Assembly: GCA_002811645.1 (NCBI GenBank)
Contig: PDIP01000083.1
Span: 96,937-160,936, forward strand
Direction of reading: 5' to 3'
Source: Corallochytrium limacisporum Hawaii
Taxonomy: Eukaryota > Protista > Pluriformea
Length of the DNA: 64,000 bases
In this document: positions 1 to 64,000 of the stretch, in pieces
Numbering within the stretch: the stretch's first letter is position 1
Layout of the letters: each line of letters opens with the position of its first letter
Position numbers and translations under genes: made by a program
The notes under the pieces: model-generated
Database searches by the model: none
The model's input: the letters and a program-made list of their open reading frames with translations, nothing else
Told to the model about the DNA's origin: nothing

Positions 1-3000
1 CAGAGGGTTATGTAGGCTGATGAGTTTCTCAACCGGCACACTTCCACTTGGTTCCATTATGGCACTACCATTGTGGTTAGAATCTATGTCCAAGCTGATC
101 CTGGGTGCTGAGAAGCGTTTGAGTCCGCGATGGCTGCCTACCACTGTCGACAACAGGGATGGCACATGCCCCTCAAGCTCAAAGTGCTTGAAAGTGTGAC
201 GTGACATCTGATCGCTTGTCTTGACACTGGCGGCGATGTAAGTTGTGATGACCTCAGTCGCAGGCCCCCTTGGTTTGCCCTCCAGGCCCTTGAAATTCTC
301 GATGTTGTGTGCCGCCGTAACCAGGTTCTGTGCGTTCTGGGAGCCGAAAAATTTCCACTCGGGCATTTTCCACACGGAATCCTTAAAGGGGTTGGTTAGG
401 CCAATGGCTTGCCGCATGGCTGCATGGTACTCATCGGTCGAGGTCCAAGTGGTCACACCAATGGGGAATGAGAAAGCGTCTCCAGGAGTCAAGGAACCAA
501 AGTCATTGCCGACAACTGGGTGCATGACGGTTACCATGCCGTGCAGATCGTCAATATGAGCTTGCGGGGTTAGTGGGTAGTCTCCAGGTGAACAGTGATC
601 ATCCGAGCACACCATTGATTCGTTTGTCTTCTGGGGGTTTAAGTATTGCACTTCCACATCAGCCATCGGCAACGACGGCAACGGGATAGTATTCGGACGC
701 GGAAGCAGAGACAACAAAAACGACTCCGGAGCCACACTGTACGTGATGACTGTGCTCAGAACATTGGGGGAAGAGTGCATGATAATATCCCCCTGTCCCT
801 GTTCCGCGAGGCTCTCCTTGTACACCTCAGGATGGTCACCTGCAAACATGCGAGCCATATAGACATGGAATTTACGCAAGCGACCGTCCGGAGTCAGTGA
901 CCTCGTTACGACCTGCACACGCACCCGTGTGCCAACACCCTCAATAATCATACCGTTCTCGGGATTCCATGTGTCCGGAACTACAGAAAGAAGGTTTCCA
1001 CTGACTTGCCACGTGTGCACCTTGACCACAGAAACGTCTTGAAAGTCCTTGCTTACGTCTATGGCGAGCTGCTCAGAGCTGACGCTTCGTTCTGCTTCCT
1101 CGACTTCTCGAGGAGGGTCAATGATCAACCTGAGACAGTATGGGACAGCGTCCCGGGCAGCCACGTCGAGCAGTGCCATGCCTTCTGTACGCGGTCCAAT
1201 AACACCCAGGTTGAAGCCCTGAGCAGAATGGAATTGCGATGCAACCGGGCGATAACGTAAACTGGCCATCCCGCCCTCCCGTAATGTGTTGTTTGGAGGC
1301 ACAAAGATCTTCAGGAGACCGACCGACGTTATGACATACAAGAACGAGTCTGTGGCGGTCCGGTACTTGTCCATGAAGTCAACCCCCATGAAAAATTGCA
1401 GATCCACAGACTCAGAACCCAGAGTTAGTGACTCCTCGAACCACTGGCACTTATTGTGCACCTCAGTGTCGTTCGCAGAAGGAGCGACCCCACAGCCGCC
1501 AAAGACTGTACCCGCTTCAGCCACCTCTCCTGTCTGGAGCACAAGACGCACACTGTCCTCAGTCGCTTGAAAATTCTTATAGGAGACATGGCGCCCTTGC
1601 AGGCGTCCCATAAGCGGAAGTGCCAGTAAGGAACCATCATCAAAGAGAAGGCGCACTTCACAGGTAAGTGTGTGGGGGAGATACGTCAACAGGTATCGAT
1701 CTGTTACCGCTTCACCGTATTTTGTAACCAGATGCTGTCTGTGTTCAACAGGATCGTAGTTGATGTATACATTGGCCACAGAATCGGCATTGGTCTGTGG
1801 CACTCGTACAGCACCCCCAACGACTTCCACAGTGTGTGATTCTTCGCATAGGTACCTCAGACTCTCACGCTCTATGTCAGTATCTGACGGGACCCGCAAG
1901 TGCCGTGTAGCCCAAGCCTTCACTGCAGTACCAACCAGTAGTCGCTCATAAGGTGACGTGTTCGTGACACTAGTGCCCATAATGTGGAAATATTCACGTC
2001 CCCTACCAACGACACCGAAGTTCAACGTCGATGTGTATCCTACGCCGACCCTCCCCACCATCCCGTGATTTCCTGGACGATCGCCCCGGTGGTCGACCTC
2101 AATGTCAATCAAGAAGGTTCTCAGACTCCGATCCAAAGTAATCATTAAATAGCCCTGCTCGCAAATGTGTTTCACTTCTTCCGGGTCCCAAATCGCGTAC
2201 CCCAGCTCCAGTACGCTATGCACATCGTTTCCGGCGAAGAACCATGGCCGCATCGTTGCCCCCCGAGAGTGTTCCAGGGAATCAGCTTGCATGGAGGGTT
2301 CCACCGGTGGACGCACGGAGATTCCCGTACACCCGCTAACTGTCCACGCCACCCTGTCCGGTTCAGTCGCACGCATCAGCAACGACGCAGTCTCGACTAC
2401 AGAGACCGAGAATTGCTGCTGTGCCCTGAGGGGCATGCCCCTGAAAAACAAGGGCGAGCGTTGGTCTCGGTCGTGGCCAGGGGGGTTTACTATGGATTGC
2501 TCTTGCGCGAGGGTCTTTACCTTGCCCGAAACGTCAAAACCGAACAGTTTACCTGACCGCATACGAATGACGACCACCGCATTGCGATTCTCTACATCTT
2601 CTTCAGTAGCATCTTGCAATTCATGTACACTGAGGTGTTGTGTGGCTTTCTGCTGTGCCAACGGCCGTGGACGGAACGAGATGGTCAGGGCCACGTACTC
2701 GTGGCTTCTAAGCATCGGTAAAGGCTTTGCCAGGTCCCAGTTGGCAATGAAGAAATCTTTGGAACTAATTCCAATAGCATCTACCGTATCGTCGTGCTCG
2801 CTCAGGTTTTCAAGCCGGAGGTCGATGGAAAAGATTTGCCAGTACTCCGCAGGGCGATCGTACTGCACCACTGGCCTTCTTTCACCGTTCAATCTAAATG
2901 TGTTCACCAAGTTCGGATCTCCGAGCTGCTCCTGTGTTTGTCTTACTAATTCATCCGTTACTGTGAGGTACTGTGGGTTTGAGTCCACTGTCGGGTGCAT

Positions 3001-3351
3001 CCAGGTTGACAGGGCGTCACCCTGGAACACAGCATTGGACAGGGCACTTTCGCCCGTGGGAGACGTGATTTCGGCGCCGAGGTATGCCACCCCTTTGCAA
3101 TTCATGGTCCCCTCAAGAGCGCAATTCTTCCGAAGTTCCTTGTAATGTTCTTCCTGTGGCCACCAGCCGTCTGCTGGTTCATGGCGAGGGACTAGATTGT
3201 CACGACTAGTAACCCAAGCCTGCTTGCCATCATCTCCTCGCGTGGGAATGAAGCGCTGTGCCATGGCGGTGGATGTGCAGCAAAAGAGCACAATGAGGAC
3301 CACCGCCATCAGCAACGGAAGGCCGGTTCGTTGCTTACCAACGACCTTCAT
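1..3351 (-). CDS. TMEM131-like membrane/secretory-pathway protein; partial, C-terminus lies beyond the left edge (>1117 aa)
   Basis: Manual translation from ATG at 3351 (MKVVGKQRTGLPLLMAVVLIVLFCCTSTAMAQ, signal-peptide-like) stays open to base 1 (...EKLISLHNPL). It is absent from the ORF track because no stop falls in the window. Segments LRLENLS..ISSKDFF..LTISFRPR..NAVVVIRMRSGKLFGFDVSG..NPPG and TSTLNFGVVG resemble recalled TMEM131 N-terminal PapD-like motifs. The ORF is well supported and the family call is moderate. Confidence 0.7.
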   Translation of the reverse strand, partial: MKVVGKQRTGLPLLMAVVLIVLFCCTSTAMAQRFIPTRGDDGKQAWVTSRDNLVPRHEPADGWWPQEEHYKELRKNCALEGTMNCKGVAYLGAEITSPTGESALSNAVFQGDALSTWMHPTVDSNPQYLTVTDELVRQTQEQLGDPNLVNTFRLNGERRPVVQYDRPAEYWQIFSIDLRLENLSEHDDTVDAIGISSKDFFIANWDLAKPLPMLRSHEYVALTISFRPRPLAQQKATQHLSVHELQDATEEDVENRNAVVVIRMRSGKLFGFDVSGKVKTLAQEQSIVNPPGHDRDQRSPLFFRGMPLRAQQQFSVSVVETASLLMRATEPDRVAWTVSGCTGISVRPPVEPSMQADSLEHSRGATMRPWFFAGNDVHSVLELGYAIWDPEEVKHICEQGYLMITLDRSLRTFLIDIEVDHRGDRPGNHGMVGRVGVGYTSTLNFGVVGRGREYFHIMGTSVTNTSPYERLLVGTAVKAWATRHLRVPSDTDIERESLRYLCEESHTVEVVGGAVRVPQTNADSVANVYINYDPVEHRQHLVTKYGEAVTDRYLLTYLPHTLTCEVRLLFDDGSLLALPLMGRLQGRHVSYKNFQATEDSVRLVLQTGEVAEAGTVFGGCGVAPSANDTEVHNKCQWFEESLTLGSESVDLQFFMGVDFMDKYRTATDSFLYVITSVGLLKIFVPPNNTLREGGMASLRYRPVASQFHSAQGFNLGVIGPRTEGMALLDVAARDAVPYCLRLIIDPPREVEEAERSVSSEQLAIDVSKDFQDVSVVKVHTWQVSGNLLSVVPDTWNPENGMIIEGVGTRVRVQVVTRSLTPDGRLRKFHVYMARMFAGDHPEVYKESLAEQGQGDIIMHSSPNVLSTVITYSVAPESFLLSLLPRPNTIPLPSLPMADVEVQYLNPQKTNESMVCSDDHCSPGDYPLTPQAHIDDLHGMVTVMHPVVGNDFGSLTPGDAFSFPIGVTTWTSTDEYHAAMRQAIGLTNPFKDSVWKMPEWKFFGSQNAQNLVTAAHNIENFKGLEGKPRGPATEVITTYIAASVKTSDQMSRHTFKHFELEGHVPSLLSTVVGSHRGLKRFSAPRISLDIDSNHNGSAIMEPSGSVPVEKLISLHNPL

Positions 3352-6203
3352 GTTGCTGCTGTGCTCTATACTGTTCTACTAACTATGATTGTACTCTTAC
3401 TTTTATCTCCCATGTTAGCAGATTCGTTTGCGAAAGAAAGTATCCCTATACTCTCCCGAAATATTCAGTTGGTTTGTCAAATGACAACAGCGGACAGACC
3501 ACCAGGTTGATCTCTCGACCAAGGCCCCTGGGTTTGTCAATGTCTCCTTGAAGTTGGACTAATGAATAGTATCAAGGCGTGCATCACCTGTGTCGACAGT
3601 CTCACAACCCCGAAATAGCCAGTCCATGCCCGCTCAGAATAGATCACCACCCGAATCTCACCAGAGCCTGAAACCAATCCCTGTTCTTTCAGCGCCCGCC
3701 AATGTGTCATCACGTCGCCACCAATCATTTTCCCAACCAATACAATGCGGAAGGACACACGCTCGCTGGCTCGGCTCTGTTCCAACTCACCGGAGAGACC
3801 CACACTCGCGGTCCTAATGCGAGCACGCACAGCGCACACCACGCATAGCCCGCCACCCCCGGGGGCTTTCTCCCCCCCCCTTCTTTCCTCCCTGCCCAGG
3901 GAGGGGTGGGGGCCGTGTGGTGGTCCGCCTCCTGCGGTGTGCGGGTGGAGTTGCAAAGATTTCAGGAACAAAAAAACAGCGGTACCGCTCCGACATAAGG
4001 TCCATCGACGACATGTGCTCTATCTGTGTCTCCGACTTGATATCATAGTCGTACCGTTCGTTCGTGATATCGGGTGTGAATATGTGCATGGCGAAGAAAG
4101 GCTGCAAACACTGGCAGCCACACACAGACCAGCGACACGGACTGCAAAATGCCAGCCATCTTGCCCCCTCCTCCGCAGGTTGTGTTCCTCAGATTCCGTG
4201 AAAGAATGGGCCGTCAGAACAAACACAGTGCAGAAATTGCGGTTACCACCCTACACATTACAGTATTCGCCCCCAAAATTCAAACACACGCAAGCCAGAA
4301 TGTTCAAAACGATCATTGGGGCATGGTACGTCACAAAGTGACCAGCTTGTTTATGTCTCTGGCACTTTGTTCTCTCGCGAACGATTCTTCGGACCAGCCC
4401 CGTTGAGGAAGAGGAGAACAAAAGACTCGGCATCCATGACTATGACCATCGATATGCCTCGTGATGGTTCCATCCCTGGGCACGGGCGCGCTTTTGAACC
4501 ATGGCGGATGTAGTTTGGGTATCCGGGCCAGCTGTGTTCGTTCAGCGAATTTTGAAATGAATGATTTGGAGCTTCCTTCCCCGGTCCTCCATATCTGCTC
4601 TTCCATTCCCTGCGGCCCCGTCGGCGAGGAAAAAAGTGCAGTTTTTTCGCCAAGTTTTCAATTTCCTGTTTTTTTCTTGCTATTCTCTGTGCTTGAATTC
4701 CGTAGTACTTCTCTTTGTCGCCAGGGGCGCGTGGAGCTTGGCATTTCTCCCCTCTCCCAAACACAGAGAGTTTGCATAAGGAAAAGGCATTCTATCTATG
4801 GGTGTGTGCTCTGGCTGTTCTTGATGAGGATCTCGGGAATGTGGATCTGGTAGTCTTACCAGCCAGCGCGGTCGGGTCGATGTACACATCTTATCACATG
4901 TGACCGACCACTGCGGAGACACTTGTTTTGAGCACTCAGGCAGGGTAAGGTTGGTAGGGTGGCGGGCGAGTCCAGCCAGTGGAAGAAACAGGGGACGTTG
5001 CAGGTTATGTAGAATTCCTTCACGTTCTTGGAATTTTCCTCACTGGAAAAGCTCCGCCTTTATATATAGAACGTACCGTAGAAAACATCAGCGCGCCGTC
5101 GCCGTGTCTCCTGTTCCTTTCTTTTTCGTCTTGGCTGTTTGGCGTGCGGCAGCCGCGCCTTCATCCTGAACTATTTTGTGGATGTTGACGCAACCATACT
5201 CTTTGATAGTCGCAACGCTATCGTTCGGGTGCAGAAAGTTTCAACAAAACTGGTTCCGCGAGATCGAAATCGTGGACCTGAGGACTGGACAGCGACGAAG
5301 AAATAACTGTAGGGATGCTGAACGCACTGCACCGCGCACTCAGTTGGGTCGAACGTCGCCAGATTGTTACAATTCAGTGTATGTGCTACGGCATCAACAT
5401 CCTGAAAGCGTGAACGCTTCGGACTCTCTATGCGGGAGAGTTTCTCACACCAGCTTATTTATTGAAGGTATAGACTTGATAAGCATAATCGTGGAGTGTG
5501 TGTGGGGGGAGGGGCTCAATCCAGAAATGGAGCGTATCGGAGGGACCTTAAGGATGATGAAGAGTACGTTTAGAATCCTGTGTACACACAACTGACCATC
5601 GCTAAAGACCATCCGGATGGCACCCAATCCAGTAGACCACCCGTGGCCCAGACACTGGTGCATCCACCAGTCACATGAGGTTTGCGTGTTTGTCTGCATG
5701 TCCATCCCTTGTTTCTCGCACCCTCCGCGTGTGAAGGGACACACAGTGCAGCATAAACCGAGGACCATGCACCTTTCGTTCAGAATGCAATGTGAGTGTG
5801 CGCGGTGGGATGCGCAGTGCGGTGCGCCTGCACACTTACCCCACATGGCAAGCAGCTTCCTTGGTGTTTGTGCGCTTGTGATTCGGGAAGACCTTAGGAT
5901 TTCGGAGCCACTACATGGCTTGGTTCGTTTTTTGACGCGAATTCCCATCATCGTTCGCGATTCCCCCCGGAAACTACTGGCAATTAGCAGCAGGAGGAAG
6001 GCGATCTCGCACCACTTCAACTACTATGTCGTTAATGAGAATGTGCGTGTGCCTTTGCATATTATTTGTTCCTGGCTTCCTACGCAACGTAATAGTGCCG
6101 CTGCGGGCTTGTAATTAGTGCATTCATGGTGGCGAGTTCGTCCAATGCGTGGCAATAAATAGTAACAGTGCTGAACATACCAGAGAAAGACGTACGCAAA
6201 TGT

Positions 6204-6227
6204 TGGTGGTGGTGGTGGTGGTGGTGG
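6204..6227. repeat. (TGG)8 microsatellite
   Basis: Read directly; lies ~200 bp downstream of the ABCD copy 1 stop codon. Confidence 0.95.
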
Positions 6228-6435
6228 TATCATTTGCCGGAGCCTTATTTCCGAATCGGTATGATTGATTTGCATGTCCGCGAAAAGAAAGTAGAGGCAT
6301 GGCACGTATCAATGCAAGAGAGAGGAAGGTGGACATATGATGTCGTGCTATGGTTGCGAATGAATAGTGTCTTTAACCATCTTTAAAGTAAATGTGAATG
6401 ATATGTATGGATGTTTGTGGCAATGCAGTGTGCGT

Positions 6436-8442
6436 TTAGCTGCCCCATTCGGTGCCTTCGCCCTCAATCTTCTTGAACTCGTAGCTGCCGCGGCCGTCAA
6501 AGTGCAGCACGTACTCGTGGAACTTCCACAGAGACTTGCGGTGAGACACCGTAAACAGCGTGATTCCCAGCTCCCGGCTGTGAGTGTACATGTATCCCTC
6601 AACATCCACAGACACCGCAGAGGTGCACTCGTCCAGAATCGCAAACTGAGGCTTGTGGTAAAACAGTCGCGCCATAGCCACACGCTGCTTCTCACCGCCA
6701 CTCAGCACATCAGCCCAGTCTTGCACGGCATCCCAGCCGCCCTCCCGGTCTACCAGGTGCGAAAGGTGTACCTCATCCAGGAACTTGAACAAACCCTGGT
6801 CAGACAAGCCTCGGCGCTTCATGTCTTCGGCAGAGTCCGGGTAGATTACCTGGTCACGGAGAGTACCAATAGTCAGGTATGGCTTCTGGGGAACGTAGAA
6901 CAGCTTAGCCGCAGCAGGCTTGGTCATTGTGCCGCCAAACAACGGCCACAGGCCACCGAGGATACGGAACAGAGAGGATTTGCCGCACCCATTGGGACCG
7001 GACACGAGGACGTTTTCGCCGGACTTGATGGTTATGTTCAGCTCCTTGACCAGCACATCACCATTGGGAGTCACCACAGGCACACGATCGAACTTGATCA
7101 GGTGGTCCTTGTGGATAATCTTACCATTTCCGGGAGCCAAGGGCACACCATCGACTTCCTTACCCTCCAGACTCAGCATGGTGCGAGAGTAGTGTCCCTT
7201 CTCCAAATCCTCGAGCACATCCATAATGTCAATCACACGGGCAGTGAAACCAGCCAGGCGGGTCATTTCGCGACCAGCCAGAACCACACGACCGATGGCA
7301 CCGGCCATGCGAACCAGCATGCGTCCGGACCGGTTGTAGGCTTCGCTGATCTCGACTGTGGGTACGTTCTCCCAGTACGGGTCGTTCAGGAACGGACGGG
7401 ACACGGCGAAGAACCCGACCACAGTAGCAAAGTACTTGGCCACGACGTTATCAATCACACCGATGCTAAAGCGGAAGCGCATGGAGTCACGCAGGTGGTT
7501 CTGCAGACGGTTGTAAGCCTCAAACACAGTCACCTTCTCTCGATCACCACCGTTGTAGAAGGCAATTTCCTCGCCATGGGTAATGATGCGAGCGTTGACA
7601 AAACGGTATTCACCCTCCAGACGTTGTTCTCCGACCGTGAACTTTCCGACAGGTTTGCGCAGACGTGTCAGCAGCACGCCGCTCAGACCCAAATAGCCGG
7701 TCATGATAGCCGGGCCACCGGCACCGATGAGCTCGGTCAAACGACGAGCGTAAATGATAATATCGAGAATGGGCTTGCTGAGGTTGGAGTACAAATCAAC
7801 AACGGACTGGCAGAACCTATCAACATCCTGGGTCAGCAGCTGGTCGGCATTAGAGATACGAGTATCCAGAAAAGCAACCTTGTAGTAGGTGAAGCCCTTC
7901 AGATACTCCTGCAACAGATGGTTGGTCAGACGGGTGCGGAATCGCAGGGCCATTTCGTTCAAGGAGTACTTCAGGAACGAGTTGACGAAACCCATCGGTA
8001 CCATACCGGCAAAGAATTGCAGAAGGCCGTTGCGGAAGCCAGTGACGTCGCGGTCGATGATACGGGCCTCAATCCGTGTGTTAATACTAATCATCCACAG
8101 ATCACACAGAGTGCGCAGCACCATGAAGACGGAAGCCATACCAATGAAACCGGCCTCCGGGCTGAACAGACTGGGCACGCAGATCTTCAGCAGGCGTCCC
8201 AGGCGAGCGTAGAACTCGTTGCCGACTGCGACCTTTTCGTTGCGCTTTACAGCACCCTTCTTACTCATGCCGATCTGACGGTCTGCCTTGGCACCGACCT
8301 TCAGCACGTATGAGTAGGTACCTGCCAGAGCAACGGCACTGACCAGCAGGCCAAGGTTGCGGCGACGGTGTTGAGAGGAGAAGATGGCCTCAGCCAAACC
8401 ACCGAGGACCCCGCCCATATCGACTTGCTTGGACAGAGACAT
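6436..8442 (-). CDS. ABCD3: Peroxisomal ABC half-transporter, ABCD3/PMP70-type (copy 1), 668 aa
   Basis: ABC_membrane_2 motifs ([19 protein letters not shown]), Walker [10 protein letters not shown], signature LSGGEKQR, Walker [22 protein letters not shown]. The C-terminus YEFKKIEGEGTEWGS resembles the recalled ABCD3 ending ...VEFGS. Confidence 0.93.
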   Translation of the reverse strand: MSLSKQVDMGGVLGGLAEAIFSSQHRRRNLGLLVSAVALAGTYSYVLKVGAKADRQIGMSKKGAVKRNEKVAVGNEFYARLGRLLKICVPSLFSPEAGFIGMASVFMVLRTLCDLWMISINTRIEARIIDRDVTGFRNGLLQFFAGMVPMGFVNSFLKYSLNEMALRFRTRLTNHLLQEYLKGFTYYKVAFLDTRISNADQLLTQDVDRFCQSVVDLYSNLSKPILDIIIYARRLTELIGAGGPAIMTGYLGLSGVLLTRLRKPVGKFTVGEQRLEGEYRFVNARIITHGEEIAFYNGGDREKVTVFEAYNRLQNHLRDSMRFRFSIGVIDNVVAKYFATVVGFFAVSRPFLNDPYWENVPTVEISEAYNRSGRMLVRMAGAIGRVVLAGREMTRLAGFTARVIDIMDVLEDLEKGHYSRTMLSLEGKEVDGVPLAPGNGKIIHKDHLIKFDRVPVVTPNGDVLVKELNITIKSGENVLVSGPNGCGKSSLFRILGGLWPLFGGTMTKPAAAKLFYVPQKPYLTIGTLRDQVIYPDSAEDMKRRGLSDQGLFKFLDEVHLSHLVDREGGWDAVQDWADVLSGGEKQRVAMARLFYHKPQFAILDECTSAVSVDVEGYMYTHSRELGITLFTVSHRKSLWKFHEYVLHFDGRGSYEFKKIEGEGTEWGS

Positions 8443-11400
8443 GGTGCTTTCGAGCTTTCGGTTTTGCCTAGCCTAACTTACTAAATTGATGCCCTTGCTC
8501 TATACCCGTTTGTGTTCGCAGAGAGCCGATTTGAATCTAGAAGGACAGACCTGAACCCCGTTGAGAGAGAAATGAGAGAAAGTCTATCTATGCGTACGGT
8601 TTGCTATCCAGAGCCAGAGAACACAGTCTTCAGCTCAATTGGTCTTAGAGACCCAGACTGTGCTGGAGTAAATTGGCTGAGTCACTCTCTGAAATACACT
8701 GCTCAGGACATGATCTACACAAGAGGCTGTGCAAGATCCACATTGAAAAGCCAAATGTTACAGGTACGACCGTCTTGTCGTTGGCCATACAAACCTCAAT
8801 CTGAATAGTCTCGTGCACCACTTTGATGAGACATGGCAAAAAGGAACCAGCAAGGGCTGCCAAGGAAGCAAATACTGGTCGGAAATCCCGTGCTTTTTGG
8901 GCCCAACTCCCACTGCTGCGTGCTTTCTGCTGCGTCACACTGTCAGCCCTCAACTCCCCAGTCCTCCCCCTTTTCCTCTCCTTTTTAACGGACGGAGAGC
9001 CAGGCGGGCGGGCACGCCCGCGTCCCCGAGTGTGCAAGAAGCGCGCGGTGGTTTTGTTCCGGTGGGCCCGAAATCCGCGGTCCCTGGACTCACGATACCG
9101 AATGAACTGGAGAAAGCCAGCCAGAGCGGTCGAGGATCCCAGGTTTCCCCTTCGAGCTCATATTGTCATATCACGAAACATCATATGGGGAATTAAGTAT
9201 TGCACATCACACGGCATGGCTCACTTGACGTATCTGTGCGTCTATTCCATCCACCATGCGGGTTAACGATGAGGTGGTGCGGAGTCGGGTGGTTACACTA
9301 CCCGAGGAGGACACCATGACTAGCAGGAACTCTGTCGCTCTTCTCCCTTCGCTGCTTACACATTCCTGTGAACTGTAAGAATACCCCCCTCTGCTTTACC
9401 AACTGGCCCGAACCTCAAACTGCTCAACTCTCCACCACCAACCCGACCACCCACATACCCACCACCACCAAATATCGGACACCTGCCCGCGGGTATGTAC
9501 CAGTGATGCACAATACGTTCTATGAATGCTGATATGGGGTTGGTAAACTGTCCCAAGACCATGCCTTTGACCCAAATAGTTACTAAATGTCTGAGCGTTC
9601 TTGTATCGAGGTGGATGCTTCGTGGTCTTCCTTTTCATTCTGTATGTCTCCTGCGCAACAACACACTGCCCCAAACATTTCCCCAAGCGTGCGACTGATG
9701 GCTCCTGTCCACCATCATTTCGCTTAGACGTTCGCTACAGCCCATAAATACATTGACTTTCTTTTTAGCAGTAGCATATGTACCAACCATACACACGCGC
9801 ACGAACATCTAGGACACCCTACTTCACCGTATTAATGTCGATTTGCGGGCCCCCGGTGGGGTTTGGGTTTGCTTCAACCCATGAATTTTTAATGACGAAG
9901 TATGCAAAGAGAAGGGCAAGCTCGGATACGGTCCGATGACGACCGACGGGACGCAAGAGGCGAGTACGAACGAGCAGAATAAGATCTTGGGGCTTTCGTT
10001 CTAAAAACCCGCACGCAGCAGCAGCAGCAGCGTACACACAAGCCATCCTGCTACAAAGTTAGGTAGGGGATTTGGGTTGGGACTTTCTTCCCCGGTTTAA
10101 AGCACTCCGGATTCCTGTTCTTCGGAAGGATTTTAAAATTGTCCTTTGCTCTTCGTTGTGCCAAATTGGACCAGTTTTAATTACTTGAACCGTTTCCCGT
10201 CCTGCTGCGGGGCCCCATCGATACTTCCCCGGATCGCAAACGAAAAAAAAAAAAATACCATTGTCTGATGGCGAAGGGAGTGTCAGCTGATGATGGGCTG
10301 GTGGCGGGGAGGAACGCCCGTCCGTTGTGGCCCCCCCCCAACCCCCCAACCTCCAGGGGGGGGGCCCTCTCCGCGCCTTCCCCGTGTGGAGCTCGAATTT
10401 TTCATTACGTACTCACTCTGCTTGCGCCCTTTGCCGGCGTCTGTCATCGTTCTTCTGCTCCAGCTCACCAACTCTGCGTCTCACTGAAGCCATTTCGGGT
10501 ACCGCTGGCCACCGTGGCATATCCTCACCGGCCTGGTGGTTGACTACTGCCCGGCAAATTCGGCTACACGTTAACTGCTTGCCCGGGCCTTCAACGTGAT
10601 CGGCGCACTCACTGTGTGCTTCACATTGTGCTGGGTGTGAACTATCACTCACCGCCAAACGAGCAGGAAGGCCAGTACAAATAGTTCTGTCCTTTGGTGG
10701 CATGCGATGGTGATTGTCCTTTTGATCAAGGACAATTTAGATGTGATAATATGTCTTACATCCGGTATTACTGTGCGCGGTGGCCTACGTGGAAAGGTAT
10801 AGAAGGTGACGTCAAATACTCAACTCCCCGCCCAGAGGGATACTGACGGCGATGGACGGACCTTATGTTGAAGGTTCAGGCGCCACTCAACCGTGCAGTC
10901 TTCACTTCGATCTGCAATTCTGGTACTGTTCCAGCCATCATCAGTCGTCCGCCATCCACATGGAAGTCACAAAACCTCACCACTAATCGTTCGTTTGTTC
11001 CTTCGACGTTTTCTGTGCATGCTGCAAATCTCTGTTCCACTCTGTGCGACAGCGGGAACTGCCCTGTTGTACCTCCCTTCCCCGCAACTTTTCCCCTTTG
11101 CGATGTACCACCCCACATCAAGGGTCTATCACGCCTGCAATTTGGGATGAAATTTGCCGCCAGGCATTTTGGCCCTATTTTTAGCACCGGTATTTTTGTG
11201 GGAGGGCCGACCCGGTGGGCGGCGGGAAGGGGTTTGGAGCGGAAAGCCGGTAGAGATCGCGCTGTGAAGACCTCAGAGGTTTTACCAATTCGATGATGAA
11301 TCCGCGCTGGACCCTTTTCCTGGGCCAAAATCATTAGCCCCAAGGCACTCCAATTTCCCACATGATGATTTCTTGGTGTGGTCGATGCCAATATGCACGG

Positions 11401-11752
11401 TAGATGTTTCACGTCTTGGGTGCTTAGAGATGATGGGCGTGTGTAGGACGGTATTTTACTACTCAGTTCTACGGTGCGTTTCGTTCCTATAGGGGGAAGC
11501 GCGGAACCGATGGTTGCTATTCTTGGTAGGGAGTTGACTTGGTGTGGTGTTGGGAGTCTAATTTCCTACACCACGTCTGCACGTACCGTGCGCAGTGCGA
11601 ACAGACTGTGTTCGCGAGCGGACTTACGAAGCCATGTGTTGATTGCTGATGGTTGGTGTGTATTAATATCTACAATGATTCGTGCGATGCCAAGTGAACG
11701 TGGGCGCATGGCGATTATGCGGGTAATGTGTTGATACAGTAAGAGAGTTCTT

Positions 11753-13995
11753 TTAAGATCCCCACTCTGTGGTGGCACCGTCGATGGCCTTGAACTCATA
11801 GCTGCCGCGGCCGTCAAAGTGCAGCACGTACTCGTGGAACTTCCACAGAGACTTGCGGTGAGACACCGTAAACAGCGTNNNNNNNNNNNNNNNNNNNNNN
11901 NNNNNNNNNNNNNNNNNNNNNNNNNNNNNNNNNNNNNNNNNNNNNNNNNNNNNNNNNNNNNNNNNNNNNNNNNNNNNNNNNNNNNNNNNNNNNNNNNNNN
12001 NNNNNNNNNNNNNNNNNNNNNNNNNNNNNNNNNNNNNNNNNNNNNNNNNNNNNNNNNNNNNNNNNNNNNNNNNNNNNNNNNNNNNNNNNNNNNNNNNNNN
12101 NNNNNNNNNNNNNNNNNNNNNNNNNNNNNNNNNNNNNNNNNNNNNNNNNNNNNNNNNNNNNNNNNNNNNNNNNNNNNNNNNNNNNNNNNNNNNNNNNNNN
12201 NNNNNNNNNNNNNNNNNNNNNNNNNNNNNNNNNNNNNNNNAGCCCAGTCTTGCACGGCATCCCAGCCGCCCTCCCGGTCTACCAGGTGCGAAAGGTGTAC
12301 CTCATCCAGGAACTTGAACAAACCCTGGTCGGAGAGACCACGGCGCTTCATGTCTTCGGCAGTGTCTGGATAGATGACCTGGTCACGGAGAGTACCAATA
12401 GTCAGGTACGGCTTCTGGGGAACGTAGAACAGCTTAGCCGCAGCAGGCTTGGTCAGCGTACCGCCGAACAATGGCCACAGGCCACCGAGGATACGGAACA
12501 GAGAGGACTTGCCGCAACCGTTGGGACCGGAGACCAGGACATTGTTGCCCGACTCGACGGTGACGAACAATTCCTTTACGAGGACATCACCGTTCGGAGT
12601 CACGATGGGCACACGCTCAAACTTGATAATGTGGTCCTGATTGATGATCTTGCCATTGCCAGGGGCCAGAGGAACACCGTCAACATTCTTACCTTCCAGA
12701 CTAAGCATGGTGCGGACGTATTTGCCCTCGTCCAGGTCTTCCAGTACGTCCATAATCTCAATGACACGGGCAGTGAAACCGGCCAGACGGGTCAGTTCGC
12801 GACCGGCAAGCACAACACGGCCAATGGCCGTGGCCATGTTGACCAGCATGCGACCAGAGCGGTAGTACTCTTCAGCTAGATCAGATGTCTCCCAGTCATC
12901 GTACTTGTTGGTAGCGAGGAAAGGACGGGACACAGCGTAGAAACCGACGACGGTGGCAATGTACTTGGCCACAACGCTATCAATCACGCCGACGCCGAAA
13001 CGGAAGCGCATGGAGTTGCGGAGATGACCTGCCAAACGTTGGAAGCTCGCGTTCACAGTAATCCGCTCACGGTCACCACCGTTGTAGAACGCAACCTCCT
13101 CACCGTGCGTGATCAGACGAGCATTGATGAAGCGGTACTCACCTTCCAGGCGTTGTTCGGACACGGTGTACTTGCCGACCGGCTTGCGCATCTGTGTGAG
13201 GAAGACACCGGACAAGGCCAGGTATCCGGTCATGATGGCCGGGCCCTGGGCACCAATCTGTGAGGTCAGGCGGCGGGCGTAGATGATTATATCGAGGATG
13301 GGCTTGCTCAAGTTGGAGTACAGATCAACGGTGGACTGACAGTAACGTTCCAGATCCTGCGTAAGCAACTGGTCAGCGTTGGAGATGCGGGTATCCAGGA
13401 AGGCTACCTTGTAGTAGGTAAAACCGTTCAAGTAGTCCTTCATGAGGTAATTGGTCAGGTTAGTACGGAAACGCAGAGACATTTCGTTCAAGGAGTATTT
13501 TAGGAAGGAGTTCACAAAACCGATGGGCACCATGGAAGCAAAGAATTTCAGCAGATTCTGGCGGAAGCCTTCGACGTCGCGATCAATGATACGGGCCTCG
13601 ATCTTGGTGTTAATGCTAATCATCCACAGATCACAAAGCGTACGCAGGATCATGAAGATCGTGGCACTTGCGACGTAACCCGCCTCGGCAGTGAAGATTC
13701 CCGGAACGCAAATCTTGAGCAGGCGCTTCATGCGTGCAAGGAACACTGAATCGACGCCAATTGCTTCGCCGTGCTTGTGGTTGGATGGCTTGCCCTTCTT
13801 GTGCGCGGTCCGAGGCTCGCACCGTCTGCCCATTTTCTTAACGTAGGCATAAGCACCGAACATGGCCGCGACCGAAGCCACCAGACCGATCTTCCGGGCC
13901 CTCGGCGTTTGATAAATGGCCAGGACAAGGGGCAAGACATTCATGAGGATCTTCTGGCCAGTTGGACTGGCCATCAGAGTACTTTGAATGGTCAT
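11753..13995 (-). CDS. ABCD3: Peroxisomal ABC half-transporter, ABCD3/PMP70-type (copy 2); spans an assembly gap
   Basis: First ATG at 13995 ([18 protein letters not shown]); the track start at 14208 is GTG. Same TMD and NBD motifs as copy 1. After the gap the correct frame reads [41 protein letters not shown] with TAA at 11755-11753, so the 880 aa track C-terminus is in the wrong frame. Confidence 0.9.
11879..12240. other. Assembly gap (362 N) inside ABCD copy 2
   Basis: N run. The equivalent segment in copy 1 (6562-6711) is 150 bp, so the gap is probably over-estimated. Confidence 0.95.
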
Positions 13996-15550
13996 TGTGG
14001 TGCTTGGAAAACAACTCTTGTCCTCCAGACGATTATCTCTTTTTTCCCTTGGTGTTGCCTTTGTGAGAATTTCATTCAGTGCGGCTCTGTCCAGTGTAAC
14101 CCTGATCACGAAATAGGTGTGGGGGGCACAGAGAGCACAGAGTCGCGACTCTGAACCATGCAGTGCCTTGCGCAGTTGTGCAACACAGTACGGAACAGAA
14201 TCCTGCACCTACACGCGCACCACCCCTAGTCCTGGATATTGGCACCCAGGTGAAAGCATGACAGTGGACCCATTGTCATACGATCGACTGGCTGAGTCTG
14301 TCCTGTGTACTTCCCCTGTGCGCGCCGGACCGAACCCCCCCTTTCGAAATGCAAACTGACGACTACGCCCCTTTCAGTCCAATAGGGCACAAACTGGGCC
14401 GCCTATCCTCTTCAGCCGTCGGACGTGTCGTACGAGGCCGACCGAACAATAATACGCCCGCCAAGCCCCAAGAAAGCAGCGGGAAACACCAGGCAGGCAA
14501 AGCGGTTGCAAACAGTTGCAAGGGGAAAAAAACGACGAAAAGACAAAAAAGAAAAAGTGTGGACATTTTGAAGAGAACGCAACGGGGGCGCTCTATCATT
14601 TCACGCCCGACCGCAGCCCAAACCCGGCCGGGATGCCGCGCCGTTGTGTGTGTGTGCCCAAAGCGGGAAGTAAACCTGTCATTTTTGTCCCGGTGCCGCG
14701 CTTCTGCCACCGTCGAAGAGCCAAACGGCCCACACCCCACCGAAGGTGGAGGCGGTGGAGTCCAAGCACCACACACCACTGCAGTATATCAGGCCTTGTG
14801 TATGTATCAGGCAGGGAGTGAGGGAAGGGAAGGGAAGAGAAGGGAGGTGGGGGGGGGGGGGTAAAAAGGGGGAAGCATTCGATCGTCCGAATCATTGCGT
14901 GCCTTCGAGAAATGGGGCGGCTATTTATAGTTCGTCTCGTGCTCGCTTGTCCCAGAAAATCATCTAAATCTTCATAATCATTAATCAACAATCCAATTTA
15001 TATCAATGGTGTGCAATCGTGCCCAAAGATCAATGAAATATATCCTCGAATCAGGACGAGCGTTCCCCGGGGTTTAAACAGGAGTATATGTACTATTTTT
15101 TCGCCAATATCACTGCCTGGTACATTTGTACCGGGCAAACCGATGTCACTCTTTCGCGTATTTTGCTTTTTGGCCATTTTTGCGCTAATTTTACTTCTTC
15201 GCCCTTTTCTTCCGTTTTTTTAAAAGCTTTTCGGGGCACTTTTATGTATTTTCTTTGGAATTTCTTCCGTTGTTTTTCCTTTCTCCCTTTGCCTTTTTTT
15301 CTCTTGTGATGGACAATCCATTTTGTGCCTTTTCAACCAAAGTGCATAGGAAATCAATCGCAAATGAAAACGACAAGCCTTTAAAAAAGTTTGTCGCCAG
15401 CGAAATAAAACAAAGGAAACGGAAATGGAAAAAAGGGGGCTTTGCAAAAGAAACAAACCAAAGGTGAACATAAAAAAGGAAAAAAAATAGTTAAGAAAGG
15501 AAGAGAGAGATGTTTTTAAGTTCTTCCCGGTGCCATTCTGGTGAACTGGT

Positions 15551-15622
15551 GGGACCGTGGTCTAGGGGTATGATTCTCGCTTCGGGTGCGAGAGGTCCCG
15601 GGTTCGACTCCCGGCGGTCCCC
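15551..15622 (+). tRNA. tRNA-Pro(CGG)
   Basis: Acceptor stem GGGACCG/CGGTCCC, D-arm TGGTCTAGGGGTATGA, anticodon arm CTCGC-TT-CGG-GT-GCGAG, T-arm CCGGG-TTCGACT-CCCGG; 72 nt, no intron. Confidence 0.95.
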
Positions 15623-15647
15623 TCTGGGAGCGCGACGAACGAGGCAG

Positions 15648-15653
15648 TTTTTT
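15648..15653 (+). terminator. Probable RNA polymerase III terminator (T6) for tRNA-Pro(CGG)
   Basis: First T-run, 25 nt downstream of the tRNA 3' end. Confidence 0.6.
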
Positions 15654-16358
15654 GTCTTGACCGACCGAGTTCCTTTCGTGTCGTCGTTGCTCACTGGGCA
15701 AAAGCGAGAATGCAAAATACCGGGAAGATTTTTCCCTTTCTTAAAAAGTTTCTCTCACTTTCTTTCTTCCTTGTCTGTCTCAGACGTTTTTCCCCTTTGT
15801 TCTCCAGCCGTCTGTTCTTTGAAACCCTTTTCTTTCCTTCTGTCCTTCCTTTTCTCTGGTTTTTAGTTTTCATTTGTTCGATAAACGTCGGTATTTTTCC
15901 TTCCTTTCTTTCCTTCCCCTCTCCGGGGGGAGAGAGAGAAAGGGAAGAAAGCCTTGGTTCAGTTGATTTTCGGGAGCTCTGACCTTTTCCTTACGGCCGT
16001 AGCTGTCAAAAGTGTGCGGCATATACCCCAAAGGTTTTCACTCTCTGCGAAAATTCAACGACACAACCCCGGGTCTCTTACCGACGGATTTCTCAGCAGT
16101 GAATTGGCTAACAAAAATTATCTGCCGCAAGAAAAAGATTTGTGTTTTAAGGTAAAAAAAAAGAAAACAAAGAAAATATTTGTGCCCATGAAAGATTTAA
16201 AAAGGCGCGGGGAAATGGGTGTCGGGTAAAAGTAGTGAAAAAGGGGGCCAAGCTTGGCTCATCAGCGAGGGTGTGAGATCACTTCTCTCGAAACACAAAA
16301 TTTTCCGTTCTTTATGTATAGCAATCTTTTCGATTGGTGTTTGTCGCGAGCAATTCGT

Positions 16359-16430
16359 GGGACCGTGGTCTAGTGGTATGATTCTCGCTTTGGGTGCGAG
16401 AGGTCCCGGGTTCGATTCCCGGTGGTCCCC
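16359..16430 (+). tRNA. tRNA-Pro(TGG)
   Basis: Acceptor stem GGGACCG/TGGTCCC, anticodon arm CTCGC-TT-TGG-GT-GCGAG, T-loop TTCGATT; 72 nt. Confidence 0.95.
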
Positions 16431-16710
16431 ATTGCAGTGGCTGGCGGAGGAAGGAGATTTAGTTGTTTTGAGAGAGGAACAGAAGACAAGGGTTTTCTGT
16501 TCCCTTTTTTTTTTCTTTTTTTTTCGCGCTTTCCCCCTGTCCCTGCCTGCCGCTCGATATGTGATGATCACCTCACATGGCACGCTCATGACTCACGCAA
16601 TATGATTATTATAGCACCCATCTTCTACAGTACAAGGAATCAAATTATCTAAAGACATTTACTTTTCAGCGCAAATCAAATGAAAGGGATCAAAGGCTTT
16701 GGTTTGATGC

Positions 16711-18693
16711 TCAGTGCTTGATCAGGCATTCCTCGGATTCGGGAATGGCATAAGGGTCCCTTGTCCGACGCCTAGTGGGTGGACTAACGCCATTGTGGTA
16801 ATCCATCATGTCTTCCTCTTCATCGACCTCATCAATGATGTCCAAGGCACTCGTCTCAATGTCATCTACGACCAGATCTCGGAAGATATACGCAAAGAGA
16901 GCAGAGAGCAGGAACATGAGACCGCTGAATAGGAAGAACACCACCGTCAGATTCTTCGGAGACATGAATGGCGAGATCAGAATACCCAATGCGGAGCCTC
17001 CGGCTGACGTCAGCAGGAAAAGCGACATGACGATCGACTTCATGCTCGCAGGTGCCTGTGCGTAAGCAAACTCAAGGGCGGTGACACTGGCAAAAATTTC
17101 GGATATGGCAATCAAAAAGTATGGTGGAATCTGCAGCCAGATGCTCACGCCATGCTGTCCTTCATGCAGGACGTAGGAATCGTTCCCAGTCCAGTGGCCA
17201 CGCTTTGCGATGGCCCACTGCAAGAATCCGACATACACAAAGGCACCGGCACTAACCAGGAAGCCAAACGACATGCGCGTAATGTGACTCATCCGGATGC
17301 CGCGCCGCTTTAGCCAGGGAAAGACAATGTAGTCAAAGAAAGGGATGAAGATGATAATCACCAGTGAATCAACCAGGTTCAGCTGGTCGGCAGTCAGCCA
17401 ACTGGGGCGGGCCATCCACTCACCCTGCGAAATGAAATTGCTCTGCATCTGATTGTAGAGCAACCAGTAGAACGGAAAGACGGCAAAGACCTTGGAGGCC
17501 TTCAGGGCGCGTTTCACGTCACTGACAATCTGGTAGTCGTGTTCTTCTGCAGCATGGTCGAGCCAGTGCCAGCTGGACTGGCTGTTGACAGAGTTCTGCG
17601 TGTCCTCGAGGAAGTATTCCATGCTCTCGTTGCGCTTAGTCCAGGCGGTTTTGACTACGGAAAAAGCCTCGCCGAGCAGGGATCCCGTGGGTTTGGGGAT
17701 AATGTAGTGCTTATGTCCAAACCAGAAGATGGCCATGCCAATCGCGAAGAAGCTGCCTGGGGCGGCGAAGGACGCCCAGTAGCTACTACCGTGCACAGCA
17801 CCCGACTCCGGATCGGTCTTGTAAGGCCCGAAATGATGCAGATTTGGTGAAATGATCATGCCAACAACAGATCCAGCATTGATGCTGAAGTAGAACCAGC
17901 GGAACACCTTCTCGTAGTCGTCTGGGCTGGAATCCACTAACTGGTCTGCGACGAGGGTGCTCACATTGGACTTGATGCCACCAGTGCCCAGGCCGATGAG
18001 AAACAGTGCAAGCACAAAGCCCCACTTGCTGAAGTAGTCCCAGCCACCAGCCTCATACGGGAAATCTTTGTACGCAATGGGCAGCGCACTGATGGTCAGG
18101 CATATCAATCCAATCATGTACGTGAATCCGAAAATGCTAATCGTTTTGAACTTGCCCAAGTAGGCATCGCTAATGTACCCGCCCAGAAGTGCAGTGAAGT
18201 ACGCCCAGAATGTGAACATATTGTTGACCAGATTGGCGTTCGCGTTGGTAAATTCCAGCATTTCCAACATGTACAGCATGAACACCAAAGTGGCTCCGTA
18301 GAAAGCAAGGCGCTCGCAGAATTCCACGACTAGGATGTAGATCGAAGCGACAGGTATGTTGCCGGTGCCGATTGTTGGCCGTGACCTCAACCATTCACCG
18401 TCAACTACTACAGCCTCACCGCTGATGCTGGCATTTTTGACACTACGCCGACTGCCCGACCCTACGCTCACGTCGCTGAGACTGGCCGCACTGGCCGTCT
18501 TTAAAATGCCAGCTGCGGGTGAGGCGCGCCCGGAGTTCGGAGTATGCGGCCGAAACGGCCGCGCTGCCGACGACGATGCACCTCCGTGCTCCGGTGGCGG
18601 CAGCAGCCCTCTCTGCTCATCTTCTATATCGTATTCATAGTACGCCGGATTATTGTCGGCGTCGCTCATTCGATGTCCCCGACCGGACGACAT
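16711..18693 (-). CDS. POT/PTR family proton-dependent oligopeptide transporter (SLC15/PTR2-like), 660 aa
   Basis: ExxER motif EFCERLAFYG, GGYISDAYLGKFKTI, GTGGIKSNV, PTR signature FYFSINAGS, EFAYAQAPASMKS; about 12 hydrophobic helices. Confidence 0.93.
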   Translation of the reverse strand: MSSGRGHRMSDADNNPAYYEYDIEDEQRGLLPPPEHGGASSSAARPFRPHTPNSGRASPAAGILKTASAASLSDVSVGSGSRRSVKNASISGEAVVVDGEWLRSRPTIGTGNIPVASIYILVVEFCERLAFYGATLVFMLYMLEMLEFTNANANLVNNMFTFWAYFTALLGGYISDAYLGKFKTISIFGFTYMIGLICLTISALPIAYKDFPYEAGGWDYFSKWGFVLALFLIGLGTGGIKSNVSTLVADQLVDSSPDDYEKVFRWFYFSINAGSVVGMIISPNLHHFGPYKTDPESGAVHGSSYWASFAAPGSFFAIGMAIFWFGHKHYIIPKPTGSLLGEAFSVVKTAWTKRNESMEYFLEDTQNSVNSQSSWHWLDHAAEEHDYQIVSDVKRALKASKVFAVFPFYWLLYNQMQSNFISQGEWMARPSWLTADQLNLVDSLVIIIFIPFFDYIVFPWLKRRGIRMSHITRMSFGFLVSAGAFVYVGFLQWAIAKRGHWTGNDSYVLHEGQHGVSIWLQIPPYFLIAISEIFASVTALEFAYAQAPASMKSIVMSLFLLTSAGGSALGILISPFMSPKNLTVVFFLFSGLMFLLSALFAYIFRDLVVDDIETSALDIIDEVDEEEDMMDYHNGVSPPTRRRTRDPYAIPESEECLIKH

Positions 18694-19515
18694 TTCCAGT
18701 GAATCGCGTGTGTCTGGATAGGAAATGGTGACGAACTTTTCTCCAGCCGGTCTTATTTAGTAGTCAATACGTGGATTGTCCTGTTCTTTACTTGTTGTTC
18801 ATAAGGAAGAACAGTAGAGTCTTCGCTATTCCGGTTTCTTTATTCGCTGTTGTTTCTTCTCACAGGTACACTTCCTTTTCCTGGTAGCAAACTCCACTTG
18901 TTTACTACTGCCTAATGTGCGTGATCTAATGCACCCAAAGAACGACGTAAGCTGAATGTGGTCAAGCAGTAAGGGGGTTGGCTGATTTCTCAAGTACCCA
19001 ATTTGGTCCACCGGTCGGCGAGAGAAGGAACACTAGCCGGGTCTCACCCTCTGTTTTCATTCCCCGCCTTCTCGAAACTCAAATGGGCCCTTTGCACCGC
19101 TGGCCGGCTGGTAGGGGGAGTTTGCCCCGGTTGTGACGGAGTCAGGGGGCCGGTGTCCCGTGGGAGGGCAAAATGGACTCCGATGTCTGTTTGCCAACAG
19201 AACGTGGGATTGGCCTCTGGGACGTGCATCGGTTTGTTACGCAGAAGTTCCGATAGGGCCGTCCCGTGGATGTCTGGGCAACCATCGCTATATACTGATG
19301 ATTTACATTCAATCAAGTCAATCACTTCACAAGATGAGGGACCTCACATGATGGAGAATAGAGGAAAAGGACTAGTAATGTGCTGTATACACTTTGATTT
19401 GGTAGATCGAACCCCGTAGGTGTCTACATGAGTAGAGACGATGTCCAGTTTGAAAATTTTGGGAAGAAGCATGTTGATGTCACTTGTGGTATCTCTGTTT
19501 TGCTCTGTGTTCGAT

Positions 19516-21834
19516 TCAGAAGCCCACAGATGCCTCACGAACGTCATCGACGACAGACTTGAGCAGCAGTTCAGTGTACAGCTCATCCCGAATGCAACCC
19601 TCGAGCTCGGACAGGACTGTCCGCACAGCCTGGCCCTTGAAGCCGTTCAAGTGGGTCACCAGACTGTTCTCCAGGTTCAACAGGACCCGATTATCAAAGA
19701 CCATATCGTCCTCGTCACCAATAGAGCGCAGGAGCTCGATCGCCAGTCGGGACAAGTAGGAATTCAGCTCGCTGGTCACGCGCTCCAAGCTAGACTGCTT
19801 GAGCACATCAGCGACGCAGGAGGCCACGAGGTCTGCAATCTTCCCTACGCGGGCGACGACAGCCTCATCGATGGCCTGTTTGATTACACGACCGCCCATG
19901 GGTGCAAGCATGAGGGTTCTCTCCTGCTCTTTCGCTAGGGCCCGGCGGCTTCTCTGCTCCTCTTCCTCCTCACTGTCCAGGACTTTCTTGACCAGCCGTT
20001 CCATTATCTGCAGACTGGCATGTTTGCCATCGTCACTGTGACTAATGGCGCAGAGACACCGCAGCATGTTCGAAACGTAGTCACTGTCTCCCTCATTTGC
20101 AGCAAGGAAGTAGCGCAACATGCCGCGGGACGTGGTGCTCATATTGGCAACGAGCTCCTCCAGAGTAGCAGGGTGCGGGGCCTTCCCGTGGGCGCGGCGT
20201 GGAGGCCGATCTTTCGGCGAAGGACTGCGGAAGGCCAGGCGTTGATATCCGCTAGAGGTCGTAGACTGGGGTCCACGACGCACCCCGGACTCCGGAGAAG
20301 GGCTTAGATTGCGCAGCATTTGCTGATACTTGGCCTCGTCAGTATCTCTGCCCATGTTCATGGCTGCAAGCATTTCTTGGACGGCAGCCATGTTCTTCAT
20401 CTCCTCCTCCTGGCGGCGCAATTGTCGCATGACTGCTGGTGAGGCAGTAGGAGCACTCGGGGCCGAGGTGGTCCGAGGTGGTACTGGGGGCGCGTGGTTA
20501 GGTCGGGCACTTCGACCGCCTCTGTTCTGCACATTGTGTTGTTGCGCCACAGGCACGGGCCTCGCCGCGGCCTGTTGATCGGCCTCAGCAAGGAGCTTGG
20601 CCCGCAGGGACTCCAGGCGCTCCCGTTCCTTCAGTAGCTCAGCAATTTCTTCGTCCTGTGCTGCCAGCTCTGCGAGGGTCCGGGCACGGGCCGGAGACAT
20701 GTTTGGTTGGCGACGAACAGGGGCCGGTGGACGAGGCGGAGAACGCATCGGTGGTGCGTTCTGGACAACCTTGACCTGCTCTTCTTCGTCCTGAGCGGCC
20801 CCTGGCATCTGCTCGGTCTGCTCATTGAGCATATTCAGGACAGCCCTCATGGCATCCGCCTGGCTAACATCACCTTTGCCCTCACCAAGGGCCCCTGCGC
20901 TCTCCAGACCCTTTTTGAGCACCAGAAGTTGCTGTTCCGCCTCCTTAAGCTGTGCATACAGTGCCTTCTGCTTCTCCAATTCCTCACGGAGGCGCACAAA
21001 GTCCGGGTTGTTCTCTAACATTTCCTCGGTCTCCATTCCGACAGCGGACTCTTCGTATTGTCCCTCTTCGACTTCACCTGGCTCTCCCTCATACATTTTC
21101 TCATCCTCCACAGCTACGGCCGGGACATCGTCGCTTTCTTGGGTCTCCATAGCTGGTTCAATGACCCGCTGAGCCATGGCCCGGTCCTCTTCCTGTAGCT
21201 TGACCAACTGATCCTCTAGAGTCCGCAGCTGCGCATGCTTTTCCTCCAGCTCAGCCAACTCACGTTTCTGTTCGTCGAGTTGCTCCTGTGCAGCACTTAT
21301 GTTCTGCCTTGCAGTCGATTGCTGTCCGCCCTTGCCGGACTCCTCAGCCTGGATCTGGCGGACGACAGCATCTAACTGGTCCATGTTCAGGCCATCGACC
21401 GCCTTCTCCATATCTGCCTCTGGCAGGCTCTGTAACTGGGACAACAGATCCAATCCCATCTGTCCCGCCATCATCTGCCCCATCATCTGAGCAAGACCCT
21501 GACCAAGGAGCATCTCTTGCATACCTTCCGCACCGCCGCTGGCCTTGTTGGCTGCTGTGCGCAAACCCTCTAGCTGGGACCGTAGGTTCTGCAATTCCAG
21601 CAACTGGGCCTCGAGCTGGGCGACTTCCTCTCCCGAGATCTCTTCTACCGCTGAGCCGTCGTCTGCGGCATTGTTGCCATTGGCGGCCGGGGCCTGACGT
21701 GTCGGGCTTTGGCCCTTGGGTAACGTTTCACCGGGCATCGGGGTGGCCAAAGGGCTCTTCTTGGGACTCGGTTGGTCCTGCTTAGCACTTTTGTTTGATG
21801 CTGGAGGGGTGCGAAGCTCTTCAATCACAGGCAT
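19516..21834 (-). CDS. PCM1: Coiled-coil protein with PCM1-like C-terminal domain (pericentriolar material 1 homolog)
   Basis: First ATG at 21834 (MPVIEELRT); the track start at 21900 is GTG. Several E/Q/L coiled coils. FLAANEGDSDYVSNMLRCLCAIS..SLQIMERLVKKVL and LKQSSLERVTSELNSYLSRLAIEL..LENSLVTHLNGFKGQAV..IRDELYTELLLKSVVDDV align by eye with the two recalled conserved blocks of animal PCM1_C. Confidence 0.72.
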   Translation of the reverse strand: MPVIEELRTPPASNKSAKQDQPSPKKSPLATPMPGETLPKGQSPTRQAPAANGNNAADDGSAVEEISGEEVAQLEAQLLELQNLRSQLEGLRTAANKASGGAEGMQEMLLGQGLAQMMGQMMAGQMGLDLLSQLQSLPEADMEKAVDGLNMDQLDAVVRQIQAEESGKGGQQSTARQNISAAQEQLDEQKRELAELEEKHAQLRTLEDQLVKLQEEDRAMAQRVIEPAMETQESDDVPAVAVEDEKMYEGEPGEVEEGQYEESAVGMETEEMLENNPDFVRLREELEKQKALYAQLKEAEQQLLVLKKGLESAGALGEGKGDVSQADAMRAVLNMLNEQTEQMPGAAQDEEEQVKVVQNAPPMRSPPRPPAPVRRQPNMSPARARTLAELAAQDEEIAELLKERERLESLRAKLLAEADQQAAARPVPVAQQHNVQNRGGRSARPNHAPPVPPRTTSAPSAPTASPAVMRQLRRQEEEMKNMAAVQEMLAAMNMGRDTDEAKYQQMLRNLSPSPESGVRRGPQSTTSSGYQRLAFRSPSPKDRPPRRAHGKAPHPATLEELVANMSTTSRGMLRYFLAANEGDSDYVSNMLRCLCAISHSDDGKHASLQIMERLVKKVLDSEEEEEQRSRRALAKEQERTLMLAPMGGRVIKQAIDEAVVARVGKIADLVASCVADVLKQSSLERVTSELNSYLSRLAIELLRSIGDEDDMVFDNRVLLNLENSLVTHLNGFKGQAVRTVLSELEGCIRDELYTELLLKSVVDDVREASVGF

Positions 21835-22787
21835 ACTCTTATCCAACCGCGACCCTTTCCAGACAAAATCTTTTGAAAAAGGCTTGTGAATAGAATGCAC
21901 AGCTTCCTATGTATGATCCTTGTCCTGCCCGCGACTGATTACACCAGACCACCTGCATCTAATGTACCTTGGCGATCTACTCAACAGGAACAATAAGCAG
22001 GAACGTGGAGAGTAACTAAGACCAGCGATCTTCGTCTAAGCAACAGCAAAGTCTCAAGCATCACATCAAAGACGGTACACGACGGTTAAAGCGCCAAGCA
22101 CATCGGATCCTACCGGATGGCAGCAGCCAGGTCTTCAGTTCTCAGGCGGAGTGGCCGTGTTTGCTCTGGTGGCACAAGTCTCCCCAATGGCACTCGCACT
22201 TGGCCGGAACGAGGGGAGGTTTGGAGAGTGTGAGTGCACACAGTCTAAAACTGCTGGGCTTTTTCTTCACCCCCAGAAAAGCCACATCACTAACAAACGC
22301 AGGCAGAACCCGTTCGGACCGAGAGCAACGGTATAGTTAAAGTATGAATTATAAGGGCACAACAGGCATGCAACGCAAACCCCACCCTTTCTTCTGACGA
22401 GACAGACGGCAAGAACGCAGTAAACCGCGGGGCCGTAGCGGAGTGCCCGTCTGAACGGGGGGAGTCCCCCATAGGGGTTGGGTCCGTGTGCGGGACAACC
22501 CCCCCCCCCGCGGCTTCCCTTCCTCTCTTCCCCTTTCCCTAACACACGATATACAAGCGGCGCGAAAAACTCATGTAAAGAAAACAGACTCGCGATTCTC
22601 TCCCAGGTGGGGAGGGGAGTGCTCTGAGGAGAAGGGCTCGCTCTTGATTCGAAAAGTGACATATTTGACCGAGGTTTCCATAATTTGAAATATATTCAGA
22701 ATCAAAATATATTTTATATGTAAAATGGCTGAGTAAAAAAGCCTACGTATTCAATATATTTCCCAGTGGTGAAACTATGACAATATT

Positions 22788-23390
22788 TCAAATGGATTTG
22801 AACTTGTACTGTGCTTGACGGAGGACTTCAATCGATGAAGTGAGTGAGTCCATCGTCCTCCTGCCCATCACCATGAGTACGACAATGGAAATGGGCAGGA
22901 TAGGCATCCACATGTTGATCCATTTCTTTTCCTCCAGTTCCATGATGATCTGGGCCCAGAATATGAAGACCAGGCTGGCCAGCATGATGGACACGGCCTG
23001 GACCTGGGGCAGGCTGGTTGTGACCCGCCACTTCACGACAAAGCCGTCGATGAACATCAGCGATGCGACCACGAAGCTCAGAGCCGTGCCCATATGTACT
23101 ACTGCAATCAATTGGTGGTTTGTGTCCATCAATTCCTCGTGTATGCTCAGCTTGTGCCCAAAATAGTACGCATGTAGGCCCATCAGGCCATACAGCAGAG
23201 CAAACAGATTGCAGAGCAACCAAAAAACTACACGGCCTATGGCGTTGCCCTTTTCGTTCTGTCGTTCAAGATCCTGAATGGTTTCTTCCTGTTCGTCTTC
23301 ATCTAAGACAATATCCGCAACATCTGCATCTGTCAAGCCTTTGTTCAGGCGACGGCGCTGTTTCTGACTCACCTGGACTCCGAGACTCAT
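22788..23390 (-). CDS. Conserved hypothetical 4-TM membrane protein, 200 aa
   Basis: Acidic N-terminal helix LDEDEQEETIQDLE, about 4 hydrophobic helices, basic/aromatic C-terminus LRQAQYKFKSI; resembles an uncharacterised eukaryotic family from memory. Confidence 0.8.
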   Translation of the reverse strand: MSLGVQVSQKQRRRLNKGLTDADVADIVLDEDEQEETIQDLERQNEKGNAIGRVVFWLLCNLFALLYGLMGLHAYYFGHKLSIHEELMDTNHQLIAVVHMGTALSFVVASLMFIDGFVVKWRVTTSLPQVQAVSIMLASLVFIFWAQIIMELEEKKWINMWMPILPISIVVLMVMGRRTMDSLTSSIEVLRQAQYKFKSI

Positions 23391-24049
23391 GGTTTCACTT
23401 GGCCTCGAAGAGGCGGGTCTTGCTTTGCAGTATAATTCACGTCGTCATTCACACGCCTCTTCTTTATGCGCAAACTTTATGAACATTGTAATCGTCTATG
23501 GATGCCAACGAAGCTTGTGGACCAAACGCTTCAACCCAGCCTAAGTACCTCCGCGGGCAGTGTTTTGGCTTTTGCGCCTGCCTCGGGTCTCAGGCAGGGA
23601 CGGTAGAAGTGATCCGTGGTCCGAGCGGGCAACGGCTTCTTGCCAACCCCCCCCCCCCCTTTTTTATCTTTCTTTCTAAACTTCGAGAGACCCGCGTGGA
23701 AATTTGAGGGAGCACCTCCTCCACCCCCCGGTGGGGAGGGCCCGGGGCCCCACCACCCTACACGCACAGGGACACACACGGGTGGGTCTCATGAGGGGAG
23801 CTCTGGAAGGAACTCCGTGCAGTGTGGGCAGACAATCAGCACTTCGTTAGTTTCCATTGGGTACTTGACTGCGTGCAATTTTCATATTCATACAATTTTT
23901 TGTCAATACTAAGTAAAACAGATCATTTCTATCGGTGGAATGGGTGCGACGAAACAACGAAAACCATGTGAGGCTATGGGATTGTGTAGTTAAGCCCACG
24001 AAATATCGGCCAGAACATAGAATCCGAGACGAATTTGGCCAGGCAAACC

Positions 24050-26143
24050 ATGAAATCGACGGTGGTCAATGACGTGAAGGTGTACAACCTTGGTGCTGAA
24101 AAGCGCTTGCCCGACTGGGTCAATGAACGCAAACGCCGGCGCATGGCCAAAGAAGACTTTGACCTGCGGCAACGAATAGAACTGGTACAGGACTTCGAAA
24201 TGCCGCATGCCACCACGGACATTCAGATCAGTGGTGACGGTTCACACATTTTTGCAACGGGTACATATCCGCCGCGGGTGCGATGTTACGAACTATCACA
24301 GATGAGCATGAAATACGAACGATTCATGGACTTTGAGCCCATCAGGGTGATACCCCTCACTGAGGACTACAAAAAGTTTGTGGTATTACAGGAGAATCGA
24401 TATCTCGAATTCCATGCGCAGTATGGCAAGCACTACCGCACACGGATTCCAGCCCAGGGCCGTGATATGTGCTACGATCCGTACCATTGCAATCTGTTCC
24501 TGGCAGGTGCATCGCGGGATCTGTACAGAGTCAACCTAGAGGAAGGCCGCTTTCTGGAGCCCCTGACATCTCCGGTCCTGCCCAGGGGATCAGAGTTTAC
24601 GTGCGTAAACGTGACGCAGACGGCACCCTTTCTAACCTTTGCGGGCCTGACCTCCGGTCATGTGTGTGTATGGGACAATCGCACTCGGGATCACGTCGCC
24701 ATGCTGAACGTGCCGGATCTTCTAGGGGACGTTGCTACAAATGCGGAAATCAGCAGCGTCAAGGTCAGTCCAAATGCGCTGCACATTGCAGTTGGCACCA
24801 GCACGGGACAGGTTGCTCTCTTCGACATCCGTTCCGCAATGCCGACTATTGTAAAGGACCACCAGTACGGCTATCCGATCCATTCCATGCATTTCCACGA
24901 CACACAGACTCAATCCAACATTGTCATCAGCGCCGATCGTTCGACAGTGCGGATGTGGGACCGAGACACGGGCGAGAATTTCACATCGATCGAGAGCGAA
25001 GTCCCGATCAATCGTGTGACCCCGTATCCGAATAGCGGCTTGGTGCTGTTGGCCTGTGAGCAGCCGCGGATCATGCCATACTATATCCCTCAGCTCGGCA
25101 TGGCGCCCACCTGGTGTTCCTTCCTGGACAACCTGACGGAGGAACTAGAAGAGAAGCCTAGAGACTATGTGTTTGACGATTACAAGTTTGTGACGCGCAA
25201 GGAATTGGACGAACTGGGCCTGACTAACTTGCTAGGTACGAAGATGCTCAAAGCCTACATGCACGGTTTCTTTATGGACATGCGGTTGTACGAGAAGGCT
25301 AAGCTGGTCGCACAGCCATTCGCATACGAGGAGTACCGCCAGAAGCGTATTCAGGAGAAGTTGGACGAGGAGCGGGGACAGCGCATCCGCATCAAACAAA
25401 ACCTGCCCAAGATCAACAAGGAATACGCAAAAGTGCTGCTACGTGGGGACAAGGACGCGGCGGGCAAGAAGAAAAAGTCCAAGGAAGGTGCCGAGACCAA
25501 CCCCATGGCCGACGACCGCTTCGGTGCGTTGTTCACAAAGGAGGAGTTTGAGATCGATCCGAAGAGCGAAGAGTACCGCCGTCTGCATCCGTCAGGTGGT
25601 GACCTTAATGCCACCCTCCGATCACAGTTTGCGGAGGCCGATGTCAGTGACGGAGATGATGTGAACCCAGACATGGGACCCGACTTGGAGGACTCGCGTC
25701 GCAAGGCTGAGGAAGACAGCAGTGATGACGATGAGGACGGAGGTGACGAAGACGAGACGGAGGACGACAGCGACGACGAGGACCAAGACCGGAGACAAGG
25801 AAAAGGGAAGGCTGCCGCCAAGCTGTACGAGCTACGCGATGGCCAACAGGGCCTCACTCTGGACGCCGAGGAGTCCAAGCGACAGGCCGCGATTGCCCGT
25901 CTGCCCTTCCACCACCAGATCAAACTCACCGGCGGCGACAGGACTACTAAGGGCAGCTCAACGTCTATGCGCAGCGGTGCACTAGAAGTCACATACAATC
26001 CGAACGCGGCTAAGGAACGGAAGGAGCGCGAGGAAATGCGCAAGAGTCGCCGGCAGAACCGTGAACGGCGCACAGTGCGTGACCTTAAGCTCAAGAAGCT
26101 CAATCCACAGGGCAAATTCTGGAAGGGCCGCAAGGTGGGCTAG
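24050..26143 (+). CDS. NOL10: Nucleolar protein 10 / Enp2 (WD40 plus NUC153; 40S biogenesis)
   Basis: ATG at 24050 (track start is TTG); NDVKVYNL, RIELVQDFEMP, ATGTYPPRVRCYEL, LGMAPTWCSFLDNLTEELEE, AYMHGFFMD, NUC153 DDRFGALF..EFEIDPKSEEY. Confidence 0.96.
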   Translation: MKSTVVNDVKVYNLGAEKRLPDWVNERKRRRMAKEDFDLRQRIELVQDFEMPHATTDIQISGDGSHIFATGTYPPRVRCYELSQMSMKYERFMDFEPIRVIPLTEDYKKFVVLQENRYLEFHAQYGKHYRTRIPAQGRDMCYDPYHCNLFLAGASRDLYRVNLEEGRFLEPLTSPVLPRGSEFTCVNVTQTAPFLTFAGLTSGHVCVWDNRTRDHVAMLNVPDLLGDVATNAEISSVKVSPNALHIAVGTSTGQVALFDIRSAMPTIVKDHQYGYPIHSMHFHDTQTQSNIVISADRSTVRMWDRDTGENFTSIESEVPINRVTPYPNSGLVLLACEQPRIMPYYIPQLGMAPTWCSFLDNLTEELEEKPRDYVFDDYKFVTRKELDELGLTNLLGTKMLKAYMHGFFMDMRLYEKAKLVAQPFAYEEYRQKRIQEKLDEERGQRIRIKQNLPKINKEYAKVLLRGDKDAAGKKKKSKEGAETNPMADDRFGALFTKEEFEIDPKSEEYRRLHPSGGDLNATLRSQFAEADVSDGDDVNPDMGPDLEDSRRKAEEDSSDDDEDGGDEDETEDDSDDEDQDRRQGKGKAAAKLYELRDGQQGLTLDAEESKRQAAIARLPFHHQIKLTGGDRTTKGSSTSMRSGALEVTYNPNAAKERKEREEMRKSRRQNRERRTVRDLKLKKLNPQGKFWKGRKVG

Positions 26144-28180
26144 CGAGAACTGGCCATGGACTCTCATTCCTAGATAACAACGACACTTAAAGTATTCGTA
26201 TGATCGTTTTCTGTTACGCATTTTCCAACCACCATACCATACCGGTATACCAGACAGGCCTAGAAAACACATCCGTCTTCAGGCCGCATTATATGAAACT
26301 ATGTCCATTTCGCCGCCACATGGGCGGCCGCACACGCCGGCAGATTACAAAAAGAGATAGCATACCTAGCCCTACGGACCCCCCTTCACCAGAGACGATA
26401 TATATGTTCATATAACGTATGGCCCCAACCAGTATTTCCGTTTCCTTTGGATGGTTGGCCGTACCGGAAAAGCTCCATTTGGCAGGTAATCTGCCCACTT
26501 TACCTGAACGAGCGCCTAGGTCTGGTTGGTCCGGACACCTATACCACCAGCGGAAGATTAAGAAAAAAAAAAATTTGAGCAGAATCCATTGATTGTGAGC
26601 CTGATAGAATGTTTTGGGAGACAAGGTGAACGCTATTAGGTGGTTTGGCGGTGTTTTGCAAGTGCAGTGTTGGGCTCTTTCCGTCGGTTGTGAAGGACTT
26701 CCGGATCGTTTGCGCGCACACGCACAAAGTGACACGCAGACAGACACACTCGAAGAGGGGAGAAATCTGTTCTGGCCGAGCAACCGTCAGGGAACTGCAG
26801 GGATCCATCGCACCCAACGACACCGGTCTGAGCAAGATGCCATCAAACTTCAGTGTTATGTTACACAACTGTGTGGGTCAATCATCGGGTTTTCGTCTGT
26901 TAGCGGGTCTCTCGTGGAAAGAACTGTTGTCGCGGCAGACGGGGATGAAGCCACCGCTCAACATCCACTCATCGACATCCAATCATCGACACCCAAGTAA
27001 ACAAGCAACCAACAGTCAGTATTGTGATGATGGTAGTGATGTGATGTGATCTTGAACGATCATGGTGAATGAGATGCGCAGTGGGAGGAAGCACCAGAAG
27101 GAGCTTGCTGAGACGGAGAGAAACAACAGTGCCCGTTTGTGCCTATAGTAATCGTTCGAGGAGGGCGAGCCACCCAGACATGCCGCTGATGTACGCTGTT
27201 GATAGTGGGGGATAGGCGAGCTTTTCGGAAAGTGCGCAATAGTGTGGGACAGAGATAGAAGGATAAGATTTGTGGAAATTGAGCGAGGGTGAGCATCCGA
27301 AGGGGTGCAACCGTCGGATAAGCGCAGAGACACCGTAGTAAGGAACGAAAGTCGCGTCGATGAATTCGTTACGGCGATGTGCTTGGGGGGTGTTCATTGG
27401 CCTCCCGTGTTTGTGCCTGTGTGGGTTGGGATTGGCCTTGTATTCCAGGAAGCAATACGCGACCGCAACGATGAGGCATAGGAGGACATCTCCGTTCTGG
27501 GTGGCTTCAGATCAAAGTGCGCACATGTCGGAGAGAATTGGGACGGAAGAGGAACCCCGAAGAGGAAGTGTCCCTTTTGGCTCGGTGGTGTGGCAGCAAG
27601 CCAGTGGTGCTCGCCAATTCTGCGGAGCTTGCATAATGGCCTTCGTATGGCCACCCATCCAAGTCTTGGCCTTTGTATGCATACCTTTTGTGACCCTGGT
27701 TAAGGTAAACCGCATCATGCCAGACAGTACAGAATAAGTGGAAAGGAGAAGGAATAAAGTGGAACATGCCGAAGCGACCATGCCCATGAGGTGATGCTGA
27801 TGTGGTCTTCTGCTCAGGTTGTGCAGAAACTCAAGCAACGAAGGAAAGTGGTCGACCACACCAACTCTTTCTAAATCGCCGCCAAAGCGACCAACGGATT
27901 TAGTTTAGCCATTCATCCGCCCCCAAGCCAAACCGGACAGTTGGATGATCCGCCGAAACAAACAACACACACCAAGCCGGGGAACGATCATACAGGCAAG
28001 AGTCGCGGACGATGAGGACGTAAAACGGCGCTCACCCAGGCACAACAATAGGGGGTGCAAAACACAGACCGAGTACACGGACAGCGACCACCGGAGTGCG
28101 AAGCAACAGTCACCGGTGAAGACGCAGACCACGACCGAAGACACAAGAACACCATGCTCGCCACAGAGAATAAGGATGTG

Positions 28181-28197
28181 GATATATATATATATAT
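28181..28197. repeat. Short (AT)n microsatellite
   Basis: gatatatatatatatat read directly. Confidence 0.85.
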
Positions 28198-29409
28198 GTA
28201 ACTAATGTCATTGCGTGAGTTCCGAACCCGACCTGACGAAGCTCCGACTTTCGCACCGCTCCCGTTCGGGGGTCTCTCTGTGTTTCAACCATCGCACCAC
28301 CATGCCCTCCGGTCGCACCACTCCCTCTCCCCATTTTTGACTTTGCGCCTATCCCAAAATTCAGTACTTAATGAACTACAAATTTTCGCATCAATTTTTG
28401 AAACTCTTCCTCTCTCTCTCTCTCTTGTTCCCGGCCGTCTGGGCATTGGAGTGCGAAGGAATGCGGTATTTACGCTGACGCCGCCTAAAAATTGTTTGTC
28501 GGAGAGGTCGAGCTCAGGATCAGTCAACGGCGTTGCATACTGAAATAATTACTCCAGAATCTTAGAAGGCGCTGTTGGTGGCCCGCTTGTGGTGGTGGAT
28601 GGGGTGGTGGACCTGGGCGAGCTTTAGGGGGTATGGCTTGCGAAACCGACGCCTGGTGAGTCTGGCCATACCCTAGCGATTGTTGTTGTCTCTCTTTGAC
28701 CCACGTCCCGCCCTCGCCTTACCCTTCGCACATGGACATGAACATGCTTAATACATAGTCCCCGTACGTAATCGAAGCGAGAGCATGATGTCTGGTGACC
28801 GTTCAGCTGCAATTTTACGGACACAGTCACCACACCCGACGGAGGCCAGGCTGTGGTGCATCGGGTCTCGCCTGCGACATGCTCGTCATTGACACGTCCC
28901 CACTTTTTTGGTTGTCTTGTCCGCCGGTCCGACTGCTTGTCTGTCGTCTGTCCTATGCGGAATTCTAACGCTGCACTACAACACGGTAGCTGTGTGCGCT
29001 AGAAGTTGGTACCTCACCGAAAGACACGGTTGGGCAGACACGTACCCTTTAACGTCCCCGAATATGACTGTATGTCATCCATCACAAGACGAATGTCTTG
29101 GGTGTCCGTATCAGAGGTGTGCTCATATTCTTCCCAAGGAATGAAGCACCTGCAATTCTTGACAGGGCCCGAACCGGGCCGCCGCCATTGACCCGCCGCC
29201 ATTGAGCCTCTTCCCGCTCCTGTTGGCTCACAGAAGTCTCGTGGGGTCTCTGTGCTCACTGCTCTTGGTCGCGGTATGCGTTCGGATGTATTCCGGGAGC
29301 GGTGTCAGCTGTAACGAGAGCGGAGCTTGCACAAGCCGGGAGCCCTGTGCCGACAGGGGCTAGCGAATTTAAGCGCACGCACCGACCGTCACCGACCCAC
29401 CCACACAAC

Positions 29410-29427
29410 CACACACACACACACACA
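29410..29427. repeat. Short (CA)n microsatellite
   Basis: cacacacacacacacaca read directly. Confidence 0.85.
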
Positions 29428-31059
29428 GAGACATCAGCAGCTCTTGGTTCCCGCTTGGGGCATGCACCCCGCTTTGCGCTTGCGTCGCCCCCTTCATAAA
29501 TCTTTATGAGTATGCTGTGCATAGTGGGCACAACTCTCATTAATTTGACTGTGGCTGCGCTGTGGTGGGTGTGTTGTTCGGGTGAGAGAGCTCCGGGTAC
29601 ACACTTTTTTTTTTGTTTGTTTCGTATCCCACGAGGCATCCTTGCGCCACAGTGGCCCGTGGTTACTGCCAGCACTCTTGCCTTTCTGCAGTACATTTAA
29701 TATAAGAAATTGCTTCGCAGAGTTCTAAGCGGCCAGGTGCGGGTGTTGAAACACAGAAATGAAACAAGTCCCCCAAGCAAGCGGAGGGAAAATATTTGTA
29801 GGGCACGATTACTAAATGGTAGGACTTCCCATCAATACTGAATGCATGGTTGTTCCGCAATGCCTAAGACAAATAGATTTTTGCTCTTTTTGGTGAGTTC
29901 TGAAGAAAGGGGTTGATTACCCACCGGAGGCTAGGGGAAGCGCGCGTCCGTCTCCGAACGACTCGTTTTTGTGTTGGTTTTTCCCCTTCAGATCTCCAAA
30001 CGGTCTTAAGGGGGTGATCCACTCTGAATCCGCAGCAAATGTATGGGAGTGGCTGGCCATGGCGTTTGATGCGCAAGTTCACTTCATGCTGCTGCTAGAA
30101 CGTTAGGATGATCACACCATGCATACGCGCAAGCATATTCTTGTAAGGACAACATCTTGCCTGCGGCAAAATACACACGCGCGTGTGCACGAATCGTTTT
30201 GTACGGATCATGATCCTCCATCTTGACAAGTGCCGGAAAGCTTACAAACAACCAGTGAGCGATCGGAATGCGAGGGCTCATCGTCGACCACCCACAAACG
30301 AACATTATTTCAACAGCAGAATAGCTTCAGAGAGCACCCAGTAAACAATTCGCCCCGTGACCTTTTTGGATGCCGGACCCCGTTCTGATACACTGTGGAT
30401 GAAGACTAATGAAGCGGTTTTTGATGATAGATGGGGACGGCTTGGACGGTGAGGTGTTCTGGACTGCGTAGCATACATTTATTACTGGTTTCATGCAGCT
30501 AGATCGACGATTCGACAGAAACCGCGAGGGGTGCAACAGACGCATCTCTCCCCTCCGCACTTTTTTTCTTCTGTGCCCTGTTGCACTCCTGCTCTCTTGG
30601 TGCGTGGATAAAACTCTCCCTCCCTGGCCTTTTGCCGGTCTCCTACTGGCTCCCACTGTTCCCAATTTGTCCCGAGACTCTCCAGAATTTTGGCTAACGT
30701 TCACTATAAAACTCGTCTTCATCCGACGGGTTCTCCACCTCTGCCTTCCCAGGGCTTATGTCACCTGCCATCGCCCCACCGTCGAATCTCCACCACCAAA
30801 AAAGAAAATCTCGGCCGAGGCTTAGAGAGTGCCCCCAGTGAAGAAGAATAGAAAAACGATCGTGCTCGGCCTCTAGCCATGCTGTTGCCTCCTTTTGGCA
30901 AGTCTTTACCAAATCGACTCCCTTTTGGTTACCACCCATCAGTACATTTAGTATGCATTGGCAGGTGTGGCGGGAGACCAGAGGAGGGTTACAGTTGCGG
31001 GGCCGGGAGGAGGAACGAGAGAGGGAAGGTGCAGGATTTTCAAGGCGGTGATGGAGAAA

Positions 31060-33250
31060 GAAGGGGGGGGGGGGCACCCAAAGAAAATCGATCGATTGCA
31101 TTTTAGCCAAAAAAGAAAGAAAAAATGAAACCTTCTTTGCTAAAACAAAAAAAAAAAGAAAGAAGCAGACACCTGATGTTTTATTAGAAAATTTTCAGTA
31201 CCACCGGGAGGGGGTGTTTGGAGGGAAGGTGGGAAAGGTCGGCCCGAAATCAAAAATAAAAAAATGAAGAAAGTACTTACATTTCACCCTCAATAATGAA
31301 GGAACACTAAGAAACGTTCTCTTGTCTTTTTTGTTTCTAATCAAGACACTACCGATGCTGCAAACACAAAAAGAAAAGACCAGATATTTCTTATGCTTTG
31401 TGAAGAACGGGAGTATTTTGTGTGAGAGAAATTCAATGTATTTTTGCTAGTGCGGTCGGATGCGTGGGTAGCGGTGAGATTCACGTGCCCTCCTCACCAC
31501 CATCGTCGGGCAGTCAAAGGCGACGGAAGCTGACGGATCCGAAGAACTATTCAGCAGCGCTGGGGGTATGCGCAAAAAAGGGGAAGCCAAGAGAAAAAAA
31601 AAGAAAAAAGAGATGAAAAAAATTAGAGGACTGTGTGTTACTCTCTCACTCTTGTCGCCCATCCGGTCAAAAATGGCCGTTAATTTTCAGCTACGATCCC
31701 CGTCTCCACGCTCAAGGACAGTACTCTCACTATGGTCATGGCCGTCTGGTGTGATCGATTCACGCGGGCATTATTTGGTTGTGGCGTATGGGCAGATGGG
31801 GTCCTGAACCACAGCAGCCGATGAAGAATTGCTGCAAATTTCTATGAAAACATATTGCCGAAAACCGTCATTCTGTGCCCATTTCTAAGTGTGGTTCGCC
31901 TCCCCTCTCTCTCTCTCTTGCATCTACCACGACGCAACCGACACATTGCTTGCCCTGCCGAATTTTTATTAAGTACATTTGCTATACGGCTTTCACAGAT
32001 CTTGCTCATCGCACTACAAATACTCATATCTTCTAAGGTTTGTTACTTTTTTTTCTATTTCTTCTCTCTCGCAACCAATTTCGTTGCTATTTCATTCTTC
32101 CCAGAGTCTCGACGCTTTCTTTGATCTCTCCCTCCCTCCCTCACCATGTTTTGCCATTTTTTCTTTCCTTTCGCTTTTTTTTTTGTTCTTTGCTTTAAAC
32201 CCCCCCCCCCAAAAGAGACTCGCAACTGAGCAAAAGGACCGCGCCGCCGCCGGGCTCTACCCTCCCAACCCGGCGGTCTCCCGCGGCGGGGGAGACGAGG
32301 GGGGAAGGAACTTGCACCTTGCCCTGCCCGGGCTTAGGGAGGGTTTGTACGTGCCAGAGTGAGAGAGAGGGGCGAGGAAAGAATGGCGGTGGGCGGGGGA
32401 GGCTGGCCCTGCGCAACCGGGAGACCGAGGCGGGTGCCCCCCCCCCAAAAGAGAAGAACAAAAAGCAAGAAAAAAAGGGGAAAAATTAAAGGAAGAAAAA
32501 TGCGGAGACAGGAAACGCCGCGGGGAAGCAAGGAAAAAGAAAAAAAGTAAAGATGGGAGAAGGAGAGTGAGACCTAAAGAATATCTTCCCCCCTTTCTTT
32601 CACTACCACTGTAGATTTGGGGAGGGGGGGAGGGGAGAGAGAAGAGGGAGCGAGAGAGAGCAAGCACTGGCGGGTTTGGCTTGCGCAACCAAAACGTACG
32701 TGGAGACGGGAAGACTTGCGAAAGAAACACAGCCAGAATTCCTCCGCGCCGGGGCGGAGGGTGTGGGGAGTGGAAGCGGAGGGGGGAGGGGGGAGATCGG
32801 GGTTCTCGGAGTATTCTTAAGAGGGAGTGGGGGAGAGCAGAAGGGAAACTAAGGGAAAGAAAAAAGGGGGAGGGCAAGCGAAGGGCAATGGGGCACGGGA
32901 GCCCCAGGTAGGCAGCGAGTGAGCCAATAACAAAAAAAAATAGAGAAAACGCAAAACTACAAGAAAAAGAAAAAAAAAGACAAAAGAAAAAACGGGCAGG
33001 AGGGGGAGGCTTCTGAAAGAAGGAATTAACAAAAAAAAGAATGGGACTCCATGGCGAAAATCAAAAACCCGGAAAAACTGAAGAAAAGTTGAATCTCACT
33101 CGCTCGGCCGGCCATTCGTATGTGGTTTGAGAATGGTGCCATGTGACGAGGTGGGATCACCCCAGCGGCGCAGGGAAGGTGCCGCTGGGGGGGGGGGTTT
33201 TGCTGAGGTTTTTGGAATGCAAAGGAAAAAAATGGAGCGGGGAAGCGTGA
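31060..33250. repeat. Low-complexity homopolymer-rich tract with alternating purine and pyrimidine skew
   Basis: Dense A/G runs (31060-31270, 32290-33100) and T/C runs (32030-32210); no credible ORF. Confidence 0.75.
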
Positions 33251-34916
33251 ACCGTGGTTGAAAATGGAACACATGGTGGATCCAGGTGAGCAAAGTGGGT
33301 AGGCGGAGGCGTTTGACGGGATACTGGCCGGGAACAGGCCAGAGTATGGATAACGATGGCATCAACCCGCAAATCGATACGGGCAGCAGCATCCGGCACC
33401 ATACAAACGGAACAGGCCAGGCATACAGAATCCGCCACCCAGAGAGACATCGGAAGGCAGTATCGTGCTCCCTTTTCTTGATCATCTCTTGTATGTCAAC
33501 GGAAAGCTGACCAGAGAGGCCTTTACCGGAGCATGGTCCACTAACATGTTCAGCTCAGCGCAGTGGGAGGAAGAGAGAGATAATGATCGGTGGAGCATGC
33601 TACCTTGGGAAAGACAAGCGGGTATCCGAAAACGAATGTGGCTACGAATGGTGCCTACATGTGAATGAATGAGCTTACGGAGGAATTGCTTAGGTACGAC
33701 AATGAGATGATGATGGGCACAGCATGCAGTGATCGATCTGATATATTCACGTCGAAACAGGCGCTCTTAGCTATTAAAACAGTGTGAAGGGCTGTGTATT
33801 GAGTCATCTGCGGATGGTGCAGTCAGATGCCTTTTCTCATATTTGGATGCAGTTCAAGCAAATACCGGGCCCATCTTTCGAAGCAGCTAGAGTTCCTAGC
33901 GTGAGTCACCATACAACTGTACACACTCGCATTCGACATACTTCGGAGCTGCCACAGGCTGCTTGGACACGTCTGCTAGGAAGAATGAGTTGCATTGTTT
34001 AAAAGAGCCCCTGTGCGATCAACGACGTTGGGGGATCTAAGACGTCTCTTCGCTGTGAAAACAGGCAGCTTAGCCATTTTGTGGCCTAGGAGCCGATACC
34101 GCTTTGGACCATCGATCTGACGGACACCAGGCAGTTTATTGAGATTCCTGAGTCCTGTATAGGGTGTCCTCCACTGCATGTGTGTGTTGTTCTATCAGGT
34201 GCCACTGCTCCCAACAAGGATGCGCATTGACTCTGGAGGAGAAACAAAAAGTGTCACAAGGGGGTGCGGTCCCCATTGTCTCAGTGGTACGGTACGACGG
34301 GCCTGACCAGCAAGGGAGTTGCTCCTTTGCAGGCAGCGTTATGATGGAAAACCTCAGGGGCCCAGTGACCCCATGACATACTCCATCGTTCTCAATACTC
34401 CCCTGCGCCACACAGCTCCGAAGCCCTCCCCGCCAACGCCGCGGGGCTTTCGGGTTCGAAGGCTTGGGGCAAGTGGTCGGGCTGGGTGCCAGGAGGAGGC
34501 TTGGAAGGAAAAGAAAAAAGAAAATTGGAGAGGCAGGGAGAGGCCGCGAGCAGGAATTGGAAACAGTCACAGTTCCTTTCACTCTGCCCGGCAATGAAAT
34601 GGATCCGCGACGAAGAAGAAAGGGAAGCGGGATTCCCTACTGTCTTCCCAAGGCCTCTAATCCCTAAATTTTCTAAGGCTCCAGCAAAATAGACTCCCAT
34701 TTTAGATCGGTTCCTGGAATTACAAAAATGAGGGCTTCAGTTTATTTGAAATACGGGGACAGTTCGGTGGGGCTCTTGTCAATGCGACTGTGTGTCGGCC
34801 GGTGCCCTGCTTTCTGCTTATCAACGCTATCCGCTCACCTTCCCCTTTCTCTCGCTTAGGTTCCAAGTCCCCCGTTTCGGGTTCTTGACCGTGGCAGTGG
34901 CTATTGCAGGTGGATC

Positions 34917-34936
34917 GGGAGGGAGGAGGGTTAGGG
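34917..34936 (+). promoter_or_regulatory. Canonical G-quadruplex motif ~420 bp upstream of SSNA1
   Basis: GGG-A-GGG-AGGA-GGG-TTA-GGG fits the G3N1-7 x4 pattern; function is inferred only. Confidence 0.4.
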
Positions 34937-35358
34937 CGGTCACAGATTTGGCGCGCTTCTCCGGGCCGCTGGCCGTTGCGTTTAAGAGCTAGAAAGTCGG
35001 GAGCATTGGTCGCAGGAAAGTGATGCAAGTCCTATCAGGCAGAATGCGAAAGTGTTTGGCCATTGAACACATCCCGTAGACACGCAATAAACAGGAAAAT
35101 AGAGGGGAACAAACCTTAGCTACATCAAGAACACATATCGCGTACCAAGTTGAGGAATCTCGAGAGATGTATAGCCAAGCTTGTAGTGACGATTTTACCG
35201 GAAGCGGGAGCGATTCATAGCGTACTAGAACGCACAGTAGTGTTTCACAGAAAACACGACACGGGGACCAATGCATATCCACCTGGAAAGCACAGACGGC
35301 CTCAGAAAATACAAAAACAACATTAGATTCTTACAGAACCCACAGGACAAAGAAAACC

Positions 35359-35706
35359 ATGTCACAGCAGGGTGCCACATTGCAAAACTACAACAATGAA
35401 CTCGTCCGATGCATTGAAGAACTCAAGGCTTCCCGCGACGCTGCACATCAGCAAATCCTAAAGGACGAGGAAACACTGCTCAAACTTCAGCAGGAGAAGC
35501 GGAGCATAGAGGAGCGCATCGCACGCCTACAGGACGGATTGAACCAGCGCGTGAATCGCCGGGAAGAGTACGACAAGACCATCGCAGAGACCGAAGGAGC
35601 CTACATTAAGATCCTGGAGAGTTCACAGACCCTGTTGCACCTTTTGAAGAAGGAGACATCGACACTTAACAAGGCTGCTACCGCGAAGGCCTTTGGCCAC
35701 CATTGA
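35359..35706 (+). CDS. SSNA1: SSNA1/NA14/DIP13 centriole and axoneme microtubule-binding coiled-coil protein, 115 aa
   Basis: MSQQGATLQNYNNELVRCIEEL...YDKTIAETEGAYIKILESSQTLL matches the family signature. Confidence 0.96.
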   Translation: MSQQGATLQNYNNELVRCIEELKASRDAAHQQILKDEETLLKLQQEKRSIEERIARLQDGLNQRVNRREEYDKTIAETEGAYIKILESSQTLLHLLKKETSTLNKAATAKAFGHH

Positions 35707-35882
35707 TTCGTCAACTGAATACAAAACTACTGAACGGTCCATGCAAAACCACCACAACATACACACGAAGGAGGCTCATCGATTCATTTGTAAAAACTAT
35801 AAAATTTTATGGGCTAGGCGTAAGGTGGGAATCGGGATGGCTTTGATGGCCTGTATATGCATTCCGCCCGGGTGAATATTCT

Positions 35883-38800
35883 CTACAATTTGATAGGTCT
35901 CTGCATGGTCATCATGCTAGTAAGGCCATTCTGTGTGAGCAGGGCGCTTCGAACCACATCAATGTTCATCTTGTAGCCACCGTCCTTCCGTTCTTCCGCC
36001 CTGGCAGACTCTGCCTCGTCCTGAGTGTACTGACTGCGCCGGCGCTGATCCCTTGCAATGTCGAGGCACATTTGGCCAAACTGCGTTACCTCGACAGTCA
36101 TTTCATCGCTGTTTGGTGAGTCCAAAACCATTGCGTAAAACACACGCCAGAGGACCATAAAGTCATCCTCGTTGAGTACGTACTGCCGACAGACCAGAAG
36201 GAGGTCGTCGTCGCTGGCATTCACGTCCATTGCCTTACGCAGGTCTCGTGACAGACCGCGCCAGAGAGCTTTTTGATGTTGGATATCGTCGGCAATGACG
36301 TCCTCATGCTGGGTGGCAATGTCACCGTCTCTTCCGTTGCCCGCGGTTGTGTCCGCAGTGATGGTGAGGCTTGACAGCACATTGGCAGCCAAACTACCGA
36401 GGAACAGCAAGGACAATCTGCGACAGAAAGATCCGCGGCTAAAGGTCTGCACCGTCTTGACTAAGGCAGCTAGGTCGACTAGGCCATTCTCATCCTCATC
36501 CACGACGCGGAAAAAGACGCGACAAAGAACAATGGCCGCTGACATCAGGTCGTCAGGCTTGCGACGGCGGGGGGACTGCAGGTCCTGCAGGTCGTCAGCA
36601 ACCGGGCGTTCCAGTCCTTCCACAACGAGCCGCAGTGTTCTGCGCTCCAACACCTGCGGCATACACACTCTTAACACCGCTCCAGTAAAGTTTTGTTGGT
36701 TCAGAAATTGTCCTTTACCGGCACGACTGTCCTCATTGCGCAGCCGGGCTTCCTGCCAGAGATCGTAGAGGTAGCCGAGTTCATCCTCGTTGAGGTCTTT
36801 GCCCAATTTTCCGACATTCTTCAAAGCAGTGCGGCGGTTCGTATCCTCCAGAGATTGCACAACGCGCACCTTCTCCTGGGCGCGCAGGTCGGCCAGCTGC
36901 ACTTCAGTGAGACTCTGATAGTCCTGAAGGGTGGACTGGATCACGGCAGTCAGGACTTGATCAGATTGCGTCGCATCATCGAGACAATGATTCAGGGCCA
37001 TCATGGCACCACCATCGTCCTCGAGGCTTTCCAAAGCCTTCTCCTTGGTCTTAAGGATGGCTAAGGAAAACTTGAACAGGAATGTCTTACCCTGGAGCAT
37101 GACCATGTCAACAATGCGGGCACCGCGACGATAGTCAAAGTGACTCAGGAACAGTGTTAGGAACCAACTCACGCCGATTACACTTAGTACGCCCAGGGAG
37201 TTCAGGGCTTTGTAGACCGCGGGCATTTCGCTCTCCATCAGGCGTTCAAGAACGCCATGGTCGACAAGAGCACCAGCCACCCTCGTAGAGTAGTACCCTT
37301 CTAGCAGGCGCTCGCAGATGAATGTGAGCAACCAGAAGCTGGATTCTTCATCACAGTAGACGAGCAGCACACTAGCTACAATATTCATGGCTTGACAGTA
37401 ACCAATGCGGGGATTGCGGATGGCGTATGCGACCAGGACGCGACGCAGAGCATCAATGCCACCGCCCCCAGCCTGGTAAGCCGGGTGCTCAGGAAGGGAT
37501 CGGTGCAGATCACGCTCGATTTCATCGAGTGTGGTCTCGAAGCGCTTCAAGTCCCGTTGGGTAATGGCCACGACCTCTCCCTTTAGATCCCCCAGTAAAG
37601 GCGTGACCATGTGGTTGTCGCTTGGTCCATCGTTCTGGGTTACTGCTACGGCCGACGTCTCAGAAATTGGGCTCTCGACTGCGTGGTCACCAATAATTTG
37701 CTTCGGCATGTCAATCTCACGGACGACCTTTTCGCGCATCGCAAGCTGCACCTCGATCACTTTACGTCGCAACAGTTCCCCGCGGCACACAAGGTCCATG
37801 TAATACGAATCAGGGTGCTGGTCACGATCGATACGAGCGCCACTCAGGTGGCTCCAAGCGCGCTGTCGAGCCTCGTTTGGGATCCCCTTACAGGCAACCA
37901 GATATGTAAGATCAGGGGTAATAATGCCAATGCCGCGATTCCACCAGTTGCGCGCCAAATGGCGCCACATGTCCATGTGCTCTTCAGCGTCCTTGGATGT
38001 GTTTCGGATGTCTTCCTCGCTTGTGTGCTCCAACCGATGAGCCGAGTGAGGGAAATGGCGGAAAAATGGTGCCACTCGGTCAGGTTCCAATCCGGCCACT
38101 GCATCGACTTGGTCGCTCAGAGATGAGTGCGTGCCGTCCAGAGTGGTCCGCATCACAACGCTTGGAGGGTCCAGAACTTCAACTGCGCTGGACCGCTGCG
38201 GGTTCTGCATCTCTCCTTGCGAGCTACGCAAGGAGCTAATGGATGCCCGCAGCGACTGTAGAGAGCCCTTTTTCTCTTCCTCGGTCATACGTTTGCCCGC
38301 TGTCTCCTTCTCTTCCAACTCCTTTAGGTGCTCCTCCTCAAGCTCCTGCTCGGCAGCCTCTTCTCGTGCCTGCAAGATGCGCAAAGCTTCTTGTCTCCGT
38401 TCTTCTTCCACCGGGTCTTGATCCAGAAGCTCCGCCATCTTCATCGTCCGGAGAGACTCGCCGATGAGTTTAATTTTGGCACCCCGGGTAGATCCCATAA
38501 CCAGGATCATAGCCTCGTGGTCAATGCCCGAATGGTCAGGTATCAATTTCTCAACTTCAGTGCCATTCAGTGGCTTGGGATTCATCAGCGGATCGTAATT
38601 GGCATCACTTGATTCCCGTGAGAGAGACAGGCCTTTGCTGAGCCGACGACGTCTAAGCAAAGGGATTGCATCCGCATCACCGCTGCCCTCAGGGGGATCC
38701 ACCTGGAGCTCGTGCACGCGATCCAGTGAGATCACCACCATGGCTGCGTCCTGGCTGCTGACTGAAAATCCCGAACTCGCCAGGTCAGAAAGGCTCGGTG

Positions 38801-40322
38801 CCTTTCTGCCTGTCGTCGCTGTTCCAAGCCGCGGACTAAGGCTTTGATGGCGAAACACACGACGGTGATGCTTTGTATCGAACGGGGCATTGGTTGAATG
38901 GAAACACAAGAAATGCGGGCCATGGTACATTGCACCATCGATCAGCATAACATCGTTACCCTGCAGCGGTTCCTCAATGATGAGCCGCACATTGTCGTAT
39001 ACAGCGAGCAGCGGGCTGCAGGCCTCTGGCAGTCTGAACAGATTACAAAAGGTCCTACTCACAGCACTGACCTGCAAGTGCGAGTATATATCCCGGTCCC
39101 GTAGGCCGGCGGCGATGCCTGCAGCAGTAGGCAGCGGTCCACCAACTGAGTCGTCGACGGTATTCAATAGTTGTTCCATCGCCCTACTGACCAGCGACTC
39201 CATCAATTTCAAAGTTTTTTTAGGGTGGATCACGCCGCCAAAGAAATACGTCCCTCCATTCCTGGTCTGTACCTCAATGGCATCATTGACCGCACTGATG
39301 GATCCCATACTCACAGTCGCACCTTCCTTGATCTTTACGACATCCGTCCACGGTACCAGATGCTTCACTTCGAAGCCCATGACACTCGAATGGAAGCACA
39401 TAAAATTCTCGCTGCAATACATCCATCCTTGTCGGGGAATACGGTTCCACCATAGATGGCAACTGTAGTAATTGATCAGGCGCTCGTTGGACGGCACGTC
39501 AAACAACTTTCGGAAGTTCCTTGTGCGTTTCTGAAAACGCAAGAGTTCCTCGCCTTCCTGTGCCTCCGCACTCTCAAACAAGTCTGTTTCTGGTCGCTGG
39601 AGCGTTCCATTGCTGCTGGTCGATCCCACGCTGCTACGGGTACTATCCTTGTGTACGCGATGTTGGCGTAGAAGCGCGCTGCTGCCCGCCAACCCGTCTG
39701 GTGCTCCGAGATCCATGCCAGTAGCAGCAGCCGCTGCAGCGGCTTCCTTTTCGCTGGCGTTGTTCTTCCGATTCTGGGCCTCGTCAGCCAAAGAGTCGAT
39801 CTTGTCAAGAGCGAACTTTCTTTGCTCCTTGAGTTCGTCCATCTGCATAATCTTGGGCGTCATGTTGGTCATCAGCCAATTCCAGTGCTGTTCAATGGCT
39901 TTCAGGCTGTCGCTCTTGGCCAACAGAAAGTACCGTTCACTGTCTTCCTGCTGGAGAAGAATGCGATACGTAGGCTCTACAGTGTCCAGGACATTGTCCA
40001 TGGTACTCACAACCGAATTCAGAAACTTTGCGCCGATGTTTCTGACCGATGTGAAAGTACCCCATTTCGGTGCCTTCGAGGCGGCCTCCTTTTCTTTATC
40101 GTGGTGCGTGCTCACTGTGGTTCCGTCGGAACGAACCCGGATCTCATCTACTTCCACCTGGGTGTTGCCTTTTTTCTTGCTGGCCTCAACGTCTTCATCA
40201 CCACGGCCCCTTCGCTTTTGCAGCAGGAAGAAATCCGATCCACGTAATGTGGAGTAAAGCGGAGTGAATAGAACTTCCTGCTCCTGGAAATTTCCCTTTT
40301 CATCGCGTTGACGGACCCACAT
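35883..40322 (-). CDS. GRAM plus TBC-domain RabGAP, TBC1D8/TBC1D9 family, 1479 aa
   Basis: N-terminus MWV..EVL..FFLLQKRRGRG; GRAM motif FRKLFDVPSNERLINYYSC..PRQGWMY; TBC Arg finger IERDLHRSLPEH and Gln finger GYCQAMN; EF-hand-like DEDENGLVD. Confidence 0.93.
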   Translation of the reverse strand: MWVRQRDEKGNFQEQEVLFTPLYSTLRGSDFFLLQKRRGRGDEDVEASKKKGNTQVEVDEIRVRSDGTTVSTHHDKEKEAASKAPKWGTFTSVRNIGAKFLNSVVSTMDNVLDTVEPTYRILLQQEDSERYFLLAKSDSLKAIEQHWNWLMTNMTPKIMQMDELKEQRKFALDKIDSLADEAQNRKNNASEKEAAAAAAATGMDLGAPDGLAGSSALLRQHRVHKDSTRSSVGSTSSNGTLQRPETDLFESAEAQEGEELLRFQKRTRNFRKLFDVPSNERLINYYSCHLWWNRIPRQGWMYCSENFMCFHSSVMGFEVKHLVPWTDVVKIKEGATVSMGSISAVNDAIEVQTRNGGTYFFGGVIHPKKTLKLMESLVSRAMEQLLNTVDDSVGGPLPTAAGIAAGLRDRDIYSHLQVSAVSRTFCNLFRLPEACSPLLAVYDNVRLIIEEPLQGNDVMLIDGAMYHGPHFLCFHSTNAPFDTKHHRRVFRHQSLSPRLGTATTGRKAPSLSDLASSGFSVSSQDAAMVVISLDRVHELQVDPPEGSGDADAIPLLRRRRLSKGLSLSRESSDANYDPLMNPKPLNGTEVEKLIPDHSGIDHEAMILVMGSTRGAKIKLIGESLRTMKMAELLDQDPVEEERRQEALRILQAREEAAEQELEEEHLKELEEKETAGKRMTEEEKKGSLQSLRASISSLRSSQGEMQNPQRSSAVEVLDPPSVVMRTTLDGTHSSLSDQVDAVAGLEPDRVAPFFRHFPHSAHRLEHTSEEDIRNTSKDAEEHMDMWRHLARNWWNRGIGIITPDLTYLVACKGIPNEARQRAWSHLSGARIDRDQHPDSYYMDLVCRGELLRRKVIEVQLAMREKVVREIDMPKQIIGDHAVESPISETSAVAVTQNDGPSDNHMVTPLLGDLKGEVVAITQRDLKRFETTLDEIERDLHRSLPEHPAYQAGGGGIDALRRVLVAYAIRNPRIGYCQAMNIVASVLLVYCDEESSFWLLTFICERLLEGYYSTRVAGALVDHGVLERLMESEMPAVYKALNSLGVLSVIGVSWFLTLFLSHFDYRRGARIVDMVMLQGKTFLFKFSLAILKTKEKALESLEDDGGAMMALNHCLDDATQSDQVLTAVIQSTLQDYQSLTEVQLADLRAQEKVRVVQSLEDTNRRTALKNVGKLGKDLNEDELGYLYDLWQEARLRNEDSRAGKGQFLNQQNFTGAVLRVCMPQVLERRTLRLVVEGLERPVADDLQDLQSPRRRKPDDLMSAAIVLCRVFFRVVDEDENGLVDLAALVKTVQTFSRGSFCRRLSLLFLGSLAANVLSSLTITADTTAGNGRDGDIATQHEDVIADDIQHQKALWRGLSRDLRKAMDVNASDDDLLLVCRQYVLNEDDFMVLWRVFYAMVLDSPNSDEMTVEVTQFGQMCLDIARDQRRRSQYTQDEAESARAEERKDGGYKMNIDVVRSALLTQNGLTSMMTMQRPIKL

Positions 40323-40429
40323 GTTTCAATCCCACAGGAATGTTTTGGTCAACTAAGACTAAACCGTTTTTTCTAACACTTAGCGTGTGCCCTATCGAGT
40401 ACACACACTCCGTTGTCTACAAAACCCAC

Positions 40430-40819
40430 TTACTGCCTCATCCACATCTTTTGAATGTGTTGCTTGGGGATAATAATCATGCCAATGCGACAAGCGTACG
40501 GGCTCTCTGGATCGTATGCTCCTTCGATCTTTCCTTGGTAGACTGGCGGCCACTCTGGGGGAGTCTGCGTCCTCCGAGAGTGATCAATCTTTGGAGGAGG
40601 AATATCAATGGCACCGCCGTCTGCGGGCTCCTGACCGATGCGGGTCGGCTCCCTGGCAAGCCAGGCCTCGGAAACGTCCTGCAAGACCAGGTTGCAATCC
40701 TTGTCTGTGCAAACAAAGGTGCCCTCAAACACACGTCCGTCAGTAATTTCGACAAATATCTGCTGGTTCAGAAGACTCTTCAGCCACTCCTTCTGCTGCT
40801 GTGCAGTTTCGCGTGACAT
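40430..40819 (-). CDS. NAA38: Sm-like NatC auxiliary subunit NAA38/LSMD1/Mak31, 129 aa
   Basis: LKSLLNQQIFVEITDGRVFEGTFVCTDKDCNLVL (Sm1 with the CTD.DCN signature) and RIGMIIIPKQHI (Sm2), with a long loop insertion between them. Confidence 0.85.
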   Translation of the reverse strand: MSRETAQQQKEWLKSLLNQQIFVEITDGRVFEGTFVCTDKDCNLVLQDVSEAWLAREPTRIGQEPADGGAIDIPPPKIDHSRRTQTPPEWPPVYQGKIEGAYDPESPYACRIGMIIIPKQHIQKMWMRQ

Positions 40820-42046
40820 GTCCGCAATGGTAGCTTAATGAGTGTACGCGAAAGCGAAAAACACTTATTATGTTCTTCTCTTTCTGTTATTTCCGCCGTG
40901 TTCGTAGAAAACGTTCGTCGCCTCCTTCTCTGACTCTCAGGACAGATCCCCTGAAGAGCCCTTCAGATAATTTAAAATACCATAAAACTAACGTCAATTA
41001 CGGTTCTGTCTATTGGAATACTAAGCAAAGAAACTGCTCTTCGTCCTTGTGCACCACCATCCGTCCATTTCGCTGGCTCAGCGATGAAACAGTGCAACCC
41101 CCCCCCCCGGGGGGGGCCTCCTCTCCTTGTCCGATTGCCTGCCACCAGCCCGCCCGAGATTCCCCCCCCACCCCGAGATCACCTGCCCAGGGAGAAAAGT
41201 GGAGAGGAGGGGGGTGGGGGGGAACTTCCCAATTCTTCCGTTGGCACTCACCACCACCACCACCGACCCATGAAAGACCACACCACCATGACCAGTGTGA
41301 TCTATCTCTCGCTCTCATCGGGGGGAGATTGTTGTTGCCAACTTTGCTGCGCAGTGGAGGGAACTCGCTCAGCGGGAGGTTTGTTGAAGCCAGGGTTGGT
41401 TCAGGGGCGTTGGTCGGTGGCTATGGGAAACTTCTCTCCACTCTGTTCCCGCAAATGGGAGCGAGTGCGCGCGTGTTGCGGGCTGTCCGGTTTTTCGGGT
41501 GACCACCGGGCGCAATTCCAAATAGAACTGGGCCACGGGCCGGGTCGGGACTTAGTGCCGTAGCCAATTCGGGCCCAGTCCCCCCATTGCGGGTGGTACC
41601 GAAAGAAAACAACACTTCGTGCTCGCCCTTTAGAACGATCGTCAAGCACCGACGTACCCTATGACTCTATATTAAATGTACTGCCCAAAGGACTTTGGTT
41701 CTGTCGACCACATCTGAGATTAAGGTTCGCGGTGGTACCTTTGCTTTCCGTCCTTCCTTGCGCTCCCAGTATTCTTTTCGTACAATTTTCTCGGGATGAT
41801 TTTACTTCAGTACGTTCGCTTTGAATCTCTGTGGTCCTTCAGCCCTTTGTTTCTCTGGAACAGAAGAACGGGGTTTTTGGGCGGGGTAAGAGCAAGGTAT
41901 ATTGGACTCCTAATTTTCACCGCCCTCCGGATGATGTTTAAGTGCCCATGGATGGGGGCGAAAAGGTCCAGACTGCATCCTCACTTCTTTGCAGGTGTGT
42001 GAGTTTGTCGTCGTGGGATTGTGATTTAGTTTCAAACTCGATCAAT

Positions 42047-42574
42047 TTACAGCCAGAGAGCAACCACAGCACCCGCAGATGCTGCGAGCATGCTGACAGT
42101 AACACCTGACGCAGAGTTCCCATCGCCATTCGCGCCGTCCGAATCACCAGAGTCGGGACTACCACTGTCAGGCTCTTCAGCCTCGGGGACAGAACTGTCA
42201 GGATCATCAGCCTCGGGAATAGAAATATCAGGATCATCACCAGTTACCTCTTCAGGAAGCACCGTTACCTGTACTAGCTGTCCAGCAGCGCAGTGGTTAC
42301 CGACATCACACGCAAAGAAGTGAACACCCGCAGAGAGTTCAAGCTCAACCCTCTTGCCAGAGTCGGCCGCCTGGACAGTGCGTATGGTGTCGGTGGCAAA
42401 ATTGCAAGACATCGAGCTCATTTCTAGCAGGGAATGGAAGCTACGCCAGAAAAACGTTATCTTTTCACCCTCCGTAATGACAATAGGATCGAAACCGGGA
42501 CCAGGAACCCAAAGGACCTCAACATTGGCACTGGCTGCAACAGCCAAGGCGACGATTGCAGTGAAGTACTTCAT
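42047..42574 (-). CDS. Secreted, probably GPI-anchored phytocyanin-like cupredoxin (stellacyanin-type ligand set)
   Basis: ATG at 42574 (track start is TTG); signal peptide MKYFTAIVALAVAASA; His in FHSLLEM; FFACDVGNHCAAGQ (Cys, His, axial Gln); acidic D/P/S stalk; NSA followed by a hydrophobic tail. Confidence 0.85.
   Translation of the reverse strand: MKYFTAIVALAVAASANVEVLWVPGPGFDPIVITEGEKITFFWRSFHSLLEMSSMSCNFATDTIRTVQAADSGKRVELELSAGVHFFACDVGNHCAAGQLVQVTVLPEEVTGDDPDISIPEADDPDSSVPEAEEPDSGSPDSGDSDGANGDGNSASGVTVSMLAASAGAVVALWL
42164..42239. repeat. 30-bp tandem repeat (~2.5 copies) encoding the cupredoxin stalk
   Basis: Encodes DDPDISIPEA / DDPDSSVPEA / EEPDS. Confidence 0.85.
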
Positions 42575-43762
42575 ATTCAAAATGTTTCATAAAATTTCCT
42601 CTGATTATGGTCCAGTAGCCGGCTGCGGAGGTTCAGTTTAAACTTTCGTTTAAATACCTCCTGTGCAAGATCAATTAGATCGCATACTGATGTGCCACAC
42701 GATCCAACTTAGTCGCTTGTGTTTCCAAACCTGGCTGTTTCATTGTCCTCTTGTATTTCCAAAACTAGTCAATGACAAACAGACGTTCTTCTTCTCTTAA
42801 TCTTGCCCCTGTCCGATCGGTATGGTGCCGAACGAACAGTCATGGATCGGAAAGAGACACCAACATTACTTATTACAATCCGCAACCCGCTCAAGCCCTA
42901 TTCCTTTCCCCCCCCCGGCCCTGCGCGACCCGTGCTCACCTCTCACCGCCACCACTGGAGCGGCCATGGGCGCCGCTGAACGTTTGGCGTACGGGTCGCT
43001 CCACTACCACCACTGCCCTTGTTCACTCAAGTTTGATATGACACATCTCGGAATGCTACCAGGACCTTGTTTGTACCGGATCTCAACCGGTCTCCCCCGT
43101 TGTTTCGGCCGGGCAGTGGAGACTGTGATACAAATATAGCGATGCCGGGAGATGAGTCAAACGAATGATGCGCCTAGAGATCTACCGGCCTTGTTGACGA
43201 AGGTAGGAAACAAAACACATGCCCACGCATATTAGAATATACGAACACTTTCATCATCCTGGAGACATCGCCACAAACCATGCTGTGGAAGGCAATCCCT
43301 GTTCTTGTGCTTTGTTCAGCAGGCCGTTTATCGGCTGACACAAACGTGGTACCGGAAGACCTTGCGGTGAGAGGGCCAAAAAAACGAAACCTTCTCTTTC
43401 TTGGAAGCTTCGAAGGGAGAGAGCACCAAAACAGGCGGGCCCGGTTTCCCGTTCTTTCTCCTTTTATGAGGAGACCACGAGCACGGTAGTGAATGTACTT
43501 CAGAAAATTTCTTCGTTCGAACGATTCCCAATTCAGGTCGTTAGACAGCCCGTTTCGGCAGCAGGGGAGCGGGGGAAGGGGGTGGAGGACACGCCTTTGG
43601 TGGCAGTGGCTGCCGCCCTAAGTCAAGGTCGTTTTGGTACACGCTAACTCTGCCTTGAACCCTGCTTTGAAGGACATTCTTCTTTAATTAGTGTTAGTGA
43701 TGTCAATGCTGATTCACAACGACTCTGATGATGATGATTGACCATGTAAAGGATGAATGTGC

Positions 43763-44749
43763 TCAAAAGTCAAGCAGCTCCTTCTTTGAAGTTTTCCGGG
43801 ACGCAGATGGGCAGAGGTGACTGACAGGACAGTCGTAACAAGCAGGTGCCTGCGCAGTGCAGATTCTGCGGCCGTGTCTGATGAGCAGTACGTGCATATC
43901 ATGCTTTTGATCGTCGTCCATTAGTTCGTTGAGAAGTTTGTAGGTGTGCTCGGGTGCGGGTCTGCTGCGCTTTGCCTCACGCCACCCCAGCCGACAGCTG
44001 ACGCGGTGCACGTGAGTGTCAACGGGAATATCAGCGCGATCCATAGTAAACATGAGTACGCAAGCTATTGTCTTAGGTCCCAGACCACGGTATTTACTGA
44101 GAATCTGTTTGACTTGCTCGGTTTCGATGTCCCGCAGATGTTCCAGCGAGTCTGTGCCGTGCTCTTTGTAGACTTGGCATAGCAAACCGAGGATCGAACG
44201 GGCCTTAGAATTGCTCAGTCCCCCGCAACGGATTGCCTCCTCTATCTTAGCTTCACCCGCGTTCCGTGCATCGGCCATAGTTGGGAACGCAGTCTTGAAG
44301 CTTTTCATGGCCCGTGTGGAGTTGATGTTGGAGGTGTTGGCACTGAGTATCACATCTATGCATGCGCCTAGAATTGTGTGCTTCCGTCCGCAGGCATTGT
44401 TAGCTTCTTGATCTGTCAGCCGTTGAGGCTTGCCGTGGAACTGCTCCAAAAGCCGGTGGACTTCTTTGATTGGTGCTACGCATTTGAAGAGAGTGCCATT
44501 CTCCCGCGCCTCTCGCTCGCCTTCGTTCAGATCATTGATGGTGATGATTCTTTCGTATGTTGGCCCTTCTTTCTTTACTTTCGGTGCTGATCGGCCATTC
44601 TTCTCAATTGGAGAATCACACTCTTCAAGTTTTATTGACGTTACTGCAGCGGAGCCATGACGTTTCTGTCTGTATATCGAACTCAAGACCCTGTGCTCCC
44701 TTGATCCGTGGGTAAGCTTACGCGTGGTCTGTCTTGTGGATACCATCAT
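43763..44749 (-). CDS. HhH-GPD DNA glycosylase/AP-lyase with [4Fe-4S] FCL motif (endonuclease III-like), 328 aa
   Basis: ILSANTS, AIRCGGLSNSKA, HhH GLGPKTIACVLMF (catalytic Lys), PVDTHVHRV (catalytic Asp), CTAQAPACYDCPVSHLC. Confidence 0.93.
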   Translation of the reverse strand: MMVSTRQTTRKLTHGSREHRVLSSIYRQKRHGSAAVTSIKLEECDSPIEKNGRSAPKVKKEGPTYERIITINDLNEGEREARENGTLFKCVAPIKEVHRLLEQFHGKPQRLTDQEANNACGRKHTILGACIDVILSANTSNINSTRAMKSFKTAFPTMADARNAGEAKIEEAIRCGGLSNSKARSILGLLCQVYKEHGTDSLEHLRDIETEQVKQILSKYRGLGPKTIACVLMFTMDRADIPVDTHVHRVSCRLGWREAKRSRPAPEHTYKLLNELMDDDQKHDMHVLLIRHGRRICTAQAPACYDCPVSHLCPSASRKTSKKELLDF

Positions 44750-45087
44750 TCAATAATTAGACTAATTCACAGAGAGGATGACGGCATCACCAACTGTTCA
44801 ACACCGTCTCTGACATCCTACACCCAGCGTTCCGGTCGGAAATAGTTAGTCACTGGTGATTTGCTCTTTTGACATTTCTTCTCAGTTGCCACCATCTGGG
44901 GCCATAACACAGACAGACAACGGGAGAGAGGGTAAGGTGGGTAAGTGAAAAAGGAGCAGGGGAGGACACGGTGATCCAAAAGTAGAGGGGGGCCAAGAGT
45001 TGACTTCCATGGTCTGTCGAGGGGCTGATGATAGTGAACTTCTCTACCAACGTACCAGCGTAACGGCTCAGAGATTGAGTTGAATTG

Positions 45088-45278
45088 AATATTTGTAATA
45101 TTGATACATTGGGGGGGGGGGGTTCAATCTGACAGAGGACGGGGGCTTCGAACATCAAAGATCTTTGTCTTTTGTTNNNNNNNNNNNNAATATTTGTAAT
45201 ATTGATACATTGGGGGGGGTGGGGGTTCAATTTGACAGAGGACGGGTGCTTCGAACATCAAAGATCTTTGTCTTTTGT
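45088..45278. other. ~90-bp direct duplication flanking a 12-N gap (unmerged contig overlap)
   Basis: 45088-45176 and 45189-45278 are near-identical, with differences mostly in or next to G-runs. Confidence 0.9.
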
Positions 45279-48200
45279 TCAGATACCGTCTGGTGGTCGG
45301 TGAGCAGGGCCATTGGTCGGGTTTCCACTGGTGGAGGCGAAGTATGCCTCCACCATCCTCGCTCCTGGCTGCCTGAGATCGGCAGCCATCACAGTTGCAC
45401 CGTACCGACGGCTCATGCCCAAATCGTCGGGCTGTCCACCGGTCGCTGTAGTGGGACGCTGCGGATCGTTGACAGGACGGCCCAGGTCGTTTAATGGAGA
45501 ACCGTCGCGATGGTGGAATGACTCTACGATCGCATCATTGTCATGCTCACCACCGGTCATTTCGTTCTCATTTTCGTCCACAGTCGGGGCGAGGGGGATG
45601 CCACGCGTGGCCTCAAGACTCCAGGAGGCGTATTTAGAGTCGTTCCACGTCGGGATCCGCTCGCTGTGTGGCTGATCTGTGGCGGAGCGAATGAGCTGTT
45701 CATGTTCGTTGGTATACCGATCGAAACCAAACTTGCCTTGCACAAACTCGCGCAGTACCAAACCCAAGTCACGACGGCGCTTCTTGGTCTCCTCCTTGCA
45801 CATTTCGGCCCACAAGGTCTCAGGACCCTGAGCAATTAGCTCTCGCAGAGTCACATCACCGCCCAGAACATCAAGGTCCTTGGTCATGGCCAGAACGCTC
45901 ATGATACCTTCAGCTAGAGTGTGCGAGTCTGCAGGTGGCACAACACGGCCAATGATGCGGTTCTGCAAATCCGTCAATACCTCCTTGGTGCCACCGACAT
46001 CGGTGCAGACAACGGGCAGGCCGGCCAGACCAGCCTCACCCACCGCCAAGGGCAGACCCTCAGTGAAGCTGGAGTTGATAAACAGCCACCCAGAGGGCAG
46101 GACCACCTGCGGGTTTCCGAGACCCATGAGGAAGACATTCTTTTGCAAGCTGAAATTGGCAATGGCCGTGCGGCAGCGCTCGACGTAACCTGGATCGGAG
46201 TTGAGACTGCCATAGATAAAGAGCTTGAAGCCAGACAAACCGTAGGTCCAGACGATGTAGGATGCTGCAGTAATGGCGTTGATGACATCCTTTACAGCAT
46301 TCACGTGACTCAACATGACAGCACAAGGAGTGGGATATTCCAGTTCAGGGGCTGGTTTGAAACGACTCACATTCATGCCATTGGTGACGGCAGCAATCTT
46401 GCGGCGAGCGTTCATCTCGAGCTCTAGGCTGCCACCACGCAGGCCAGCCATCCATGTCTCCCAGTCCGGATTCAGGAAATTTGTGCATGGACACAAAATA
46501 TCCGCATTATAGTAAGATATCATGTTACCTAGTCGCTCCAGGCCCAAATGCGCCTGGCGGATGAAGCGGCTGCTGCGGGCGTAGATGAAACCGTGCAGTC
46601 GTTCGCGCCAGAGAATGCCGTGATCCCAAATGACCAGTCGACTTCCGGTCAGACGGCGGTGTGGGACGGCATAACAAGCTGTCTGCAAACCGTGATGGCT
46701 GGCGTGCAGTTCCTTGCCAGGAGCAACAAGCGGTATGGCGAAAGGAGTGAGCAGATGGCTGTACAGCATAAGCGTTTGACCCAGATCCGCGAACGAGGGC
46801 ATTTCACTGGGCATGAGCTCACCACTGCGGATCGCTTTCTGCATATGGGCAGTCCACTGCTCAGCGTAGGCCCGGTGCACCAGACGGTGCGACCATGTGG
46901 CCTTCCAGTCATGCTTCTGGAACCAAATAAACAGACCGACAAAAGTCTGTGAGTAGGACTCAAGGCGTTCGGCCAGCGATGGGTTGCCATCAGTACTCAG
47001 GTCATCAAAGCAACCGGCAAGAAGACCACCGAGCAAGGGCAGGAACTCGGATTTCATTGACTCTTCGCTAATGTGCAATTGGCGCAGGCCGATCTGCAGA
47101 TGCGTCTCGTTGCTCCACAAAGAGTTGGGCATAGCATCGTCGTGGACGGACCATAGCGGTGCAATGGTGACGTCCGTGACGTGCTTGAGGATCTGCAGAC
47201 CCGGAGTAGTGTTGCAGGCGTCGTTAGCGACCTCAGCCACGCCGAACCACGCAACGCTTTCAATGTTATCCACCAAGTCGCGACGACAGTTACTGACACC
47301 ACCACCTGCCATCGGCCAGGTACCAGAGTCGACATTAATGGCATCCACCGTCCCGTCAGTCTTAAACTGCTTGATGAAATCACGGTCGATCCCGTAGTAA
47401 CCACTGGCGGCCAAATACTTCATGTCCACACGAAGATGGGTACGTGCCTTGGGACCCTGGTCCATTTCCAGCACAGCCAGCATCTGCGTGCGACGCACGC
47501 GGCAAATTCTGCGGACGTACTCCATACGACCCTCGTCACGAAGCTTCAGGAGCTTACCAACTTCAGAGCGGCGCAGCAGATTAATGTCAACGTGACGCGC
47601 AAAGACACCATCAATGTCGCCACGGCGCCACGCACGCCATAAATGATTGCGCTTCTCCCGTAGCGACAGGTCACGGAACGGGAACACGTAGCACAGGTCT
47701 ACAGGATCCTCCTTCTCTTCCATTGCTGCCAGGTTCGGGTTGCTATTCTTGTTGAGCGACATCAAGCTGCCCGCTCCTTTCCACATTCGGGACATGAGGC
47801 TCACGTTCGAGGTGTATATGTTCGCAGAAGATTTGGATCTGCTCTCATTTTCTTTCTTCTTCTCGTCCTTACTCTTCTTTGGTAGTTCGGCCCAGTCCAG
47901 GACTCCAAAGCGGCGATGGCGGATGTTGAACTTCCATTGTGTCCATTGACTTGGCTTCACATGCAAAGGCAGACCTGCCAACAGGTCGAGGCTGCCCATG
48001 CGGTGCTGCCAGAAAGTGTTGTCTGCAATCTTGACAAAATCCAAAAGGGCTTTCGGAGGCTTGATCTCATCACAGTCGGTGACGAAGGAGTGGTTTAAAT
48101 GGAGATCCAGGTATTGGAAGTCACGGTTCAAGGTTTCCCGGGGACTCTTCTTCTGTGGTGAGACGTACCGGCGGGAAAAGCAGCGCCACTGGGGTACATC

Positions 48201-51200
48201 GTGAGCCTGGAACTTGATGAGCACCAATTCCTCGCCAGTAAGGTAGCCACGCCAGGCAACTGTGTGAATAGGTTGGTTTGGATAGTCGCGGAAACTATGG
48301 TACTTGATCTCCATGCGACCGAGTTCCCTGAAGTGGAGTGCCTTCCCTTCCACACTGGCATCTATGTGCTCGTATTCGGCTGTCTTTTCCGCCTTCTTTT
48401 CGTCCGAGCGTGAAGAACCCCGAGCTCGCCGGCCCTCATTCTTCACACGGCGCTTCACCGTCCAAAGAACACTCTGAATACGCCATTCATTGACGGCTTC
48501 GACGTGATCGCGCTCGTTACTATAAGACACATGACCGGTGAGCAGGGCATCTGTGATCAGTTCGTCTGTTTCACTTTTGACAACTCCATTTGCGGGCATT
48601 GCCGTCTTGAGTTCAATGAGCTTGATGTGCCCATCGTCAGTGTACTCAAAGCAACTAGTGGGCTCTGCACGACCGGGGTGGATCAAATTGCTACCTGGGT
48701 ACGTCTCCACCCGAGAGAGGTACATGTTCTCATCGTGTTCCTTTGGTACTTTGTAGCCAAAGAAGGTCGTGCAATTACCGTTCAGATCGCGTCGAATCAG
48801 TGGCTTAGCCCAACCGGCATCCGCCATATATGTCATGCGACCCCGAAGCTTCTGGCCCTTCTGAAGCTCAGGGCTCGGGCATTTCTTGCGGGCTTGTGTC
48901 TTGTCTACAACATCGCTCACACGCTCTTCTACACGGAACGTCGTGAGGTTCTTCAGCGCGGAGCTTCCCATGCTCCACGGGAAGAATTCGCGGTGGATGT
49001 CCGACTTGGGGTTTGCCTTGAGGACGTCCCTGCTGCGGGCGTCAGCATTGTCTAGGGAAATGTCGTCCACTATTACAATCTCGACCGAATCTGCACCCGT
49101 GAAGGTCTCCAAACCGTGCAGGACGCCGCTCACAGAGTCCCAGTACGCGCGCTTCAGTGCGCCGTGATGCAGGAAGCGCTGTAGAGCCCGGATACCTGGC
49201 ACACGACGGCCCGTAAGGGACTGGGTGATTTCGTAGCGAAGCATACGACTGTATCGGTGCAGCCACAGCAGGAAAACACTCCAGGCAATGCTGATGTCAA
49301 ACAGAATGCTTGGTCTCTGGAATCCCGTTCGGTGGGCATGCAGTGCGGGTCCAAACCGCTCGTCACCACAGGCAGCGAGGTAGGTGATAATCCACCAGCT
49401 CTGAATGAAGGAGTAAGACCAAACGTTGATCAGCTCCTTTTCCGGAATATCTTCCATGAGTGTGCTCTCATCAAGATGGAACAGACTATCTTCCTGACTT
49501 TTCTCTGGTGTTGTGGGCTGGATTTCCAAAGGCATTTCGCTGGTGAACCCTTCGGTGGAGTCACTGACGGGATTAACGCTGCCGGTATCGGGTTGCTGCT
49601 TCTCTCCCATACCATTGCTGTGTCCTGGGAAGTCAACAGTAACATGCCGGCCGGGGCTGTCAACTCCCTCAAAGAAATCGAGGTCTTCAAATTCATCAGG
49701 CTTCAGAAGTAGACGGCAAGCATCTACATCAGCGCGGGCGTGACCCAAGATCTGGCTGAAGCCTACTGGGATCACCGTACGGCGAAGTGGACGGTTGCTG
49801 ATCAGGCTCGCCAGGTTGATCGCCAAGTGAATGCGAATGGATGCACGGATAACCTGCTGACGGATTTCTCTCTCGTCCCTGTATCCGGTAATGGGCAGAA
49901 GCAGACGATTCATCAGTTCAAATTCATCAGTGGCAGTGTACTTCATCATAGGCAGCGGAGCCTGCGCTACAATCGTGCGCAGGGCCTTGGCGACAATACG
50001 ATGTTCCGTGTGAGTCATCCTACTCCAATGAGAACTCAAATCCGCTCCCTCGTGTTGCAGGGAAAGCGCGTTGCGCATAATTGCAGAAGCTGTGCCGAGG
50101 GCTAGCTTGTCAAAGACAGCCTGACTCAGATCCGCAATTTCGTTTAGCATGCGCGTGGGTACTGGTCCACGCTCGGCTGAGAACTCCTCCGGGATAGGCA
50201 GTGACAGACAGGCTTCCAGTGCGACGGCGTCATGATGTGTGTACTTCAAGACTTCCTCGACGTACTCGTGCAGAACAGCCTCGGCCATGGCCTGGGGAGT
50301 GCAAACCACCGATGTGTTGATGATGACGTGTAGTGAGACACCGCCGCCATCCACCTCAGTGATTTGGGCACTCGCAGCACCATGGGTGCCCTTCAGAATG
50401 TCACGAGTGGTGTAGACATGAATCGATTTGCCATTCCACTGCTCGAGGCACTCGGCCACAATCTGACGCCAGTCGGGGAAGGCCTCGGTAGTCAACCGCT
50501 CCCAGACAGCAATGTGGTTTCTGTGGATACCTTCCACGGCCTCATGATCATAGAATGGCACTTCCTTGGACTTGTAGAAGACTTGGGCAATCTTAACACC
50601 GAGCTCATCCTCATTTGGGTCAATGTGCGTGGACGATTTCAGCAGTTTCCACATGTTGTCACTCTGCAGAAGAGCCAAGCGCCGTAGAGAGCGCGCATGA
50701 TTGCCATCGTGGCTGATGAGATGCATACCAGAAGTCTGCAGACGACGATCCAGCGTGATATCGTCAATATCCATAATGGTACGCAGGGACAGATACATCA
50801 TGCCAGCGGCGAAGATCCAACTGGCCATGAGCACTGAAACGGTGTAACCAAAGTTTTCATCAATGCCAATAATAAGAAAACCCATAATCAATCCAGCAAT
50901 GATGGCAAAAACCATAACTAGCAGGACGGGTGAATCCATACCTGCCACAAAGACCTTATGATACAAACCGACCAACAGGGCAGTGTATCCTACAACCAAA
51001 ATCAGGTAGAACATGACCGCATTCTTTGTGTCAGCGTCGCTGTCCAAGCTTAGAAGCATACCCGCTCCTGCGACTACAAAGCCGATGCACATAAAGAAGA
51101 TAAGTCGATACAGACCTTCTTTGTACTGAATCATCTTGCGCTTCAGGAAAAATAGCCGCAGCTGATCTGTGCCCTTTTGTCCGTGAATTTCGTGGTTTTC

Positions 51201-54200
51201 GAGCAGCAACGGGTCATTGGTGATGAAATTATTTGAGTCGATTGGATTCAGATCAGTGACCGTCGCCAATATGACCTCGAAAGTGGAAGCCACTATCAGC
51301 AAATAAAGCACAGCCCAGGTACTGCCATGGATGAAGCCCTCATTAAGGTCAGTTCCCTGGGCACTGAAGAAGGCCGGGGGATTGCCGCGGAAGATGCTCA
51401 ACCAACGATCCACAAAAATGATCATGAAGTAAAGGATACCGTATGCGGTGGCCCGATAGGCTTCCGGGGCGAGTAGATCACCACGCGGCTGTTGCTCTGC
51501 GGACTTCTTGTTCTTAATACGTGTCAAGCCTTGGCCCACCTGGGCATTCCAAATGTCGCCGAAAGGCATGACGTCTCCGCCCATGTGTGCCAGAGCACGG
51601 ATCAGAGCTTCATCACGGTACTGGCTAGCACGGTTGCGTACCACAGAGTAGGTGTCACCGAGTTGTTGCAGCTGAGGTGCACGCTGGTAACCAAAGTATT
51701 TGCCAACGTAGGGTAGTTCCTGGTACCACTTGCGGGTCGTTTCGTCGAGACAGAGCACAGTAAAGGTTAGGCGGGCCGCACGCTCCCACCGCTTCTTTTC
51801 TTTGTCGTTCTTGTATGTCTTTCCGCCCAACTGCTCGTACAGATTGTAGATATCTGTTTCTTTGGTCATGTGAATCCGGTTCGGCAGTGCATACCAGTTG
51901 CTGAGCAGACGAGGGTACAAAAACGTGTAGATGAGACAAGTGGAGGCGAGAGCTATTACGTAAATCAGGGCCAGAAGCCAATTTCGCGGGTCGGATGTCT
52001 TGGTATTGGCAACCTCATCGGAGGGAATACCCGTGATCTCCTCACTGGCAAACGTGGCCAAGAAGAAGGCCACCAAAAGCGGGGCCGAACCCAAGGTACC
52101 CACCAAAGGACCTTGTGAAAGGAACAGAGTTCCCTCCCAGCGGATCAAAAACAGGGTTGCAAACAGGAACAAATAGATACCAAACAGACATGACCAGATG
52201 ATAGCGAATGGCAAGTCCGCTGAATAGTCTATGTCGTCAACAACAGCAATGCAGATACCAGCTGTCAGGATCATGGCTACGGTAATCGTGTGTACACCAA
52301 AGACGAGACCACGACTGACCTCGTGAGCCACAATGGAGGGGGAGTGTTGGTACTTGTAGTAGGCAATGTTGACGGCACCCGAGTTGACCAAACCGCCCAT
52401 CAAGGTAAACGTGACGATCAGTGCAACGTTGACACACGCACTCAGGCTTCCCGTGAACGAACCCGAACTGAAGATACCATGACCCACGAAACTGTTGAGG
52501 ATAATGTCAACCGCACCGGGTAAGCTGAAGTAAAGACCACTCACACTGAGACCAAACACCTTGATCACCTTGGCTTTGCGGTTCTCTAGTCGCCGAACAT
52601 CGGATACCTCTTCCATAGCTGTGGAGACTTGCACGGCAGCTTCCAAACGCAGACTGTGGTACAACAAACGGGCAAACCGGTTCATGGGCACACCAAATAG
52701 AGTCATGGCAATGGGGGCACCGCGTGTAGTCTCGAGGGCCACGGCAATCTGATCTGGCTCTGCCATGGGGACCTCCACTTTGCGGAAAACATCAAAAGTC
52801 AATTCCTCTAGACACAGATTCCAAAAGGCATTGCGGAATGTCAATTCAAGCAAACGGGCCGCCGCGCTGGTGTCCTCACGCAACCGACCGAGAAAGACAA
52901 AGAACGTCTTGCGCCTTGCGTCCTCAGTGAGGGCCTTGTGCCAAATGTACAATGCAGTGTTTTCAACGCTGAACACATTACCCTTCATGATGCGACTGAC
53001 ATTGCGTTCCGCAAAGTTGTATGCACCAGTCTCCTGAAGCACACTCATCTGTGCAAAGTGGCCAATGTGATCATAGCATGAATAGACCCACGCCCGGAGA
53101 GCCTTGTGGTCATTGTCATTCAGCCCCCACTTGTAGAAATGTCCCTTACGAGAACTCAGTACAGAAATGTCGATACAGCCTTTCGGTGTTAATCCATTCA
53201 CCTCGTCTATCCACCGCTTGGGTACGCACATAGTATCCTGGTCGGTTTGAGACAGCTCCATACTTGCAGCCAATAGAGCCAGGGCCGGATGGATACCCTG
53301 GTGCAGCAGTAGAAGCTCCGCGACGTGCACAATTTTGATGGAATCACTCACCGGCAAAAATATGTGGTAGCGAGAGTCCCCTTCGATGTACAATCCAACA
53401 CCGTCCAAGATTGGGGTCACGGTGCCTCCTGATCTAACTTCAAGTTTCATGTTCATCATAGTGCTCTTGTGCATCATTACAATCTCGATGTTGTCATTTA
53501 GAACCATTTCCATGGCTTCTTCGAGACCATACTTCAACTCCACAATACTCTGCTCCGTCAGAATCCGCGAATATTTGCTGTTCACATCACTGATAGTGCT
53601 CATCACAAATTTGTAGTATTCCAAGATTGCCTTGCAGCTGGTTGTCAAATGGGTGGGTTCACGGTCAACTCCACTCTCCTTGACTTCCCTCTCATGTTCT
53701 GACCGTTCCTGCTGCAAAGGGAAGCGCACGATCTTGCGCTTGCACAAGTCCGTTAGAGACATCCGCAAGCGTGTGCCATCCTCATCGCTGACCCCATCCA
53801 TTGATAATGGCATCAGGAAATCCACGACCTTCTTACGGCTAGTGTTCGTCTCTCTGGCAATCGCTGACTCGTAGTTCGGTCCAAGCCTTTCTGCCAACGG
53901 CATGGTCGGAGCCATGTCGTGCCGGCCATTCTTGTACTCTTGGTAGATCTTGGGAGGAATCCTGGCATCTTTTCTCCCGTCCACTTCCCGTGGATCACGC
54001 TTTACGTATCTGCCCTTCGGTGCGTCCTCACAGAACAAAAGCATTTGATTGTACTCATCCAGGCGATGCTTCAGCAACGGTTCTGTAATTTCCCGATCGT
54101 TGCGAAGCGTCTGCATGGCCTGGTCCCATGATTCAGTGATTTCGTCACGGGTGGGTATATCCATATGTTCCGCGACGTACAGCAAATCCATGACCACAGG

Positions 54201-55511
54201 CTCCTTCGAGCATTCCACAGCACCCACAAATTCAGATCCAAGACGGCTCTTTGACGAATCCACAGGCTGCAAGAATGTACCATCGGGAGCGACATATCCA
54301 ACAAAGTTGTTGTGCTTCAACCAGCGGCTAAAGGACATGGTAAGCTGAATGGGCAGATTAGCACCAGAAAAGTCAATGATGAACGTTTGGAAGTCATTCC
54401 GAATGCTCTGTTCGCTGCTGAGGCCAGCCACAGCAGTGTCGAAGCGCTCCTTGCGCATTCCAGACCGAATCAGCAGCTCACCTTTCTCAGTCATCACCGC
54501 ACCGTGACCAACCACACCGTTGATAGCATCTCGAATCAGCGGGAAGATACCAATGGCACCCTCAATGATGATGACCGCTTCGGGCAGTGCATTTCGAACC
54601 AAAACGATAAGATCAGCAATATCACCCGTGGTCATGCCTGCTTCTGCCAACGCGTCAATACCCCGAATGAAAATACCATCAAAACATACAACTGATACCA
54701 AATGGTTCACATAGCTGCGCAGGAAACGAACCCTTTCGTGTCGTACCTCTGTCCGTGGCTTTGTATTCGCAAAGATCACCGTCATGTCCACCTCAGTGAT
54801 TACGTATGCAGCTGCCAGAAGCAAATCCTGCTCGATGTTGGTCTCAATCTCCAGAATGCGGCGCTTGTGGAAAGCAGGTCCGTCGCGCATGTTTGAAGTT
54901 GGGGCGGCAGTTGTAGCCGATACGAGGCCTCCAACGTGGGCCGTTCGTGGCCTGGAGTCCTGATTGGCAAGGACTGGATCCATGCAGAATTCGGGAAAGC
55001 TCATCGGACTCTGGAGAATTAGAAGATCTGGTAAGCCTTCACCATCCACCAGCAAATTTGATGGGTTACCGCGGAAAATGCCAACGCTATTGACCCGTTC
55101 GGCGTTGAAACTGTTAGCACTCGCGACGGGCACCAGAACGCTCTCTGCCGCACCCAAGTAGTCTGTGGTTTTGGCGTGCCCAGTGCTCAGGAAATGCTCC
55201 TGACGGGCACCGAAGGTCACCGTCTTATCAAAGTTGGGTGCGCTTTGATAGGCCACGTTCTGTTCCATGTCGTCGTCAAATATATCAGCCTCCGCTATGG
55301 GTTCAACCAATGCCTGTGTCGTGACTTCCAAACCCTCCTGTGTGAATTGTTGGCCCGTAGCTGCCTCTGCGATCCGCACTGCATTGCCCAGTTTCTTCAT
55401 ATCTACGGTCAATTTCCGTGGATCGACCTTGTAATTGCGGTACGCCATTGCGACACCACCAATAAGGGCAATGCCCATGAACACGAGCAGGATAATCAGC
55501 GCAGTGTCCAT
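45279..55511 (-). CDS. Giant multi-TM GT4 glycosyltransferase, Gtb3/PelF-like putative exopolysaccharide synthase (~3410 aa)
   Basis: ATG at 55511 (track start is GTG). N-terminal TM, degenerate TIM-barrel-like region, two multi-TM blocks (~52560-50770), DSGTWPMAGGGVSNCRRDLV, HASHHG, VIWDHGILWRER, VMLSHVNAVKD, GT4 E-x7-E motif NSSFTEGLPLAVGEA, VVCTDVGG. Confidence 0.88.
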   Translation of the reverse strand: MDTALIILLVFMGIALIGGVAMAYRNYKVDPRKLTVDMKKLGNAVRIAEAATGQQFTQEGLEVTTQALVEPIAEADIFDDDMEQNVAYQSAPNFDKTVTFGARQEHFLSTGHAKTTDYLGAAESVLVPVASANSFNAERVNSVGIFRGNPSNLLVDGEGLPDLLILQSPMSFPEFCMDPVLANQDSRPRTAHVGGLVSATTAAPTSNMRDGPAFHKRRILEIETNIEQDLLLAAAYVITEVDMTVIFANTKPRTEVRHERVRFLRSYVNHLVSVVCFDGIFIRGIDALAEAGMTTGDIADLIVLVRNALPEAVIIIEGAIGIFPLIRDAINGVVGHGAVMTEKGELLIRSGMRKERFDTAVAGLSSEQSIRNDFQTFIIDFSGANLPIQLTMSFSRWLKHNNFVGYVAPDGTFLQPVDSSKSRLGSEFVGAVECSKEPVVMDLLYVAEHMDIPTRDEITESWDQAMQTLRNDREITEPLLKHRLDEYNQMLLFCEDAPKGRYVKRDPREVDGRKDARIPPKIYQEYKNGRHDMAPTMPLAERLGPNYESAIARETNTSRKKVVDFLMPLSMDGVSDEDGTRLRMSLTDLCKRKIVRFPLQQERSEHEREVKESGVDREPTHLTTSCKAILEYYKFVMSTISDVNSKYSRILTEQSIVELKYGLEEAMEMVLNDNIEIVMMHKSTMMNMKLEVRSGGTVTPILDGVGLYIEGDSRYHIFLPVSDSIKIVHVAELLLLHQGIHPALALLAASMELSQTDQDTMCVPKRWIDEVNGLTPKGCIDISVLSSRKGHFYKWGLNDNDHKALRAWVYSCYDHIGHFAQMSVLQETGAYNFAERNVSRIMKGNVFSVENTALYIWHKALTEDARRKTFFVFLGRLREDTSAAARLLELTFRNAFWNLCLEELTFDVFRKVEVPMAEPDQIAVALETTRGAPIAMTLFGVPMNRFARLLYHSLRLEAAVQVSTAMEEVSDVRRLENRKAKVIKVFGLSVSGLYFSLPGAVDIILNSFVGHGIFSSGSFTGSLSACVNVALIVTFTLMGGLVNSGAVNIAYYKYQHSPSIVAHEVSRGLVFGVHTITVAMILTAGICIAVVDDIDYSADLPFAIIWSCLFGIYLFLFATLFLIRWEGTLFLSQGPLVGTLGSAPLLVAFFLATFASEEITGIPSDEVANTKTSDPRNWLLALIYVIALASTCLIYTFLYPRLLSNWYALPNRIHMTKETDIYNLYEQLGGKTYKNDKEKKRWERAARLTFTVLCLDETTRKWYQELPYVGKYFGYQRAPQLQQLGDTYSVVRNRASQYRDEALIRALAHMGGDVMPFGDIWNAQVGQGLTRIKNKKSAEQQPRGDLLAPEAYRATAYGILYFMIIFVDRWLSIFRGNPPAFFSAQGTDLNEGFIHGSTWAVLYLLIVASTFEVILATVTDLNPIDSNNFITNDPLLLENHEIHGQKGTDQLRLFFLKRKMIQYKEGLYRLIFFMCIGFVVAGAGMLLSLDSDADTKNAVMFYLILVVGYTALLVGLYHKVFVAGMDSPVLLVMVFAIIAGLIMGFLIIGIDENFGYTVSVLMASWIFAAGMMYLSLRTIMDIDDITLDRRLQTSGMHLISHDGNHARSLRRLALLQSDNMWKLLKSSTHIDPNEDELGVKIAQVFYKSKEVPFYDHEAVEGIHRNHIAVWERLTTEAFPDWRQIVAECLEQWNGKSIHVYTTRDILKGTHGAASAQITEVDGGGVSLHVIINTSVVCTPQAMAEAVLHEYVEEVLKYTHHDAVALEACLSLPIPEEFSAERGPVPTRMLNEIADLSQAVFDKLALGTASAIMRNALSLQHEGADLSSHWSRMTHTEHRIVAKALRTIVAQAPLPMMKYTATDEFELMNRLLLPITGYRDEREIRQQVIRASIRIHLAINLASLISNRPLRRTVIPVGFSQILGHARADVDACRLLLKPDEFEDLDFFEGVDSPGRHVTVDFPGHSNGMGEKQQPDTGSVNPVSDSTEGFTSEMPLEIQPTTPEKSQEDSLFHLDESTLMEDIPEKELINVWSYSFIQSWWIITYLAACGDERFGPALHAHRTGFQRPSILFDISIAWSVFLLWLHRYSRMLRYEITQSLTGRRVPGIRALQRFLHHGALKRAYWDSVSGVLHGLETFTGADSVEIVIVDDISLDNADARSRDVLKANPKSDIHREFFPWSMGSSALKNLTTFRVEERVSDVVDKTQARKKCPSPELQKGQKLRGRMTYMADAGWAKPLIRRDLNGNCTTFFGYKVPKEHDENMYLSRVETYPGSNLIHPGRAEPTSCFEYTDDGHIKLIELKTAMPANGVVKSETDELITDALLTGHVSYSNERDHVEAVNEWRIQSVLWTVKRRVKNEGRRARGSSRSDEKKAEKTAEYEHIDASVEGKALHFRELGRMEIKYHSFRDYPNQPIHTVAWRGYLTGEELVLIKFQAHDVPQWRCFSRRYVSPQKKSPRETLNRDFQYLDLHLNHSFVTDCDEIKPPKALLDFVKIADNTFWQHRMGSLDLLAGLPLHVKPSQWTQWKFNIRHRRFGVLDWAELPKKSKDEKKKENESRSKSSANIYTSNVSLMSRMWKGAGSLMSLNKNSNPNLAAMEEKEDPVDLCYVFPFRDLSLREKRNHLWRAWRRGDIDGVFARHVDINLLRRSEVGKLLKLRDEGRMEYVRRICRVRRTQMLAVLEMDQGPKARTHLRVDMKYLAASGYYGIDRDFIKQFKTDGTVDAINVDSGTWPMAGGGVSNCRRDLVDNIESVAWFGVAEVANDACNTTPGLQILKHVTDVTIAPLWSVHDDAMPNSLWSNETHLQIGLRQLHISEESMKSEFLPLLGGLLAGCFDDLSTDGNPSLAERLESYSQTFVGLFIWFQKHDWKATWSHRLVHRAYAEQWTAHMQKAIRSGELMPSEMPSFADLGQTLMLYSHLLTPFAIPLVAPGKELHASHHGLQTACYAVPHRRLTGSRLVIWDHGILWRERLHGFIYARSSRFIRQAHLGLERLGNMISYYNADILCPCTNFLNPDWETWMAGLRGGSLELEMNARRKIAAVTNGMNVSRFKPAPELEYPTPCAVMLSHVNAVKDVINAITAASYIVWTYGLSGFKLFIYGSLNSDPGYVERCRTAIANFSLQKNVFLMGLGNPQVVLPSGWLFINSSFTEGLPLAVGEAGLAGLPVVCTDVGGTKEVLTDLQNRIIGRVVPPADSHTLAEGIMSVLAMTKDLDVLGGDVTLRELIAQGPETLWAEMCKEETKKRRRDLGLVLREFVQGKFGFDRYTNEHEQLIRSATDQPHSERIPTWNDSKYASWSLEATRGIPLAPTVDENENEMTGGEHDNDAIVESFHHRDGSPLNDLGRPVNDPQRPTTATGGQPDDLGMSRRYGATVMAADLRQPGARMVEAYFASTSGNPTNGPAHRPPDGI

Positions 55512-56248
55512 GGCTATAGGCACCTAAACAGCAGTCCCGTGTCTATATGTGTTCTATGTTCCCAAGGTGTAGGTAAGAATGGGTAATGCAATTCTCCGCT
55601 TCTCTACATAATTTGGTCTCGAATCTTGCGTACAAATATCTTTCGTGTACGAATATGTTGTGTTACAAAGAGTTGATAGCAGTGTAAGCGAGACTTTGTT
55701 ACAAGTATCAGTAGATTCTATGAGTGCTTCTGATCTTGGAATAGCTTCCCTAGACTTATCGTCTTAGGGATGCATAGGAATCACACCTGCAGAGTCGGTA
55801 TCTCCCAGCCGCACTCCAGTGTCTACACCACCACAGAAACCGCCTCAGGGGTCTCGTCATACCCCAATTTGGCTGTGCATCACCAAGTCCCCAGAATTGT
55901 GTCCAACCGTCGCTACACCAAATCGTGCACACACAGATGGCGACCAGCCGAGAAACACTCTCCCCAAGACTTTCTTCTGCCACTTCCAAACAAGACTCTT
56001 GGAGACACCCGCAAACGGCATAGAAAACGTACGAGAATTCAATCCCAATGGGAGCGGATTTACGTCTCAAACTCTTCTGCCCGCTTCCCGGCCCCGACTG
56101 AAAAGTGAGAGGGGCGTTTGAGTCACGGACACAGAGAGAGCGAGAGACACGCGAGGGCGAGACGCCATAGGACAAAAACTGAAGGTCTTTTTACACTGAC
56201 TTCCCAGTCGGTCGCGAGGAGGGAGGGACGGCAGGGGGGGACGGGGAG

Positions 56249-56452
56249 NNNNNNNNNNNNNNNNNNNNNNNNNNNNNNNNNNNNNNNNNNNNNNNNNNNN
56301 NNNNNNNNNNNNNNNNNNNNNNNNNNNNNNNNNNNNNNNNNNNNNNNNNNNNNNNNNNNNNNNNNNNNNNNNNNNNNNNNNNNNNNNNNNNNNNNNNNNN
56401 NNNNNNNNNNNNNNNNNNNNNNNNNNNNNNNNNNNNNNNNNNNNNNNNNNNN
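56249..56452. other. Assembly gap within a G-run-rich tract upstream of the GT4 gene
   Basis: N run flanked on both sides by GGG clusters. Confidence 0.95.
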
Positions 56453-59400
56453 GGGAAGGGGGGAAGGGAGCGGAAGGAAAACAAGGGTGTTGTTTCAAGC
56501 GGGGTTTCGAGATCGGTGGGTTGCTGCATGCCCCGGTTAAGGACAGGTTGTCAATATAAATACTACCGCCAGAAAATCCTAAAAGGGGACGGGGGGGAGG
56601 GGTGAGAAAAGCGATCAAGGGAAGGTTTGGTCACGGAGCATGGACTCGAAGCGCAAGAGATCGGAATTTTGGAACTTACTTTTTTGGTTGCAATAAAAAG
56701 TGGTGGCAGTAGGGAGACGATTGGGATGGGGACCCACAGACTGGAACACAGCCACCACCTGCCAGCTTTGGTCAGTCTTACAGAGAATGTGTCGTATGAC
56801 AAAGGAAGCTTTCCTAAAACAACACAATCATACTAATCTATATATTTATCATTTCAATATTAATACACAAATATAATCAGTCCAAAAGTCTAGAAGAATT
56901 GTAATATTCGAGATTATTCATACAATGCGTGGAACACCATGATCACCAAGAGACTCGTACTCAAGGGTCTGTGTCAAAGAGATGGACCGAGGATTGTACG
57001 GAATGATATGTAAACACTCAAGTACCAACCAGCAACCACGGGGTCGGCAAGGGGCAGAAGACAGGGAAGAAGCAACGGGCACACACACACACACACAAAT
57101 TGTTCACCACCAATCACTCATACCCGGGCCGGCGACTTGGCAGCGAGGGTCTCGTCCCTTTAATTTTTTTTTCACGGGGAATCACTGCCTGTTGCGGTGT
57201 GGTGCTGTGTGCCCCGTATCTCATGGCTTGCTGTTCATACGCAAGATTGTCACGTCCCGCGCACTCTACAAAAGTAAAAGACATGAGACGGCAGCACGTT
57301 GCGACCGACCGCAAGAAACCCCACCGCTACAAGGATTTCAACCAACGGTTTTTCGGCGGACATGCCGCGAGGGGTACCCCGATTGCCGGTTTATTCAATA
57401 CGAAATGATCGATAGTGGTTGTGGGTGTCCCAGTCGAAGAGCCGAAAGAACCGAAGGTTGGAGCAAAAACAAAGCAAGATCGATGTAAACGAAACACGGA
57501 AGCGGGGAAAAAAGAAAAAAACTATCGCCTAAAGGTTTGTTTTTCGCGAACACGACAAGAGCGCACCGAAAAGGCGGGGAAATGGAAGAATGAGGGCGGG
57601 GGTTCTCACATTCGCATTCCACGAAATTCATCTCTGCCAATTTCTTTCTGTGTCAGCTACATTGCGATCATGCGAGATTTCCTCTTTTGAGTTTTAGGGT
57701 GTGAAACACAGACAAAATAAGCTGTGCAACGGATGCAACTTAGTTGGTTGGGCCATGCTTTGCCAGGGGAGAAATCGCAGCACAGCCAAAACTACGGCAT
57801 GGCAGGGTACGTAGTAGTAAATATAGGACGTAATTTCGCCCAACGTCAGACAGAGTATACTCGCAGGATAGGATCTGTGTGCAGTGCTGGTGCGAAGGAG
57901 AATCACAGTCTATCTTGGTCGGGCTCGCTGCTACTTTGTACAGGGAGCGACCGTCGTAGCGGTGAGGTACATGATCTGAGGTGGCGCGGTCACTGCCGGT
58001 CACACAATCATTTCAGCAAATTTTTCACCGTCTGCCTGGGCTCAGCTTCAATCCTTCTTTCGTCGTCTTTCCAATCCTTCGCTTGGTTGCGCTCGCAATT
58101 CGTTCCACCCATGCGGAAGAAGAGATTCGAACACGGGGCAGTCATCGACACAGAATGGAACAAGCTTAGAGTGAGCACACTCGGACACACCTCCCCTTTC
58201 CTCTACAATACGTGGGTACGGGTGTGCTACAGCCCCAACGCTGGTTCCCTCTCAAACAGGCGCGAGGTAGGGAAGAATCAAGAGAGACGAGGGTGTACGA
58301 TCCCTGACACTGAATTGAGGAATACATAGATGCGACCATCCTAAGGGGATCGCTCGCATATGGTGCATGATGCTGATGATGGTGGCAGTTGTAGCAGTTT
58401 GTTCTCCTTCTCTTGTTCATGGGAATGTTTCTGTCCATGGCGAACTAGCAATGTCCAAATCTGTACAAGGAAATATCATTATCAGCAGGGAAGGCAGGCA
58501 TAATGTAGCAACAGCTTGTACAATGTTGCAAAGGAGGAAACAGTCAGTGAGAGACCCGCGATATCGCCTCAGCTCCCATTAATTTGTACACGTCGGTGTA
58601 GTTGTCGCCACTGACAGAGTCACGAGCTTTCGGGTTCTCCTGGAGCGCTGCGTGACACTGGTAATTCAAGCATTAAGGGTGTTGTCTGAGTTTCCATTCA
58701 GATTGCAAACACGGGTATGCTACAGGTATGGGCCCACAGAGGACTCCATCCCCAAGTTCAAAAAGAATTCCATGGATGAGGATTGGGCGGTGGAGTAGAA
58801 AACAACCATCGACGTCCCTTTGCTTTTCTCCTTTACTTCTGTTTGGGGGGAGGGGGTGGTGAAGAGGTGGCAGGGTCTTCTTTGGCGACCTGCGGAACAT
58901 TCACGTCGGGCTTTTTGCTCCGGTAGACTCCTTCGATCCTAGATGAAGTTGAAACGACCCAGTAGTAGAAAATTGAATCTTGGGTGCCCGGTGATACCCG
59001 GGAAAAAGGGGGTGGGGGAGATACCGCTCACAAATTGGACCGCTCCCTGACTGGAACCGATTTGGGTCATTCAGGGCGAACAGTTCGGTGGTAGTGGCAG
59101 CAGTACTGAAAGTATCGCCCACATGCTTTGGCAGAGCCTCGATTCCAAAAAGGTCCCCACCGACGAGCCCGTTCGGCCAGTTGTTGGGGTAAAATGGGGG
59201 GAGCCCAGGGGTCCGTTTCCCCCCTACGGTGCTCGGTGTCGTTGAGTCTTTCGAGAAAAATAGGACCCGAAATCACATAACAAAAAAATTCGGTACATTC
59301 ACTATGAATTATGTCATTTTCTATTGTTTCAGTATGAATATGAAATCGTGAAATTGGACCCCGCACTCTTCCGTGCCCATTCGAGGCAGAGGAAAACCAA

Positions 59401-59469
59401 AACTGACTCGTCAACAGTCATGAGGTTCTCCGTTTGCACGATTGTTGTGGGCAACGACGATTGCTTTCT

Positions 59470-60234
59470 TCAGTCAGAGTGTACAAAGGCAGCGGCCTGC
59501 TCGCGGGTCTCAAGCCGGGCCAGGGGTGCCTTGTTCTTGGAGAGCTTGTTCTTGATCATCTTCACAGCAACGGCTCCGATGGTGTCGTTCTGGAAGTGCG
59601 TACCAGACTCATCGTAGTCAGAGGGCCGGACGACCCAGTTGCAGATGCGGATTTCACCTACTCCGACGTTGTGCTTGCCAGTAGCGCGATCCGCGTCTGC
59701 CTCAACGCGAGCGGCCCGAAGGATTGCGCCCACAGAGGCACTTGCGACATGGAACAGGCTCAGTTTGGGATCCGGGCAAGATTCACTCAGGGCTCCTGTG
59801 ATGAAAAGGTACATGGATTCATTACCCGACGGAGGTTTCGACAGCAATGACATGAGGTAGCGCCAGCCGTAGAAATGAGGGAACGCGCGAGAACGGAACA
59901 CAGTGTCGAGCTCAGCACCGGTGGATTCACTCAGAGTTTGCCCTGACCAGAAGGCACCAAGGGAGCAGGTGACGTGGTGGAAGGTGCCAAGGTCCCCATC
60001 CAGACCCGACAGAGCGTCCGCCAGCTTTTTGCCGTCCTCTTCAGTTTGTGTGCTGTACCCCGTCATGATCTCAATATCACCGCTAATATGAGAAATATCA
60101 TGCTGCAGACGATCCCGGGCAGTCTCGGAGCGGACGGGAGCAATGACTCTGTAGCCATCTTCCAGCAGAGCCTTGACGATGCCGCTGCCAACAATACCAC
60201 TACCACCTAGGACAAGAACGGTTTCCTTTGTCAT
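59470..60234 (-). CDS. Atypical short-chain dehydrogenase/reductase (NAD(P)-binding Rossmann fold), 254 aa
   Basis: ATG at 60234 (MTKETVLVLGGSGIVGSGIV, GxxGxxG); VIAPVRS (basic residue suggests NADP); HVTCSLGAFW; YLFITGA; no YxxxK at the catalytic helix. Confidence 0.85.
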   Translation of the reverse strand: MTKETVLVLGGSGIVGSGIVKALLEDGYRVIAPVRSETARDRLQHDISHISGDIEIMTGYSTQTEEDGKKLADALSGLDGDLGTFHHVTCSLGAFWSGQTLSESTGAELDTVFRSRAFPHFYGWRYLMSLLSKPPSGNESMYLFITGALSESCPDPKLSLFHVASASVGAILRAARVEADADRATGKHNVGVGEIRICNWVVRPSDYDESGTHFQNDTIGAVAVKMIKNKLSKNKAPLARLETREQAAAFVHSD

Positions 60235-61336
60235 GTTGCTTGAATTTTGTGTTAAACCAATTAAAACTAGGATTACAAGTGAGCACACTCCCTTTCATTC
60301 TGGTCTTGAGGTCCCAAGTAGCTGCAAGCCCACCAAATCACTCACGCCCGACACTGGCTTTTGCCTCCCTTGTCGACCAATGTTCCTGGAGGGGGGCCAC
60401 CTGGCCGACCAAGTAGGGCGTTCGGTATAGTGAATGTATTGCGTATCTTGCCCCTCGCAGTTTGCACAAGTTTTTCCCGAAAGATTTCCGGGAAGTAACA
60501 ACTTCATCGCCTCCCGCTTGCGGGCGCGTCTGACTATGGAGCACGGTCTCCCAAGCTCGAAAGCCCGACCAGGGGTGAGAACTGAGGGGCCCAGTTTTCT
60601 CCCGCACGGCCGTGTCTGGAAGACTGTGACCCGTGTACCCACCCGCTAAGCAGCCCTGATTCCTATGGGATCCAGTTGATCGTCTGATTTATGTCACATT
60701 GTATGTGAAACAGGAGTACTTTATGGGAAAAGGAAATCAAAGCAAAACTGCTTATAGATATATTGCATTTACTGTAAATCATTCACTACAATCAAAGTGA
60801 TCAAATCGACGACCTCCGTTTTGCGGGAGAGTGGGACAAGGGGAGTAGGAACGACCCCAGTCTAAAGCGAGGGGAGAACGCAGGGGAATAGGGGAGGAAA
60901 ATGCAGGAGGGTGGGGATCGGATTTGAAGGGGGTTTCAACGCACCGCAAATGCACTCAGAACGGAGAGCGAACCCGGTTCATTCGGGGTAGAAACCCGGT
61001 GTGCGCAGTGTTCGGAGGGACTAGAATCGCGTGGGTTGGCCTTGCGGAATCCAGGGCGGGTTTCACAGAGGCTAGTCGCCCGGCGCTTCATCCATAGACA
61101 TGCTATTTCAGGGACGTATGATCTCATTGTGGTGCTTGCTTGCAATGCCTCAAATCGTCTCTGTTGCCTGAGCCGCCCTAATTCGAGCTTTCATCCTTGT
61201 ACACAATATACCAAATACGTTTCATCTACCATGACTACAAAAGTAAAGGCTTCGACGACAGATTTCCATTCTGAAAATATTTCTTTACTCACCCAGGATG
61301 ACGATACATCCCACATGAGACCTTTACTCCTACTGT

Positions 61337-63253
61337 CTAATTGAAGTGAACTGTCTGGATCCAGGAGGTGTGATATCTGACCATTCGCTTCGCGACTTTG
61401 CGCCCGTTGCTTACTGCCCGGACACTGGCAGCCCCGCTTCCTGATGCTGCGTACCCAGGAGTTTCGTAACACAGCAGTGCGCGAGTCAGAAGCGTCGAGG
61501 GCAATGCCTTGTCCTCATCATTATGTTCGTAGAAAAGGCAGAATTGTACCACCGCCTCTGAAGTCTTGCTCACCTTCCGCACTGCCATGGTCACAGCTGT
61601 ACCTGTGCGATCAAGTGCTACCGTGGCGCCACCGCTTCCAACTGGCGTTCTCGCCAAAGTTTTATTGCCAAGCGTCGTAGATTCGAATGCTGTTGGTCGC
61701 CTGGCCAGGCGCAGTGAACAGTGCACGTTTGTGACCAGCACATCGTCGGGGAGCGTAGATGAAAGAACCAGAGTGAACTTAAATCCAGTTCTCTGCTTTG
61801 TCGGGACATTTTCATTGTTGCTATCTGCATCTTTGTTCTGCTCTGTAGGCCCCACCTTCGTCTCCTCGACGTAGCGTTCCAGCAAAAGTGCGGGCGACGG
61901 CACAGTGCCCGTGTCGTCTTGGAGGGCACGGAACCGCATAATCGTCTCCGTCTCGTGAGCCCTGACTTCGGCTGTGAGGGTGCCGTCGGTGTAAAATGTA
62001 TCGAGCGCAGTCACACACGGCCCAAAATGCACTGCTCCGGCGCCAGAGAGTAGGAGTTGGGGGGCCGCTGTTGGTAAGGAAGTATGATCTCCGCCAGTAC
62101 TGTCCTTAAAGCGGAGACTCACGGCCACGGGCACGAAGCTCGAGTTGCGAGCACTGACGGTTCCTGTGATGGTCCGGCGCAACGAGCGGTTGTCATCGCC
62201 CGCGGGAACTTTGAGATCGCCACTTTCGTCCTTTTGCATGTCAGCGTTTGGGGCATCAGCTGCACTGTCCTTCTTTCTGCGTTCCGGTCCCGACGATGAC
62301 GGTGAGGATTCACGGATAACATCGTATGCATTTCGCCGTGGTTCGTCCGATGCACCCTCGTCGTCGGGCTTTGAGTCCCATTGTCCCTGCCTTTGCTGCG
62401 ACTGGTGCTTCAAATTCTGTACAATGACGCACCTTTCTTGCCATTCCAAGTACAGTGCTCCGTGCTGTAGCGGTGAGGTGTGCGGTAATGATCCCTGCTG
62501 GGACAGCGGCGCTTGAGCATCTGCTTTGTTCTGCAGCTGCGTTGGTGACGACGAGGGGGACATGGTCTGCGGATGCTGAACACTTTTTGACACGGGTTCT
62601 GGACCAGGATGGCCTTCGATGTCAAGCAGGACTGTGTGCAGTGCGCTTTGCGGTACACCCAAGACGAACGCATGGTCCAGGAGCTCACTAAAGAGCGGAA
62701 CGCAAGTTCGGAGAGCAGCGAGACGGATCTCCTGTAAGCGTGGCTGTGATAGCTGATCGCGCACTCCTGGCCTTGCAGGATGATGTGCAGGCATTGATTG
62801 TCCCTTTCGACGTTCTACAGTGCTCAACAAATTGCCCAGGATTACAGCACACTCCCGGACCACTTCGCTAGCCTGCAGATGACTAGCATTTTCTCTCCTC
62901 CCTTCTGGTGTTGGTGACCAGTTCTCTTTCTCAACCTCCCTAGATTGATCAGTGTCGATTAGTACCAAGAGAGCTGCCACATCCGCAACATTTTGAACTA
63001 TAAACACCAGTTCATTGTCTGTGTCGCTTCTGCTAGTAACAGGCAACGCTCCAAGTCTGCTGAGGTGACGCAGCCGTTCCGCGGAGTCCTTTGGAGCTCC
63101 CGCAAGGGACGGCAGCAACGATCGACTGTTGGCTTTAAGCGGGTCATACTGCCACTCTGGAAACGCATGATCATAGTCCCATCCTCCAAGGTGCCAATGC
63201 TCGATCACTTCTGCCGTCGGCAACGAGACCAGTTGCATGCCCAGGAGGCGCAT
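61337..63253 (-). CDS. Divergent adaptor-complex medium (mu) subunit / mu-homology domain protein, 638 aa
   Basis: LFSELLDHAFVLGVPQ resembles the mu N-domain motif (I/V)YELLDE..DFG.PQ. The C-terminal YETPGYAASG..SVRAV..RMVRYHT resembles the MHD ending FE.P.F..SG..VR.L..WVRY.T. The ORF is secure and the family call is moderate. Confidence 0.6.
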   Translation of the reverse strand: MRLLGMQLVSLPTAEVIEHWHLGGWDYDHAFPEWQYDPLKANSRSLLPSLAGAPKDSAERLRHLSRLGALPVTSRSDTDNELVFIVQNVADVAALLVLIDTDQSREVEKENWSPTPEGRRENASHLQASEVVRECAVILGNLLSTVERRKGQSMPAHHPARPGVRDQLSQPRLQEIRLAALRTCVPLFSELLDHAFVLGVPQSALHTVLLDIEGHPGPEPVSKSVQHPQTMSPSSSPTQLQNKADAQAPLSQQGSLPHTSPLQHGALYLEWQERCVIVQNLKHQSQQRQGQWDSKPDDEGASDEPRRNAYDVIRESSPSSSGPERRKKDSAADAPNADMQKDESGDLKVPAGDDNRSLRRTITGTVSARNSSFVPVAVSLRFKDSTGGDHTSLPTAAPQLLLSGAGAVHFGPCVTALDTFYTDGTLTAEVRAHETETIMRFRALQDDTGTVPSPALLLERYVEETKVGPTEQNKDADSNNENVPTKQRTGFKFTLVLSSTLPDDVLVTNVHCSLRLARRPTAFESTTLGNKTLARTPVGSGGATVALDRTGTAVTMAVRKVSKTSEAVVQFCLFYEHNDEDKALPSTLLTRALLCYETPGYAASGSGAASVRAVSNGRKVAKRMVRYHTSWIQTVHFN

Positions 63254-64000
63254 ATTATTACCGGATAGACAGCCCTATACTGTAAAGAATCACTACATCA
63301 TGGTCATAATCTAATCAAAGTCGATGTCTTATGCATTATTAAGCCAAGGAGGTTTGGTCGATAAGACAAGATCTTCGAGGGTCCCTTGCGTCTAAAGTAG
63401 TAGCAGGTGGAGACTTTGTCGAAGCTTAAGCTTTCTCGGGCGCCAAGGCGCCTTGAACGTGTCTGGACCTTGGAGACTCCCTTTCCCGCTGCACCTCCAA
63501 TCATATTCTATAATTTGATTACGAAATTTGGGTAGATATAAATATATGCAAACAAATCAATTGTAGATTCATTTTGGAAATTTTCAACTATGTGTATAGT
63601 GCATATGTTCTAATCAAATAAATCAACTGCCCGCTCTCGTTCTCCCGTTCGTTCCAGTCGAGCTGCGCACTTCACTGCATTTTTGTGAAGAAAGCCAGGG
63701 TGTATACCCGCACCATTACCTACGAAACGTATCCTCCCTCTCATTGTATAACGAATAGATTGATAAGTTACACCATGTACATACCTCCCATCTACATACA
63801 GCAACTGTGCATAATTTTTGGGGCACTCCGCACGGGCCATACAATTGTTCCATACTCGCATGGCATTGCAGGTCCGGATACCTGAACGAACCTCCCCATC
63901 CCACCACTTTCAGTACCACCCTCTGTCTGGTATGTCAGGGTCAAAACTCCGAAAAACTTGACTCCCGAGGATCTTTTTCAATCTTGATTGTAGGTTAATT

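Follow-up and report, generated by a model that had tools for sequence, protein, structure and literature searches.

The synthase gene and its genomic setting

The window, the whole 64,000-nucleotide stretch of Corallochytrium limacisporum DNA analyzed here, carries a giant gene for a predicted Gtb3-family GT4 synthase at 45279..55511 on the minus strand. As the earlier note had claimed, it is a single 10.2 kb open reading frame: one intact, intron-free exon reads from an ATG at 55511 to 45279 with 0 internal stops and encodes 3410 amino acids. Contigs from two public runs of 2015, guessed to be RNA, span 45300-51200 with neither gaps nor joints; in both runs they stop near the synthase stop codon. 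An end point of this kind is what a transcript would give and suggests that the gene is expressed. Comparison of the synthase with a second sample revealed 20 differences, 11 silent and 9 non-silent, with 0 stops and 0 indels. The pN/pS between the two samples is therefore 0.24 (binomial p of 0.002 against neutrality), suggesting that the gene is under purifying selection.

The synthase is neighbored by an endonuclease III-like gene, a TBC/GRAM gene and an SDR. Its GC3 (0.61) lies inside the range of the neighboring genes (0.56-0.69), and its overall GC content is also like theirs. An assembly gap (a run of N) at 56249-56452 precedes the start codon by about 740 bases and leaves the ORF untouched. 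Elsewhere in the window, two ABC_membrane_2 (ABCD-type) transporter genes lie close together on the minus strand (6436-8442 and 11566-14208), a small ORF at 42047-42580 has a weak plastocyanin-like match (E of 0.005), and two ORFs of 794 and 638 amino acids (19516-21900 and 61337-63253, respectively) have no Pfam match.

A non-fungal, holozoan host had been proposed from the flanking genes, and this proved correct. The genome (24,109,830 bases) holds exactly two copies of the family, the window gene and a paralog on contig C181, and the latter is 100% identical to EukProt Clim_evm66s152 over the 1374 residues of the fetched locus. A fungal host or fungal contamination was therefore rejected; the host is C. 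limacisporum, a holozoan and not a filamentous ascomycete.

Domain organization of the predicted protein

The C-terminal part of the protein holds a PelF/Gtb3-type GT4 (GT-B) module, placed by Pfam and NCBIfam profiles at residues 2611-3285 (45657..47681, minus strand), with a DUF3492 lobe (46500-47324, minus strand) and a nucleotide-sugar lobe (45879-46406, minus strand). Such a C-terminal module had been recognized earlier, but the extent then given, 46800-45700, was too small; with the DUF3492 lobe included it reaches from approximately 47680 to 45660. Matches to the GT4 domain exceed the Pfam cut-offs at residues 3062-3211 (PF00534, 53.1 bits; PF13692, 49.7 bits), and DUF3492 lies slightly below its cut-off at residues 2730-3004 (21.6 vs. 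23.3). The best NCBIfam model for the window protein is PelF (NF038011), at 68.9 bits for the whole protein and 74.6 bits for the module alone; the curated cut-off of 100 bits is missed, so that the protein is PelF-like and is not classed as PelF. By E-value, PelF is also the best NCBIfam model for 43/43 scanned family members. Every motif quoted in the earlier note was located within the module: GTWP at residues 2730-2733, GGVSNCRRD at 2737-2745, ASHHG at 2937-2941, IWDHGILWRER at 2961-2971, MLSH..VKD at 3066-3075, and an intact E-x7-E (E3151 and E3159; 46035..46061, minus strand), both residues of which are invariant in the family alignment (A3). With PF00534 and PF13692 above cut-off and the E-x7-E motif in place, the protein is assigned by sequence to the retaining GT-B enzymes of family GT4. 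The window module keeps 95 of the 107 columns that are conserved in at least 90% of eukaryotic relatives; the 12/107 changed columns (vs. 4/104 in the C181 paralog) lie mostly outside the motifs and cluster before the GT fold (residues 2651-2699), together with A2948, R2952 and A3041.

We also folded residues 120-900 and 860-1900 with AlphaFold from family alignments, obtaining a mean pLDDT of 75 and 82, respectively. Residues 974-1586 (50754..52592, minus strand; model pLDDT 81.5) form a predicted 12-helix membrane domain of the MOP superfamily (MATE/MurJ/Wzx), arranged as 6+6 helices with a long insert separating the halves. The top 14 structure matches of this domain are all MOP proteins (MATE, MurJ, WzxE) with Z of 13.5-20.6, the next match reaching 8.1, and MATE transporters outscore the flippases MurJ and WzxE (Z of 13.5-16.4). 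When the domain was used for a language-model search of the ESM Atlas, PelG clusters came first (190 shared features) and PelG was found in 10/10 of the best matches having a family, with a score of 0.85 that, being below the 0.9 level, counts as a lead. PelG itself had previously been predicted to be MOP-like. The window protein has no Pfam match to PelG (PF16933), and profile alignment to PelG over the whole membrane domain was not significant; hhalign against 39 PelG sequences aligned only 24 columns (E of 0.006; reversed control, 0.28), which correspond to the family's invariant F/D motif that opens the second half of the domain. These data suggest that the membrane domain is a PelG-like candidate exporter of MOP fold, PelG being the inner-membrane transport module of Pel (PMC8892547). 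The fused synthase/exporter envisaged in the earlier note thus gains structural support from the modeled MOP fold and from the PelG-like language-model neighbors.

At the N terminus, residues 4-22 (55446..55502, minus strand) form a predicted membrane anchor with a hydropathy of 2.76, followed by basic residues. The N-terminal and internal transmembrane segments recognized previously are thus both recovered, the latter as a hydrophobic cluster at about residues 1020-1550 and as the 12 modeled helices. The anchor has 0 K/R before it and 4 after it, a pattern shared by A. fumigatus Gtb3, and is accordingly predicted to be N-out/C-in, which would place the domain that follows in the cytosol. Together with the 12 further helices, this pattern would also put the GT module there. 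The domain in question, at residues ~135-426 (54234..55109, minus strand), is modeled as a (beta/alpha)8 barrel. Its Foldseek match has an E of 8e-6. Ranked against 48,161 solved chains, it comes closest to the alpha-galactosaminidases PelA, GH191, Ega3 and FsGH114, which take the first six places (Z of 16.0-18.9; next family, 14.1); over all structure comparisons the Z values for these four are 16.0-19.2, with other families at 14.4 or less. According to the model, therefore, the barrel has the fold of the GH114/GH166/GH191 alpha-galactosaminidase group. A weak hhalign profile alignment (E of 4.7e-4) puts Arg283 and His336 at the catalytic Asp/Glu positions, so that by this alignment the Asp nucleophile and Glu acid/base (defined in PMC12054363) are missing, and the corresponding columns are variable across 61 relatives. 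For both reasons the barrel is probably not an enzyme. Sequence searches of PDB and Pfam with the N-terminal and membrane parts yielded no matches.

The membrane domain lies between two copies of a repeated alpha/beta domain, the first at residues ~650-770 (53202..53564, minus strand; limits approximate) and the second at residues 1623-1775 (50187..50645, minus strand). In relatives, the profiles of the two copies match each other with E of 1e-5 to 7e-9. The second copy bears a weak resemblance to zincins but has HExxE where these have HExxH, and its matches to M35 peptidases (Z of 5.7-6.3) are within the chance range. Residues ~1780-2600 (47712..50174, minus strand) are poorly conserved in the window paralog. 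They have no Pfam match, residues 1600-2620 gave no usable ESM Atlas match, and residues 1900-2600 fail to align with relatives by BLAST, whereas the middle region of the C181 paralog does align.

Relatives, paralog and origin

The Gtb3 of the A. fumigatus cluster was recognized beside a GH114 gene and a gene for an Agd3-sized protein of 793 amino acids. It matches the window protein in the GT module (31% identity over 708 amino acids; E of 4e-91) and in the membrane region (21% over 807 amino acids; E of 1.5e-18), and it is matched by an N-terminal profile built without ascomycetes (E of 1e-19). The window protein thus aligns collinearly with A. fumigatus Gtb3, the N-terminal part at the profile level only, and by this sequence comparison belongs to the Gtb3 family. 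The Gtb3/PelF-type assignment made in the earlier note therefore stands, both in these searches, in which DUF3492 came near its cut-off, and in the PelF model being the best for all members scanned. Pezizomycotina family members adjoin an epimerase and a Spherulin4 gene or an Agd3 gene; on the basis of these neighbors and of GH114, we identify the Pezizomycotina matches as Gtb3.

With the C181 copy as query, full-length relatives were recovered from Ichthyophonus, Sphaeroforma and Creolimax, with 54-58% identity in the GT module (Ichthyophonus and Creolimax were recognized by their gene prefixes); many came from chytrids and gut fungi (42-49%), and others from Pezizomycotina (35-38%). Family members were also found in the ancyromonad Fabomonas tropica (P0056), the thraustochytrid Hondaea fermentalgiana (P0029) and, three times, the glaucophyte Cyanophora paradoxa (P0058, P0062 and P0173). 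The suggestion that the family extends beyond fungi is thus right as to the non-fungal host, but Corallochytrium is not an isolated case, given the ichthyosporeans, several unrelated protists and the second copy in the same genome. A 5216-amino-acid Logan protein (P0026) carries an Agd3 deacetylase, EGF repeats, CBM87 and filamin repeats fused ahead of a complete Gtb3-type synthase. In the basidiomycete yeast Naganishia vaughanmartiniae, a Gtb3-type protein (P0119) with a Spherulin4 match on the same record is nested among ascomycetes in the tree, and may represent a second transfer like that of Trichosporon or a merged gene model. Two giant prokaryotic homologs were rejected: that from a Deltaproteobacteria MAG (L030, NYXK01000054.1) looks like fungal contamination, having a HET-domain neighbor and a split frame, and that from a rumen Methanosphaera MAG (L029, SUTP01000071.1) probably belongs to a gut fungus. 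Among prokaryotes, the closest matches are DUF3492-GT4 proteins of actinobacteria, and the one examined sits in an operon with Agd3, Spherulin4, GH114 and epimerases. Profile comparison of the actinobacterial 480-amino-acid membrane proteins with the eukaryotic membrane domain was not significant (E of 0.11-0.25).

When the window protein was compared with 1.84 billion representatives, the C181 paralog came out as its best match. In GT-module identity to the ichthyosporean orthologs, however, the two copies differ, at 54-58% for the C181 paralog and 36-38% for the window copy. The phylogeny of the GT4 module that the earlier note had called for places the window protein inside a giant eukaryotic GT4 clade, apart from bacterial PelF and other GT4 proteins (SH-aLRT 100), its exact place there being uncertain. 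Within this clade the C181 copy groups with the ichthyosporeans (98) and these with chytrids (99), and the window protein forms a long branch near the base. Forcing the two Corallochytrium copies together in this tree was not rejected (AU p of 0.29). In a tree of the membrane domain (30 eukaryotic rows) the two copies are sisters (87), falling within groups of holozoans (88) and of holozoans plus chytrids (99). The branch to the window protein is 3-4 times longer than that to the C181 copy in both trees (1.58 vs. 0.52 in the GT module and 2.45 vs. 0.61 in the membrane domain). Both are quick trees with long branches and SH-aLRT values only, so the support is moderate.

The best reading of these data is that the window gene arose as a lineage-specific duplicate and then evolved fast. 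The sisterhood of the two copies in the membrane-domain tree favors duplication over a recent transfer from fungi. The earlier note had left ancestry and horizontal transfer side by side; ancestry with duplication fits the trees better than recent horizontal transfer. The holozoan-plus-chytrid grouping is consistent with inheritance from an opisthokont ancestor. However, since the proteins of ascomycetes and Bifiguratus group apart from these, old paralogy or transfer within eukaryotes may also have played a part. Two proteins of a second chytrid type, P0135 (Blyttiomyces) and P0139 (Phlyctochytrium), lie nearest to the Bifiguratus and ascomycete group, and their placement suggests two old subfamilies in fungi.

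Proposed function and comparison with known systems

We also examined the genome for partners of the synthase. The five-gene cluster uge3-sph3-ega3-agd3-gtb3 was not found around the window gene, nor among the scanned neighbors of the C181 paralog. Sph3 is required for galactosaminogalactan (GAG) production in A. fumigatus; the search of the Corallochytrium genome for Sph3/Spherulin4 (GH135) gave no match, and the control genomes were blank too. About 18 Agd3_CE (Agd3/CE18) loci are above cut-off, unclustered with the synthases, and 8/8 of those examined retain all four catalytic motifs CM1-CM4 (taken from PMC7229062). On contigs C7, C50, C178 and C240 of this genome (G000), Agd3/CE18 genes of this set lie in local groups of two or three. 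Six GH114-family loci are above cut-off; the catalytic D and E motifs were seen in at least two of them, and the best locus retains both acids in its alignment with Ega3. Three divergent GH114-family loci (C176:374457-375101, C29:32472-33239 and C29:48663-49385) keep a WDG...D motif. A GalE gene above cut-off lies on another contig and has Val at the position of human GALE Cys307, where a small residue presumably permits the use of UDP-GalNAc. The SDR near the synthase (59470-60288) was rejected as GalE, since it has only weak N-terminal epimerase matches and GalE was found elsewhere. The genome also contains three chitin synthase loci, so the polymer need not be the sole wall component.

We think it probable that the window synthase polymerizes UDP-GalNAc, perhaps with UDP-Gal, into an alpha-1,4-linked GalNAc-rich chain and exports it via its MOP domain, and that the cell de-acetylates and trims the product outside. 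The UDP-GalNAc and UDP-Gal would come from GalE. In the cytosol, the C-terminal GT4 module, of retaining type, would attach the sugar by an alpha-1,4 bond. The chain would then cross the membrane through the 12-helix MOP/PelG-like domain of the same polypeptide, and the galactosaminidase-type barrel, probably catalytically dead and cytosolic, would guide or bind it as it grows. Extracellular Agd3/CE18 enzymes could then de-N-acetylate the product to a cationic galactosamine polymer, which GH114 enzymes could trim to yield a wall, coat or adhesive matrix. The reading frame, homology, motifs, predicted folds and partner genes were observed here, whereas the sugar donor, the bond formed, the way of export, the topology, the part played by the barrel and the biological function are inferred. 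Several lines of evidence argue for a GAG-type synthase: the collinearity with A. fumigatus Gtb3 and the family-wide preference for the PelF model, the barrel and membrane folds, each of which independently indicates Pel/GAG components, the Agd3, GH114 and GalE genes of the genome, the actinobacterial operon, the Logan Agd3-synthase fusion, the low pN/pS, and the finding that deletion of gtb3 abolishes GAG in A. fumigatus (PMC9860509). Against it we count that the window copy is the divergent one, with its longer branch and more changed columns, so that its specificity may have shifted; that it misses the PelF cut-off; that the PelG link is below the Atlas level of 0.9 and not significant over the whole domain; and that there is no gene cluster and the Sph3/Spherulin4 search was blank, as were its controls. 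According to older chemistry, the ichthyosporean Amoebidium reportedly has a galactosamine-galactose wall, which would fit the proposed polymer.

The main rival, which strikes us as rather unlikely, is that the duplicate has changed its job: it now uses another sugar (e.g., Gal in place of GalNAc), yields a polymer confined to one life stage, or works mainly with the C181 synthase, as its partner subunit. Such a change would suit the long branches in both trees, the column changes clustered before the GT fold (residues 2651-2699) and at A2948, R2952 and A3041, and a middle region that, unlike the paralog's, can no longer be aligned to relatives. However, the core motifs and E-x7-E are all intact, untouched by any of the 12 changes, and fast evolution by itself is no proof of new specificity. 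We judge it unlikely that the window gene reached Corallochytrium on its own through horizontal transfer, whether the donor was a fungus or another protist, or that it is a very old paralog; either origin would be compatible with a GAG-type function. The closest protein among all representatives searched is the C181 paralog, the membrane-domain tree unites the copies within the holozoan and holozoan-plus-chytrid groups, the AU value allows their union in the GT tree, and the GC3 is that of the neighborhood; these points weigh against the basal, loosely placed position of the window protein in the GT-module tree and the patchy occurrence of the family beyond opisthokonts (Cyanophora, Fabomonas, Hondaea).

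It is also conceivable, though quite improbable, that the MOP domain is a flippase for lipid-linked oligosaccharides, as are MurJ and Wzx, and that the protein builds short units on a lipid or protein acceptor instead of acting as a processive synthase with a channel for the polymer. Processivity is unusual among GT4 enzymes, and MurJ and WzxE are among the fold matches, but MATE transporters score above them, and Pel and GAG are synthase-dependent systems in which PelG is the inner-membrane transport module (PMC8892547, PMC9860509). Finally, the strong divergence of the window protein from every relative might point to a decaying pseudogene, an assembly artefact or a fungal contaminant. This explanation is hardly credible and is already contradicted by the open 10.2 kb frame, by the second-sample differences, more than half of them silent and none a stop or indel, and by ordinary eukaryotic flanking genes of similar composition.

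With the window protein, the Gtb3 family gains a divergent member; the system itself is of a known kind. The GAG cluster is known from Pezizomycotina and Trichosporon, Agd3 homologs also occur in chytrids and bacteria, and a transfer of the cluster from bacteria to filamentous ascomycetes has been suggested (PMC4817252, PMC7229062). That full-length synthases occur in Corallochytrium as well as in three ichthyosporeans, in many chytrids and in unrelated protists implies that the pathway is much older or more mobile. The finding also supplies a candidate for an enzyme that makes the walls of these animal relatives, about which little is known. The present analysis contributes a MOP/PelG-like exporter domain, assigns the barrel on structural grounds, compares the protein directly with A. 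fumigatus Gtb3 and gives evidence for a second synthase that is duplicated and fast-evolving yet selected. According to a 2023 review, Gtb3 had not been modeled, and its export and donor specificity were listed there as open (PMC9860509). Our literature search on Gtb3 with PelG or AlphaFold, which mostly did not extend to subscription papers, returned no title or abstract indicating such an architecture, and searches for a GAG-type pathway in holozoans (Corallochytrium with galactosamine or glycosyltransferase; Amoebidium with galactosamine) found none. The domain map (dead barrel, MOP exporter, GT4) carries over to A. fumigatus Gtb3, the maker of a virulence polymer, and offers defined pieces for expression and assay. 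Corallochytrium is reported to be stably transfectable (10.1101/2020.11.12.379420), which makes the claim for its synthase testable. More tentatively, and with considerable doubt, we propose that Gtb3-type synthases are single-chain Pel machines (PelF-like polymerase, PelG-like exporter, dead barrel as chain binder) already present in the animal-fungal ancestor, that in both Corallochytrium and ichthyosporeans a cationic polygalactosamine is one of the chief polymers of the wall or matrix, and that the two copies split the work, e.g., by donor sugar or life stage. Such a split, if true, would be a natural test of whether one Gtb3 polymerizes both Gal and GalNAc.

Among known systems, the C181 paralog (Clim_evm66s152) has the same architecture and 40% GT-module identity to the window protein. 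A. fumigatus Gtb3 shares with the latter the order of parts, the positive-inside anchor, the GT motifs and the size class (2893 vs. 3410 amino acids). In contrast to A. fumigatus, Corallochytrium is a holozoan with two paralogs and a far larger Agd3 family, it lacks the uge3-sph3-ega3-agd3 cluster, and Sph3 was not found in it (controls also blank); the window protein is nearer to ichthyosporean and chytrid proteins than to Pezizomycotina Gtb3. The actinobacterial Agd3 operons differ in having separate genes (PMC7229062). Bacterial Pel (PelF/PelG/PelD/PelE, with the GH166 enzyme PelA) resembles the window protein in the GT4 module with its DUF3492 lobe, the PelG-like domain and the PelA/GH191/Ega3 barrel fold. 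However, the Arg of the bacterial PelF motif GR..P.KD is His family-wide in the eukaryotic synthases, A. fumigatus included, Pfam detects no PelD-type domain in the window protein, and its barrel, unlike PelA, is without catalytic acids and predicted to be cytosolic. Where bacterial Pel employs separate subunits, the window synthase is one polypeptide.
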